In this document: positions 1 to 35,526 of the stretch, piece by piece
How the letters are laid out: every line of letters begins with the position of its first letter
How positions within the stretch are numbered: the first letter of the stretch is position 1
Source of the DNA: an uncultured virus (IMG/VR IMGVR_UViG_3300035698_018388)
Taxonomy: Duplodnaviria > Heunggongvirae > Uroviricota > Caudoviricetes
Virus record (IMG/VR): IMGVR_UViG_3300035698_018388
Strand: one strand, 5' to 3'
Length of the DNA: 35,526 nucleotides
The notes under the pieces: model-generated
What the model saw: only the letters and a program-made list of their open reading frames with translations
Told to the model about the DNA's origin: nothing
Database searches by the model: none
Position numbers and translations under genes: made by a program

Positions 1-2
1 CT

Positions 3-152
3 GGCGCCGACCATGCCAATCATAGTCATCAGGGTAGTTTAGTTTATGGAACCGGAGCAAATCCACCCCAAGGAATAATTAGAGACTTAATCGAAAAAGA
101 AGAAAAACCAAAAATTCATCCATCTAAACTCCTAAGGAAAATAGTATTATGA
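3..152 (+). CDS. Hypothetical protein, 5'-truncated by window edge
   Basis: Frame open from 3 to TGA 150-152 (GADHANHSHQ...KLLRKIVL*); stop overlaps the primase ATG (ATGA). Confidence 0.5.
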   Translation, partial: GADHANHSHQGSLVYGTGANPPQGIIRDLIEKEEKPKIHPSKLLRKIVL

Positions 153-1078
153 CAATCATAGATCTTCTAAAAGAACAAGGAGTAAGAATCTGGACTGAAG
201 GAAAAAATGTTAGAAAAGGATGCGTAAATATTCAGTGCTGCTATTGCGATGATAAAAGTAACCACCTTGGAATAAACAAAAGAACACTAAAATCAGATTG
301 CTGGCGATGCGGTGAAAAAAACATATACTCCATTTTAGCAACAGTAACAGATTTATCCAAAAAACAAATAAGAGAAGAAATTAGAAAAATCCGTTCTGAA
401 AACAAAGGAGATATATCTTATGAAAAAGAATCAACAACAAAGGATACAGCATCAATAACCCATCTACCAAAAGAAGCAATAGATATTTTTCCAAAAGGCC
501 ATATTAGATACCTTAGAAAAGAAAGGTGTCTTTCAAATAATCGAATAAAAGAAATAATATCAAAATATAAATTAAAAGCCGTTCATACAGAAAGCAAATA
601 TAGATTCAGGATTATTATCCCTATATACATGAATCATAAACTCGTTGCTTTTACTTCAAGAGCAATATCTAAAAAGCAAGAACCAAAATATTTAAACTGC
701 ACCCCAAAAGATTGTTCCTTAAATCCAAAATGTCTTATTTATAATTATGATACAATTGAATCCGGTGGAAACGCTATCGCTGTTGAAGGCCCAACGGATG
801 TATGGGCTCTTGGAGATAAGAGCTTTGCATTGTTAGGTGTTGAAACAACAAAAGAACAATTGACGATGTTAATAAAAAAGAAGATCAAAAAACTATTTGT
901 TTTCTTTGATAATGATGGTCCGGGTAGAAGAAGATCATATTTCTTCGCAAGGAACATGTCGCATATTTGCCGCAATGTTACAAATATAAAATTAAAGAGG
1001 GGGACAAAACTTGATCCGGGAGAATTAACAGAAACAGAAGTAGAAAAAATAAAGTATGATATTAATTTTTATAATTGA
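149..1078 (+). CDS. Phage DNA primase (Zn ribbon + TOPRIM)
   Basis: N-terminal CCYC...H...CWRC; RIIIP..FTSRAI..PKYLN; TOPRIM VEGPTD and FDNDGPG; KLDPGE. Confidence 0.9.
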   Translation: MTIIDLLKEQGVRIWTEGKNVRKGCVNIQCCYCDDKSNHLGINKRTLKSDCWRCGEKNIYSILATVTDLSKKQIREEIRKIRSENKGDISYEKESTTKDTASITHLPKEAIDIFPKGHIRYLRKERCLSNNRIKEIISKYKLKAVHTESKYRFRIIIPIYMNHKLVAFTSRAISKKQEPKYLNCTPKDCSLNPKCLIYNYDTIESGGNAIAVEGPTDVWALGDKSFALLGVETTKEQLTMLIKKKIKKLFVFFDNDGPGRRRSYFFARNMSHICRNVTNIKLKRGTKLDPGELTETEVEKIKYDINFYN

Positions 1079-1089
1079 AGGAGGATAAA

Positions 1090-1470
1090 ATGGGAGAACA
1101 AAAAGTTACAAATAAAAACCTTGAAGATATTAAACGAGTTTTAAAACACCCGTCTCTTTTAGTCTCAAAAGAAATGGTTCTATCCTTTGGAATTAAAACC
1201 GCTGTATTCTTATCCTTTCTTCAAATAGAACATGAAAATTTTGAAGATGAAAATAAATTAACAAAAGATGGATATTTTTATTGTGGAAAAAGAAAAATTG
1301 AAAGATCGACAAAAATTTCGTTTAAAGCCCAGACGAAAATTATAAAAACTCTAAAGAGTACAAAGATCATAGATGTAAAAAAAAGAGGTGTTCCGGGGAA
1401 ATACTATTATAAAATTCTTCTTGGTGTTGAAAAACATAGAAAATATTCTAATATGATGGAGGCAATATGA
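1090..1470 (+). CDS. wHTH protein, paralog of the N-terminal domain of the next gene
   Basis: DGYFYC...Q.KIIKTLK...VKKRGVP.K.YYKI shared with 1467..2666; SD AAGGAGGA at 1078-1085 favours ATG 1090 over TTG 1075. Confidence 0.7.
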   Translation: MGEQKVTNKNLEDIKRVLKHPSLLVSKEMVLSFGIKTAVFLSFLQIEHENFEDENKLTKDGYFYCGKRKIERSTKISFKAQTKIIKTLKSTKIIDVKKRGVPGKYYYKILLGVEKHRKYSNMMEAI

Positions 1471-2666
1471 AATCAGAAAATAGATATAAACAAATGGTTG
1501 GAGGTGGGCGATTTCATATCATAAGTGAAAATTGGAGAATAATTCTTGGATTAAAAGCAGCTTTATTTATTTCCGATCTAAAATTAAAATATAGTATATG
1601 GAAAAACAATCTTGATGACGACGGATATTTTTATTGTACCCAAGAAAAAATTCAAGAGGATACTGGCCTTACTCCAAAACAACAACGCAAAATAATAAAG
1701 ACGTTGAAAGAACTAAACGTATTAGAAATAAAAAAGAAGGGTGTTCCTAAAAAAAGTTATTACAAAATAAATTTTGATGCAGAAATGGAAGCGATAAAAA
1801 AGGGCGCAACTGAACAGGCAAAAAGTGCCTATACAGATAGGCAAAAAGTGCGTAAAAGAATTAATACTAAAACAACTAATAACTATAAACATAAAGAAGT
1901 TTATAGTTATGCTAACGAAGATAAATCTTCGTTAGATAATAATTTTTCCTCTGGAAAAATAAAGATTACAAGACGGAATAAAAAACCACGATTAAAAAAT
2001 AATCCTATTGATGCCGTTGATAATATAATAATAGAACATTGGAATAAAATGGGTATTCCATTTACAAAAGCTAATTTGGATTCGCATACAACAAGAGAAG
2101 CAAAAAAGATACTTGAAAAACTATTTAGAAAGCATCGCAGTAATATCTATAAAGTATTTGATAGAGCTAAAGAACATATACAAGCAACTTCATTTAGAAA
2201 GACTCCTAAAATATCATTAAAAAACTTTCTTCAGGTTGATCCGGGTTTGAAACGATTTAGCAAATTTTATGAAAATTTCAAATATAGATCATGGTTTCAT
2301 GTTTTTAATAAATTATCCGATAAAGAAATATATAACGAGTTTCACTCTTACAGAATAAAATATCCTGAAATCGTAACGGCATTAAAAGAAAGATTAATGG
2401 GCATAACCGGTCAAAATGATTTTACTCCTCTTGAAATAAGAAACATTATATTTGCCTCTAAAAAAATAAAGAACCTATCAGATAAAAATGAGATTAGTCA
2501 TTCCCCGTTTATAAGTTCAATGGAACGGGAACTTAATAAAAATAATGTAGCAAGAGAGGAGATAAGAATAAACAAAATTGGCTTCGCTGATTATTGGGAT
2601 AAGACGATCCCAATGGAACTGGTCGATTACCGTCTTTTTGAAAGTTTAAGGGAGATTAAAAGATGA
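1467..2666 (+). CDS. Putative phage replication initiator / replisome organiser (N-terminal wHTH)
   Basis: DGYFYCTQEKIQEDTGLT..QQRKIIKTL wHTH pattern; low-complexity linker with DNA direct repeats; lies between primase and helicase. Confidence 0.6.
   Translation: MKSENRYKQMVGGGRFHIISENWRIILGLKAALFISDLKLKYSIWKNNLDDDGYFYCTQEKIQEDTGLTPKQQRKIIKTLKELNVLEIKKKGVPKKSYYKINFDAEMEAIKKGATEQAKSAYTDRQKVRKRINTKTTNNYKHKEVYSYANEDKSSLDNNFSSGKIKITRRNKKPRLKNNPIDAVDNIIIEHWNKMGIPFTKANLDSHTTREAKKILEKLFRKHRSNIYKVFDRAKEHIQATSFRKTPKISLKNFLQVDPGLKRFSKFYENFKYRSWFHVFNKLSDKEIYNEFHSYRIKYPEIVTALKERLMGITGQNDFTPLEIRNIIFASKKIKNLSDKNEISHSPFISSMERELNKNNVAREEIRINKIGFADYWDKTIPMELVDYRLFESLREIKR
1793..1851. repeat. Iteron-like direct repeats, 23-bp period
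   Basis: AGGCAAAAAGTGC at 1816-1828 and 1839-1851; degenerate GATAAAAAAGGGC at 1793-1805; AT-rich tract follows. Confidence 0.6.
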
Positions 2667-4273
2667 TTGAAAAAGAAGAAATTAATAATAAAAATGAAAT
2701 GATGATTATTGCCTTTATGATTATGAATGATGATGTTATTGGTTCGGCATTTTCAAGATACAAATCTGGCGAATTAAAAACAAAACACCTATCACCATTT
2801 TTTCGGCCTTTGTTTCGATCTATAATAAAGTACTACGGCACTTTTAACAAAGCACCAAGATATACTATTTCAGAAATTTTTAGAAAGATAAGAACAGATA
2901 AAGATTCAAAAATAATAATGGATGAATATCTTGAAAATATGTCAAATGAATATGCTAAAATTGAAGAAGACGTATCTGTAGATACAGATTATGTAATAAC
3001 AGAAGCAATCCCTGAATTTATAAAGGAACAAGAAGGCCGGTTAATGTTAGACAAAATTGGCAATGCAATAGAATCAGGGAGAACAAATTTAATTGATGAA
3101 GCAGTAGATGATTACATCCGGGTATCAGATGTAGAAGAAGATGAAACTCTTGGGACATCTACTCCATATTCAATCGATGCAATTAACAGTTATTATATGC
3201 GTGATCCATCAGAGAAGATCATAATGCGGCTCAATGGTGCTGTCGGCCAATTAATGCCACCATTTTATCGGAAAAAATTAACAGCCATGACCGGCGTTGA
3301 AAAGGCCGGGAAGTCAACAACAATGATGGATGTTATCTATTCTGGAGTAAAGAATTTTAAAGCATCAGCCCTTTGGATTAATTGTGAAATGGATGAAGAT
3401 GATTTGAACGAAATGTTCTGGCGAAGATTAACAATGACCGCTTCTGATAGGGAACATGGAGGCCGAGTAATATATCCAATTTTTGATTGCCTTAATAACC
3501 AGCTTGATAGATGCGAAATTAAAAAGTCTTTGAATGGTGGGAGACTTCCTAAAAATGACGCTATTGCTTATTATAGCAAAATAAAAGATGGGTGGAAAAT
3601 ATGCACCCAATGTAGAGGACAAAGAAAATTTACAAAAATGACAAAAAAGTTTATTCCTGCAATATGGTTTGATTCCACAAGAATCAAAGTAATCAGAAAA
3701 AAGATAATAAAAAGAGCAATCGAAGAAAACAAGTTTATTCGATTAAATAAAATAAGAATAAAAACATTCCCACGGCTTGCAGTTAAATTTACGGATGTTG
3801 AAAATTATATAAGGAAATATATTAAAAAGGCGGAGTTCACGCCTGACCTTCTTGTTATTGATTATCCTGATATTATTGCTCCTGAAGAGGGGAAACTTTT
3901 AGACCGGCAAAATGTAGATTTCATTTGGAAGAAATGTGCTGGTATGGCCCACGAATTAAATTGTAGTATGATTGTTGCAGATCAAGCAGTAAAGACCGCC
4001 AGAAATAAACGTTCTATATCAAGAGGAGATACAAGCGAAAGCAAAACAAAAGATGCCCATCTTGATACACGGATAACAATGAATATGACAGAGCAAGAAG
4101 AAAAGCTTGGGATTTTAAGGTATGGTTTATTATACCGTAGAAAAGGGAGGACAACAACAGAACAGGTAATGGCATTACAACGGCGAGAAACCGGAGAAAT
4201 GATGAGGGATTCAGAATGGTGGTATGGGCAGGGTAAAAAAGAGGATTATTTTGTCGGTAAAGAAGAAAAATAA
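2663..4273 (+). CDS. DnaB-like (SF4) replicative helicase with Cys-rich insertion
   Basis: Walker A GVEKAGKST, WINCEM, Walker B LLVIDYPD, IVADQ; downstream of primase. Confidence 0.85.
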   Translation: MIEKEEINNKNEMMIIAFMIMNDDVIGSAFSRYKSGELKTKHLSPFFRPLFRSIIKYYGTFNKAPRYTISEIFRKIRTDKDSKIIMDEYLENMSNEYAKIEEDVSVDTDYVITEAIPEFIKEQEGRLMLDKIGNAIESGRTNLIDEAVDDYIRVSDVEEDETLGTSTPYSIDAINSYYMRDPSEKIIMRLNGAVGQLMPPFYRKKLTAMTGVEKAGKSTTMMDVIYSGVKNFKASALWINCEMDEDDLNEMFWRRLTMTASDREHGGRVIYPIFDCLNNQLDRCEIKKSLNGGRLPKNDAIAYYSKIKDGWKICTQCRGQRKFTKMTKKFIPAIWFDSTRIKVIRKKIIKRAIEENKFIRLNKIRIKTFPRLAVKFTDVENYIRKYIKKAEFTPDLLVIDYPDIIAPEEGKLLDRQNVDFIWKKCAGMAHELNCSMIVADQAVKTARNKRSISRGDTSESKTKDAHLDTRITMNMTEQEEKLGILRYGLLYRRKGRTTTEQVMALQRRETGEMMRDSEWWYGQGKKEDYFVGKEEK

Positions 4274-4430
4274 AAAGGGTGTTTATGGCCTTTTGTCCGA
4301 TTAATCCTAACAATCAAAAGGGTCGTTTATGGCCTTTTGAAATATTATAAAAAACAAAAACACTTAAATCCCCTGATATCAGGCGTTTAGGTGGTATAAA
4401 TAAAGGTCATTTTCGGCCTTTTATTTATAA
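4273..4430. repeat. Three imperfect palindromic repeats plus a 12-bp palindrome
   Basis: AAAAGGGT(C)GTTTATGGCCTTTTG at 4273-4295 and 4316-4339; TAAAGGTCATTTTCGGCCTTTTA at 4401-4423; CCTGATATCAGG at 4372-4383. Confidence 0.75.
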
Positions 4431-4454
4431 AAAATCGCAAAAACACGTTATAAT
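4430..4454 (+). promoter_or_regulatory. Putative promoter (TATAAT -10 with conserved upstream motif)
   Basis: AAAAATcgCAAAAacacGTTATAAT; matching copy at 16201-16225; both intergenic. Confidence 0.55.
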
Positions 4455-4528
4455 ATTAGTATGCAAATAAGCCGTTAGCTTTCTCGACTTATTATTTATT
4501 AACCTTAATTTTTAAAAGGAGATCAAAA

Positions 4529-5692
4529 ATGCCGAAAGCAATCGAAAAGAAAGATCTGGTAGGGTTTGCAAAGAAATTGAACAAAAGTGGTCTTGTTGAT
4601 GATGACGTTGCAGTAAAGGGTAGTTTTGATGACATCGCCGAGGACTTCATTCAGGCCATTGAAGACATTGACGACAATGGGAAAATCGACAAGGTAAAAA
4701 GCAACATCATTACTTTTTACGAAAAACTTTTAAAGGCTGTCGATACCAAAGATGATGATGATGATAAGGGTAAAGGCAAGAAAGAAAAGGGCGAGGCCAA
4801 ATCGTCTGATTTCGATGCTGATGCCCTAACCGACACGCTGGAGGACCTTGATTTCAAGGAAATCAAAAAGTACTGCAAGGCAAACGATTTGCCCAAACCG
4901 GACAAGGCCGAGTACGAGGATGATGAAGACGAAGTCATTGTAGCTATCGTTAAGGCAATGGCTGAAAAGGCTGCTTCCGATGCGGTTGATGACGACGATG
5001 ATGATGAAAAACCGGCTGCATTCGATGCTGACGCCCTGACCGAAACATTAGAAGACATGGACGATTTCAAGGAAATCAAAGCGTTTTGTAAGGAAAACGA
5101 TCTGGCCAAACCCAAAAAGTCCGATTATGAAGACGACGAGGATGAAGTGGTTGCGGCTATTGTTAAGGCAATGTCCAAAAAGGCCGACACCGGCAAGGAC
5201 AAGACCGATGACGATGACAAGGGAATCAAGCCTGATGAACTTCAGGCAGCCCTTGAAGATTGCGATTCTGCAAAAGATGCCAAGGCTCTTTTGAAAAAGT
5301 CCGGCGTTGATTTCAAAATCAAAAAGTCTGATTGGGATGACGACGAGGACGAAGTTATTGAAGCCATTGTCAAATCTTTGGGTAAGAAAGACAAGGGTAA
5401 AGGGAAAAATAAGGGCAAAGATAAGGACGATGCCAATTTGCCTAAAGGGATCAGAAATGGGACAGTCGTTGCAGTCGCCTACACCGCAATTAAGGAAAAC
5501 CCCGGGATCACATGGGGAAAACTGGCAACGATCTTTGCAAAGGCCAAAGGCAAAGATACAACCGCAGAAAAGGTCAAGGGTTCTGCATTTAGAACGGTAT
5601 CCAGAAAGGTTGCGGCGGTCGTTCCTGTTTGTGTTACCTTTTCAGGCAAGGATGAAATGAAAGCAACTTTTACTCTTTCGGAAGACGATTAA
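4529..5692 (+). CDS. Acidic/Lys-rich repeat protein, three ~50-aa helical repeats and possible C-terminal wHTH
   Basis: FDADALT.TLED..FKEIK..CK.NDL.KP.K..YEDDEDEV..AIVKAM twice plus a diverged third copy; strong SD; GC-richer codons; followed by terminator. Confidence 0.8.
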   Translation: MPKAIEKKDLVGFAKKLNKSGLVDDDVAVKGSFDDIAEDFIQAIEDIDDNGKIDKVKSNIITFYEKLLKAVDTKDDDDDKGKGKKEKGEAKSSDFDADALTDTLEDLDFKEIKKYCKANDLPKPDKAEYEDDEDEVIVAIVKAMAEKAASDAVDDDDDDEKPAAFDADALTETLEDMDDFKEIKAFCKENDLAKPKKSDYEDDEDEVVAAIVKAMSKKADTGKDKTDDDDKGIKPDELQAALEDCDSAKDAKALLKKSGVDFKIKKSDWDDDEDEVIEAIVKSLGKKDKGKGKNKGKDKDDANLPKGIRNGTVVAVAYTAIKENPGITWGKLATIFAKAKGKDTTAEKVKGSAFRTVSRKVAAVVPVCVTFSGKDEMKATFTLSEDD

Positions 5693-5730
5693 CAATTAGT
5701 TCATTATAGTTATTTATAAATAAGAAAGGC

Positions 5731-5770
5731 GGGTAGGAGGCAACATCGCCTCCTACCCCTCTTTTTTTTT
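5731..5770 (+). terminator. Rho-independent terminator
   Basis: 11-bp stem GGGTAGGAGGC (5731-5741) / GCCTCCTACCC (5748-5758), T9 at 5762-5770. Confidence 0.9.
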
Positions 5771-5810
5771 GGTTAATTTTCAGCCCCACTAAATTCTAAG
5801 GAGAATTAAG

Positions 5811-6551
5811 ATGAAAACAAAAATCATGCGTGAAAAATTACTTTCGATTCTTAAAGAATGCAATTTGAATGGAACCATTCCTGAATGTGTTTTAGCAATT
5901 AAAAAAGGCCGGGGATCAATAGAGGCGATTGACATCACCAATACTTTACTCTTTTCATCTACCACCAAATTGGGGTCGGATAAAGGGATAAAGTGTGAAC
6001 TTGGATTGGGCAATATAGATATTCTCGTAAAATTTTTGTCCTCCTCTTCTGACAAAAATGTTAACTTAAAAATTGATGATAGCACAATGGATATCAGATA
6101 TCAGGGTGGGAGCCGCCGGTTAAAATACAATTTAACAGATGCCACTTTGATTTCTTCGACAACAGATCCGAATGATGAAATATTTAAAAAAATTAAAAAA
6201 CTTTTGAAGTTCTCATGTGAAATAAATGACAAGGAAATAAAAGACCTACTTTCATTTATTACATTAACCCAAAATGCCCAAGTGAAAATAAAAATCGAAG
6301 AAGAATCAATAAACATTGTTTGTGGTAATGAAGATGAACATAATCTATCATTAACATTATCTTCTGTTTGTGATAGTGACGATAACGAATTCTCTATGAT
6401 CGTCAATGGGGAACTTCTTTCAAAAATACTCTCCGTTATAAAATACGATTCCGACAACAAACCAAGACTTCTTTTCGGAGAGGATGCCCCGTTGGGAATT
6501 AAAACTAAGAATGCATTCTGGGCTTTGACTCCGCTATCAGAGGAGGAATAA
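5811..6551 (+). CDS. Sliding clamp (PCNA/gp45-like)
   Basis: 246 aa two-domain size, beta-rich, C-terminal PL...WALTP resembling PCNA ending; directly upstream of clamp loader. Confidence 0.7.
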   Translation: MKTKIMREKLLSILKECNLNGTIPECVLAIKKGRGSIEAIDITNTLLFSSTTKLGSDKGIKCELGLGNIDILVKFLSSSSDKNVNLKIDDSTMDIRYQGGSRRLKYNLTDATLISSTTDPNDEIFKKIKKLLKFSCEINDKEIKDLLSFITLTQNAQVKIKIEEESINIVCGNEDEHNLSLTLSSVCDSDDNEFSMIVNGELLSKILSVIKYDSDNKPRLLFGEDAPLGIKTKNAFWALTPLSEEE

Positions 6552-6554
6552 GGC

Positions 6555-7493
6555 ATGAAAGAATTAATATGGTATGAGAAACACCGGCCATCCAAACTAA
6601 AGGCTATGGTGTTGCCTGAAGACTCCAAAGCCCTATTTGACGAGTGGATTAGTGGGGGAGAAATACCACACCTTATATTTTATGGCCCAAGAGGGAGTGG
6701 AAAGACATCGTTATCAAAAATATTAATTTCTGAATGCGCTGGAAAAAGTCTTATCCTTAACGCCAGCAGTGAAGACCGTGGGATAAATACGGTTAAAACC
6801 AGAATCAAAAATTTCGCAAGGGGAAAAACAACAGACAGAAAAAATATAATACTCCTTGATGAAGCTGATGGTCTAACACCAGATGCTCAGATAGCATTAA
6901 AGAATACCATTGAAACCAATCAAAAGAACTGTCGTTTTATTTTAACAGCGAACAATGTTAATAAAATAATCGAAGAACTTCAGAGCCGATGTATCCCTTT
7001 CAAATTCGATGAACTAAAGCCTCGGAAAATATTTAAAATTGTTAAAAGAATTTTGGCAAAAGAAGAAGTTGAATATAAAAGAAAAAAAGATATTGACAAA
7101 TTGATTGAAGAGTATAGCCCGGATATTCGATCAATAATAAACCGTCTTCAGGCCGGATCTATTGGTGGAGCGTTTGATCTGAAAAAGGCATTGTCCTTTG
7201 CCGGAACAAGTGTTGACAAAAAAGTATTAGCCCAACATATCAAAGACGGGAATATCGGATTGATAAGAGGCCTGTTCAGCGGCATGAATGATTTCATCTG
7301 GCTATACGAATATCTCGCTGATGTATTTGTCCAAGAAATACAAAACAAATATGCCGCCGAAGTTATGCTACACACCGCTGAATATATGTATCGTGATCGG
7401 TTTACCCTATTAAAAGAAATAAATGCGGCAGCTTGCCTTGTAGAAATAATGCTTACCATAAACGTAAAGGTGAACTTCGATGTCACCATTTGA
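6555..7493 (+). CDS. Clamp loader AAA+ subunit (RFC small/gp44-like)
   Basis: WYEKHRP, Walker A GPRGSGKT, LNAS, LLDEADGL, FILTAN, SRC motif, DIRSIIN. Confidence 0.95.
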   Translation: MKELIWYEKHRPSKLKAMVLPEDSKALFDEWISGGEIPHLIFYGPRGSGKTSLSKILISECAGKSLILNASSEDRGINTVKTRIKNFARGKTTDRKNIILLDEADGLTPDAQIALKNTIETNQKNCRFILTANNVNKIIEELQSRCIPFKFDELKPRKIFKIVKRILAKEEVEYKRKKDIDKLIEEYSPDIRSIINRLQAGSIGGAFDLKKALSFAGTSVDKKVLAQHIKDGNIGLIRGLFSGMNDFIWLYEYLADVFVQEIQNKYAAEVMLHTAEYMYRDRFTLLKEINAAACLVEIMLTINVKVNFDVTI

Positions 7494-7836
7494 AGAAACT
7501 AAAAAATTATTACTCGGCAATCTGAAAAATATTACTACCCCATATATGATTTTGATTATTCTTAGCTATCAGGCTGAAACCTTTTCAACCGCAGTAGACA
7601 TCCATAAGTTTTATGGCCGCTTGCCATTAAAGTTTTTTGAAAAGATATTATTAGGTGTTGCGCCAAAAGTAGATGCAATACCTTTCTTGAATTATATTAA
7701 GAGAAAAAAGGAAGACAATCTTATTCCAAAAATAATTGATCATTTGCATTGCTCAAAAGAACAGGCTATTGATTCTCTGGTGCTCCTGAAACTTGAAGGG
7801 ATAAATGTCAATAAAATGTTTGGAGATAAAAAATGA
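7480..7836 (+). CDS. Putative clamp loader small subunit (gp62-like)
   Basis: Size, position overlapping the loader ATPase, weak PYMI..ILS pattern. Confidence 0.55.
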   Translation: MSPFEETKKLLLGNLKNITTPYMILIILSYQAETFSTAVDIHKFYGRLPLKFFEKILLGVAPKVDAIPFLNYIKRKKEDNLIPKIIDHLHCSKEQAIDSLVLLKLEGINVNKMFGDKK

Positions 7837-8249
7837 CAATAAGCAAATTTACAAAAACCAAATCACACAATGAATCTATAATTGAGCGCTTTGAAAAGCT
7901 TATTAAAAATTCAAGTAAAAGGGAAATAAGAAAAATAGAAATGGCGTTGTTAAAGCCACAACCAATCAAAAGATATACTGGCAAACAACCGGGGATATCA
8001 AGCTTTCACAAAAAGACAATTGAATTTACTTTTAGTAGTGAAAAATATGTAGAACAAATAGAAAAGCTTATCCGTATCAATAAACATATTCGATTTAACA
8101 CCCATGACACTCACATTTTTGAAGAATTTCTGGATATGATTTCTGCTGAAAAATTAATTATTGAAAACGGAAAATTGATTATGGCCTCTAATTATATTTT
8201 GAAATCTGATGGAGGCAAGCAAACAAAAATTACAAGGAGAAAAAAATGA
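7833..8249 (+). CDS. Hypothetical protein with C-terminal KITRRKK
   Basis: ATGA-coupled on both sides. Confidence 0.7.
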   Translation: MTISKFTKTKSHNESIIERFEKLIKNSSKREIRKIEMALLKPQPIKRYTGKQPGISSFHKKTIEFTFSSEKYVEQIEKLIRINKHIRFNTHDTHIFEEFLDMISAEKLIIENGKLIMASNYILKSDGGKQTKITRRKK

Positions 8250-9658
8250 GCTTGCGTGATGAAATATTTGATGAAGGAAGACGTTTTGTTCTGGAAAACA
8301 AAGGATTAAAACTTGATGATAAAGGTAGACAATATCTAAGCCCAAGAATATCTTCTGAATTTATGGACTGTAGCATGCCGTTAACTTTTGATCAATACTC
8401 TCATTGTAGTCTTGGTTGCATTTACTGTTTTGCCTATTTCTTCAAGTCTTGCAACCAAACATTTTCAAGTAAACTACATACCGTAAATCATACGGCTTTA
8501 ATTGATACAATTCATGGGGAACCAAACTCGGCAAGAAATAAAATAATGTACGAACACTTTTTCAAAAAGAAGTTTTTGTTTCATTGGGGCGGAATGGCAG
8601 ATCCATTTTGTAACTTTGAAAAAAGCAATGGTATTGGATACCAGATTGTAAAGGCTCTTGCCGAAGAAAATTATCCTACATTGTTTTCATTTAAGGGAAG
8701 CGCAATTTTCAAACCCAACTTCCAAAACCTATTCGGCGATTATTCCAAACAAAAAAACTTTGCTTTTCAAGTCAGCATAATTGCACCGACAGACAAACAA
8801 AGCAAGGAAGTTGAAATTGGTGTTCCTGTTACTTCAAGAAGAATTGAAGCAATTAGAATGCTTTCTCAAATGGGTTATTATACCATCCTAAGATTGCGAC
8901 CCTATATAATCGGAATAACAAATGAAGGCATTGATGATCTTTTACATAAATGCCTTGAGGCCGGTATAAGGGCTGTCAGTATGGAATTCTTCGCAATGGA
9001 TGCAAGATCAAGTGTTGGTATGAGAAAAAGATATGAGTGGTTGTCAAAACTCATTGGTGTTAAAAGTTTACAAAAGTATTTTAGGGCTTTAAGCCCATCT
9101 GAACGAGGTGGCTATATGAGATTGAATCGCTTAGTTAAAGAAAAGTATGTCAAAACAGTCTACAAATTTTGCCAAGATAATAATCTTGTTTTCGCTTGTA
9201 GTGATCCTGATTTCAAAGAACTAAATACCTCTGGCAGTTGTTGTGGCATGCCAGATAAATATCCAGCAAATCCATTACTTGAAAATTGGACAAGAGGCCA
9301 AATGACATACATGATAAAAGAAGCAAGAAAAAAACACCACATGCATGGAACACAAGCAAAAATAAAATTTGATTCTGTTTACCATCCAAATACAGATACG
9401 TATTTGAATGAAGTCGAACTTGGTCAAGATCATGTTATGGTTTCTGACAGAACCCAAGCGCAAAGACAAGGAATAACATATTTAAAAATCGCAAAGGAAA
9501 TATGGAATAATCTTAGATCACCGTCAAACCCAAGAAATTACTTTCATGGAAAGGTAATGCCCATTACTATAGATGGGGATGGAAATTTTATTTATAAATA
9601 TATTGAAGATGAATATGAAGAAAAATGGAAATCAGAAGGATTAGATTTGACAAGATAA
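8246..9658 (+). CDS. Radical SAM enzyme (SplB/DNA-repair-like subgroup)
   Basis: CSLGCIYC; GGMADPF; EIGVP..SRRIEAIR.L; LRLRPYIIG; late CCG. Confidence 0.85.
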   Translation: MSLRDEIFDEGRRFVLENKGLKLDDKGRQYLSPRISSEFMDCSMPLTFDQYSHCSLGCIYCFAYFFKSCNQTFSSKLHTVNHTALIDTIHGEPNSARNKIMYEHFFKKKFLFHWGGMADPFCNFEKSNGIGYQIVKALAEENYPTLFSFKGSAIFKPNFQNLFGDYSKQKNFAFQVSIIAPTDKQSKEVEIGVPVTSRRIEAIRMLSQMGYYTILRLRPYIIGITNEGIDDLLHKCLEAGIRAVSMEFFAMDARSSVGMRKRYEWLSKLIGVKSLQKYFRALSPSERGGYMRLNRLVKEKYVKTVYKFCQDNNLVFACSDPDFKELNTSGSCCGMPDKYPANPLLENWTRGQMTYMIKEARKKHHMHGTQAKIKFDSVYHPNTDTYLNEVELGQDHVMVSDRTQAQRQGITYLKIAKEIWNNLRSPSNPRNYFHGKVMPITIDGDGNFIYKYIEDEYEEKWKSEGLDLTR

Positions 9659-9662
9659 GGGG

Positions 9663-10661
9663 ATGATAATGAAAAAACCGATAATGAGAAAACAGGTTCC
9701 ACCGTTTACAATAAAATTAGAACTTACAGAAGGGTGCAATTTACATTGTAAGTTTTGCGGGATTAGCAGCATACGAAAAAAACCCGGCAAATTTCGGTTT
9801 ATGACAATTGAAACTGCAAAAGAATTAATAAAACAAATCAAAGATGCTGGGTGGACACCGAAGATCGATTGTGCGATGCATGGTGAACCATTAATGAATA
9901 AAAATGCAACCGAAATATTCAGACTTTTTAGAGAAGCATTTCCAAAAATTTATATGTATGTTACAACAAATGGTGGAGCACTTCTGGCCGGTGATGTTAC
10001 AAAAAATATAGATGCCCTGCTTGAACATTTGAATATAATAGCTCTTGACGATTATAAATATGCAAAAATAGTTCCTAAAGTTTTGAAGGGATATACAGGC
10101 AAGCATAAAATATTTACATACCCAGATATAAAAATTTACAATCGTCAAAATTTTAAAATGAGGGCTTTACTTATCTTTCCAGATATAAGCCAGAACAAAA
10201 AAATCCGGGCAAGACGTTTTAATAATCAGGCCGGGGCTGCTGGCCCTGCTGACTTTTCGATTATGAAACAACGATGTGCCAAACCGTTCAGAGAAATTGC
10301 AATAAAACATGATGGGATGGTTGTCCTCTGCTGTAATGACTGGAGAAGATATTTTAGAATAGGAACAATTTTTGAAAGAAACATAACAAGTTTATGGAAT
10401 GATAAACATTTAATTGCGGCAAGAAGAGTTCTTTTTAATGATGGAAGAACATTCAGTATTTGTCATGGTTGTAATAGTGTTGCATACAGAACGGGTCTCC
10501 TACCAGATCTTACTGCAAAACATACAATGCTAAAACCATCACAACGATGTTATGATCTATTAAAAGATATGGAAAGCCGTGGTTCCGACATAGAAGTATA
10601 TATTCCTAAATTTAGAGACAATAAAATAAAAGGCATTACCCAATTTGCAAAGGAGAAATAA
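9663..10661 (+). CDS. Radical SAM enzyme with SPASM/Twitch-like domain
   Basis: CNLHCKFC, HGEPL, TNG; C-terminal CAKP...LCC...CHGC. Confidence 0.9.
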   Translation: MIMKKPIMRKQVPPFTIKLELTEGCNLHCKFCGISSIRKKPGKFRFMTIETAKELIKQIKDAGWTPKIDCAMHGEPLMNKNATEIFRLFREAFPKIYMYVTTNGGALLAGDVTKNIDALLEHLNIIALDDYKYAKIVPKVLKGYTGKHKIFTYPDIKIYNRQNFKMRALLIFPDISQNKKIRARRFNNQAGAAGPADFSIMKQRCAKPFREIAIKHDGMVVLCCNDWRRYFRIGTIFERNITSLWNDKHLIAARRVLFNDGRTFSICHGCNSVAYRTGLLPDLTAKHTMLKPSQRCYDLLKDMESRGSDIEVYIPKFRDNKIKGITQFAKEK

Positions 10662-10664
10662 CAG

Positions 10665-12047
10665 ATGAAAATTGCAATGATAATGTTCCCACTTGGAGGC
10701 CTTGGTGGTATCGTAAGTAACATTGAAAATCTTTGTTGGGGATTAAAAGAAATCGGTCATGACGTAAACCTTTTTCTTTTTTCTTGGCAAAATAAATTTA
10801 TGACCCCAAAATATAGCGACGATGATTTAATTGGAAAAAATGGGTGGTATCGTGGCTTTACCTGCGCAACACATCAAAGCAATGGTTGGAATCTTCCTTT
10901 AGACCGTAAGGTTGCATATAAAGGCAACAAAAATTTAAGACAAGCCAAACGGTTATTAAAGAAATTTGATCTTATTATTTGGCAAATCCCAGTCCCTACG
11001 CAACAAAAAAACAATAGGGGCAACACCGATTGGCCGGAGTTGTATAAAGTAAATCCAAATAATATATTATACAGTCACGATGCACACTTAATGGCAAGAT
11101 ATCCATATATTTATGAAGTAAAAGAAAATATTACCGGATTGGCCTGTGTCAATGTTTCCAGTTTTTTTGCAAGCCAGATTGGTGGAATAAGAAAAGCATT
11201 GACATTTAGCAGCCATGATATTTCAAAACTGAAACATCGATTCGATTATGACAAAAGGCAAAATGGTTTTTTAAGTTTGCAAACATTTAAGGGGTGGAAG
11301 CATGTTGAAGACTTAGTAAGGGCCATACCCCATATGGAAAAAGAAACAAGAAAAGTAATGGCAGGTGCGGGTAGAGAATATGCATATATGATCAGTAAAG
11401 ATAAATGTAAGCCAGAATATTTTTTGGATAAAAAATATGATCCAGACTTAAAAGATTTAAAATTCAAACAAGATACAAGAATTTGGGATTATGCCGGTGA
11501 ACATGGAATGGAATATTTCGGTTGGATAACGCCATCAGCAAGAAACATATTTTTAAAAAGAGTGAAATGTCTTATTGACCCAAGTTGGAATCTTAACTTT
11601 GCAAAACATGGCGGTCATTTTAATCGTGTATTTATAGACGCAATAAAAAATGGGGCAATACCAATTGGAAGAAATTTTGGCATAACCTCTAACAAAGAGG
11701 GGAATGGATACGTTTTTAAAGCCAATGAAAATTATATTATGATTCCACACGATGCGACACCAAAAGAATTTGCCGAAATTGTAGAAAGAACAAATAGATT
11801 GCCAAGAAAAGAATGGAAAAGAATTTTAAAAAATAATTATGAATTAATAAAACTTTTTGATCGTAAAGTTGTCGCACAACATTTTATTGATTTATCTAAA
11901 GGGAAACCTGCTGGTTTTTTCAAAGACAAGCATGCTTTTCTGAAACAAACACCGCATGCAGTAAAATTAAATTCGGCAAAACTTGCGAAATCCTTTTTTG
12001 GATTAACGCCAAAGAAATTTGAAACCGGATTAAAAAAGTTTATTTAA
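10665..12047 (+). CDS. GT-B fold (GT4-like) glycosyltransferase
   Basis: MKIAMI..PLGGLGGI..L..GL..IGHDV; WKHVEDLVRA; F..V.IDA...GAIPI. Confidence 0.8.
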   Translation: MKIAMIMFPLGGLGGIVSNIENLCWGLKEIGHDVNLFLFSWQNKFMTPKYSDDDLIGKNGWYRGFTCATHQSNGWNLPLDRKVAYKGNKNLRQAKRLLKKFDLIIWQIPVPTQQKNNRGNTDWPELYKVNPNNILYSHDAHLMARYPYIYEVKENITGLACVNVSSFFASQIGGIRKALTFSSHDISKLKHRFDYDKRQNGFLSLQTFKGWKHVEDLVRAIPHMEKETRKVMAGAGREYAYMISKDKCKPEYFLDKKYDPDLKDLKFKQDTRIWDYAGEHGMEYFGWITPSARNIFLKRVKCLIDPSWNLNFAKHGGHFNRVFIDAIKNGAIPIGRNFGITSNKEGNGYVFKANENYIMIPHDATPKEFAEIVERTNRLPRKEWKRILKNNYELIKLFDRKVVAQHFIDLSKGKPAGFFKDKHAFLKQTPHAVKLNSAKLAKSFFGLTPKKFETGLKKFI

Positions 12048-12061
12048 TGGCGGAGTAAATA

Positions 12062-12253
12062 ATGGCATTCGTTATTACGTGTCCCTATTGCAATCACAAG
12101 GAGACCATAAGAAATACAAAACATAGATGGGTATTTCTCCAAATTGGAAAAACAAAATGTGTCGATTGCCATAAAGAGATAAAAATAAATGATAGAACAT
12201 TGAAAACAATGCAAGTAATCGGAAGCGGTAAAATCACAAGGAGGAAAAAATGA
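12062..12253 (+). CDS. Small Zn-ribbon protein with C-terminal KITRRKK
   Basis: CPYC...CVDC; SD GGAG. Confidence 0.7.
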   Translation: MAFVITCPYCNHKETIRNTKHRWVFLQIGKTKCVDCHKEIKINDRTLKTMQVIGSGKITRRKK

Positions 12254-12681
12254 AAGAATCAGTTGAAACGAAAAACCGTTTATTTTTTGATCGTCATTTT
12301 TACTTGTATGCAAAAGGCTGGTACGAAAGAACAGATGTTTTGCAAGACTTAAAAAAAATTGTCGCTGACCGTTGTGGACGCGGAATTGAAGCTATTGGTT
12401 TTGGAAGTATCTTCTCTATTTTGATAAAGCTGGTTTATTCCCATATTGGAAACGAATATAGATTTATTGAATTTGTAGAAAATCTTCTCCCGGAACAAAG
12501 ATGGAAAGTAAAAACCTCCTTTAATAAAGAAAGCACCTTTGAAGAAATAATGTTGAATAATTGTCTTTCTGTATTATCAAGGCAAAAGGTAACAGATATT
12601 CCTTTTGCTCTTGGCGAGCCTGATTGGGACATATTGCCAAAACCAGCTTCAAAAAAAATTAAAGAAATGACCTTAAAATAA
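12250..12681 (+). CDS. Hypothetical protein
   Basis: ATGA-coupled, SD AGGAGG. Confidence 0.7.
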   Translation: MKESVETKNRLFFDRHFYLYAKGWYERTDVLQDLKKIVADRCGRGIEAIGFGSIFSILIKLVYSHIGNEYRFIEFVENLLPEQRWKVKTSFNKESTFEEIMLNNCLSVLSRQKVTDIPFALGEPDWDILPKPASKKIKEMTLK

Positions 12682-12697
12682 GAAGGAGTAAATAATA

Positions 12698-15600
12698 ATG
12701 TCATTCTGCCATTTACACGTTCATGATGAATACTCTCAACTTGATGGAATGGGAACGGCTAAGGAGTATGTTGCCGCAGCAAAAGAAAATGGCTTTAAAT
12801 ATCTTGGATTAACTAACCACGGAAACATAGATAGCTTAATAAAATTTCAAAGGGAATGCGAAGCCGGTGGCATTACTCCAGTTCTTGGTTGTGAAGCATA
12901 TATCGTTGACGACATTGCAAAAAAGAAAACAGAAAAGCGGCATCACATTTGTCTCTTTGTAAAAAATCAAAGAGGATGGAGAAATCTCACAACGTTAATG
13001 ACCTTTGCAAATATTGAAGGGTTTTACTACCGACCAATTATAGATTATGGAACACTCCTCAAGCATTGCGAAGGACTTGTTATATCAACAGCATGTGCAG
13101 GAACATTTTTGCACCACAAAAACGGTATAGACCTATTTGAAAAATTAAACAAAAAAATAGGAAGTGATTTATATCTTGAAGTAATGCCGCACGATATTAA
13201 AGTGCAATACCCAACAAATAAACTTGTTAAAAAACTATCCAAAAAATATGGCAACAAAATAATTGCAACAAACGATTGCCATTATGTTTTAAGGAGTGAT
13301 CATAAAGTTCAAGATGTACTCCTTGCAATACAAAGACAGGTTAAATGGAACGATCCCAAACGATTTAGTTTCGGATTCAAAGGATTGCATTTAAGAACCG
13401 AAAAGGAAATGATTAGAGCATTTAAGAAAATAGGAGAAGATGATTATCAAGAATGGTTGGACAACACGATTGAAGTTGCTAAAAAGTGTTCTGATTTCAA
13501 AATAAAGAAAAGAACCGTTAGATTGCCAGAACCAAAAATAAATAATGTTATTTTAGATACCAAAGGAAAAGAGTCTAATTTCTTATGGGCTCTTATCTAC
13601 AGCGGATATGAATATTTATTTGGTATTAAAAAGAATCTTAAAGAGAATAAAAAATATTATCGAAGGGCAAAACGAGAATTTGAACTCCTTCAGAAAAAAG
13701 GGTTTATTCATTATCTCTTAATTGTTTGGGAATTAATTGATTGGTGCGAAAAAAATAATATAATAATTGGACCGGGACGTGGTAGTGTTGGTGGTTCTTT
13801 AATTGCCTACTTAATTGGCATCACCCAAGTTGATCCAATTAAATATGGCCTTTATTTTGAAAGATTTGTATCTGAAGATCGAGTTGATTTGCCAGATATA
13901 GATATTGATTTTGATAGAGAAAAAAGATATTTGGTGGTAAAACATCTTGAAGAACTATATGGGGAGGATAACGTTTGTGCGGTTAGTTCTTTTAATCGAA
14001 TGAAAAGTAGAGCCGCAATTGGAGAAGTTGGAAAGGTATTTGGAGTTCCTGATTATGAATTAAAGGCATTCTCAAAATTAATTGATTACAAAGAAGAAGA
14101 CGCTCTTAAAACAGCATTAGATACCTATCCAGAAGGGCAAGCATTAAAAGACAATTATCCCTTTGTTGTTAAGGCAGCATTACGACTTGAAGGTCAAATT
14201 CGGAATTACGGAAAACACGCAGCCGCAATTGTCGTTTCTAAAAGGCCAATTGCAAAAGGCGGGCGTTGTAATCTTATAAGAAGAAATAAAACAACATTAA
14301 TAAATTGGGGAAAAGAAGATACAGAGTTTATGGGATTAATGAAATTTGATTTATTAAGTCTCAGTCTTCTTTCAATTTATGATGGAACAAAAAAAGCAAT
14401 AAAAGAAAATCACGGTATCGATATTGACTTCAAAAAAATACCACTTGATGATAAAAAAGTTTTGAAAAATATTAGTGATGGGAATAATGTTGGAGTATTT
14501 CAGATAGGCACATGGGCGACCAACAGTCTTATCCAAGAAATGCATGGTGTTCGTTGCTTTGACGATATTGCTGCCGCCATTGCGCTTGTTAGACCCGGTC
14601 CTATGCAATCTGGCATGACCGAACAGTACATTGAACGGAGACAAGTTGGCGAATGGGAACAGACCCATAAGATATACGATGAAATCACAGAAGAAACAAA
14701 TGGAGTACTTGTTTATCAGGAACAGGTGATGGCCGTTATAAGCAAGATGGCAGGACTTCCATATTCAACAGCAGATCAGATAAGAAAGATTATTGGAAAG
14801 AAAAGAGATCCCAAAGAATTTGAAACGTATAGAAAACAATTTCTGGATGGTTGTATAAAACAAAAAACATTTTCTAAAAAGGAAGCAAAAGAATTTTGGG
14901 AAGGATTATTAAAGTGGGCAAAATATGGTTTTGGAAAAGCCCATTCTATTGAATATGCTTTACTTGGATACTGGTGCGCTTTTCTAAAACTCTACTACCC
15001 ATTAGAGTTTATATGTGCAAATTTGACCTACGGTTCAGATGCAAAGAAAACAGAACTTGTCGAAGAAATATATGATCTTGGTTTAAAAATAGAATTGCCA
15101 AAAGTAGGAATAAGTGAAGCTGAAAAATGGGTTACTAAATCTGATAGAGTGTTTATTCCATTTGCTGAAATCAAAGGCGTCGGCCCGGTATTGGCAAGAG
15201 AAGCAACAGCAGAAACGAATAGTAATGCTGGACTTAAAAGATTCTATAATCCAAAAGGGAAAAGCAAGATACAGCAGCATCCCGGAAAACTCGGGAAAAT
15301 ACTCCAGTTGATTGGTGCATATGGTTCTGACGAAATAGAAATAACAAAAGAGATTAGTGATTTATTCGATTTTAGAATTGAAGGCAATAATTCAAAGATA
15401 TATAAAAACTTATGGAAGGTTCTTATAAAAGGAGCAAAAAATAAAGGTTTGCCAATCGTTCGTGAAGAAGGTCTCGTAAACGAAAAGAATTTAAAGGAAT
15501 TAGTAACCGGAGATATTGAAAAGCTTCGTTTATTACAAGAATATAATGCCAAAATAATTAAAAGGAAATCTTTCAGGCCAAAGCGTGGAAGATTCTTAGA

Positions 15601-16192
15601 CGAATTAAAATCATGTAATGAATGCGAATTAAGAGAGGAGTGTACTTCTCCCGTTCCCCCAAGTTCTGGAAAACTTAATGTCATAATCGCTGGTGAAGCA
15701 CCGGGTAAAGATGAAGATGAAAAGGGAGTTTGCTTTGTTGGTCGTACCGGTAATGATATCCTATGGCCCGAACTTAAAAAGTATGGATTTGAACGATCAT
15801 CTTTTCATGTAACAAATATAGACAAATGCTTTCCAAAGAAAAGTAGAAAGCCGTCACCAAAGCAGATACAGATTTGTGCGAATAAATTCTTTAAAAAGGA
15901 AGTTAAACAAATAAGAGCAAAAATAATTTTAGCCTTTGGAAATACGAATTTATTTTTGTTTACTGGAAACAAAGGTGGCATTACAGATTGGAATGGAAAA
16001 ATAATGTGGAACGAAGAATATGCTGCATGGATTTTCTTTTGTTTGCATCCTGCATCAGTACTCCATAATCCAGATAACAAAATACCGTTTAAAAAATCAA
16101 TAAAACAATTTGCAAAATATGTTAATGAAATAAAAGAAGAGAAGCAATTAAAGACGACAAAGCATTTTGATGATGACGACATCCCATTTTAA
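12698..16192 (+). CDS. dnaE: DNA polymerase III alpha (family C) fused to C-terminal family-4 uracil-DNA glycosylase
   Basis: PHP HLHVH..YS.LDG, TNHG, TNDCHY; GRGS; PDIDID; KFDLL; RPGP; YQEQVM; YGFGKAHS; IKGVG. UDG domain (~15596-16140): CNEC, GEAPG, FVG, KCFP, HPAS. Confidence 0.95.
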   Translation: MSFCHLHVHDEYSQLDGMGTAKEYVAAAKENGFKYLGLTNHGNIDSLIKFQRECEAGGITPVLGCEAYIVDDIAKKKTEKRHHICLFVKNQRGWRNLTTLMTFANIEGFYYRPIIDYGTLLKHCEGLVISTACAGTFLHHKNGIDLFEKLNKKIGSDLYLEVMPHDIKVQYPTNKLVKKLSKKYGNKIIATNDCHYVLRSDHKVQDVLLAIQRQVKWNDPKRFSFGFKGLHLRTEKEMIRAFKKIGEDDYQEWLDNTIEVAKKCSDFKIKKRTVRLPEPKINNVILDTKGKESNFLWALIYSGYEYLFGIKKNLKENKKYYRRAKREFELLQKKGFIHYLLIVWELIDWCEKNNIIIGPGRGSVGGSLIAYLIGITQVDPIKYGLYFERFVSEDRVDLPDIDIDFDREKRYLVVKHLEELYGEDNVCAVSSFNRMKSRAAIGEVGKVFGVPDYELKAFSKLIDYKEEDALKTALDTYPEGQALKDNYPFVVKAALRLEGQIRNYGKHAAAIVVSKRPIAKGGRCNLIRRNKTTLINWGKEDTEFMGLMKFDLLSLSLLSIYDGTKKAIKENHGIDIDFKKIPLDDKKVLKNISDGNNVGVFQIGTWATNSLIQEMHGVRCFDDIAAAIALVRPGPMQSGMTEQYIERRQVGEWEQTHKIYDEITEETNGVLVYQEQVMAVISKMAGLPYSTADQIRKIIGKKRDPKEFETYRKQFLDGCIKQKTFSKKEAKEFWEGLLKWAKYGFGKAHSIEYALLGYWCAFLKLYYPLEFICANLTYGSDAKKTELVEEIYDLGLKIELPKVGISEAEKWVTKSDRVFIPFAEIKGVGPVLAREATAETNSNAGLKRFYNPKGKSKIQQHPGKLGKILQLIGAYGSDEIEITKEISDLFDFRIEGNNSKIYKNLWKVLIKGAKNKGLPIVREEGLVNEKNLKELVTGDIEKLRLLQEYNAKIIKRKSFRPKRGRFLDELKSCNECELREECTSPVPPSSGKLNVIIAGEAPGKDEDEKGVCFVGRTGNDILWPELKKYGFERSSFHVTNIDKCFPKKSRKPSPKQIQICANKFFKKEVKQIRAKIILAFGNTNLFLFTGNKGGITDWNGKIMWNEEYAAWIFFCLHPASVLHNPDNKIPFKKSIKQFAKYVNEIKEEKQLKTTKHFDDDDIPF

Positions 16193-16200
16193 GGATAATT

Positions 16201-16225
16201 AAAAATTTCAAAACCGTGTTATAAT
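16201..16225 (+). promoter_or_regulatory. Putative promoter, second copy of the 4430-4454 motif
   Basis: AAAAATttCAAAAccgtGTTATAAT, TATAAT at 16220-16225. Confidence 0.55.
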
Positions 16226-16243
16226 GTATATATGGAGGAAAAA

Positions 16244-16447
16244 ATTAAATTCTTTAAGAACCGTTCGAGGTGCTCCCATGTTGGTGCCAACCGGGTTCGA
16301 TCGTTTCCCTGCCGCTAATTTCATCATCGCCAAAGCGAAGCGGCCTTTTACCGGGATCAAAGTGTTCCGGTGCCAACCGGGTTCGGGAGAGAAGGAGCAT
16401 TCCCCATTTACCACCGACATGCTCGTGCGGTTCTTAAAGAATTTAAT
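16244..16447 (+). ncRNA. Candidate structured ncRNA or 5' leader
   Basis: Perfect 20-bp terminal inverted repeat, nested stems with G-U pairs, 17-nt direct repeat, potential pseudoknot; GC-rich island after a promoter motif. Confidence 0.6.
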
Positions 16448-16467
16448 AAAAGCCAAAAGGAGTCAAA

Positions 16468-16953
16468 ATGCAATATAGAGAAGACCTGAATATTAACAAA
16501 TTCAATTTGGACGAGGAGTTGATTCGGCAACCACAACATTTTTTAGATTGGGCTTTGGCTTGGAATAACGCAGCAGATCAAAGAGAAAAAGCAAAAAGCC
16601 GATTTGAATTAATCAAAGCAGAAACGGAATCTAACATAAGAAAGCATCCTGATGATTATGATATCCCTTCTGGTAAGGCAACAGAACCGGCAATCAAATC
16701 AGAAGTATTAAAACATAGTCGAGTTAGAAAGGCACAACGAAAATATTTAAAAGCATTGAAAAATGAACGGGTATTGGCAGATGTCAAAACGTCATTCAGA
16801 CAGAGAAAATCAATGCTTGAAAAATTAGTTGACCTGAACTTGCAAGTCCATTTTTCAGATCCGAAGATACCAACAACTCAAAAGGAATCTATTTATCAGC
16901 ACAGAAAAAGAAAAATAACTCGGAAACTAAGGAAGTCATTCGATGATCGCTAA
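16468..16953 (+). CDS. Coiled-coil protein, possible UvsY-like recombination mediator
   Basis: Helical, ends ..SFRQRKSML..L; lies upstream of SSB and RecA. Confidence 0.5.
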   Translation: MQYREDLNINKFNLDEELIRQPQHFLDWALAWNNAADQREKAKSRFELIKAETESNIRKHPDDYDIPSGKATEPAIKSEVLKHSRVRKAQRKYLKALKNERVLADVKTSFRQRKSMLEKLVDLNLQVHFSDPKIPTTQKESIYQHRKRKITRKLRKSFDDR

Positions 16954-17158
16954 CCTACTCATAGAAATAATAAAAGATATTTTTATTTATGCTTCAGCAT
17001 TGATTGTGCTACTTGTTTTGATTTATGTTGCCTCAAGACTTGTGGCTCTTGGTGTTGCAAAAAGTATAATTAAGGCAATAAATGATAACGCTGCTGAAAA
17101 GGCGGCAAAACAGGGAGGAAATGAAAATGGCAAGAGACAAGAGTCGGAGAAAATTTGA
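16943..17158 (+). CDS. Small membrane protein
   Basis: Hydrophobic IFIYASALIVLLVLIYVA. Confidence 0.6.
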   Translation: MIANLLIEIIKDIFIYASALIVLLVLIYVASRLVALGVAKSIIKAINDNAAEKAAKQGGNENGKRQESEKI

Positions 17159-18284
17159 TAGTAAGAAGTTAAAAGAAAGAACCAAAGAATCTCAAAAACG
17201 GGCGAAGGCCGGTGGCAAAAATATCTTAGATAACAGCAAGGATCTTCCGAAAATTGTTTTTCGAGAAGGCAAACATACCTTTGATATTATTCCTTACATT
17301 ACCGGAAAGAACGACAGCGAGCCTAACGAATGGGCCTACACTTTTGAATACTACATGCATCGAAATATCGGCACCGCAAAAATTCCTGTCATTTGTCCAC
17401 AAGCAACATTTGGGGAGCCTTGTCCCATATGCGAACATCAACAGAAACTAAGAGACAAAGGCGACGAATCGTATAAAGACTACTGGCCAAAAAGAAGAAA
17501 CCTTTATAATATCATTTGCTATGACCGGGGAGAACAAGAAAAGGGAATCCAACTTCTGGATGTAAGTTGGCATTATATGGAAAAGTATTTAGCAACAATT
17601 TCAGAAAAAACAAACCGGAAAACCGGAAAACTGGAAACTATCAGTTTTGCCGATACCGACAAAAGAAAAGGCCGCTCTATTGAATTTACATTAGAAGCCG
17701 CAAAATCTGAAAATGACTACCCTGATTGGCGTGGACATAACTTTGATCGACGAGATTATGATATTAAAGACAGTATTCTTGAAAAAGCACTTGTCCTTGA
17801 TAAATGTGTTGTCCTTATGAGTTATGATGAACTGGAAGAACTTCATTTTAATGGGCCGAAGGGTAAAAATAATTCAGACGATGATGACAAACCAGAATCC
17901 GTTTCCGACGATCTTGATGATCTGAAAGACGACCTTGAAGACATTGATGATTTTAAAGATCTGAAGGAGTTCATAAAGAATAATGATCTTGACATCAAAG
18001 TCAAAAAGGCAGATTGGAAAGATGACGAAGACGATGCAAAAGATGAAGTCCGGGTTGTCCTTGAAAAGAAATTTGATGGAAATGCTGCCGACGACGATGA
18101 TGATGATGATGATGACAAAAAAGATAAACATACTGAAAAAGAAATTGAAAAAATGTCATTTAAGAAATTAAAGAAACTTATCAAAGATGAAGATCTTGAT
18201 ATTGATATGGACGATTATGAAAAAGACGATGACGATGATCTTGAAGACCTTCGGGAAGAAGTAGTTGACAAACTGGATCTGTAA
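17127..18284 (+). CDS. gp32-like single-stranded DNA-binding protein with acidic repeat tail
   Basis: YYMH, CPQATFGEPCPICE Zn motif, PKRRNLYNI, very acidic C-terminus; SD GGAGG at 17114-17118 favours ATG 17127. Confidence 0.75.
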   Translation: MARDKSRRKFDSKKLKERTKESQKRAKAGGKNILDNSKDLPKIVFREGKHTFDIIPYITGKNDSEPNEWAYTFEYYMHRNIGTAKIPVICPQATFGEPCPICEHQQKLRDKGDESYKDYWPKRRNLYNIICYDRGEQEKGIQLLDVSWHYMEKYLATISEKTNRKTGKLETISFADTDKRKGRSIEFTLEAAKSENDYPDWRGHNFDRRDYDIKDSILEKALVLDKCVVLMSYDELEELHFNGPKGKNNSDDDDKPESVSDDLDDLKDDLEDIDDFKDLKEFIKNNDLDIKVKKADWKDDEDDAKDEVRVVLEKKFDGNAADDDDDDDDDKKDKHTEKEIEKMSFKKLKKLIKDEDLDIDMDDYEKDDDDDLEDLREEVVDKLDL

Positions 18285-18289
18285 AGACT

Positions 18290-18365
18290 TGGGGCGAGCC
18301 GAGGTATCCACTTGTGGATAAGTGGTGGGTTGCGGCGGGGAACATGGTAGGCTCGCCCCATTTTT
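18290..18365 (+). other. Intergenic stem-loop (terminator, processing site or regulatory element)
   Basis: 11-bp stem 18290-18300 / 18350-18360 followed by T5; inner TATCCAC-TT-GTGGATA palindrome. Confidence 0.6.
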
Positions 18366-18379
18366 AAAAAGGAGTAATA

Positions 18380-19480
18380 ATGGCAATATCAAGAAGAAAT
18401 AAAACGGAAAAACTTGTTTCTGAAATCAAACGGGAAATTAAAGAACCAATAAAAGAAAGCCCTGTTGAATTCTTAGGCTCTGGTGGAACACACTTAAATC
18501 TTGCCCTCTCAGGCACTTCAGGCGGCGGTTGGGGTCGTGGGAGAATTCATAATATAGTTGGTGACGGTTCAAGTGGAAAGACCGCTCTGGCTCTTGAGGA
18601 GGCTTTCTGGTTTTATAAATATATTAAAGAAATACGATCAAGAATATTCCCAAGAGTAAAGTCTTTTGAAATCTGTTATGATAACGGTGAAGGAGTAATG
18701 GATTTTCCTGTTTCGGATATGTATGGCACAGAATTTTACAAGGCAATAAATTGGGATCGAAGTCCTCACTTTGAAGCAATGTGCCGCAGGTATTATAGGA
18801 AAACAAGAAAGTTAAAGAAGGGGCAAGCCCTCTTATATATAATTGACTCTTGGGATTCATTCAAATCTGCAAAAAGCATGGATCTGTTTTTGGAAAGTGT
18901 TGAAAGCGATACGGAGTTAAAGGGCGATTATGATATGGCCCTACAAAAATATGCAAGCGGTAAATTCTTTCCAAACGTCTGCAACATACTTGAAGACAAT
19001 GGTGCGGATTCAACTCTTTGCATTATCTCGCAGGTCAGGAGCAAAATAAATGCTCTGTTTGGAAAGAAACAATATCGTGCCGGTGGTAAAGCTCTTGATT
19101 TTTATACACATCAGGTAGCATGGCTTCGTGAAATTGAAAAAATGAGAAAGAAGAAATTTGGTGAAATGAAAGTTTATGGTATTAGATCAGAGGTCGCAGT
19201 TGATAGAAATAAACTTGCCAAACCATTCAGGGTCGGCCGGTTTACAATCCTTTATGATTATGGTCTTGACGATACTTCTTCAATTCTTGATTATGTTTAT
19301 GGTCCTAAAAAAAGTAAGTTCAATTTTAGAGGAGTAAAATTTAAAGATAAATTATCCTTTGTAAAACATATTGAACGGAACAAATTACAACCGCAATTAA
19401 TTAAAAAAGCCCAACGGAAATGGGACAAGGTTGAAGATGCCTTTACAGAGGAAATAAATGAAAGACCAAAAAGATACTAA
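18380..19480 (+). CDS. recA: RecA/UvsX-like recombinase
   Basis: LNLALSG, GRI, Walker A GDGSSGKT, IIDSWD, ISQVR, GGKALDFY, NK.AKPF. Confidence 0.9.
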   Translation: MAISRRNKTEKLVSEIKREIKEPIKESPVEFLGSGGTHLNLALSGTSGGGWGRGRIHNIVGDGSSGKTALALEEAFWFYKYIKEIRSRIFPRVKSFEICYDNGEGVMDFPVSDMYGTEFYKAINWDRSPHFEAMCRRYYRKTRKLKKGQALLYIIDSWDSFKSAKSMDLFLESVESDTELKGDYDMALQKYASGKFFPNVCNILEDNGADSTLCIISQVRSKINALFGKKQYRAGGKALDFYTHQVAWLREIEKMRKKKFGEMKVYGIRSEVAVDRNKLAKPFRVGRFTILYDYGLDDTSSILDYVYGPKKSKFNFRGVKFKDKLSFVKHIERNKLQPQLIKKAQRKWDKVEDAFTEEINERPKRY

Positions 19481-20339
19481 ATATTTGTTAATTGACTGCC
19501 ATGCCATTGCCTATGCTGCAATGTTTACAACCGGATCGTTTTCACATGACGGCAAAGGAACAGGAGTAATCTTTGGTTTTTTAAGAAAGATATTGTCGCT
19601 GGCAAAAAAAATGAATACAAATAAATTTATCTTCTGTTGGGATTCAGATCCTTGGATAAGATCAAATGATTATCCAGAATATAAAAGTAATCGCAAGAAC
19701 AAAGAGAAAACAATGAAGCCAAAGGACTATACGCATTTTCTTGAAATGGTAGCTCAAAGAGAAATCTTGAAAAAAGAAATACTTCCAAACATGGGATTTA
19801 AAAATATTCATATTGTTGACGGATTTGAATCTGATGATATTATCGGATACTTTGCAACAAAATTAAAAGATGATGCGATCATCGTTTCTGCAGATAATGA
19901 TTTTTATCAATTGCTTTATGACTGTTCTATGTATCATTTATACAGAAAAAAGATTTATACATATGTTGATTTTATAAAAGAGTATAATATTGAACCGGAT
20001 AAATGGGCAATGGCAAAGGCTATAGGTGGTTGCAATGGTGATGGAGTTAAGGGAATCAAAGGTGTTTCCGATCCAAAAGATCCGAAGTCAAAAGCCCTTG
20101 CATATATTAGAGGGGAATTAACTTCAGGAAAAGTATTTGAACGAATCAAAAGTAGTCCGCATTTAATCGAATTATTTTATTCATTAGTTAAACTGCCACA
20201 TGAAGACTTTGATAAACAGCTAATTTTAAGACGAGATAAAATAACAAAAAAGAAGATGCTGAATATCTTTTTTAAATACGAATTCAAATCGTTTCTTGAA
20301 ACCAAAAATCTTTCCGAATGGATTAAAATTTTTACATAA
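19458..20339 (+). CDS. 5'-3' exonuclease / flap endonuclease (PolI N-terminal, T4 RNase H family)
   Basis: LLID, CWD, YPEYKSNR, ESDDII, SADNDF.QL, D.VKGIKGV. Confidence 0.9.
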   Translation: MKDQKDTKYLLIDCHAIAYAAMFTTGSFSHDGKGTGVIFGFLRKILSLAKKMNTNKFIFCWDSDPWIRSNDYPEYKSNRKNKEKTMKPKDYTHFLEMVAQREILKKEILPNMGFKNIHIVDGFESDDIIGYFATKLKDDAIIVSADNDFYQLLYDCSMYHLYRKKIYTYVDFIKEYNIEPDKWAMAKAIGGCNGDGVKGIKGVSDPKDPKSKALAYIRGELTSGKVFERIKSSPHLIELFYSLVKLPHEDFDKQLILRRDKITKKKMLNIFFKYEFKSFLETKNLSEWIKIFT

Positions 20340-20350
20340 AGGAGAACTTA

Positions 20351-20560
20351 ATGGGCATTGAAAAAGAAATTCATAAACTTGAAAAAATTATTGATCCTGA
20401 TGTACGATTGGATTCAATGCGTTTTGATTGCGGCAATAATACCGCAGGAATACGAGTTAGAAAAGTAATGCAAACAATAAGAAAGCAAGCGGAGAATATT
20501 CGCAATCTTATTATATACGAACGGGAAAGAAGAAAGATAAGTCGAAGGAGAAAAAAATGA
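20351..20560 (+). CDS. Small basic protein resembling histone H1-like Hc1 family
   Basis: GNNTAGIRVRK resembles the Hc1 GNKAA..R.R motif. Confidence 0.55.
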   Translation: MGIEKEIHKLEKIIDPDVRLDSMRFDCGNNTAGIRVRKVMQTIRKQAENIRNLIIYERERRKISRRRKK

Positions 20561-21030
20561 AAATACTCGCAATTGATCAGGCAACTAAAACCGGATATGC
20601 TCACAACTGTTTTAAAAAAATAAATTCAGGGGTTGCCGATTTTAAACCGAGGCGTGGTGATTCTCCCGGAATGAGGTTTATTAATTTTAAAGCATGGTTA
20701 TCTGAACTTGTAAAAAGTACAAAGCCAGAACTTATTATATATGAGCAGGAGCATCACCGTGGAGGCGCACCAACAGCTATTGCTCTTGGTCTTATTGCAA
20801 TGATTAGTGTTGTTGCGACTGAAAATAATTGCGATATTACTTCGGCCCATACTGGCAAGGTTAAAAAGTGGGCAACCGGAAACGGAAGGGCGTCAAAGGA
20901 AGAAATGGTAGCAGCAGCAAAAAAACTTGGATTTAAACCAGAAGATGATAATGAAGCAGATGCTCTTTTAATTTTACTCTGGTATCTTGATCAATTCAAA
21001 CCCATTAAAATAACGAGGCGGAAGAAATGA
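20557..21030 (+). CDS. ruvC: RuvC-like Holliday junction resolvase
   Basis: ILAIDQ..KTG, IIYE, VKKWATGNGRASKEEM, DDNEADA. Confidence 0.85.
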   Translation: MKILAIDQATKTGYAHNCFKKINSGVADFKPRRGDSPGMRFINFKAWLSELVKSTKPELIIYEQEHHRGGAPTAIALGLIAMISVVATENNCDITSAHTGKVKKWATGNGRASKEEMVAAAKKLGFKPEDDNEADALLILLWYLDQFKPIKITRRKK

Positions 21031-21260
21031 GACAATTTGAAAATACAATTTTTATGGGAGCCGGCCAATCTACAGAAAGCGAATGCTATAAATTAATATG
21101 TAGATTACAAGAAGGTCTTAAAATTTTAGGTGGATTGCAACAACCTGATCATCCCGATTCAATAAATGAAGAAATAAAATGCAAACAATGGAGGAGAATG
21201 GCAGGTATAGAACTTGAAGATATTAAAAAAGACATTTGTTGCGCTTTGGGTAAAAAATGA
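21027..21260 (+). CDS. Hypothetical protein
   Basis: ATGA-coupled on both sides. Confidence 0.55.
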   Translation: MRQFENTIFMGAGQSTESECYKLICRLQEGLKILGGLQQPDHPDSINEEIKCKQWRRMAGIELEDIKKDICCALGKK

Positions 21261-21523
21261 AGTTAATCTTTTACCCTAAAACAAAACGAGAAGCCCGTAA
21301 ACATCGTTATCACATACATCGGTGGAATACTAATGGTTGTGTATATGACCGCAAACGATGTGCCTGTGAAGTCGAATACGCAATGTGTGAGGAGATAATT
21401 AAAAACCAATGTCTCCACCAAAACGGCTTTGGCTATAAAGAACTATATTGTAAAGCACATCAGCATGGAATTCAAATAACCAGAAGGAAAAAGAAATCAA
21501 AAATCACAAGGAGGAAGAAATGA
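21257..21523 (+). CDS. Cys/His-rich hypothetical protein with tandem ITRRKK tail
   Basis: ATGA-coupled; ends QITRRKKKSKITRRKK. Confidence 0.65.
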   Translation: MKLIFYPKTKREARKHRYHIHRWNTNGCVYDRKRCACEVEYAMCEEIIKNQCLHQNGFGYKELYCKAHQHGIQITRRKKKSKITRRKK

Positions 21524-21792
21524 AACTTAAAGATTTTGACGCACCCAAAGCAAAAAGTTTAGATGACTTATTAGAACCGTTTTTAAAAGAAGAAAACTTT
21601 GAAGTTGTTTGTAGCTCTTGTGGGAAAATACATAATGCAACAAGAGAAACCTTCTATACCGTTTATGGCAATATATGTGTCGGTCTTAAAGGAGGAGTTG
21701 TCGGTAATAATTTTAAAGACAACGGGATTCTTGGACGACTATCTTTCTTTTGTCGAAACAATCCAGAATGCAAAAGGATGAAATTCAAATGA
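21520..21792 (+). CDS. Hypothetical Zn-finger-like protein
   Basis: CSSC...C..C; SD AGGAGG. Confidence 0.65.
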   Translation: MKLKDFDAPKAKSLDDLLEPFLKEENFEVVCSSCGKIHNATRETFYTVYGNICVGLKGGVVGNNFKDNGILGRLSFFCRNNPECKRMKFK

Positions 21793-21992
21793 TTACTCAA
21801 GATCAAATGGAAATAATAGCAAGAGGAGTTGCCAACAAAATTGTAACCGTTGGAACCAAAAGTGAAGGGAGTCCTCACCGGATTTCAAGAATACATACCT
21901 TTTTTATGCTGGTTTCTATTGAACTCCGAAAAAGAATGAGTTCTATAAATGAAGAAAACAGAAAATTAAAAGGAGTACATAAAGGTGATTGA
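21789..21992 (+). CDS. Hypothetical protein
   Basis: ATGA overlap at 21789 is the likely start. Confidence 0.5.
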   Translation: MITQDQMEIIARGVANKIVTVGTKSEGSPHRISRIHTFFMLVSIELRKRMSSINEENRKLKGVHKGD

Positions 21993-22215
21993 TCAAAAGA
22001 AAATAACTCAAAAAAAATTGCAAAAAAGAATTAACCAAATGACAGATCATTGGCCGATTGGAAAATTTGCCGGATTGCAAATTGACGATATTCCTTCTTG
22101 GTATTTAAAATGGGTTGCCGAAAACTTTAAAGAAGAAACGGTAGAAAACAAAGCCCTTTGTATGGCAGCAGATAAGGAATATCAAGACAGGGAGAAAAAC
22201 AATTGCCATTTCTAA
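21985..22215 (+). CDS. Small protein, DUF3820/exonuclease X C-terminal-like
   Basis: WPIGKFAG..IDDIPSWYLKW motif; GTG start with AGGAG. Confidence 0.65.
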   Translation: MIDQKKITQKKLQKRINQMTDHWPIGKFAGLQIDDIPSWYLKWVAENFKEETVENKALCMAADKEYQDREKNNCHF

Positions 22216-22227
22216 AAGGAGACTAAA

Positions 22228-22434
22228 ATGGAAATTCACAAATTAGATGGTCATAGAATGTGTATAGAATGTTTTAAAGAGAATCCAAACTGTTTTATGA
22301 GAGAAGGAATCTATGCCATTGTGTTCCCACAAATATCAAAACCGAGAAAAGTACATCTTTGCTATAAACACCTTCGTCAGTTATTAGTAAAGATTGATAA
22401 AGTACTTGAAACAAAATTATTTGAGGATAGATAA
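22228..22434 (+). CDS. Hypothetical Cys/His protein
   Basis: CIEC...C..H; SD upstream. Confidence 0.6.
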   Translation: MEIHKLDGHRMCIECFKENPNCFMREGIYAIVFPQISKPRKVHLCYKHLRQLLVKIDKVLETKLFEDR

Positions 22435-23384
22435 TGCCATTTCTAAAAAAATTAAAACTCAATTATTTTCAAGGCCATAAAAAAACTGTTCTTAATTTTG
22501 ACAAAGGTGTCAATATTATTCATGGTATTAGTATGGCCGGGAAGTCCTCCATAATAAGGGCATTGGAACAACTTGCATTTAATACTCCGATAAAATTTGA
22601 ATATCATTCTGACTTTACGAAAAAGAAAAGGTCTTCTATTCAAGCGTTCTTTGGTATTGGATTTCAAGATGGGAATAATGTTAAACTTACAAACGATGGC
22701 AAGACAAAATATAGTTGTAATGACAATAAGCCTTATGAGGCCTTTGGTCATAGCATTCCTGATGAAGTAAAAGAAATTTGTAATCTTGATCCGATTAATT
22801 TTTCGTACCAATTTGATTCTCCGTTTCTTGTAAAAAAACCAACTGAATTGGCAAGAGAAATCAATCGGGTAACAAAACAAGATGTAATAAACAAATGGAT
22901 TAAAACCGCAAATAAAAAAGTGAGTAAATGCAAATCAAAGATCGGATTATTAACAGAAGAAAAAGAGAAAGAAGAAAAACGATTAGAAAAGTTTAAAGGA
23001 CTCCGGCTTGCACATCCTTATTTAATAAAGGCGAAAATAGCAGCAAAAAAATTAGAGGCGTTAAACTTGAAACTCGAAACGTTAAATGAAATAAATGAAC
23101 GGATGAAACAAATAAATAAAATCATATCCAAATCAGGAACCAGTATTGAACAACTTGAAAAAATCTATAAAAAAATAAATAGGGCAGAACATAATATTGA
23201 AAGGAGTAAAAAATCAATATCTGTTCTCAAATCATATTCAGAAATTAATAAGGTTATAAAATTTGCAAATAGAGAAATGGAGAATTTGAAACGGGATTAT
23301 ATGAAAAGCCTTGGTGATCGGTGTAGGTATTGTTTTCAAAAAATATCTCCGAAACAAAGAAAAAGGATAAGCGAGAAATTATGA
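22434..23384 (+). CDS. SbcC/Rad50-like ATPase, N-terminal half
   Basis: Walker A GISMAGKSS, Q-loop YQFD, coiled coil, Zn hook CRYC; no Walker B. Confidence 0.85.
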   Translation: MPFLKKLKLNYFQGHKKTVLNFDKGVNIIHGISMAGKSSIIRALEQLAFNTPIKFEYHSDFTKKKRSSIQAFFGIGFQDGNNVKLTNDGKTKYSCNDNKPYEAFGHSIPDEVKEICNLDPINFSYQFDSPFLVKKPTELAREINRVTKQDVINKWIKTANKKVSKCKSKIGLLTEEKEKEEKRLEKFKGLRLAHPYLIKAKIAAKKLEALNLKLETLNEINERMKQINKIISKSGTSIEQLEKIYKKINRAEHNIERSKKSISVLKSYSEINKVIKFANREMENLKRDYMKSLGDRCRYCFQKISPKQRKRISEKL

Positions 23385-24259
23385 AATCATTATTAATCAG
23401 CGATGGGCATTTAACTTCTACTAATTCATCTGGTCGAACAGATAATTTATTAAAGACCAGTAGGAAAAAGTTGGAGTTCATTTTTAAAAAGGCCCAAAAA
23501 GAAAAGGCCATAATTTTACAGGCAGGAGATATGACAAATACTCCTCGTGACTTCGTTCTCCTGTTCTGGCTTATAAAATTATTCAAAAAATATAAACCGA
23601 ATATGTATTGTGTTGGTGGGCAGCATGATAGCTATCACCGAAGCAATAAGCCTTCTATTCAAAAAATATTACAGTCGTTTGGTTACATAAAAATATTGAA
23701 TGAAGAACCGGTAATGCAAAAATTCGCTGAAATATATGGTTCAAGTTTTGGAGAAGATATTCCAATTCCAAAAAGCAAATTGGATCTAAACATTCTTGTT
23801 TGCCATGCAAACATTTCTGACAGAGCAATTTATCCCGGACACGAATATAGTGATGCTGAAAACTTTTTGAAAAAACATAATTACGATCTTGTCTTATGCG
23901 GAGACGTTCACAATCATTTTGTAAAAAGTTATCAAGGAAGACTTTGTGTAAACACCGGGCCTGTATTAAGACGATCAATAGCTGAAAGTCATTTGTCTCC
24001 ATGTTATTTCTTATATGATTCTGAATCAAGAGCATTAGACAAAGGAGAAATACCACATAAAGATTCATTCGATGTTGAAGAAATTGCAAGGGAAAGTTCT
24101 CTTGATAAAATGGTTGATAGATTCTCAAAAGCAATAAGAACAGACCATGTTGAAGAAGTTGACGCCATTGAATTATTAGAACACCTAATAAAAAAGAATA
24201 GCAGTAAAATTAGCAAATCAACTTTAAATGCTATCGATGAAATAAGGAGTGAAAAATGA
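23381..24259 (+). CDS. SbcD/Mre11-like metallophosphoesterase nuclease
   Basis: SDGH, AGD, GQHD, CH, GDVH motifs; ATGA overlap at 23381. Confidence 0.85.
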   Translation: MKSLLISDGHLTSTNSSGRTDNLLKTSRKKLEFIFKKAQKEKAIILQAGDMTNTPRDFVLLFWLIKLFKKYKPNMYCVGGQHDSYHRSNKPSIQKILQSFGYIKILNEEPVMQKFAEIYGSSFGEDIPIPKSKLDLNILVCHANISDRAIYPGHEYSDAENFLKKHNYDLVLCGDVHNHFVKSYQGRLCVNTGPVLRRSIAESHLSPCYFLYDSESRALDKGEIPHKDSFDVEEIARESSLDKMVDRFSKAIRTDHVEEVDAIELLEHLIKKNSSKISKSTLNAIDEIRSEK

Positions 24260-24474
24260 ATGAGTCTGAAAGAATACATGATAGAATTGTTTCCTTGAAA
24301 GCAAACATAAAACTTTATAAAAAAGAGAAGTTAGAACTCGAAGAAGCAATCAAAAAAGAAAAACTTGAAAATATAAGTGTTGATGATCTAATATCTGCAA
24401 TTGAAGCAGAAGAACACGAACTAAAACGATATTTAAAAAAAGCAAATGCCATTTTAGATGGAGTTGAAGAATGA
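24256..24474 (+). CDS. Small coiled-coil protein
   Basis: Heptad-like pattern, coupled within the Sbc cluster. Confidence 0.6.
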   Translation: MNESERIHDRIVSLKANIKLYKKEKLELEEAIKKEKLENISVDDLISAIEAEEHELKRYLKKANAILDGVEE

Positions 24475-25088
24475 ATACTGACCCGCTTTATAGCCTTGAA
24501 AAAAGATATTCTGAATTGAAAACAAAGAATGAAGAAATCCAATCCAGAATTAAATCGAAACGGATTGGTATTGCAAAGGAGCAAAGAAGAATGAATGCTT
24601 TCTTGCAAGCAAGAACCCTGTTTAAAAGTGTCGCTAAAATGGCTCAGGGCAAGATTAAGAACAGAATCGAAAGTCTTGTAACAATGGCAATACAAAGCAT
24701 TTATGACCGGCCATTTGAATATGTACTACAGTTTAAAGAAACGAAAAATAATATTTATTGTATTCCTGTAATAAAAGAAGGAGAACGAATTTATAAAAAT
24801 ATAGAACGTGATCTTGGTGGAGGAATAATAGATATAATTTCATTCTCCCAAAAGATTGTTTTTTGGTCGATGAATAAAGCGAAGTCATTTGGTATCTTTA
24901 TTTTAGATGAACCATTTAAGAACCTTGGAGTACTATCAGAAAGGGCCTCTGTAATGCTTAATAGGATCTCTAAGAAACTTAAATTGCAATTTATAATTAC
25001 TACCCACGATGAAAATTTAAAAAATGGTGATCGCCTTTTCCATGTTGAGCGAAAAAATAAAATAAGTCGGGTGACGGTAGAAAAATGA
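24471..25088 (+). CDS. SbcC/Rad50-like ATPase, C-terminal half
   Basis: Coiled coil, variant signature LGGG, Walker B/D-loop ILDEPFKNL, H-loop ITTHD. Confidence 0.85.
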   Translation: MNTDPLYSLEKRYSELKTKNEEIQSRIKSKRIGIAKEQRRMNAFLQARTLFKSVAKMAQGKIKNRIESLVTMAIQSIYDRPFEYVLQFKETKNNIYCIPVIKEGERIYKNIERDLGGGIIDIISFSQKIVFWSMNKAKSFGIFILDEPFKNLGVLSERASVMLNRISKKLKLQFIITTHDENLKNGDRLFHVERKNKISRVTVEK

Positions 25089-25885
25089 AAATAGATATAT
25101 CAAATATTTTTGTTGATGGGATTCAGTTATCAGACTGGCTTGCCAAAAGAAAGAGTAATGAAGTTTCTCTTTTTTTCAAACAAGAAGTAAACGAACATAA
25201 GAAAAATAGACCGAAGATAAAACAGAAAATAACAATAAAAACAAAATATGATACCGGTGCAGGAAATGTTAAAATTTATACGAGGAAAGAAATCAATCTA
25301 ACTCATGGAGGCGAAATTATGAAATCTACATTATTGAATTCAACTTCTCTTATCAAACGAGTAATTGCTATTCTTATTTATTGTCCAGAACAGCAAACGC
25401 CAAATGGAATTAGACAACTATTATCTGGATATAATATCAAAGCGACAAAGAAAAGCATTTCGATAACTCTTAGCAGGTTATACAAAAGTGATTTTGGTTT
25501 TTTAATAGAGAGACAAAATGTAAAAGTAGACGGAATAAGATCATCATACGGGTATAAACCGATCCCAATGATAAAACTTTTTACTGTAAAAGAATGCTAC
25601 CAACTTCATAACAGAAAAAATAAGAAGATAACGACCCAAACATTACTATCTAAAATTGCAGGTCTTGAAACCGATGAATATAATGAAGCAGTCGCCGTTA
25701 GATGGGGTGGAGACATTGCAATGGAAAAATTAGGCATTATAGAAAAAACGGAAGATGTAGGATTTGAACCAGTCGAAACAGAAAGTGATACAACGCCGAA
25801 ATCAAAAGATCTAAACGAGATTTTAAACTCACTTGCAAAAATGGAAATAAATATAACGGCAAAGGTAGAAGTTAAAATTATTTAA
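25085..25885 (+). CDS. Hypothetical protein with possible wHTH domain
   Basis: TPNGIRQLL...KKSISITLSRLYK..LIER pattern. Confidence 0.6.
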   Translation: MKIDISNIFVDGIQLSDWLAKRKSNEVSLFFKQEVNEHKKNRPKIKQKITIKTKYDTGAGNVKIYTRKEINLTHGGEIMKSTLLNSTSLIKRVIAILIYCPEQQTPNGIRQLLSGYNIKATKKSISITLSRLYKSDFGFLIERQNVKVDGIRSSYGYKPIPMIKLFTVKECYQLHNRKNKKITTQTLLSKIAGLETDEYNEAVAVRWGGDIAMEKLGIIEKTEDVGFEPVETESDTTPKSKDLNEILNSLAKMEINITAKVEVKII

Positions 25886-25904
25886 TAAAAAGGAGAAAAA
25901 CATC

Positions 25905-26084
25905 ATGGCAGTTAAAGAAGCAAGAGAAACGATGAAAAGAGCATTCAAAAAAGATCCTGACCTTCGCCGGGGATATGTTGATAATGTAGCATGTATTATT
26001 ATGGATAATATTCCGGGATTCAAAAAATCCAAAGAGAAAAGGGATGCAGTAGCGGAAAAGATAATCAAGCGTCTTTTTGAATAA
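25905..26084 (+). CDS. Hypothetical 59-aa protein (not in ORF track)
   Basis: SD AAGGAG; MAVKEARETMKRAFKKDPDLRRGYVDNVAC...RLFE*. Confidence 0.7.
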   Translation: MAVKEARETMKRAFKKDPDLRRGYVDNVACIIMDNIPGFKKSKEKRDAVAEKIIKRLFE

Positions 26085-26108
26085 TTTATTTGACAAGAGG
26101 TAAACAAA

Positions 26109-26405
26109 ATGGCAATAACCTATTATTTGGAGGAAGAGAAAATGAGAGCCGAAACGTATTTACATTTTTTAGGGAAGAAAGTAAAGGACAAAGTTACCGG
26201 AATAGAAGGCGTCGTAACTTCCGTCAGTTTTGATCTTTACGGTTGCATTCAGATTTTGGTTAATCCCGGTTTGGACAAGGATAATAATCCGGGAGAAGTT
26301 CGTTGGTATGACTCCAATCGTCTTATCGTGTCAGACGATGCCAGAGTTATGGAACCGGTCAAACTAAGCGAATGGAATGGACCAGCGGCACTACCGATTC
26401 CGTGA
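26109..26405 (+). CDS. Hypothetical phage protein
   Basis: LGKKVKDKVTG.EGVVT...LYGC motif; alternative start at 26142. Confidence 0.7.
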   Translation: MAITYYLEEEKMRAETYLHFLGKKVKDKVTGIEGVVTSVSFDLYGCIQILVNPGLDKDNNPGEVRWYDSNRLIVSDDARVMEPVKLSEWNGPAALPIP

Positions 26406-26520
26406 AAAGAATAAAGAAGAAATGCAGATGTGGAGGCACCATAGTCAGATACAAGAAAACTTGTTGTGTCATTGTCTATCGGTGCCTCCAATGCTCAAAA
26501 GAGTACAGGAGGTATATAAA

Positions 26521-26670
26521 ATGAGTGGATTTGAATGGACCGAATGCGAATGCTGCGGAAATAAATTAGAAGATTGCACCTGCGAAGATGATTCGGAAAA
26601 GTCTTCTGAAGAACATCCCGATGACCAAACAGAATCGTTCGATACTATATTTAATTCTGATAGGGATTAG
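26521..26670 (+). CDS. Small Cys-rich acidic protein
   Basis: SD AGGAGG before ATG 26521; CECC...CTC. Confidence 0.55.
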   Translation: MSGFEWTECECCGNKLEDCTCEDDSEKSSEEHPDDQTESFDTIFNSDRD

Positions 26671-26675
26671 AAAAA

Positions 26676-26813
26676 ATGATCTGGAGAAAAAGAAAAAAAG
26701 AAGATCATAACTGGAAAATTACTTTTACAAAAGTATCCGGTGGCAATCCAAAGAAAAGGAAGAATTTATTTTTAAGAACACTTGACAAATTAAAATTCTG
26801 GAGGACAAAATGA
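26676..26813 (+). CDS. Small basic protein, 45 aa (not in ORF track)
   Basis: Fills the gap, ATGA-coupled to next gene. Confidence 0.4.
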   Translation: MIWRKRKKEDHNWKITFTKVSGGNPKKRKNLFLRTLDKLKFWRTK

Positions 26814-27601
26814 AAACAGTAGCAATCGTTCAGGCAAGGATGGGGTCTACAAGACTTCCCGGCAAAGTATTATTACCCCTTGCAGATAAACCGACCTTAT
26901 GGTGGGTGGCAAAGAGGATTGCCGCATCTGATGTTGATGAAGTGGTAATCGCAACTCCTTCCCATCCGGGAAATAATAAAATTTTGGACTTTTTCTTTGA
27001 ATTATTAAAAGATCATTCAAGGGAAGAATTTTATAAAATGCCATATCTATTTTTATATGAAGGTGAAGAAGATGATGTTCTCGGAAGAGTAATTGCTGCC
27101 GCAGAATGGTCTGGTGCTGATTTGATTGTTGAAATTACAGGAGACTGCCCTCTTGTAGATCCCCGGCATATAAACGCTTTATTGCAAGAAATGAAAATAA
27201 GACTTGGAGCAAATATTAAAATATCAAAGTTTTGCTACATTTCAAATTGTGAAGAAAGAACATGGCCTGATGGATTTGATATTCAGATCTACACAATGGA
27301 AGCACTCCTTGATTTAAAGAAAAGGTATGATCCCAAGACTCATGTGGGTTGGAACTTTACGCAGCATAAACATTTTTATGAAACGATTAATGTTCCGGCA
27401 CCTAAAGATTACTATTGGCCTGAACTTGGGTTGACTTTGGATACAAAAGAAGACTATGATCTTCTTAACAAAATATGCAAATATTTTAAAAATGATCCGC
27501 TTGCAAGTGCTGAAATGATAATTGATTACATAAAGAGGAGGCCTGAATTGGCAAACATAAACAATGAAGTAAAACGAAAAGATCCTAAAAAGGAGGCATG
27601 A
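26810..27601 (+). CDS. spsF: Cytidylyltransferase, SpsF/PseF-like (CMP-nonulosonate synthetase family)
   Basis: IVQARMGSTRLPGKVL, DVLGR, ITGDCPLVDP, LTLDTKEDY. Confidence 0.9.
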   Translation: MKTVAIVQARMGSTRLPGKVLLPLADKPTLWWVAKRIAASDVDEVVIATPSHPGNNKILDFFFELLKDHSREEFYKMPYLFLYEGEEDDVLGRVIAAAEWSGADLIVEITGDCPLVDPRHINALLQEMKIRLGANIKISKFCYISNCEERTWPDGFDIQIYTMEALLDLKKRYDPKTHVGWNFTQHKHFYETINVPAPKDYYWPELGLTLDTKEDYDLLNKICKYFKNDPLASAEMIIDYIKRRPELANINNEVKRKDPKKEA

Positions 27602-27969
27602 TGAAAAGAAAACCGAATGAAGCATTTGAAGATTTTCAAGAACGAAGAAAGAAATCAAACCTCATTTCCAAAATTATTGGAAGTGGCAGACGTATTTTAA
27701 GGCGTGTTGAAACAAAACCAAAATTTAAAATGCACGAAAGAACAATTCACCAGAAGGTAAATAAAAAAATATGCATCGGCAAACGCTGGTTAAATGAAAT
27801 GTATTCCGACTTTCAAGATCGGAGAAAAGTTTGTAATGCTAAAAGAAGACAAATTGAAAACGACAGAAAAACTTTGATCAATATGGATTCAAAAGAGTGG
27901 AGAAAAAAGAATCAGCACCTTGTTCCAAGAGGATATCTTTTGATGAAACAAGAGAACGTTATTTTTTAA
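27598..27969 (+). CDS. Basic hypothetical protein with internal repeat
   Basis: KR..NE...DFQ.RRK..N occurs twice. Confidence 0.65.
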   Translation: MMKRKPNEAFEDFQERRKKSNLISKIIGSGRRILRRVETKPKFKMHERTIHQKVNKKICIGKRWLNEMYSDFQDRRKVCNAKRRQIENDRKTLINMDSKEWRKKNQHLVPRGYLLMKQENVIF

Positions 27970-27994
27970 CAAAGAAAAGAATAGGAGGTATAAA

Positions 27995-29008
27995 ATGGTT
28001 TACTCCGCAGGATTAATTGGTTGTGGTAGTATCGGGGCTTTAAAACCAGATCATCTTGACAGTAAATTAAGCACAAATATTTTAACCCATGCAAACGCAT
28101 TAAATACGCATAACAAAATTAACTTCGTTGGTGTTGTTGATATTGACGAAGAAAAAAGAAATGCCGCTGCGGAAAAATGGGGAGTAAGAGCATTCCCGAC
28201 GGTCGAATTGCTTTTTGATGATTGCGATTTAGATATTGTTATTTGTGCCGTTAATACAGAAAACCATTTTACAACACTCCTTGAAATTCTAATACAAAGA
28301 GGCAACAATTTAAAAACAGTTATTGTAGAAAAACCATTTTGTGAAAATTCAAAACGAGCAATGGAAATAACAAGAAAATATTTAGAATACGGAATTAATC
28401 TTATTGTAAATTACCAACGAAATTTTATAAAAGAGTATGCTGCAATTAAAAGGATGTTCGATAAAGGTATTTTGGATGATGGCCCATTTGGAAAGGCCAT
28501 GAATTGCCGAGTATTATACACAAGAGGATTAAAGCATGAAGGGTGCCATGCAATTAATTTCCTGCTTGACTTCTTTGGTGATTGTATCTACTCCGAAATT
28601 CTCGATGCCGGATATGGGATACCAGACAGGGATGCAACTGATGAAAGTGTTTCTGTTTTTGCCGTTTTTGAAAAATGCACAAGCGTTGTCCTCCAACCTG
28701 TTGATGGAAGATGTTACGGCATTTTTGAAATTGATATTTGTTTTGAAAAATGCAGATTGAGATTTATTGAAAACGGTTTATGGATTGAACGATATCCTAT
28801 AGTTACAGAAAATGAGTATGGTCACAAGTCACTTGGATATGGAACAACCGAAGTAATACGAACAAATACCGGATTGAATACCTCTTTATATGAATGCCTT
28901 GATCAAGCAGTTGAATCGTGTAAAGCCTGTTTTGACAATAAAAAACTTTTAGAGAATGTAACTCGGGCAATTAAAGTTCACGAATTTATTGAAGATACAA
29001 AAGAATAA
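27995..29008 (+). CDS. Gfo/Idh/MocA-family oxidoreductase
   Basis: LIGCGSIG, VEKP, VNYQRNF, HEGCHAIN. Confidence 0.9.
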   Translation: MVYSAGLIGCGSIGALKPDHLDSKLSTNILTHANALNTHNKINFVGVVDIDEEKRNAAAEKWGVRAFPTVELLFDDCDLDIVICAVNTENHFTTLLEILIQRGNNLKTVIVEKPFCENSKRAMEITRKYLEYGINLIVNYQRNFIKEYAAIKRMFDKGILDDGPFGKAMNCRVLYTRGLKHEGCHAINFLLDFFGDCIYSEILDAGYGIPDRDATDESVSVFAVFEKCTSVVLQPVDGRCYGIFEIDICFEKCRLRFIENGLWIERYPIVTENEYGHKSLGYGTTEVIRTNTGLNTSLYECLDQAVESCKACFDNKKLLENVTRAIKVHEFIEDTKE

Positions 29009-29016
29009 TTATGGTT

Positions 29017-29134
29017 GCCCGTAAATTCATTCGGTGTGCTCCGAGCCGGTTCAATTTCCTTCGGGCGTGAAAATTAGGGGGATTGGACTATGCCTCCAAC
29101 TGACCGGGCTACACCATCGGGGCTACCCCGGTCA
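29017..29134 (+). other. GC-rich structured intergenic element
   Basis: Stems GCCCG/CGGGC, TCGG/CCGA, TTGGA/TCCAA, TGACCGGG/CCCGGTCA. Confidence 0.4.
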
Positions 29135-29156
29135 ACTTTTAAAAAGGAGAAATTAA

Positions 29157-29384
29157 ATGATACCAATAGAAACAAAAGATACTAATTGTATTTGTGGAAG
29201 TAAACAAAATGAATATGAAGATTTACCTGCCCATCGTTCAGAAGAAGGGGTTGTCACTACTTGTTGGGAATTATCTCAAGAAGAAATTGATTGTGTTGTT
29301 AGAAATAAAAAGATCTATTTGCAGCAGTTAACTTTTGGAAAATTATTGCAGCCAATAAAAATGACAATAGATAATCCATTATAA
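29157..29384 (+). CDS. Hypothetical phage protein
   Basis: SD AAGGAG; DLPAH...TCWELS.EE...QP pattern. Confidence 0.7.
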   Translation: MIPIETKDTNCICGSKQNEYEDLPAHRSEEGVVTTCWELSQEEIDCVVRNKKIYLQQLTFGKLLQPIKMTIDNPL

Positions 29385-29392
29385 ATTTAACT

Positions 29393-29471
29393 TCCCCCGG
29401 CTCAGTCCGGGAATGCTGAGTGGCATTTGGCCTTGAATATAAAACCGGCGGGTTGCGTATCCAGCGGGGGA
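29393..29471 (+). other. GC-rich structured intergenic element
   Basis: TCCCCCG (29393-29399) / CGGGGGA (29465-29471) closing stem, inner CTCAG/CTGAG. Confidence 0.4.
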
Positions 29472-29491
29472 TTTTTTAAAAGGAGAAACCA

Positions 29492-29644
29492 ATGGCTGAA
29501 TTTATATCCGTTGAATTAAAAAATGGTGATGGTGGTTTCTTCATACAAGACACAAAAGCTGGCAGGGATATTGCAAATGACCTTTTAAAAAACAAAAAAT
29601 ATGTCAAAGGAGGAGTAAATGACCATTTGGAGCACAATAGATAA
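29492..29644 (+). CDS. Hypothetical 50-aa protein (not in ORF track)
   Basis: SD AAGGAG; MAEFISVELKNGDGGFF... Confidence 0.55.
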   Translation: MAEFISVELKNGDGGFFIQDTKAGRDIANDLLKNKKYVKGGVNDHLEHNR

Positions 29645-29856
29645 CAGCCCTTGGCTTTCGTTCTTCTTTTTATGTTTGGCTGCATTATGCTTGACCAGAA
29701 TAATTACAACATTATTTGACTACCCTTTTTAGACTGTATAACAGAACATTAAGACATATGAATATAAAAAAGTTTGGGTGGCCTCCTGAACATTTAGATG
29801 CAGATGGAGATTACCATGGAATCTTAAAATTAGAAAAGGAGAAAGAAGATGAGTGA
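29619..29856 (+). pseudogene. Small membrane protein gene interrupted by an apparent +1 frameshift at CCT-TTT-TAG
   Basis: SD AGGAGG, hydrophobic N-terminus, stop TAG 29730-29732; +1 frame continues RLYNRTLRHMNIKKFGWPPEHLDADGD to TGA 29854-29856. Confidence 0.55.
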
Positions 29857-31105
29857 ACTTGCAATACATGGCGGAACACCGGTCAGGGAACATTTATTTC
29901 CTTCACAAAATACGATGGATATAAGAGAATCAATTGCTGTTTCAGAAGTAATGCGTGATGGAAGACTTTCTGGCTATCGTGGAAGTTGGTGCAATGAATT
30001 TTATGGTGGCCCGGAAATACAAGCCCTTGAGAAAGACTGGAAAGAAAAGTTCGGGGGTAAACATGCAATCCCTGTAAACAGTTGCACCAGCGGCCTTCAG
30101 GTGGCCTGTGGTGCCATTGGTTTGCAACCGGATGATGAAGTTATTGTTACTCCGTACTCCATGACTTGTAGCGCAACTGCCCCGATGCTTTATGGTGCAA
30201 GACCTGTATTTGCAGATGTTGATCCGAATACATTTTGTCTTAATCCTGACTCTGTTGAACAGAAGATAACCAGTAAAACAAAAGCAATTATTGTTGTAGA
30301 TTTATTTGGACATCCTTTTGATGTCGATGAAATTTATGAAATCGCAAATCGGCATGATCTTGCCGTTATTGAAGATGCTGCCCAAGCATTAGGAGCAACA
30401 TGGAAAAATATCAAAACCGGAACACTTGGAGACATCGGAGTATTCTCCTTTAATTATGGGAAGCACCTTACCTGCGGTGAAGGAGGAATGATTGTAACGG
30501 ACAATGATGATCTTGCAATGAAATGCAGACTTTTATCAAATCATTCTGAAGCTGTTATAAATGGAATGCCAGAAGTTGAAAGAATCAAATATCAACATTT
30601 ACCCCAAGGCTTCAATATGCGAATGACTGAATTGCAAGCCTGTATTATACGGGAGCAAATGACAAAGTTTGATGCTCTATTAGAAAAAAGAATGGCAAAC
30701 GTTAATTATCTTATCGAAGCATTATCTGGTATCCCGGCAATTATAGGCCCGAGAATTAAAAAGAATTGTACTCATACTTTTTATGTTCTGGCCTTCAAAT
30801 GGGATAATTACTTTGCAGATGGAATTCATAGAGATACTTTTATTGAAGCGGTAAAAGCCGAATTGACTCCCCGGCATGATCGTGATGGTGAAGGCGTTCC
30901 TATTGGTTGCGGTTATATCAAGCCTTTATATCGTATGCCAATTTTTGGGGTAAAAGAAAATCTTTGTCCAGTATGTGAAGACTTATGGCAGAACAAGTTA
31001 TTTCTTACTCTTTATCATGCTCCTAATTCAACAATTGAAGATATGAAAGATATTGTTGCTGCATTTTATAAAGTGTGGGCTTGCCGGGATGAATTGAAAA
31101 GGTAA
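29849..31105 (+). CDS. DegT/DnrJ/EryC1/StrS aminotransferase (PseC-like)
   Basis: NSCTSGL, IEDAAQA, SFNYGKHLTCGEGG (PLP Lys), GFNMRM. Confidence 0.95.
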   Translation: MSELAIHGGTPVREHLFPSQNTMDIRESIAVSEVMRDGRLSGYRGSWCNEFYGGPEIQALEKDWKEKFGGKHAIPVNSCTSGLQVACGAIGLQPDDEVIVTPYSMTCSATAPMLYGARPVFADVDPNTFCLNPDSVEQKITSKTKAIIVVDLFGHPFDVDEIYEIANRHDLAVIEDAAQALGATWKNIKTGTLGDIGVFSFNYGKHLTCGEGGMIVTDNDDLAMKCRLLSNHSEAVINGMPEVERIKYQHLPQGFNMRMTELQACIIREQMTKFDALLEKRMANVNYLIEALSGIPAIIGPRIKKNCTHTFYVLAFKWDNYFADGIHRDTFIEAVKAELTPRHDRDGEGVPIGCGYIKPLYRMPIFGVKENLCPVCEDLWQNKLFLTLYHAPNSTIEDMKDIVAAFYKVWACRDELKR

Positions 31106-31109
31106 AATC

Positions 31110-31238
31110 ATGTGGAAAGAAACCGAAATACCAACTAAAAAACAATTAAGGCTTTATTGTTTCTGGTTTTGGGTTTTGCTATTAATGTTCGTTGTTTTCC
31201 CAATTCTACCGGCATTAATTGAAATTATAGGAGGTTAA
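31110..31238 (+). CDS. Small membrane protein, 42 aa (not in ORF track)
   Basis: MWKETE...FWFWVLLLMFVVFPILPALIEIIGG*. Confidence 0.5.
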   Translation: MWKETEIPTKKQLRLYCFWFWVLLLMFVVFPILPALIEIIGG

Positions 31239-31239
31239 A

Positions 31240-32094
31240 ATGAAAGAAGTTAGGTTCATTGCAGATATTGGAAGTAATCATGATCAATCGATTCAAAAAT
31301 GCTATCGATTAATTCATCAAGCAAAAGACATTGGCTGTTGGGGAGTGAAGTTTCAATTGTTCCATCACAAAAAACTTTTCGCTCCCGGATTTAAAAACGA
31401 AATTGAACGGATGAAACAATGGGAATTACCAGAAGAATTTATTCCAAAAATTGCGGAATACTGTGAAAGTATCAATATTAAATTTATTTGTACTCCTTTT
31501 GATCTCGATGCTGTTGATGTTCTTAGGCCATATGTCGACTACTTTAAAATCGGGTCATACGAACTTCTCTGGCTTGACCTGATTAAAAAAGTTGCAATGG
31601 CAGGAAAGCCGTGGATGATTTCTTGCGGTATGACAGACAAAAGTACTTTGCTGGAAATTAGAAATGCAGAGAGAATAACAAGAGAAATAAATCCACCGGT
31701 TACTATTTTCCATTGCAATTCTAATTACCCTGCCGATCCAAAGGATTGCGATTTGACCATGATAAGAAGACTTGGCAACTATTTCGGAAGTGAAATCGGC
31801 TGGTCAGATCATTCTAAAGAACCGGGAGTAATCCATAAGGCAATTGCCCTTGGCGCTAAAGTAATCGAATTCCATTTCGGTAATGGGCCTGAATCAAAGA
31901 TAGGCCATTGTTGGGGAATGGAAATGGGAAAAGTAATTCATGATGTAAGGATTGGAGAAATTGCAAGCAGAACGGCGGAATCGGAATCGGAAGTGCAAGA
32001 CATATTGGGATTTGATGAAGAAGCAAAAAAATGGAGAACTGATCCTGAAGATGGTCATAGGCCATTAAAAAAGTATCGGGAGGATTTGCAATGA
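31240..32094 (+). CDS. neuB: NeuB/PseI-family nonulosonic acid synthase, lacking the C-terminal SAF/AFP domain
   Basis: IADIGSNH, VKFQ, TPFD, FKIGS, SCGM, HCNSNYP, GWSDH, IEFHF. Confidence 0.9.
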   Translation: MKEVRFIADIGSNHDQSIQKCYRLIHQAKDIGCWGVKFQLFHHKKLFAPGFKNEIERMKQWELPEEFIPKIAEYCESINIKFICTPFDLDAVDVLRPYVDYFKIGSYELLWLDLIKKVAMAGKPWMISCGMTDKSTLLEIRNAERITREINPPVTIFHCNSNYPADPKDCDLTMIRRLGNYFGSEIGWSDHSKEPGVIHKAIALGAKVIEFHFGNGPESKIGHCWGMEMGKVIHDVRIGEIASRTAESESEVQDILGFDEEAKKWRTDPEDGHRPLKKYREDLQ

Positions 32095-32129
32095 GCAGGG
32101 GGAAATAAATTTATAATGAGGAGACGAAA

Positions 32130-33185
32130 ATGGAAAGAACAACAATTTATAAAGATGTAATGGAGTATTCATCATTTCCACTTCTATCAAAAAGAAGAGT
32201 GGATGATATTGATGTCATCACCATTGGCTTTTTTGCTGCCCCATATCCTGACCATTATGGCATTAACAGATGGATAACAATGGAAGCGGTAGACCGACCA
32301 GTATTGGAATGGTTTGATACAATCGGAATTCAGAAGCCATTAAAACCATACGAATCGTCAAGGGATATATCTGATCGATTCATAATAAAAAGAGACAACA
32401 AAACAATTATTATCGGTGCTCCGGGATTTGCGGGAAGGAAGGGCGAAACAAAAATAAACGCATTTACCTATATTTACCGACGAGTAATTGATCATAAAAA
32501 AAGAAAAATGAGAGAAAAGAAATTCATATTCTCCAATGCCAAAAATGTTGTTTGCTTTCCACGGAGTACAGAAGTAGGCCAATATAGAAAGATTCTAATA
32601 CCTGCTTATATCGTGCTTCATAATGGAATAAACAGAAGTCTTATTATTCACAATCAAGGAGAAAGCATTGATATTTTCCCGATGTTTTCTTTTGAAGTAA
32701 ATTCCAATGAAGTTGCACTTGTAAAAATTGAGCGTGGTTATCTTGCTCATATAAGATGTGACCATATCCCATTTTTGCTCGAAAGCCGATCTCTTGATGG
32801 AAGACAATGGACTTATCCAACAGCAGTTCAAGCTCAACGCACTTATAAAAATGTTGTCGTTGGTGGGCCTTCACATTTACTCCGATTAAAAAACGGGTTG
32901 CTTGTTTGTTCTTTTGCCAATCGTCAAACTCCAATGGGAATATATGCTTGCATATCAGTAGATGATGGGACAACTTGGAAAGCACCAATTGAATTAAGAA
33001 CTGATTGTGATTTTAGAAGTAGTCTACATAAGAAAAAAAGAGTTTGGAGTAAATTGCCACCGATGGGTATGGATATGGGATATCCGGTATCTATCCAATT
33101 AAATGACGAAAGTATTTTAACTGCTTATTATATTACTTCATCTGATGGAGTAACTCATATCGAGACAACAAGGTGGATGAAATGA
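32130..33185 (+). CDS. BNR/Asp-box sialidase-like beta-propeller protein
   Basis: Asp boxes SLDGRQW and SVDDGTTW; DMGYP..QL.D..I.TAYY. Confidence 0.7.
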   Translation: MERTTIYKDVMEYSSFPLLSKRRVDDIDVITIGFFAAPYPDHYGINRWITMEAVDRPVLEWFDTIGIQKPLKPYESSRDISDRFIIKRDNKTIIIGAPGFAGRKGETKINAFTYIYRRVIDHKKRKMREKKFIFSNAKNVVCFPRSTEVGQYRKILIPAYIVLHNGINRSLIIHNQGESIDIFPMFSFEVNSNEVALVKIERGYLAHIRCDHIPFLLESRSLDGRQWTYPTAVQAQRTYKNVVVGGPSHLLRLKNGLLVCSFANRQTPMGIYACISVDDGTTWKAPIELRTDCDFRSSLHKKKRVWSKLPPMGMDMGYPVSIQLNDESILTAYYITSSDGVTHIETTRWMK

Positions 33186-33649
33186 TAAAATTTGTTGTTG
33201 GTTATTTATTTTCTGAACAATTTGATAGGGTTCTCCTTATCCGAAAGAATAGACCAGATTGGCAAAAGGGGTATTTGAATGGTATTGGAGGCCATGTAGA
33301 AAAAGGAGAATTTTTTGAAGATACAATGACAAGAGAATTCAAAGAGGAATGTGGTCTTTCCATTAAAAATTGGATGCATGTTTGTACTATGGAAATAGAA
33401 CAAAATTATGCCCGTTGTGATTTTTTTACACAGCAAGTAGAAAATAGTATTTTTTATGCTCATAAAAAAACCACCGATGAAGAACTTGTTGCTATAAACC
33501 CAAAGCACCTTAATCACTATAAAATTATTCCAAATTTAAGATGGCTTATTCCTTTTAGCGAAGGGATATTACAAAAAAATTATGATCCAATCAAAGTAAA
33601 CTCAGCATTTAAAGGAGGATTTGTAAATGGAAACAATGTTAAAGGGTAA
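33182..33649 (+). CDS. NUDIX hydrolase
   Basis: GGHVEKGE......REFKEECG Nudix box; start 33182 or 33173. Confidence 0.9.
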   Translation: MIKFVVGYLFSEQFDRVLLIRKNRPDWQKGYLNGIGGHVEKGEFFEDTMTREFKEECGLSIKNWMHVCTMEIEQNYARCDFFTQQVENSIFYAHKKTTDEELVAINPKHLNHYKIIPNLRWLIPFSEGILQKNYDPIKVNSAFKGGFVNGNNVKG

Positions 33650-34577
33650 GGAGATATTGATTACTGGCGGAACTGGCTCACTTGCAAAAGCCCTGATAAA
33701 AGAACTGGAGCATTACGAACCTTATGGCATCCGGTTATTCTCAAGGGATGAATTAAAGCAATGGCATTTGAAACGTAAAGTAAAAAATTACAAAAATAAA
33801 ATCTCTTTCCTTGTTGGGGATATTCGTGATCGAAAAAGAATCGAGCTTGCAATGAGCGGAGTAGACATTGTAATTCATACTGCCGCCTTGAAGCAGGTGC
33901 CATCATGTGAATTCAATCCGCTGGAAGCAATCAATACCAATATTATGGGGTCACAAAATGTTCTCTATGCTGCCTTAGAAAATAAGGTTGACAAAGTGCT
34001 TGCCATTTCAACAGACAAAGCCGTTTACCCTGTTAATCTATATGGTGCCACTAAAATGTGTGCTGAGAAATTATTCATTCAAGGCAATACATATTCTGGC
34101 GGGAGAAACCCACACTTCTCCTGTTGCCGATATGGTAATGTTATCAATTCGAGAGGTAGTGTTATTCCCTTATTTAAAGAGCAGGCAGCATCCGGCATTG
34201 TTACTGTTACCCATAAAGATATGACAAGGTTTTTTATTACTCTTGAAGATGTTGCCAAATTTATTTTGAAGTCATTAAGTATAATGACAGGTGGAGAAAT
34301 ATTTGTTCCAAGAATGGCAAGTGCAAAAATTGTGGATGTAGCAATGGCAGTTGCCCCCGGTTGTGAAATAGAAGAAATTGGAATTAGACCGGGAGAAAAG
34401 ATGCATGAGGTCTTGATTACAAAAGAAGAGTTTGCAACATTTTCCGATTATCTTTCTGGATATATCCTTGCCGGATCTGAAGAACATCCAGTTCACAGCG
34501 TCCCATATACAAGTGACGGAAATAGTGAATGGCTAACAAAAGAACAAATTATTGAAATGGCAAAAGTATTTTCATAA
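33627..34577 (+). CDS. pseB: UDP-GlcNAc 4,6-dehydratase (PseB/FlaA1-like)
   Basis: TGGTGS, SRDELKQ, HTAALKQVP, STDKA, YGATK, RYGNV..SRGSV, GIRPGEKMHE. Confidence 0.9.
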   Translation: METMLKGKEILITGGTGSLAKALIKELEHYEPYGIRLFSRDELKQWHLKRKVKNYKNKISFLVGDIRDRKRIELAMSGVDIVIHTAALKQVPSCEFNPLEAINTNIMGSQNVLYAALENKVDKVLAISTDKAVYPVNLYGATKMCAEKLFIQGNTYSGGRNPHFSCCRYGNVINSRGSVIPLFKEQAASGIVTVTHKDMTRFFITLEDVAKFILKSLSIMTGGEIFVPRMASAKIVDVAMAVAPGCEIEEIGIRPGEKMHEVLITKEEFATFSDYLSGYILAGSEEHPVHSVPYTSDGNSEWLTKEQIIEMAKVFS

Positions 34578-34599
34578 CGATTAAATAAGGAGAAATAAA

Positions 34600-34935
34600 A
34601 TGACACAATCAACAGGAACAACATTAGAGGGGAAAGAAGATGGAAGAAGAAAGTATGACCGGGCTTTTGTTTTTGTAATGATTCCAATCATGCTCTTTTC
34701 ATGCTTTATATTTTTTAACATAAAACAAAAAAACAGAAACGATCTATTAATTAAAACCTCGACAGATCAAATCGAAGCGTTAATTAATACGCTTGAAGCG
34801 ATGCCGGTAATTGAACAAGATGCAACCGTTTATATTGTTGTAAAGCCCGGCGGCATATTGAATTTGACAGAGGGAGAAAGAATCAAATTTGATATTACAA
34901 TGGAAGACAAAAAGTTGAAGGGGGGCAAAAAATGA
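34600..34935 (+). CDS. Hypothetical membrane protein
   Basis: One TM segment AFVFVMIPIMLFSCFIFF; SD AAGGAG. Confidence 0.65.
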   Translation: MTQSTGTTLEGKEDGRRKYDRAFVFVMIPIMLFSCFIFFNIKQKNRNDLLIKTSTDQIEALINTLEAMPVIEQDATVYIVVKPGGILNLTEGERIKFDITMEDKKLKGGKK

Positions 34936-35526
34936 ATACATTATATGAAAATGAAAGATTGTTTGTAGTTCCTTTTGATTGGTCAGTTATTAATAATGGG
35001 AACTACTGTAAATGGTGGAACGATCAAGAAGTAACAAAGCATAATTCTCACGGTCTTTTTCCAATGAGTGATTATAAATTACAACAATTCATGAAACAAT
35101 TGGATGAATATCCTGATTCACAATTGGTCTGGGCAGTATTTGCAAAGGTTAGCCCCAAAGTAATTGTCATTACACCAGAAGGCGACAAAGGAGATATTCC
35201 TTCAAAATCAATCCACATCGGCAATATCTCCTTGCAAAAAATAGATCTTATAAATCGATCTGCTGAGTTTGCCTGCGTCTTCGGAGAAAAAGATTATTGG
35301 GGCAAAGGCTACTGTTCCCAAGCAGCGGCCTTCCTATTTGATCACGGCTTTGATAAACTTGGGCTGAATAGAATCTGGACAGGAACTGCTGCAACAAATA
35401 AGGGCATGATGCGGGTTGCTGAAAAATTAGGCATGGCCGAAGAAGGAAGGTTTACTGAAGGCGTATTTTTAAATGGTGAGTTTGTTGATGTCATTGCCTT
35501 CGGTGTAACGGCAGAAATGTGGGAGG
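34932..35526 (+). CDS. GNAT N-acetyltransferase (RimJ/RimL, PseH-like), 3'-truncated (not in ORF track)
   Basis: ATGA overlap at 34932, open to window end: HIGNISL..ID..NRSAE...GEKDYWGKGY...GFDKLGLNRI...N..M..VAEKLGM.EEG. Confidence 0.85.
   Translation, partial: MNTLYENERLFVVPFDWSVINNGNYCKWWNDQEVTKHNSHGLFPMSDYKLQQFMKQLDEYPDSQLVWAVFAKVSPKVIVITPEGDKGDIPSKSIHIGNISLQKIDLINRSAEFACVFGEKDYWGKGYCSQAAAFLFDHGFDKLGLNRIWTGTAATNKGMMRVAEKLGMAEEGRFTEGVFLNGEFVDVIAFGVTAEMWE

What the first reader, a model, noticed from the sequence alone, without database searches (positions are those of the whole stretch)
7833..21523. Recurring K-I-[TS]-R-R-K-K peptide on many unrelated proteins: candidate targeting or docking signal
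Seen: five unrelated ORFs end in this peptide: 8226-8246 (KITRRKK), 12230-12250 (KITRRKK), 20534-20557 (KISRRRKK), RuvC 21007-21027 (KITRRKK), and 21473-21520 (tandem QITRRKKKSKITRRKK). Variants occur internally in the initiator (KITRRNKK, 1962-1985), at the RecA N-terminus (MAISRRNK) and near the end of the UvsY-like protein (KITRK, 16912-16926). Codons vary synonymously (Ile ATT/ATC/ATA; Thr ACA/ACG/ACC; Arg AGG/AGA/CGG), pointing to protein-level selection. Caveat: RRKK* overlaps the next gene's SD and ATGA, which can generate RRKK by itself, but does not explain K-I-T or the non-terminal copies. Inference: a portable short linear motif that recruits cargo to a shared hub (e.g. the acidic repeats of SSB and the 4529 protein, a replication compartment, capsid or protease), with one DNA cassette doubling as translational coupler.
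Basis: partly seen in the sequence, partly recalled or inferred. Interest (0 to 1): 0.85.

Follow-up and report, generated by a model that had tools for sequence, protein, structure and literature searches.

The report
Shared basic peptide on phage replication proteins
An uncultured phage puts the same short, positively charged peptide (Lys-Ile-Thr-Arg-Arg-Lys-Lys) on at least eight otherwise unrelated DNA-handling proteins, and where it ends a protein its codons also act as the ribosome-binding site of the next gene.

Summary
Five proteins end in K-I-[TS]-R-R-(R)-K-K. Non-terminal copies sit in the initiator, in UvsX (N-terminus), in the UvsY-like protein and in the 88-aa protein.

- **R-R-K-K-stop is generic.** It follows from AGGAGGAARAAATGA, a Shine-Dalgarno site plus ATGA overlap. 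In other viral contigs, 29 of 29 open frames ending on that DNA read RRKK, and 0 of 29 have K-I-[TS] before it.
- **The rest is selected as peptide.** There are 8 copies against about 0.03 expected. Synonymous sites are scrambled (pS 0.91, pN 0.12).
- **Relatives keep it without any ribosome site.** The initiator family, UvsX, the UvsY-like protein and the nearest RuvC relatives all carry it.
- **Position 3 shifts by lineage.** It is T/S in this phage and K/R in its relatives.
- **Terminal copies are double-coded.** Arg is AGG in 7 of 11 codons against 15% genome-wide.

My reading is a portable basic arm. Its target is unresolved: DNA (slightly favoured) or the acidic repeat modules of the gp32-like SSB and the 4529 protein. 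The one complex prediction gave no answer.

Earlier notes of this scan describe similar double-coded C-terminal tags in other phages. I did not check them.

The parts
1962..1985 (+). Internal copy K-I-T-R-R-N-K-K in the linker of the replication initiator (gene 1467-2666). No start codon or SD follows it.
   Evidence: Conserved as I-[TK]-R-R in L005 and in distant family members.
7833..8249 (+). 138-aa ORFan after the clamp-loader genes, ending in K-I-T-R-R-K-K-stop (8226-8249). The ATG of the next gene (8246-9658) lies inside AAAATGA.
   Evidence: No family found. The L006 ortholog lacks the tail.
12062..12253 (+). 63-aa zinc-ribbon-like protein ending in G-S-G-K-I-T-R-R-K-K-stop (12230-12253). 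The next gene starts at 12250.
16912..16926 (+). K-I-T-R-K near the C-terminus of the UvsY-like protein (16468-16953).
   Evidence: L005 has G-K-I-T-R-K and L006 has K-L-R-R-R-R in their C-terminal tails; the L005 copy lies some 11 alignment columns downstream of the window's.
18383..18403 (+). A-I-S-R-R-N-K, residues 2-8 of the UvsX/RecA-like recombinase (18380-19480).
   Evidence: L005 has M-K-I-K-R-R-S-K and L006 has R-K-L-K-K-R-K at the same place.
20351..20560 (+). 69-aa Hc1 (histone H1-like) protein ending in K-I-S-R-R-R-K-K-stop (20534-20560). RuvC starts at 20557.
   Evidence: Pfam Hc1 at E 7e-9.
20557..21030 (+). RuvC-like resolvase ending in K-P-I-K-I-T-R-R-K-K-stop (21007-21030). 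The next gene starts at 21027.
   Evidence: The tail occurs only in the nearest relatives.
21257..21523 (+). 88-aa ORFan with two tandem copies: Q-I-T-R-R-K-K (21473-21493) and K-I-T-R-R-K-K-stop (21500-21523). The next gene starts at 21520.
   Evidence: No family found.
17865..18284 (+). Acidic C-terminal region of the gp32-like SSB (gene 17082-18284, about residues 262-400) with two acidic helical modules. Candidate docking partner, not shown to bind.
4529..5692 (+). 387-aa protein with three copies of the same acidic module and a predicted C-terminal winged-helix domain. Candidate docking partner, not shown to bind.

Best explanation
K-I-[TS]-R-R-(x)-K-K is a short basic arm selected as a peptide. 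This phage lineage hangs it on the free ends or linkers of its DNA-transaction proteins: initiator, UvsX, UvsY-like, RuvC, an Hc1-like histone, a zinc-ribbon protein and two ORFans. In the related phage G002 it also sits on the small terminase.

I think it most likely anchors these proteins to DNA itself. That would resemble AT-hook or SPKK-type arms and the basic tails of histone-like proteins, which are also used singly or in tandem.

Where the arm ends a protein, the phage writes the two Arg codons as AGG AGG or AGG AGA and the Lys codons as AAA AAA, directly before TGA. The same 15-18 bases then serve as the Shine-Dalgarno site and the ATGA start of the next gene.

**Shown:** recurrence beyond chance, peptide-level conservation, independence from the ribosome site at non-terminal copies, and SD-favouring codon choice at terminal copies.

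**Inferred:** that the arm binds anything, and that the target is DNA rather than an acidic protein.
For: 1. **Recurrence.** 8 copies against 0.034 expected; 0 of 2000 local shuffles reach 8. The related phage G002 has 10 copies of I[KRTS]RR[KRNSH] against a mean of 0.99; 0 of 1000 shuffles reach 10.
2. **Not a ribosome-site by-product.** In IMG/VR, 29 of 118 sampled AGGAGGAARAAATGA sites close an open frame of 50 or more codons. All 29 read RRKK-stop and 0 of 29 have K-I-[TS] before it. The back-translated KITR[RS]KK+TGA pattern hits only 13 single places in all of IMG/VR. Twelve are in frames open for 23 codons or fewer, and the one real ORF reads KITRSKK.
3. **Peptide, not DNA.** Over the 28 pairs of the 8 copies, pS is 0.91 and pN is 0.12. 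The four exact KITRRKK-stop copies differ only at positions 6, 9, 13, 15 and 18, all synonymous (chance 0.006). No similarity extends into the flanks.
4. **Copies without any ribosome-site role are conserved in relatives.**
   - Initiator family: I-[TK]-R-R lies shortly upstream of the W-N-x-x-G-x-P-F domain in 6 of 14 inspected members, at 27-37% identity.
   - UvsX N-terminus: AISRRNK, KIKRRSK, KLKKRK.
   - UvsY-like: KITRK, GKITRK, KLRRRR.
   - RuvC tail: KIKRRKK and KIKRREK in the 70% and 68% relatives, and absent in 116 of the 120 listed homologs.
5. **Double coding.** Arg is AGG in 7 of 11 codons of terminal copies and 1 of 6 in non-terminal ones, against 15% genome-wide (p = 3e-4).
6. 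**For DNA as the target.**
   - Every carrier of known family acts on DNA.
   - In G002 the arm precedes the small-terminase DNA-binding region.
   - Tandem double and triple copies occur in tails of small Zn-finger or ORFan proteins.
   - No copy occurs in the sugar and nucleotide enzymes at 26-35.5 kb.
Against: - No binding of any kind was tested, so the target is inferred.
- The copies were picked by a peptide pattern. The low pN is therefore partly built in, and only the high pS and the recurrence are independent.
- A generic DNA-binding arm need not be identical on five proteins.
- It also need not switch position 3 in concert between lineages. T/S appears in 9 of 9 copies here, and K/R in 11 of 13 in G002 (Fisher p = 2e-4; the copies are not independent). 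That pattern fits a co-evolving protein partner better.
- The tail is not kept in every ortholog. The L006 ortholog of the 138-aa protein ends GRKIHL, and the L005 Hc1-like protein lacks it.
- Six of the 14 inspected initiator-family members have no such motif, and 2 have only loose variants.
- The motif lacks the defining cores of the AT-hook (R-G-R-P) and of SPKK (Pro). Those two motifs are recalled from memory.
Confidence: 0.4

Rival explanations
1. Docking signal for an acidic protein hub. The basic heptapeptide would bind the acidic helical repeat modules shared by the C-terminal region of the gp32-like SSB and by the 4529 protein. That would recruit recombination and replication proteins to SSB-coated DNA or to a replication compartment. 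It is the reverse polarity of the acidic SSB tails that dock on basic pockets in T4, T7 and E. coli.
For: - The acidic modules are real and shared. SSB residues 277-399 match the L006 ortholog of the 4529 protein twice. There are three modules in the 4529 protein and two in the SSB. They are modelled as helical units at pLDDT 70-85.
- Carriers include UvsX and UvsY-like. Their T4 counterparts bind the acidic domain of gp32; this is established knowledge, and I saw only the abstracts of PMC12424635 and PMC5892887 in the listing.
- The lineage-wide switch of position 3 (T/S here, K/R in G002, P0002 and P0003) is what co-evolution with one partner predicts.
- The relative L021 has neither the motif (0 hits in 29 genes) nor the acidic SSB modules. 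That is a single case.
Against: - No binding evidence exists.
- The G002 small terminase and the histone-like and Zn-finger carriers are not expected SSB clients.
- L006/G003 has the acidic modules but few copies, and those are altered.
- Initiator-family members from other phages keep the motif, and it is unknown whether those phages have such modules.
Confidence: 0.3
2. RNA-level element. The 24-base junction would be an operator or enhancer on the mRNA, for example for a RegA-like translational repressor of replication genes. The peptide would be a passenger.
For: - All five terminal copies sit exactly on the translation-initiation regions of downstream replication or recombination genes.
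- The 138-aa ORFan sits where T4 has regA, after the clamp-loader genes. The T4 gene order is recalled from memory.
Against: - The variable bases are exactly the synonymous ones.
- Four copies have no downstream start: initiator, UvsX N-terminus, UvsY-like and the first copy in the 88-aa protein.
- Their orthologs keep the peptide with different codons.
- Intergenic ribosome sites in the window lack AAAATHACN upstream, apart from a loose AAAATAAGAAGGAG at 12698.
- No RegA family hit in 33 proteins and no Rfam family in the window.
Confidence: 0.08
3. Pure by-product. A strong SD plus ATGA forces R-R-K-K, A-rich codons upstream give K, I and T, and the tails have no function as peptide.
For: - RRKK-stop arises from this DNA in many unrelated viral contigs (29 open frames among 118 sampled sites).
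- All motif codons start with A.
- AGG enrichment shows that the ribosome site is under selection.
Against: - 0 of 29 external RRKK-stop tails have K-I-[TS].
- With RR..KK held fixed, 5 of 5 was never reached in 20,000 shuffles.
- Non-terminal copies exist, and they are conserved in orthologs and in the initiator family.
Confidence: 0.07
4. A DNA junction cassette spread by recombination or gene conversion (a module-boundary sequence). The peptide identity would simply reflect recent common descent of the DNA.
For: - The related phage has its own version: AACGAAAAAT[TA]A[AG]AAGGAGAAG[AG]AAATGA at two junctions on non-orthologous proteins.
- The tandem copy in the 88-aa protein looks like a local duplication.
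Against: - Synonymous sites among the copies are saturated (pS 0.91).
- No flanking similarity.
- The orthologous N-terminal and internal copies cannot be junction cassettes.
Confidence: 0.04

Closest known systems
Translational coupling at ATGA overlaps with the Shine-Dalgarno site inside the last codons of the upstream gene
   Same: All five terminal copies are AGGAGG-type SD, then 5 A/G bases, then ATGA. Arg codon choice is biased toward the SD-forming AGG. RRKK-stop is produced the same way in many other viral contigs.
   Different: The three residues before R-R, and the four copies with no downstream gene, are not explained by it. Coupling itself was not measured.
Short linear motifs shared by many replisome proteins (beta-clamp-binding QL[SD]LF and PIP box; the acidic SSB C-terminal tip D-D-D-I-P-F; T4 gp32 and T7 gp2.5 acidic tails). 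Motif definitions are recalled from memory.
   Same: A 6-8 residue peptide at N-termini, C-termini or linkers of many unrelated DNA replication and recombination proteins. It is conserved as peptide and varies by lineage.
   Different: It is basic, with no aromatic or Gln anchor. No partner is identified. Here the carriers are the basic side, whereas in the SSB systems the hub carries the acidic tail.
Minor-groove or backbone-binding basic arms (AT-hook R-G-R-P, SPKK repeats of histone H1, N-terminal arms of HTH proteins). Recalled from memory.
   Same: Short Arg/Lys motif, used singly or in tandem on DNA-binding proteins, including a histone H1-like protein and a small terminase, in an AT-rich (35% GC) genome.
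   Different: It lacks the Gly-Arg-Pro or Ser-Pro cores and has a conserved Ile. DNA binding is untested.
Double-coded C-terminal tags noted earlier by this scan in other phages (e1-1994549, e1-5402055, e1-5835845, e1-5380369, e1-350517, e1-141159, e1-5844427). These are unchecked AI notes.
   Same: A shared C-terminal peptide on unrelated phage proteins, whose codons also form the next gene's ribosome-binding site.
   Different: Here the peptide is strongly basic. It sits on core replication and recombination enzymes of known family, and it also occurs at N-terminal and internal sites conserved in orthologs.

Membership tests
Translationally coupled ATGA junction with intragenic SD | Stop codon of the upstream gene overlaps the start codon of the downstream gene (ATGA) | tested here: met
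   5 of 5 terminal copies.
Translationally coupled ATGA junction with intragenic SD | Purine-rich SD 5-9 bases upstream of the ATG, inside the upstream ORF, with codon choice favouring it | tested here: met
   AGGAGG, AGGAGA or GAGGCGG followed by 5 bases to the ATG. AGG in 7 of 11 Arg codons against 15% genome-wide, p = 3e-4.
Translationally coupled ATGA junction with intragenic SD | Downstream translation depends on upstream translation | not testable with these tools
   Needs reporter assays.
Short linear (docking) motif | Recurs on unrelated proteins more often than composition predicts | tested here: met
   8 observed against 0.034 expected; 0 of 2000 shuffles reach 8. G002: 10 against 0.99; 0 of 1000.
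Short linear (docking) motif | Conserved as peptide in orthologs while the surrounding linker or tail diverges | tested here: met
   Initiator family 6 of 14 inspected, UvsX, UvsY-like, RuvC nearest clade 4 of 120 listed. Not kept in the L006 138-aa ortholog or in the L005 Hc1-like protein.
Short linear (docking) motif | A defined binding partner | tested here: inconclusive
   No partner identified; the single complex prediction returned no answer.
Clamp-binding motif / PIP box | Conserved Gln plus hydrophobic and aromatic anchor residues (definition recalled) | tested here: not met
   The motif has one Ile, no aromatic residue and no conserved Gln.
AT-hook | Arg-Gly-Arg-Pro core (definition recalled) | tested here: not met
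   No Gly or Pro in any of the 8 copies.
RegA-type translational operator | Nucleotide-level conservation at initiation regions, together with a RegA-family repressor | tested here: not met
   Synonymous positions vary. Four copies are not at initiation regions. No RegA family among 33 proteins scanned. No Rfam hit.

The most novel reading that the evidence does not exclude
The heptapeptide is an address label. A lineage-specific basic tag would recruit at least eight replication, recombination and chromatin-like proteins to a multivalent acidic scaffold. That scaffold would be the repeat modules of the gp32-like SSB plus the 4529 protein, which also has a winged-helix DNA anchor, and together they would build a phage replication compartment. 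Tag and scaffold would co-evolve (T/S at position 3 here, K/R in the sister lineages), and the phage would economise by using the tag's codons as ribosome-binding sites.
Probability: 0.25. Interest if true: 0.8.

Novelty: new variant of a known kind. Interest (0 to 1): 0.55.

Why it matters
Shared short motifs are how cellular replisomes organise traffic around the clamp and SSB. Few such codes are known for phages, and none that I could find is basic.
- The exact strings KITRRKK, KITRR and KIKRRKK gave no relevant paper.
- Two broader literature searches returned only general SSB-tail and gene-overlap papers.

If the peptide is a real address or DNA-anchoring arm, it gives a seven-residue handle. 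That handle could be used to find new replication-associated proteins among phage ORFans; here that means the 138-aa, 63-aa and 88-aa proteins.

It is also a clean example of one stretch of DNA being selected both as protein and as ribosome-binding site. If it is only a DNA-binding tail, it is a tidy but modest case.

Tried and rejected
- **Complex prediction.** SSB residues 255-400 against RuvC, each given as an alignment, scored 0.00 with the verdict 'no answer'. This is no evidence either way.
- **Closer genomes.**
  - megablast of 7800-22000 against the phage collection: no match.
  - The window's own assembly is not held; only an identical 6-kb fragment is.
  - The contig of the 70% RuvC relative P0002 is not in IMG/VR.
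  - The metagenome scan with DnaE gave only 44-46% relatives and then about 30-37%.
- **Protein searches.** The word-based search found nothing for the 138-aa protein and only a 99% copy of the initiator.
- **ESM Atlas.** No usable hit for the 138-aa and 88-aa proteins.
- **Fold search of the 4529 model against the PDB.** Nothing at E 0.001 or better. Only weak winged-helix matches to the C-terminal domain, and none to the acidic modules.
- **Public runs.** 9 runs hold the stretch and no RNA holder is listed. In contigs of 4 runs laid on 1900-21600, the listed differences all fall at 14719-14876 inside DnaE. None falls at a motif copy, so there is no population-level test of synonymous against non-synonymous change.
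- **Rfam.** No family in the window.
- **Pairing to 16S rRNA.** I considered extended pairing of AAAATCAC with the 16S 3' end and rejected it. The recalled anti-SD tail would pair with AGAAAGGAGG, not CACAAGGAGG. The host is unknown, so this is weak.
- **Clamp-binding or PIP motif.** Rejected: no aromatic anchor.


Full report
**Setting.** The window is one strand-uniform block of an AT-rich (about 35% GC) phage genome. Family scans give a T4-style replication and recombination module:
- primase;
- an initiator of the RepL / O-like kind (1467-2666);
- DnaB-like helicase;
- an acidic 387-aa protein (4529-5692);
- a probable clamp and a gp44-like clamp loader;
- a radical-SAM enzyme and a glycosyltransferase-like protein;
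- a DnaE-type polymerase fused to a UDG domain (12698-16192);
- a UvsY-like protein and a gp32-like SSB (17082-18284);
- UvsX (18380-19480) and a 5'-3' exonuclease;
- an Hc1 histone-like protein and RuvC;
- SbcCD-like proteins, followed by sugar and nucleotide enzymes at 26-35.5 kb.

No close phage is in the annotated collection. The window's own assembly is not held. Relatives found are two complete phage records with terminal repeats:
- G002, which contains L005: 65.6 kb, DnaE 58% identical.
- G003, which contains L006: 81.4 kb, DnaE 50% identical.
- A more distant contig, L021, at 44%.

All 7 strict matches of [KQ]I[TS]RR[KNR]K lie in the coding frame of a + strand gene. With the UvsX copy (AISRRNK) there are 8 copies of [KQA]I[TS]RR[KRN] in 48 proteins. 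Shuffling residues within 12-residue blocks gives a mean of 0.034, and 0 of 2000 shuffles reach 8.

**What the ribosome-binding site explains.**
- Each terminal copy reads AAR ATH ACN/AGT (CGA) AGG AGR/CGG AAR AAA TGA, and the ATG of the next gene lies inside ATGA.
- Sixteen junctions in my gene list have a four-base overlap, and five carry the motif. The others place the SD in another frame or have a weaker one, giving endings such as MEAI, DGVEE, KKEA and GDKK.
- As an outside null I scanned IMG/VR for AGGAGGAARAAATGA. Of these, 29 close a frame open for 50 or more codons, and all 29 read RRKK-stop. So R-R-K-K-stop is a generic product of this arrangement.
- The three residues before it are diverse in those 29, and 0 of 29 are K-I-[TS].
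- The full back-translated KITR[RS]KK+TGA pattern occurs at only 13 single places in all of IMG/VR. Twelve lie in frames open for 23 codons or fewer, that is, at intergenic ribosome sites. The one in a real ORF reads KITRSKK.
- Four exact copies within 14 kb here are therefore peculiar to this genome.

**Peptide or DNA?**
- The copies share nothing beyond the 24 bases.
- Over the 28 pairs of the 8 copies, synonymous sites are essentially randomised (pS 0.91) while non-synonymous sites are not (pN 0.12).
- The four exact KITRRKK-stop copies differ only at positions 6, 9, 13, 15 and 18, all synonymous. The chance of that placement is 0.006.
- Because I selected the copies by peptide, the low pN is partly circular. 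The high pS is not, and it rules out a recently spread DNA cassette.
- Codon choice shows the second layer. AGG makes up 15% of Arg codons genome-wide, 7 of 11 in terminal copies (p = 3e-4), and 1 of 6 in non-terminal copies.

**Conservation where no ribosome site is involved.**
- *Initiator.* L005 has IIKRRKKEP where the window has KITRRNKKP, inside an otherwise poorly conserved linker.
  - A profile search of 1.84 billion representatives gave 1849 hits at E 0.001 or better, with 150 listed. I inspected 14.
  - Six have I-[TK]-R-R shortly upstream of the conserved W-N-x-x-G-x-P-F-x-K domain: the window, L005, P0126 (VITRRK), P0127 (EIKRRK), P0128 (IITRRA) and P0129 (SGKITRRKN). They are 27-37% identical to the window protein.
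  - One has GKIKRRV further upstream, one has VLQRRN, and six have nothing similar; one of those starts after the site.
  - P0126 and P0127 gave no family hit in PHROGs or Pfam and have only about 50-60 residues before the motif. If they lack the N-terminal winged helix, the motif travels with the C-terminal domain.
- *UvsX residues 2-8.* AISRRNK here, KIKRRSK in L005 and KLKKRK in L006. The L005 codons are different (AAA ATA AAA AGG CGC AGC AAG).
- *UvsY-like C-terminus.* KRKITRK here, KGKITRK in L005 and KRKLRRRR in L006.
- *RuvC.* 682 homologs at E 1e-10 or better. Of the 120 listed, only four carry such a tail: the window's own protein, P0002 (70% identical...KSKKIKRRKK), P0003 (68%...KPRKIKRREK) and the L005 protein. 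In L005, KRTIRRRKN again overlies the SD and start of the next gene, but the protein runs on for about 17 more residues. The other 116 end right after the last core helix.
- *Not conserved.* The L006 ortholog of the 138-aa protein ends ...GRKIHL, and the L005 Hc1-like protein has no such tail.

**A lineage-wide shift.**
- G002 has its own set of copies:
  - KIKRRRK-stop and KIRRRRK-stop on two proteins that are not orthologs of the window's carriers;
  - a triple tail (KIKRRHK...KITRRNK...KIKRRK-stop) on a Cys-rich 152-aa protein;
  - EIKRRKK on an 84-aa protein;
  - MRKIKRRK at the N-terminus of the small terminase (phrog_4102);
  - the UvsX, initiator and RuvC copies.
- That is 10 matches of I[KRTS]RR[KRNSH] in 87 ORFs against a mean of 0.99 after local shuffling; 0 of 1000 shuffles reach 10.
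- Position 3 is T or S in 9 of 9 copies here, and K or R in 11 of 13 in G002 (Fisher p = 2e-4). The copies within a genome are not independent.
- At orthologous sites the shift is seen in three of four proteins: initiator, UvsX and RuvC, but not UvsY-like.
- G003 has a few Leu-containing variants. L021 has none in 29 genes.

**What it does.**
- Shown so far: a basic heptapeptide is maintained by selection on the protein, on DNA-transaction proteins only. There is no copy in the enzymes at 26-35.5 kb. At C-termini it is also written so as to serve as the next gene's ribosome site.
- Inferred: its job. I slightly favour a direct DNA-binding arm (0.4). Every carrier of known family binds DNA, including a histone H1-like protein and, in G002, the small terminase. 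Tandem copies on small proteins recall AT-hook and SPKK usage (recalled from memory). The motif does not meet either definition.
  - The SSB C-terminal region and the 4529 protein share an acidic, roughly 60-residue helical module: two and three copies in the window, and also present in L005 and L006.
  - L021 lacks both the modules and the motif.
  - The concerted position-3 shift is easier to explain by co-evolution with one protein than by DNA binding.
- I could not separate the two. The single complex prediction returned no answer.

**Rejected readings.**
- A pure SD by-product.
- A recombination cassette.
- An RNA operator. Synonymous variation, non-initiation copies, no RegA-like family and no Rfam hit all argue against it.

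**Comparison and novelty.** The double coding is the ordinary mechanism of translational coupling. The recurrent peptide is of the kind of shared short motifs on replisome proteins, but it is basic, without an identified partner, and restricted to one lineage.
- Literature searches for the exact strings found nothing relevant.
- Two broader searches returned only general SSB-tail and gene-overlap papers, of which I saw listings and abstracts.
- Earlier notes of this scan describe comparable double-coded C-terminal tags in other phages. I did not check them. They suggest the general phenomenon is common in phages.
- This case stands out by sitting on core enzymes and by its conserved N-terminal and internal copies.
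- I rate it a new variant of a known kind, with interest 0.55.

Noticed in passing
window 12698-16192 (tail at about 16169-16189): The DnaE-type polymerase carries a C-terminal uracil-DNA-glycosylase-superfamily domain (Pfam UDG, E 3.5e-21). It ends in D-D-D-D-I-P-F, like the tip of bacterial SSB (recalled from memory). The L005 ortholog ends DYKDIPF and the L006 ortholog does not.
   Followed up: partly
window 4529-5692 and 17865-18284: The gp32-like SSB tail and the 387-aa protein share a repeated acidic helical module of about 60 residues, with the recurring core F-K-E-I-K-x-F-C-K-x-N-D-L. The 387-aa protein is modelled with a C-terminal winged-helix-like domain. No family or solved fold matched the modules.
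   Followed up: partly
window 8235-8249 and 20546-20560: Two junctions read A AAA AAA TGA, a run of seven A's directly before the stop, with an SD just upstream. The downstream gene is in the -1 frame, so slippage would fuse the two proteins (138-aa with 470-aa; Hc1-like with RuvC). This is only a sequence observation.
   Followed up: no
window 9663-12047 and 29849-35525: A radical-SAM/SPASM enzyme and a glycosyltransferase-like protein sit inside the replication module. Further on come an aminotransferase, a NUDIX hydrolase, a nucleotide-sugar epimerase and an acetyltransferase. Together they could be a DNA or nucleotide-sugar modification pathway.
   Followed up: no
L223:18072-18167 and L224:2087-2182 (G002 18072-18167 and 22087-22182): Two short ORFs of 31 codons end in the same D-G-K-R-S-T-I-T-N-N-I-R-R-R-K-stop followed by ATGA. 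This is a repeated element or mini-gene in the related phage.
   Followed up: no
window 17082-17130: The SSB start is probably the third Met (M-A-R-D-K-S-R-R-K-F, about 17127), because the L005 ortholog starts M-A-K-R-D-K-K-S-K-R-R-F. The basic N-terminal segment K-S-R-R-K-F is itself motif-like and recalls the basic N-terminal domain of T4 gp32 (recalled from memory).
   Followed up: no
window 12144-12253 and 7822-8552: Contigs of public runs show 'go-back' joints ending exactly at the stop of the 63-aa gene: 12253 to 12144 with 7 extra letters, in runs X1 and X3. A second joint runs 8552 to 7822, in X1 and X2. They could be duplications in variants or mis-laid contigs of relatives.
   Followed up: no

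What the first reader, a model, noticed from the sequence alone, without database searches (positions are those of the whole stretch)
16166..16192. Replicative polymerase ends in a bacterial SSB C-terminal tip mimic (FDDDDIPF*)
Seen: DnaE-UDG terminates KHFDDDDIPF. Established: DFDDDIPF is the E. coli SSB C-terminal tip that binds ExoI, RecQ, RecJ, PriA, RecG, Pol III chi, primase and Ung. The element's own gp32-like SSB ends VVDKLDL and lacks it. Inference: the SSB interaction hub has been moved onto the polymerase to recruit or sequester host genome-maintenance proteins; this DnaE has no obvious epsilon partner in the window, so a host exonuclease is one possible recruit.
Basis: partly seen in the sequence, partly recalled or inferred. 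Interest (0 to 1): 0.8.

Follow-up and report, generated by a model that had tools for sequence, protein, structure and literature searches.

The report
Phage polymerase ending in SSB tip
A phage's main DNA-copying enzyme ends in a floppy tail whose last residues copy the docking tip that bacterial single-strand-binding protein uses to recruit its partners, which may let the phage enzyme plug into the host's DNA-maintenance network.

Summary
Observation confirmed. ORF 12698-16192 (+) encodes a 1164-aa DnaE-type polymerase fused to a family-4 UDG domain and ends KHFDDDDIPF-stop exactly at 16166-16192.

The tip sits on a 19-residue extension beyond the last UDG helix. That extension is modelled as disordered and not docked in cis.

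The closest relative (58% identical, complete 65.6-kb phage) has a diverged linker but the same last four residues, DIPF. Most relatives lack any tail. Hydrophobic-Pro-Phe ends occur in four separate clades: 4 of 144 database DnaE-UDG polymerases, about 0.05-0.1 expected.

The tail does not track the phage's clamp type. A different internal motif is conserved in 35 of 35 aligned relatives.

Best reading (about 0.5): an SSB-tip mimic docking the polymerase onto proteins with SSB-tip pockets, probably host proteins. The partner is not identified.

The DnaE-UDG fusion is published. I found no paper describing this tip on a polymerase. This scan noted the same kind of tail before on other DNA (e1-6019157).

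The parts
12698..16192 (+). Gene for the 1164-aa DnaE-type polymerase fused to a family-4 UDG domain
   Evidence: ORF list and translation. Pfam PHP, DNA_pol3_alpha, finger and UDG. phrog_405 DNA polymerase, E 3e-268. Thermus aquaticus DnaE 2hpi E 2e-138 and Thermus UDG 1ui0 E 5e-22. AF2 model mean pLDDT 87.
12710..13186 (+). PHP domain (residues 5-163) with the putative metal-ligand positions conserved; likely the polymerase's own proofreading nuclease
   Evidence: Pfam. H5, H7, D16, H41, E66, H83, C133, D193 and H195 align to identical residues of Taq DnaE and are invariant or at least 90% conserved in 31 relatives. That these are the nine metal ligands is recalled; PMC3919608 (passages) says nine PHP metal-binding positions of Taq DnaE1 were analysed.
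15362..15373 (+). Internal motif, residues 889-892 (L-F-D-F), after the HhH region; candidate clamp-binding motif
   Evidence: In 35 of 35 aligned DnaE-UDG relatives the fourth position of the 8-mer is hydrophobic and the sixth aromatic; F892 in 34 of 35, F890 in 30 of 35. Its role as the clamp-binding site is inferred from its position and its conservation whatever the tail state.
15671..16129 (+). Family-4 UDG domain (residues 992-1144), replacing the OB and C-terminal domains of bacterial DnaE
   Evidence: PF03167, E 3.5e-21. Solved family-4 UDGs 1ui0, 4zbx, 1vk2. Conserved Cys, GEAPG-type and HP motifs across relatives. The architecture is described in PMC3919608 (passages).
16133..16165 (+). 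Linker (residues 1146-1156) between the last UDG helix and the tip
   Evidence: Extension of 19 residues past the UDG end; most relatives have 0-8. AF2: last helix 1125-1145, residues 1148-1164 pLDDT below 50 with no secondary structure.
16166..16192 (+). SSB-tip-like end F-D-D-D-D-I-P-F plus the stop codon (the finding)
   Evidence: Direct reading. Identical in L004 and L005. The last four residues DIPF are kept in the 58%-identical relative, with two synonymous codon differences.
17082..18284 (+). gp32-like single-strand-binding protein with an acidic C-terminal region but no I/L-P-F tip
   Evidence: PF08804 gp32, E 7e-8. Ends VVDKLDL. 55% identical homologue in G002 also lacks the tip. A gp32-like hit was found in 20 of 25 related targets tested, the window included.
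5811..6551 (+). PCNA/gp45-like sliding clamp (246 aa)
   Evidence: No Pfam family. The Atlas's own model (pTM 0.85) aligns to archaeal PCNA clusters at TM 0.81-0.84 and to a gp45-slide_C-bearing cluster by features. Homologues occur in tail-less G003, L026, L110 and L113.
6555..7493 (+). Clamp-loader AAA+ subunit
   Evidence: phrog_168 clamp loader, E 4e-72. PF00004 and PF13177.

Best explanation
The polymerase carries a short linear docking motif at the end of a flexible 19-residue extension. It is an acidic run followed by Ile-Pro-Phe with a free carboxyl end, the same chemistry as the C-terminal tip of bacterial SSB.

The most likely mechanism is that this tip inserts into the pockets that normally receive the SSB tip: a hydrophobic pocket for the last Phe and a basic residue for its carboxylate. 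That would tether the phage polymerase to one or more SSB-interacting proteins.

The phage coats its ssDNA with a gp32-like SSB that has no such tip, so host SSB partners would otherwise not be drawn to phage forks. The tip on the polymerase would restore one such link, probably to a host factor.

Shown: the sequence, its position, its predicted disorder, its conservation in the sister phage, and its recurrent appearance in the family. Inferred: that it binds SSB-tip pockets, that the partner is a host protein, and which partner it is (unknown).
For: 1. The last six residues equal the published SSB-Ct hexapeptide DDDIPF (PMC5872125 abstract). In that paper's passages the terminal Phe and its carboxylate are the key contacts.
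2. The tip ends a 19-residue extension absent from most relatives. It is modelled as disordered, pLDDT below 50 for residues 1148-1164, and not packed on the protein.
3. The sister polymerase (58% identity, complete phage G002) has an unalignable linker but the same DIPF end, with synonymous codon changes.
4. Of 144 database-derived DnaE-UDG polymerases with a complete end, 4 end in [ILV]PF, against 0.05-0.10 expected (P of four or more is 3e-7 to 4e-6). With the window clade these form four separate clades on a tree of 142. Within two clades the PF end is kept while neighbouring residues change.
5. The sporadic, lineage-specific distribution fits adaptation to a host factor better than a core replisome contact. 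All 34 window replication-module proteins compared are either shared with tail-less phages or not shared with all tail-bearing ones.
6. No OB-fold SSB in 0 of 2 complete relatives; the gp32-like SSBs lack the tip.
7. Precedent for grafting the tip onto a non-OB protein: prophage DUF669 SSBs carry DDDIPF (PMC13687109, passages).
Against: - No binding was measured or predicted here, and the host is unknown, so the tip cannot be compared with the host's own SSB tip.
- Most relatives manage without it. Tail-less examples: 0 of 34 DnaE-UDG hits have it; the sister-group protein P0002; G003; L026; 9 of 9 MAG-binned DnaE-UDG loci with a complete end; Rhizobium phage B1VFA and Pseudomonas phage Nican01.
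- Only two of the four clades (window/G002 and P0125/P0189) have the acidic run. The others are bare xPF ends directly after the UDG domain and may do something else.
- The P0079 and P0082 ends are not independent of each other; with three independent database clades the chance figure is weaker.
- A C-terminal acidic/aromatic tail is also how T4/RB69 polymerases hold their clamp and how T7 proteins hold the polymerase (recalled), so a phage-internal partner is not excluded.
Confidence: 0.5

Rival explanations
1. The tail contacts another phage replisome protein other than the clamp (helicase, primase, gp32-like SSB, FEN, clamp loader). This would be a reversed version of the T7 arrangement, in which acidic Phe-ended tails of the SSB and helicase hold the polymerase.
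For: The whole replisome is phage-encoded and lies around the gene. The polymerase lacks the bacterial C-terminal domain (PMC3919608 passages). That this domain is the tau-binding one is recalled. So some other coupling device is plausible. The helicase is the protein whose similarity drops most between tail-bearing G002 (65%) and tail-less G003 (34%).
Against: Every candidate partner family is also present in tail-less relatives. A universal partner does not explain a tail found in four small clades only. The exact match to the bacterial SSB tip would then be a coincidence.
Confidence: 0.2
2. The tail is the polymerase's clamp-binding peptide, like the C-terminal tails of T4/RB69 gp43 or the C-terminal motifs of bacterial Pol II and Pol IV.
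For: Replicative polymerases often hold their clamp by a C-terminal hydrophobic/aromatic peptide (recalled). The phage encodes its own clamp and loader. The two other tail-bearing phages with context (G002, L027) both have a beta-like clamp, phrog_947.
Against: - The tail does not track clamp type. With a PCNA-like clamp: window has the tail; G003, L026, L110 and L113 do not.
- With a beta-like clamp: G002 and L027 have the tail; L029 (identical to L030) and L036 do not.
- An internal aromatic motif at 889-892, placed after the HhH region as in bacterial DnaE, is conserved in 35 of 35 relatives with or without the tail. It is the better candidate.
Confidence: 0.07
3. The tail is a decoy. It competes with host SSB for its partners, or blocks a host defence or repair factor (for instance host Ung or a nuclease) that is normally recruited through the SSB tip.
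For: Same sequence evidence as the main reading. The fused UDG domain and the neighbouring candidate DNA-modification genes suggest conflict over base content.
Against: A polymerase is expected to be far less abundant than SSB tails, so competition would be inefficient (inference). Dedicated small decoy proteins would do this better.
Confidence: 0.08
4. The acidic tail acts in cis. It folds back on a basic DNA-binding surface of the UDG or polymerase domains and gates DNA binding, as SSB's own tail does on its OB fold.
For: Four consecutive Asp next to DNA-binding domains. Tails of SSBs are known to bind their own cores (recalled).
Against: The AF2 model leaves residues 1148-1164 undocked at pLDDT about 34 (weak evidence). 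The conserved part is I-P-F rather than the charge: G002 has D-D-Y-K-D, and L027 and P0065 have almost no acidity.
Confidence: 0.1
5. The resemblance is fortuitous and the tail has no specific function.
For: Most relatives lack it.
Against: The chance expectation is 1e-7 for DDDDIPF in this window. The DIPF end is retained across 42% divergence while the linker is scrambled. PF ends are enriched in the family.
Confidence: 0.05

Closest known systems
C-terminal tip of bacterial SSB (SSB-Ct, DDDIPF in E. coli) and its partner pockets
   Same: Identical last six residues, an acidic run, Pro-Phe with a free C-terminus, at the end of a disordered linker (PMC5872125 abstract and passages).
   Different: It sits on a replicative polymerase rather than an OB-fold ssDNA-binding tetramer, so there is one tail per enzyme instead of four per SSB. 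No partner is shown.
DnaE variant with OB and C-terminal domains replaced by an archaeal-type UDG (Timinskas et al. 2014, PMC3919608, passages seen)
   Same: Same architecture: PHP, Pol3 core, HhH, UDG.
   Different: The passages I saw describe the fusion in some Yersinia and Salmonella strains and do not mention a C-terminal tip. Here the enzyme is phage-borne and has a 19-residue extension.
Prophage DUF669 ssDNA-binding proteins ending in DDDIPF (PMC13687109, passages seen)
   Same: A mobile-element protein unrelated to OB-fold SSB carries the bacterial SSB tip. The authors propose mimicry to reach host proteins.
   Different: Those are still ssDNA-binding proteins. Here the carrier is the polymerase, and the phage's SSB lacks the tip.
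Acidic, Phe-terminated tails of T7 gp2.5 and gp4 (recalled, no call)
   Same: An acidic flexible tail ending in Phe is used as a replisome docking device.
   Different: In T7 the tails are on the SSB and helicase and dock onto the polymerase. Here the polymerase itself bears the tail, and the end is the bacterial I-P-F type.
C-terminal clamp-binding tails of T4/RB69 gp43 (recalled, no call)
   Same: A replicative phage polymerase with a short flexible C-terminal peptide containing Asp and Phe. The window phage has a gp45/PCNA-like clamp.
   Different: The tail is absent from relatives with the same clamp. An internal conserved motif is the likelier clamp site.
B. subtilis DnaE retention at forks through the SSB tail (Costes et al. 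2010, as cited in PMC3919608 passages)
   Same: It links a DnaE-type polymerase with the SSB tip system.
   Different: There the polymerase is the receiver of the tip. Here the polymerase carries it.

Membership tests
SSB-Ct type short linear motif | Sequence: acidic residues followed by [I/L/P]-P-F | tested here: met
   The end is D-D-D-D-I-P-F, against the published DDDIPF (PMC5872125 abstract).
SSB-Ct type short linear motif | Located at the extreme C-terminus (free carboxylate of the last Phe) | tested here: met
   TAA follows the Phe codon at 16190-16192. The carboxylate is a key contact in the PMC5872125 passages.
SSB-Ct type short linear motif | Presented on an intrinsically disordered linker | tested here: met
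   AF2: residues 1148-1164 have pLDDT below 50, no secondary structure and are not docked. This is a prediction only.
SSB-Ct type short linear motif | Binds the hydrophobic pocket and basic lip of SSB-interacting proteins | not testable with these tools
   The host is unknown. A stand-in fold with a model bacterial partner would pass by likeness to solved structures, so it was not run.
Bacterial SSB (OB-fold, PF00436) | OB-fold ssDNA-binding core carrying the tip | tested here: not met
   The carrier is a polymerase. PF00436 is absent from G001-G003 (0 of 3 records). The protein works like the SSB tip but is not an SSB.
DnaE-UDG fusion polymerases | PHP, Pol III alpha core, fingers and HhH followed by a family-4 UDG in place of the OB and C-terminal domains | tested here: met
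   Pfam, PDB matches, 148 relatives with the same end domain, description in PMC3919608.
DnaE-UDG fusion polymerases | Intact-looking catalytic motifs of PHP and UDG | tested here: met
   PHP ligand positions and UDG Cys/GEAPG/HP positions are invariant or at least 90% conserved in 31 sequences. Identical to Taq DnaE at the PHP positions. Activity was not tested.
Polymerase C-terminal clamp-binding peptide | Present in relatives that use the same clamp family | tested here: not met
   PCNA-like clamp: 1 of 5 loci has the tail. Beta-like clamp: 2 of 4 distinct loci have it, L029 and L030 being identical.
Polymerase C-terminal clamp-binding peptide | Physical docking on the cognate clamp | tested here: inconclusive
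   One co-folding job gave no verdict. It counts neither way.
T7-type acidic Phe-terminated replisome tails | Acidic flexible tail ending in an aromatic residue, carried by the SSB or helicase and docking on the polymerase | tested here: not met
   The form is met, but the carrier is the polymerase itself. The helicase and gp32-like SSB of the window end in ...VGKEEK and ...DKLDL.

The most novel reading that the evidence does not exclude
Phage DnaE-UDG polymerases have gained the bacterial SSB docking tip several times independently (at least four clades). A replisome built on a tip-less gp32-like SSB can thereby plug its polymerase directly into the host's SSB interactome. The interaction hub is transplanted from the ssDNA-binding protein to the polymerase, and this may define which host factor each phage lineage depends on.
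Probability: 0.4. Interest if true: 0.75.

Novelty: new variant of a known kind. Interest (0 to 1): 0.6.

Why it matters
The SSB tip is the central recruiting signal of bacterial genome maintenance and is a drug target. A phage polymerase that carries it would be a natural example of hub mimicry on a different carrier.

If true, it would:
- give a handle, through tail pull-downs, for finding which host replication or repair factor these uncultured phages need;
- explain how replisomes with gp32-like SSBs stay connected to host factors;
- show that the motif is portable enough to evolve repeatedly.

It also warns annotators that a D-I-P-F end does not by itself identify an SSB.

Tried and rejected
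1. Co-folding of the tail (residues 1120-1164) with the phage's own PCNA-like clamp (3-row alignment). No verdict: score 0.02 against a mark of 0.32, controls not run. It is not evidence either way.
2. Looking for the tip on another protein in tail-less relatives, an idea from earlier scan notes. In complete G003 no ORF of 40 aa or more has an acidic plus aromatic end. The DNA pattern for D-x-P-F-stop hits 0 times in G003 and only the polymerase in G002.
3. Gene-content correlate of the tail. No window protein is present in all tail-bearing and absent from all tail-less loci. L026 and L027 are partial.
4. A chi-like partner next door. The 143-aa ORF at 12250-12681 has no Pfam or PHROG family, a poor Atlas model (pLDDT 0.46) and no meaningful neighbour.
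5. Word-index homologue search for the clamp found nothing at E 1e-5 or better. A PDB sequence search gave only spurious repeat-protein hits.
6. Host identification. No whole genome is held. MAG bins holding relatives carry inconsistent taxon labels, so no host call was made.
7. FtsZ C-terminal peptide (D-I-P-x-F-L, recalled) was considered. It was rejected because that motif has a residue between Pro and Phe and is not at the very end.
8. Literature searches for an SSB-tip-like tail on a polymerase or other non-SSB protein found none apart from the DUF669 paper. The searches were: 'SSB-Ct' + phage + mimic; 'DDIPF' anywhere; five phrasings of 'SSB-like tail'. Only listings and abstracts were seen, except where passages are cited. 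Subscription journals are not covered.
9. Cultured phages with DnaE-UDG and known hosts (Rhizobium B1VFA, Pseudomonas Nican01) lack the tail. The 'tail matches the host tip' test therefore could not be done.

Full report
**What is there.** The window is the replication half of an uncultured phage (35% G+C). Its replication genes, by Pfam and PHROGs, are:
- primase, 149-1078;
- O/DnaD-like initiator, 1467-2666;
- DnaB-like helicase, 2663-4273;
- a PCNA/gp45-like clamp, 5811-6551 (Atlas structure neighbours are archaeal PCNA at TM 0.81-0.84);
- clamp loader, 6555-7493;
- the polymerase, 12698-16192;
- gp32-like SSB, 17082-18284;
- UvsX/RecA-like recombinase, FEN-type exonuclease, RuvC-like resolvase and SbcCD-like nuclease.

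The polymerase (1164 aa) has PHP, Pol III alpha core and finger domains followed by a family-4 UDG domain. It matches solved Thermus DnaE and Thermus UDG structures. Two other metagenome records carry the identical end.

**Is it more than chance?** With the composition of 45 window proteins, a D[IL]PF end is expected 7.5e-4 times and DDDDIPF 1e-7 times.

- The alignment of 35 family members shows that the UDG domain normally ends the protein within a few residues. The window protein and its closest relative instead carry an added extension, 19 and 27 residues respectively by the measure. The closest relative is L002/G002, 58% identical, from a complete 65.6-kb phage with terminal repeats.
- The two linkers cannot be aligned, yet both end D-I-P-F, with synonymous differences in the Asp and Ile codons.
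- In an AlphaFold2 model (31-sequence alignment, mean pLDDT 87) the last helix is 1125-1145. Residues 1148-1164 have pLDDT below 50, no secondary structure and no docking onto the body.

**Distribution in the family.**
- None of the 34 DnaE-UDG proteins found by the word-index search has such an end.
- A full HMMER scan of 1.84 billion representatives returned 150 best hits, 147 of them new. Four of the 147 end in [ILV]-P-F: P0065 (A-E-V-P-F), P0079 (F-L-P-F), P0082 (Q-V-P-F) and P0125 (Y-Y-D-D-V-P-F).
- I pooled all sequences and kept those whose UDG domain is complete. Seven of 148 have the end. Three of the 148 (L002, L026 and L027 polymerases) were added by me from loci fetched because of tail-bearing hits, and one is the query. 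The unbiased count is therefore 4 of 144, against 0.05 expected from composition or 0.10 from the empirical 3-mer rate (P of four or more is 3e-7 to 4e-6).
- P0079 and P0082 are neighbours on the tree, so there are three independent database clades plus the window clade.
- On a FastTree of 142 polymerase cores the four clades are far apart; their common ancestor spans 114 of 142 leaves.
- In a second clade the PF end is again kept while the preceding residues change: P0065 against the 75%-identical L027 polymerase, A-E-V-P-F against G-L-I-P-F. P0189, the other member of P0125's 90%-identity cluster (a full-length form), has the same end.
- Only the window clade and P0125/P0189 combine the end with an acidic run.
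- Tail-less examples include the sister-group protein P0002, complete phage G003, L026, 9 of 9 MAG-binned DnaE-UDG loci with a complete end, and the cultured Rhizobium phage B1VFA and Pseudomonas phage Nican01.

**Testing the ordinary explanation: a clamp-binding tail.** Polymerase C-terminal peptides often bind the sliding clamp (recalled for T4/RB69 gp43, Pol II and Pol IV), so I compared clamp type with tail state.
- With a PCNA/gp45-like clamp, the window has the tail, but G003, L026, L110 and L113 do not.
- With a beta-like clamp (phrog_947), G002 and L027 have it, but L029 (identical to L030) and L036 do not.
- Both clamp types therefore work with tail-less polymerases.
- An internal motif at residues 889-892 (L-F-D-F) lies after the HhH region, where bacterial DnaE has its clamp motif. 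It is conserved in 35 of 35 aligned relatives, with F892 in 34 of 35. It is the better clamp-site candidate; this is inference.
- One co-folding job of the tail with the clamp returned no verdict and counts for nothing.

**Looking for a phage-encoded partner.**
- No window protein is shared by all tail-bearing loci and missing from all tail-less ones.
- The gp32-like SSB, UvsX, helicase, clamp loader and SbcC-like genes occur in both groups.
- The complete tail-less relative G003 has no other protein with an acidic or aromatic end. So the idea, from earlier notes of this scan, that the tip simply sits on another replication protein in relatives is not borne out here.

**What it most likely does.**
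- The end equals the published SSB-Ct hexapeptide, whose terminal Phe and carboxylate are the main contacts (PMC5872125, abstract and passages).
- It is exposed on a flexible linker, which is how SSB presents its tip.
- The phage's own SSB is gp32-like and tip-less. Neither complete relative encodes an OB-fold SSB.
- A sporadic motif gained several times fits an accessory adaptation to something that differs between lineages. The host is the obvious candidate.

I therefore favour (0.5) docking of the polymerase onto a protein with an SSB-tip pocket, probably a host one. The identity of the partner is open.

Alternatives and my weights: a phage partner other than the clamp 0.2, the clamp 0.07, cis-regulation 0.1, decoy or sequestration 0.08, no function 0.05.

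- 'No epsilon partner' is true as an observation. Pfam finds no DnaQ-type domain in the window, and PF00929 is absent from both complete relatives.
- However, the PHP positions H5, H7, D16, H41, E66, H83, C133, D193 and H195 are identical to those of Thermus aquaticus DnaE in the alignment. They are invariant or nearly so across 31 relatives.
- PMC3919608 (passages) links an intact PHP metal site with Zn-dependent proofreading in some C-family polymerases. That these nine positions are the ligands is my recollection.
- A host exonuclease is therefore not needed to explain the missing epsilon.
- Sequestration of host factors by a low-copy enzyme seems inefficient (inference).

**Comparison with what is known.**
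- The DnaE-UDG architecture is published: PMC3919608 (passages) reports OB and C-terminal domains replaced by an archaeal-type UDG in extra polymerases of some Yersinia and Salmonella strains.
- The same paper cites work showing that B. subtilis DnaE is held at forks through the SSB tail, so DnaE-type enzymes and the tip system are already linked, in the opposite direction.
- A 2026 paper notes DDDIPF on prophage DUF669 ssDNA-binding proteins and proposes host mimicry (PMC13687109, passages).
- I found no paper describing the tip on a polymerase (searches; listings and abstracts only; subscription journals are not covered).
- Within this scan the same kind of tail was noted before on a DnaE-UDG polymerase of another, 110-kb phage (e1-6019157) and on a phage clamp (e1-1962977). 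My sequence look-up did not link those to this window, so they are further independent cases if correct. I did not check them.

**Verdict.** This is a real, non-random, conserved short linear motif. It is a new variant of a known kind: the SSB tip on a new carrier. The mechanism is plausible but the binding is unproven. Interest 0.6.

Noticed in passing
window 16207-16456: Directly after the polymerase stop there is a promoter-like TTTCAA-N17-TATAAT. It is followed by a G+C-rich element of about 210 nt with a closing stem of about 20 bp and an internal 17-base direct repeat. MFE is -87.3 kcal/mol, z = -6.6 against shuffles. There is no Rfam family at gathering score and no tRNA. It is absent at the same spot in G002. 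It overlaps the mechanical ORF 16224-16478, which has no family. Candidate phage non-coding RNA.
   Followed up: partly
window 8246-12047: Between the clamp loader and the polymerase lie a 470-aa unknown protein (phrog_13321), a radical-SAM/SPASM protein (9663-10661) and a 460-aa protein with no family. The first and third have 54-60% identical homologues in G003. An earlier scan note (e1-6121033) reads a similar cluster in an 81-kb phage as DNA sugar hypermodification. That could bear on why the polymerase carries a UDG domain.
   Followed up: no
window 26810-35525: A run of nonulosonic-acid-type sugar genes in a phage: cytidylyltransferase, oxidoreductase, DegT-type aminotransferase, NeuB, NUDIX, PseB-like dehydratase and GNAT. 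None has a homologue in G002 or G003 except a weak cytidylyltransferase hit.
   Followed up: no
window 8229-8249, 12233-12253, 21010-21030, 21503-21523 (and 20540-20560): Several small proteins end in the same I-T-R-R-K-K (one in I-S-R-R-R-K-K) and are followed or overlapped by the next gene. My reading, not checked base by base, is that these codons spell the AGGAGG ribosome-binding site of the next gene, so the protein ends are dictated by translational coupling.
   Followed up: no
window 4529-5692: A 387-aa, strongly acidic protein with no family lies between the helicase and the clamp. Homologues occur in G002, G003 and L027, and the G002 one contains long D/K repeats. Function unknown.
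   Followed up: no
window 5811-7493 versus L002 3707-5681: Sister phages with 58%-identical polymerases use different clamp systems. The window has a PCNA/gp45-like clamp with a phrog_168 loader. G002 has a beta-like phrog_947 clamp with a phrog_5846 loader. This implies module exchange within the replication operon.
   Followed up: partly
window 20351-20560: A 69-aa protein matching the chlamydial histone-like Hc1 family (PF07432, E 7e-9) sits in the recombination gene block. It is also present in G002 but not in G003.
   Followed up: no
P0022, P0025, P0026, P0027 (relatives, not in the window): Another subgroup of DnaE-UDG polymerases carries a different C-terminal add-on: a 52-65-residue Cys-rich extension that looks like a zinc finger. 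The polymerase end seems to be a hot spot for accessory modules.
   Followed up: no

Follow-up and report, generated by a model that had tools for sequence, protein, structure and literature searches.

The 204-nt element at positions 16244-16447 of the window, by which we mean the whole stretch of DNA analysed (35,526 nucleotides), is by its anatomy a miniature insertion bounded by terminal inverted repeats (TIRs), single-copy so far and found in an unusual place. The main contribution of this analysis is that its apparently rich structure reduces to an inverted repeat formed by the two ends, with nothing remarkable in the core between them. The reading that we prefer, on an evenly balanced judgement, is that of an orphan, MITE-like, non-autonomous insertion, which would be co-transcribed as a hairpin of the 5' UTR and would be a likely target of RNase III. 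The value of the case is modest, as it concerns one metagenomic orphan.

Inspection of the sequence places the element inside a 275-nt gap between a polymerase gene and a gene of 161 aa. When the left end is aligned with the reverse complement of the right end, 20 of 20 positions pair perfectly, followed by two mismatches, four of four pairs, a 7-nt indel and nine of ten pairs. In this DNA-level alignment of the ends, the inverted symmetry stops beyond approximately 43 nt. The left TIR (16244-16286) is composed of the 20 perfect nt (16244-16263), TT, CGAG (16266-16269), the 7-nt extra GTGCTCC and CATGTTGGTG. The right TIR (16412-16447) is composed of CACCGACATG, CTCG (16422-16425), TG and the 20-nt perfect arm at 16428-16447. 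All the pairings, inner hairpins and 17-mer repeats listed by an earlier note on this DNA were found in their places, with CATGTTGGTG pairing with CACCGACATG through one G-U. Each 20-bp arm contains the near-palindrome TTCTT-T-AAGAA, and TA and TTAA are placed symmetrically within the palindromic ends. The AAAA to the left of the element (16240-16243) matches the AAAA read to its right (16448-16451). This pair is a possible, weak candidate for a 4-bp target-site duplication; the site is A-rich, and TA or TTAA would be indistinguishable alternatives. The TIRs, the core between them and the AAAA pair are features of the DNA with no strand.

The core (16287-16411) is GC-rich and has no inverted symmetry. 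In terms of composition, GC content is 56% over 16264-16427, against 25% in the 20-nt arms. The element forms the GC peak of the entire window, with a 150-nt maximum of 0.55-0.56 versus a mean of 0.348 (sd 0.052), approximately 4 sd above it. No GC skew was seen in the element. Four of its six frames are largely open, two of these fully, and there is no coding signal, with no Pfam match for the four open frames at E ≤ 10. The largely open frames fit the ORFs that many bacterial MITEs display, as described in the part of PMC2229807 on which we draw.

The core also contains most of a direct repeat. The 17-mer GGTGCCAACCGGGTTCG is found on the + strand at 16283-16299 and again, as an exact match, at 16369-16385. 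The earlier note had reported both copies, which we confirm; the number expected by chance is 0.03. The likeness reaches further upstream, as TGTT[CC]GGTGCCAACCGGGTTCG, to a total of approximately 23 nt counting an indel. Positions 16350-16358 hold one more copy, ACCGGGATC, which is only partial. The two exact copies are 86 bp apart, or approximately 8 helical turns. In the MFE fold, GGUG closes a helix in both copies and CCAACC is unpaired.

As for the folding statistics, the whole element as + strand RNA reaches -84.4 kcal/mol, versus -55.7 +/- 4.3 for shuffles (z = -6.65). The - strand RNA reaches -77.2 kcal/mol (z = -4.45), and the element as ssDNA has a z of -5.93 versus shuffles. A signal seen on both strands and in ssDNA is what is expected of an inverted repeat at the DNA level. 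The terminal helices P1-P3 alone account for -39.8 kcal/mol, even when closing a 125-nt loop. The 125-nt interior (16287-16411) has a z of -1.19 on the + strand, with 25 of 200 shuffles equally good, and of +0.18 on the - strand. The earlier note described a highly structured RNA; the element as a whole folds far better than shuffles, but its interior is no more structured than they are. The excess fold stability of the element comes from the terminal inverted repeat, and the inner hairpins and the pseudoknot are the chance expectation for a sequence of 56% GC and that length. What departs from chance in the element is twofold: its terminal inverted repeat and the direct repeat of 17 nt.

A kissing loop or pseudoknot had been proposed between the bulge GTGCTCC and a hairpin loop. 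The 7-nt complementarity exists, with a duplex energy of -10.1 kcal/mol. When the interior was shuffled 5000 times with its dinucleotides kept, 13% of the shuffled sequences contained 7 nt complementary to the bulge GUGCUCC, so the complementarity is no evidence of a pseudoknot. The G-U pairs had also been taken to favour an RNA of the + strand. The sole mismatch of P3 is a G-U on the + strand, and this strand folds 7 kcal/mol better than the other; the strand preference given by one G-U and this difference is weak.

A comparison of contigs gave the same sequence for the element in the window, an IMG/VR contig of 6035 bp, a metagenome contig of 16,998 bp and the Logan contigs of four runs, and the Logan contigs bridge both of its junctions. 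Since the contigs are identical and the junctions are bridged, the element is no assembly artefact. It is present in five salt-lake metagenome runs from 2017-2018, two of which may be the source of the window, and none of the runs listed as containing it is an RNA run. No variants, skip joints or empty-site form were found in the four runs examined (X1, X3, X4, X5), and this invariance across runs is uninformative in terms of mobility. A 251-nt contig in X4 matches 30 of 34 letters of 16427-16460, with unlike flanks.

An IMG/VR search with the 161-aa protein gave 15 loci, two from the window's own phage and 13 from other records, which represent nine distinct phages (L012-L017 are identical here). 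The element is present upstream of the 161-aa gene in none of the 13 other records (nine phages). Two of the nine phages, L011 and L012-L017, have the same upstream polymerase-UDG gene, and their downstream genes share 58% and 43% aa identity, respectively, with that of the window. Gene order is conserved in both, and the motif CGTGnTATAAT follows the polymerase stop codon. In long-gap pairwise alignments, the distance from the -10 to the ATG is 242 nt in the window versus 29 nt in L011 and 58 nt in L012-L017. The surplus is approximately the 204 nt of the element, and this difference between syntenic phages indicates a lineage-specific insertion. On this comparison the element is a lineage-specific gain of foreign-looking DNA, in which the relatives are distant and the event undated. 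No copy of the element was found in five related records scanned over their full length, which add up to 244 kb and include one complete record with terminal repeats.

The window (35.5 kb, 34.9% GC) has every large ORF on the + strand. Its gene content is that of a phage replication/recombination module, with a primase, an O-like initiator, a DnaB-like helicase and a clamp loader. The gene upstream of the element (12698-16192) encodes a DnaE-type polymerase with PHP and finger domains and a C-terminal family-4-like UDG domain. Downstream of it lies a putative promoter, the extended -10 motif CGTGTTATAAT (16215-16225, + strand), which is also found in L011 and L012-L017 as CGTGnTATAAT and occurs once in the window. 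Its TATAAT (16220-16225) had been pointed out before; it is present 18 nt ahead of the element, and the motif is conserved in relatives. Conservation and the match to consensus argue for promoter function. A simple sigma-70 scan did not call this promoter because a -35 is absent.

Judging from the position of the -10, transcription would start near 16232, with a predicted single-stranded 5' leader AUGGAGGAAAAA (16232-16243, + strand) that contains an orphan SD-like GGAGG. The element begins approximately 12 nt past this putative start and ends 9 nt before the Shine-Dalgarno AAAGGAG (16456-16462, + strand) of the 161-aa gene (16468-16953, + strand), which is the first gene on its 3' side. In the predicted fold of 16232-16500, the Shine-Dalgarno has an unpaired probability of 0.84 and the AUG of 0.86, and both would be accessible despite the hairpin. 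In the same predicted leader fold, the mean unpaired probability is 0.83 over 16232-16243 and 0.01 in the 20-nt arm of the left repeat, and the pairing probability of the arms is 0.99.

The 161-aa protein has no Pfam match, and it matches PHROGs 1069 and 2058, both of unknown function. A profile of 10 homologues matches the T4 UvsY chains 4zws/4zwt/4zwq with E-values of 0.018-0.023. The AlphaFold (AF2) model has a pLDDT of 85.4, and the top 12 listed Foldseek matches (ranks 1-10, 12 and 26) are T4 UvsY chains, with a target-normalised TM of up to 0.81 and E-values of 0.04-0.69. The profile and structure lines are each weak by E-value, but they are concordant and support a UvsY-like recombination mediator. 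It is followed by genes for a gp32-like SSB (17082-18284), a RecA/UvsX-like protein (18380-19480), a 5'-3' exonuclease and a RuvC-like resolvase. No terminator-like site was found on the + strand in 15800-17200, so none parts the element from the uvsY-like gene. By its position, which also suggests its transcription, the element is almost certainly part of the leader of the UvsY/SSB/RecA operon. The earlier note had offered such a leader as one possibility. In terms of position this agrees with the conserved promoter, the UvsY-like gene and the lack of an intervening + strand terminator.

We then consider relatives of the element itself. Rfam 15 gave no match at the gathering threshold in the whole window, and at E ≤ 10 only six junk matches (C/D-box, rRNA) of at most 13 bits were found in 16100-16600, which agrees with the earlier note, in which no known family was recognised. 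ARAGORN found no tRNA or tmRNA. In blastn 'distant' mode there was no match in 50,697 phage and 72,556 plasmid records.

The scans of larger collections required exact words of 16-18 nt or, for gapped patterns, 11 or 14 nt per end. The 17-mer was found at three loci in viral contigs, two of them chance matches in GC-rich coding DNA. In metagenome contigs it was found at 119 loci at least; among those listed, two are identical copies of the element and 117 match over no more than 29 nt. The TIR 18-mer gave 38 loci in genome contigs of 185,579 species representatives, all single matches of at most 27 nt in unrelated taxa. The TIR 16-mer gave 19 loci in viral contigs, 18 by chance, such as the N-terminal coding sequence of an L189 ORF. 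No inverted partner of these 16-mer and 18-mer matches was found within 600-1200 nt. A hairpin 18-mer gave five viral loci, four by chance in GC-rich DNA. Gapped patterns of the TIR pair matched only the element itself. The gapped repeat pair gave five unrelated loci, which were rejected as 24-nt tandem repeats, a collagen-like coding repeat and a coding region.

At the protein level, the + and - open frames gave no candidates among 5.8 billion clusters, and the + frame had no match among 1.84 billion protein representatives. The string 'VPTGF ... RP..G.K' in the translated element resembles what we take to be a DnaB motif, a resemblance that was rejected as the translated frames have no Pfam or protein match. 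Retron, CRISPR-like, attC, REP/PATE, Y RNA and 6S readings were dropped, as the window has no RT, Cas, integrase or Rsr or as there was no Rfam score. The 17-mer aside, no second copy was found within the 35.5-kb window, where the promoter motif and the TIR occur once each. There is no transposase among the window genes, and no IS with matching ends was found. In the collections searched, the element has no related sequence other than identical copies of the same phage, and it belongs to no described family.

The anatomy fits a MITE, that is, a miniature transposon-like element. It is a MITE signature when a foreign, non-coding insert of 204 bp is bordered precisely by a 20-bp inverted repeat without mismatch, and the element fits MITEs in size (50-800 bp for MITEs), TIRs (at least 10-15 bp for MITEs) and lack of a transposase. 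Further points in favour are the contrast of a filled and an empty site, the foreign composition and the non-coding sequence. Dispersed copies, as of a MITE, had been named earlier as a finding that would speak against a functional RNA. The TIR, the filled and empty site and the composition do fit a MITE, but no dispersed copies were found. Several observations stand against the MITE-like reading. MITEs are multi-copy, and no second copy or relative was found in the collections scanned with exact words. The window has no transposase, no IS with these ends was found, and the A-richness of the site makes the target duplication ambiguous. The discontinuity between AT-rich ends and GC-rich core is unaccounted for, as is the internal 17-nt direct repeat, which could mark a binding site. 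Our confidence is no higher because of the lack of multiple copies and because of this repeat.

If the element is MITE-like, a GC-richer, TIR-bounded foreign DNA would have been inserted, presumably by transposition, ahead of the uvsY-like gene, in the A-rich stretch that separates its promoter from its RBS. Its position suggests that it would be transcribed on the + strand, within the 5' UTR of the uvsY-like/gp32-like/UvsX-like operon. The ends of the RNA would pair in a helix of approximately 34 bp, 20 of them perfect, around a core of approximately 125 nt that is predicted to be unstructured beyond chance. Perfect dsRNA helices of 20 bp are natural substrates of RNase III, and cleavage here would remove the leader, so that the coding part would lose both the 5' triphosphate end and the orphan GGAGG. 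The effect would be exerted in cis on the mRNA, with the Shine-Dalgarno and the AUG predicted to stay free, and could raise or lower expression.

The best surviving alternative, which we hold to be unlikely, is that the element is a structured RNA under selection, acting in cis and belonging to an undescribed family, which this lineage acquired and fixed in the leader of its recombination operon. It could serve as a protein-binding leader with two identical 17-nt sites, a put-like promoter-proximal antiterminator or an RNase III-gated leader. For processive antitermination close to a promoter, we take HK022 put to be the precedent. The sense orientation of the element, approximately 12 nt past the predicted start of a conserved promoter, agrees with such a role, and so does the predicted accessibility of the Shine-Dalgarno and the AUG. 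All 13 other records with the downstream gene, however, lack the element, and no terminator lies behind it to delimit a discrete RNA. The + strand folds better by 7 kcal/mol, with the G-U of P3 only on this strand, but the interior and the pseudoknot are at chance level. The exact 17-nt repeat, against 0.03 expected, with a helix end and then an unpaired CCAACC in both copies, is in favour of selection, as is the sequence unchanged across runs of two years. Against this, Rfam gave nothing at E ≤ 10 beyond the junk matches described above, and no homologue was found, hence no covariation. Stable functional RNAs usually avoid RNase III, and a perfect 20-bp helix is unusual for them. The novel structured ncRNA with a pseudoknot suggested by the earlier note is not supported, given the chance-level interior and pseudoknot, the lack of an Rfam match or a homologue in the collections searched and the absence of the element from the 13 other records.

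Somewhat less probable is that the element, rather than being a passive scar of transposition, is a horizontally acquired RNA module that this salt-lake phage lineage fixed behind the promoter of the recombination operon. Its long closing helix would display a core with two identical 17-nt sites, each at a junction of single strand and helix. These would bind a phage or host protein, as a decoy or in an autoregulation akin to that of the gp32 leader, or would act on RNA polymerase as a put-like antiterminator. The element would then found an RNA class that has no relatives in present databases.

We regard as improbable a protein-binding or replication site at the DNA level, with the 17-bp repeats serving as iterons or operators within a palindrome that could extrude a cruciform. 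The location in a replication/recombination module, adjoining the uvsY-like gene, recalls T4 ori(uvsY), where a promoter transcript presumably primes replication. Relatives with the same module are without the element, however, and it cannot be a conserved origin. The repeats are spaced by approximately 8 helical turns, each arm has a near-palindrome and the ssDNA fold has a z of -5.93, but there are just two repeat copies, no GC skew that would favour an R-loop and no candidate binding protein.

Finally, a fragment of some foreign gene or of other DNA, brought in by illegitimate recombination and with incidental features, would agree with the foreign composition, with the four largely open frames and with the VPTGF-like peptide encoded by the 17-mer and also found in the coding region of the chance match L006, but it is highly improbable, as a perfect 20-bp inverted repeat exactly at both borders cannot be incidental and the open frames examined have no Pfam or protein likeness.

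As for what the MITE-like reading would mean, if true, it would be a rare case of a miniature transposon-like element surviving in the replication module of a lytic-type phage. By its position it would have to be transcribed and would reshape the leader of the recombination genes, which would make it a natural experiment in how a phage puts up with such an insertion or turns it to use. A donor MITE family in a host genome, if found, would name the host. If the rival of a selected RNA were true, the element would be a new phage regulatory RNA.

Among known systems, the RNase III-processed phage leaders include the R sites of T7 and the N leader of lambda, which are conserved in their phages and in which cleavage has been tested. 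The element is similar in having a long, near-perfect helix in a phage mRNA leader, here a predicted RNase III substrate, and cutting by the host enzyme would alter how stable or how well translated the downstream genes' message is. Unlike those leaders, it is lineage-specific and known from sequence alone.

A second comparison is with the PeSLs of T4-type phages, in which a promoter and a stem-loop at gene boundaries are tied to indels between close relatives, according to the portions of PMC2839356 and PMC4122927 that we draw on. Here, too, a putative promoter is followed by a stem-loop at a phage gene boundary, with an insertion difference between relatives. PeSLs occur as many repeats per genome and are recombination sites, whereas the element combines an apparently ancestral promoter with a new, far larger hairpin that is single in the window.

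MITEs in phage genomes (vMITEs) are rare, and cellular genomes of the host genus usually contain their counterparts, as far as the relevant part of PMC11602168 describes them. The element is like them in being TIR-bounded, non-autonomous and inside a phage genome. It differs in that no cellular counterpart was found by the 18-mer TIR scan of 185,579 species representatives, and for this reason it cannot name a host or join any MITE cluster.

In bacteria, MITEs are approximately 100-200 bp long, with TIRs (24 bp in Correia), 5'-TA-3' near the termini and target duplications, in the account given by the sections of PMC2229807 used here. The same sections describe transcripts that form long stem-loops by pairing of the 5' and 3' ends, and ORFs in many of these MITEs (PMC2229807). 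Insertion beside genes alters mRNA processing, by RNase III for Correia and by RNase E for ERIC, in the passages of PMC2229807 and PMC2649163 that we cite. Correia, ERIC and RUP are multi-copy with clear target duplications, some with a cognate IS, whereas the element is single-copy in everything searched. Unlike them, it joins AT-rich ends to a GC-rich core, it contains an internal exact 17-nt direct repeat, it lies in a virulent-looking phage replication module and it has no sequence similarity to them. What it shares with Correia/NEMIS of Neisseria, ERIC/IRU of enterobacteria and RUP of pneumococcus is a small size, a non-coding sequence, TIRs, TA near the termini and an RNA that, as predicted here, would pair by its ends.

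Directly upstream of the element lies a DnaE-type polymerase gene (12698-16192), whose product contains PHP, Pol III alpha NTPase and finger domains. Its C-terminal region, at residues 992-1144, holds a uracil-DNA-glycosylase-superfamily domain (E 3.5e-21). This fusion of polymerase and uracil-DNA glycosylase is kept in both L011 and L012, the syntenic IMG/VR relatives that are without the element.

In terms of partial resemblance to the element elsewhere, a 251-nt contig of the salt-lake metagenome run X4 (record 10) matches positions 16427-16460 at 30 of 34 letters. The match spans the right arm of the element (16428-16447) and 13 nt of flank, with the sequence beyond it on both sides being unlike the window. 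Chance similarity to AT-rich coding DNA could explain it, as could a related site carried by a different genome. Separately, the gapped search pattern built on the 17-nt direct repeat of the element also hit L207 and L211, at contig ends of the giant-virus MAG IMGVR_UViG_GVMAG-M-3300013094-1_000001. These are 24-nt tandem-repeat arrays containing CCAACCGGGTTTGG, and were set aside as chance matches unrelated to the element.

Two other products encoded in the window contain repeats. In the gp32-like SSB (17082-18284, 400 aa), the C-terminal half is acidic, repeat-rich and very long, with runs of D/E. The second, a 387-aa ORF (4529-5692) with no PHROG match, carries a repeat unit of roughly 210 nt (70 aa) at least three times, at 73-78% identity. 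DNA repeats of the GATGATGA type are common to both genes. After the ORF, at 5712-5777, GGCGGGTAGGAGGC / GCCTCCTACCCC make up a GC-rich hairpin that leads into a T-run and looks like an intrinsic terminator.

Several genes are preceded by a recurring 26-nt start region, AAAATCACAAGGAGGAAaAAATGA, found at 8226-8251, 12230-12255, 21007-21032 and 21500-21525. This region includes a strong Shine-Dalgarno sequence and may point to a host that makes use of such sequences, which would be of a low-GC, Firmicute-like type and not Bacteroidota.

Finally, the gene downstream of the element (16468-16953) encodes a 161-aa product with no Pfam family, assigned to PHROGs 1069 and 2058, neither of which has a known function. 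Since this member resembles T4 UvsY, by profile (E 0.018) and by predicted fold, the two PHROGs may represent UvsY-like mediators.
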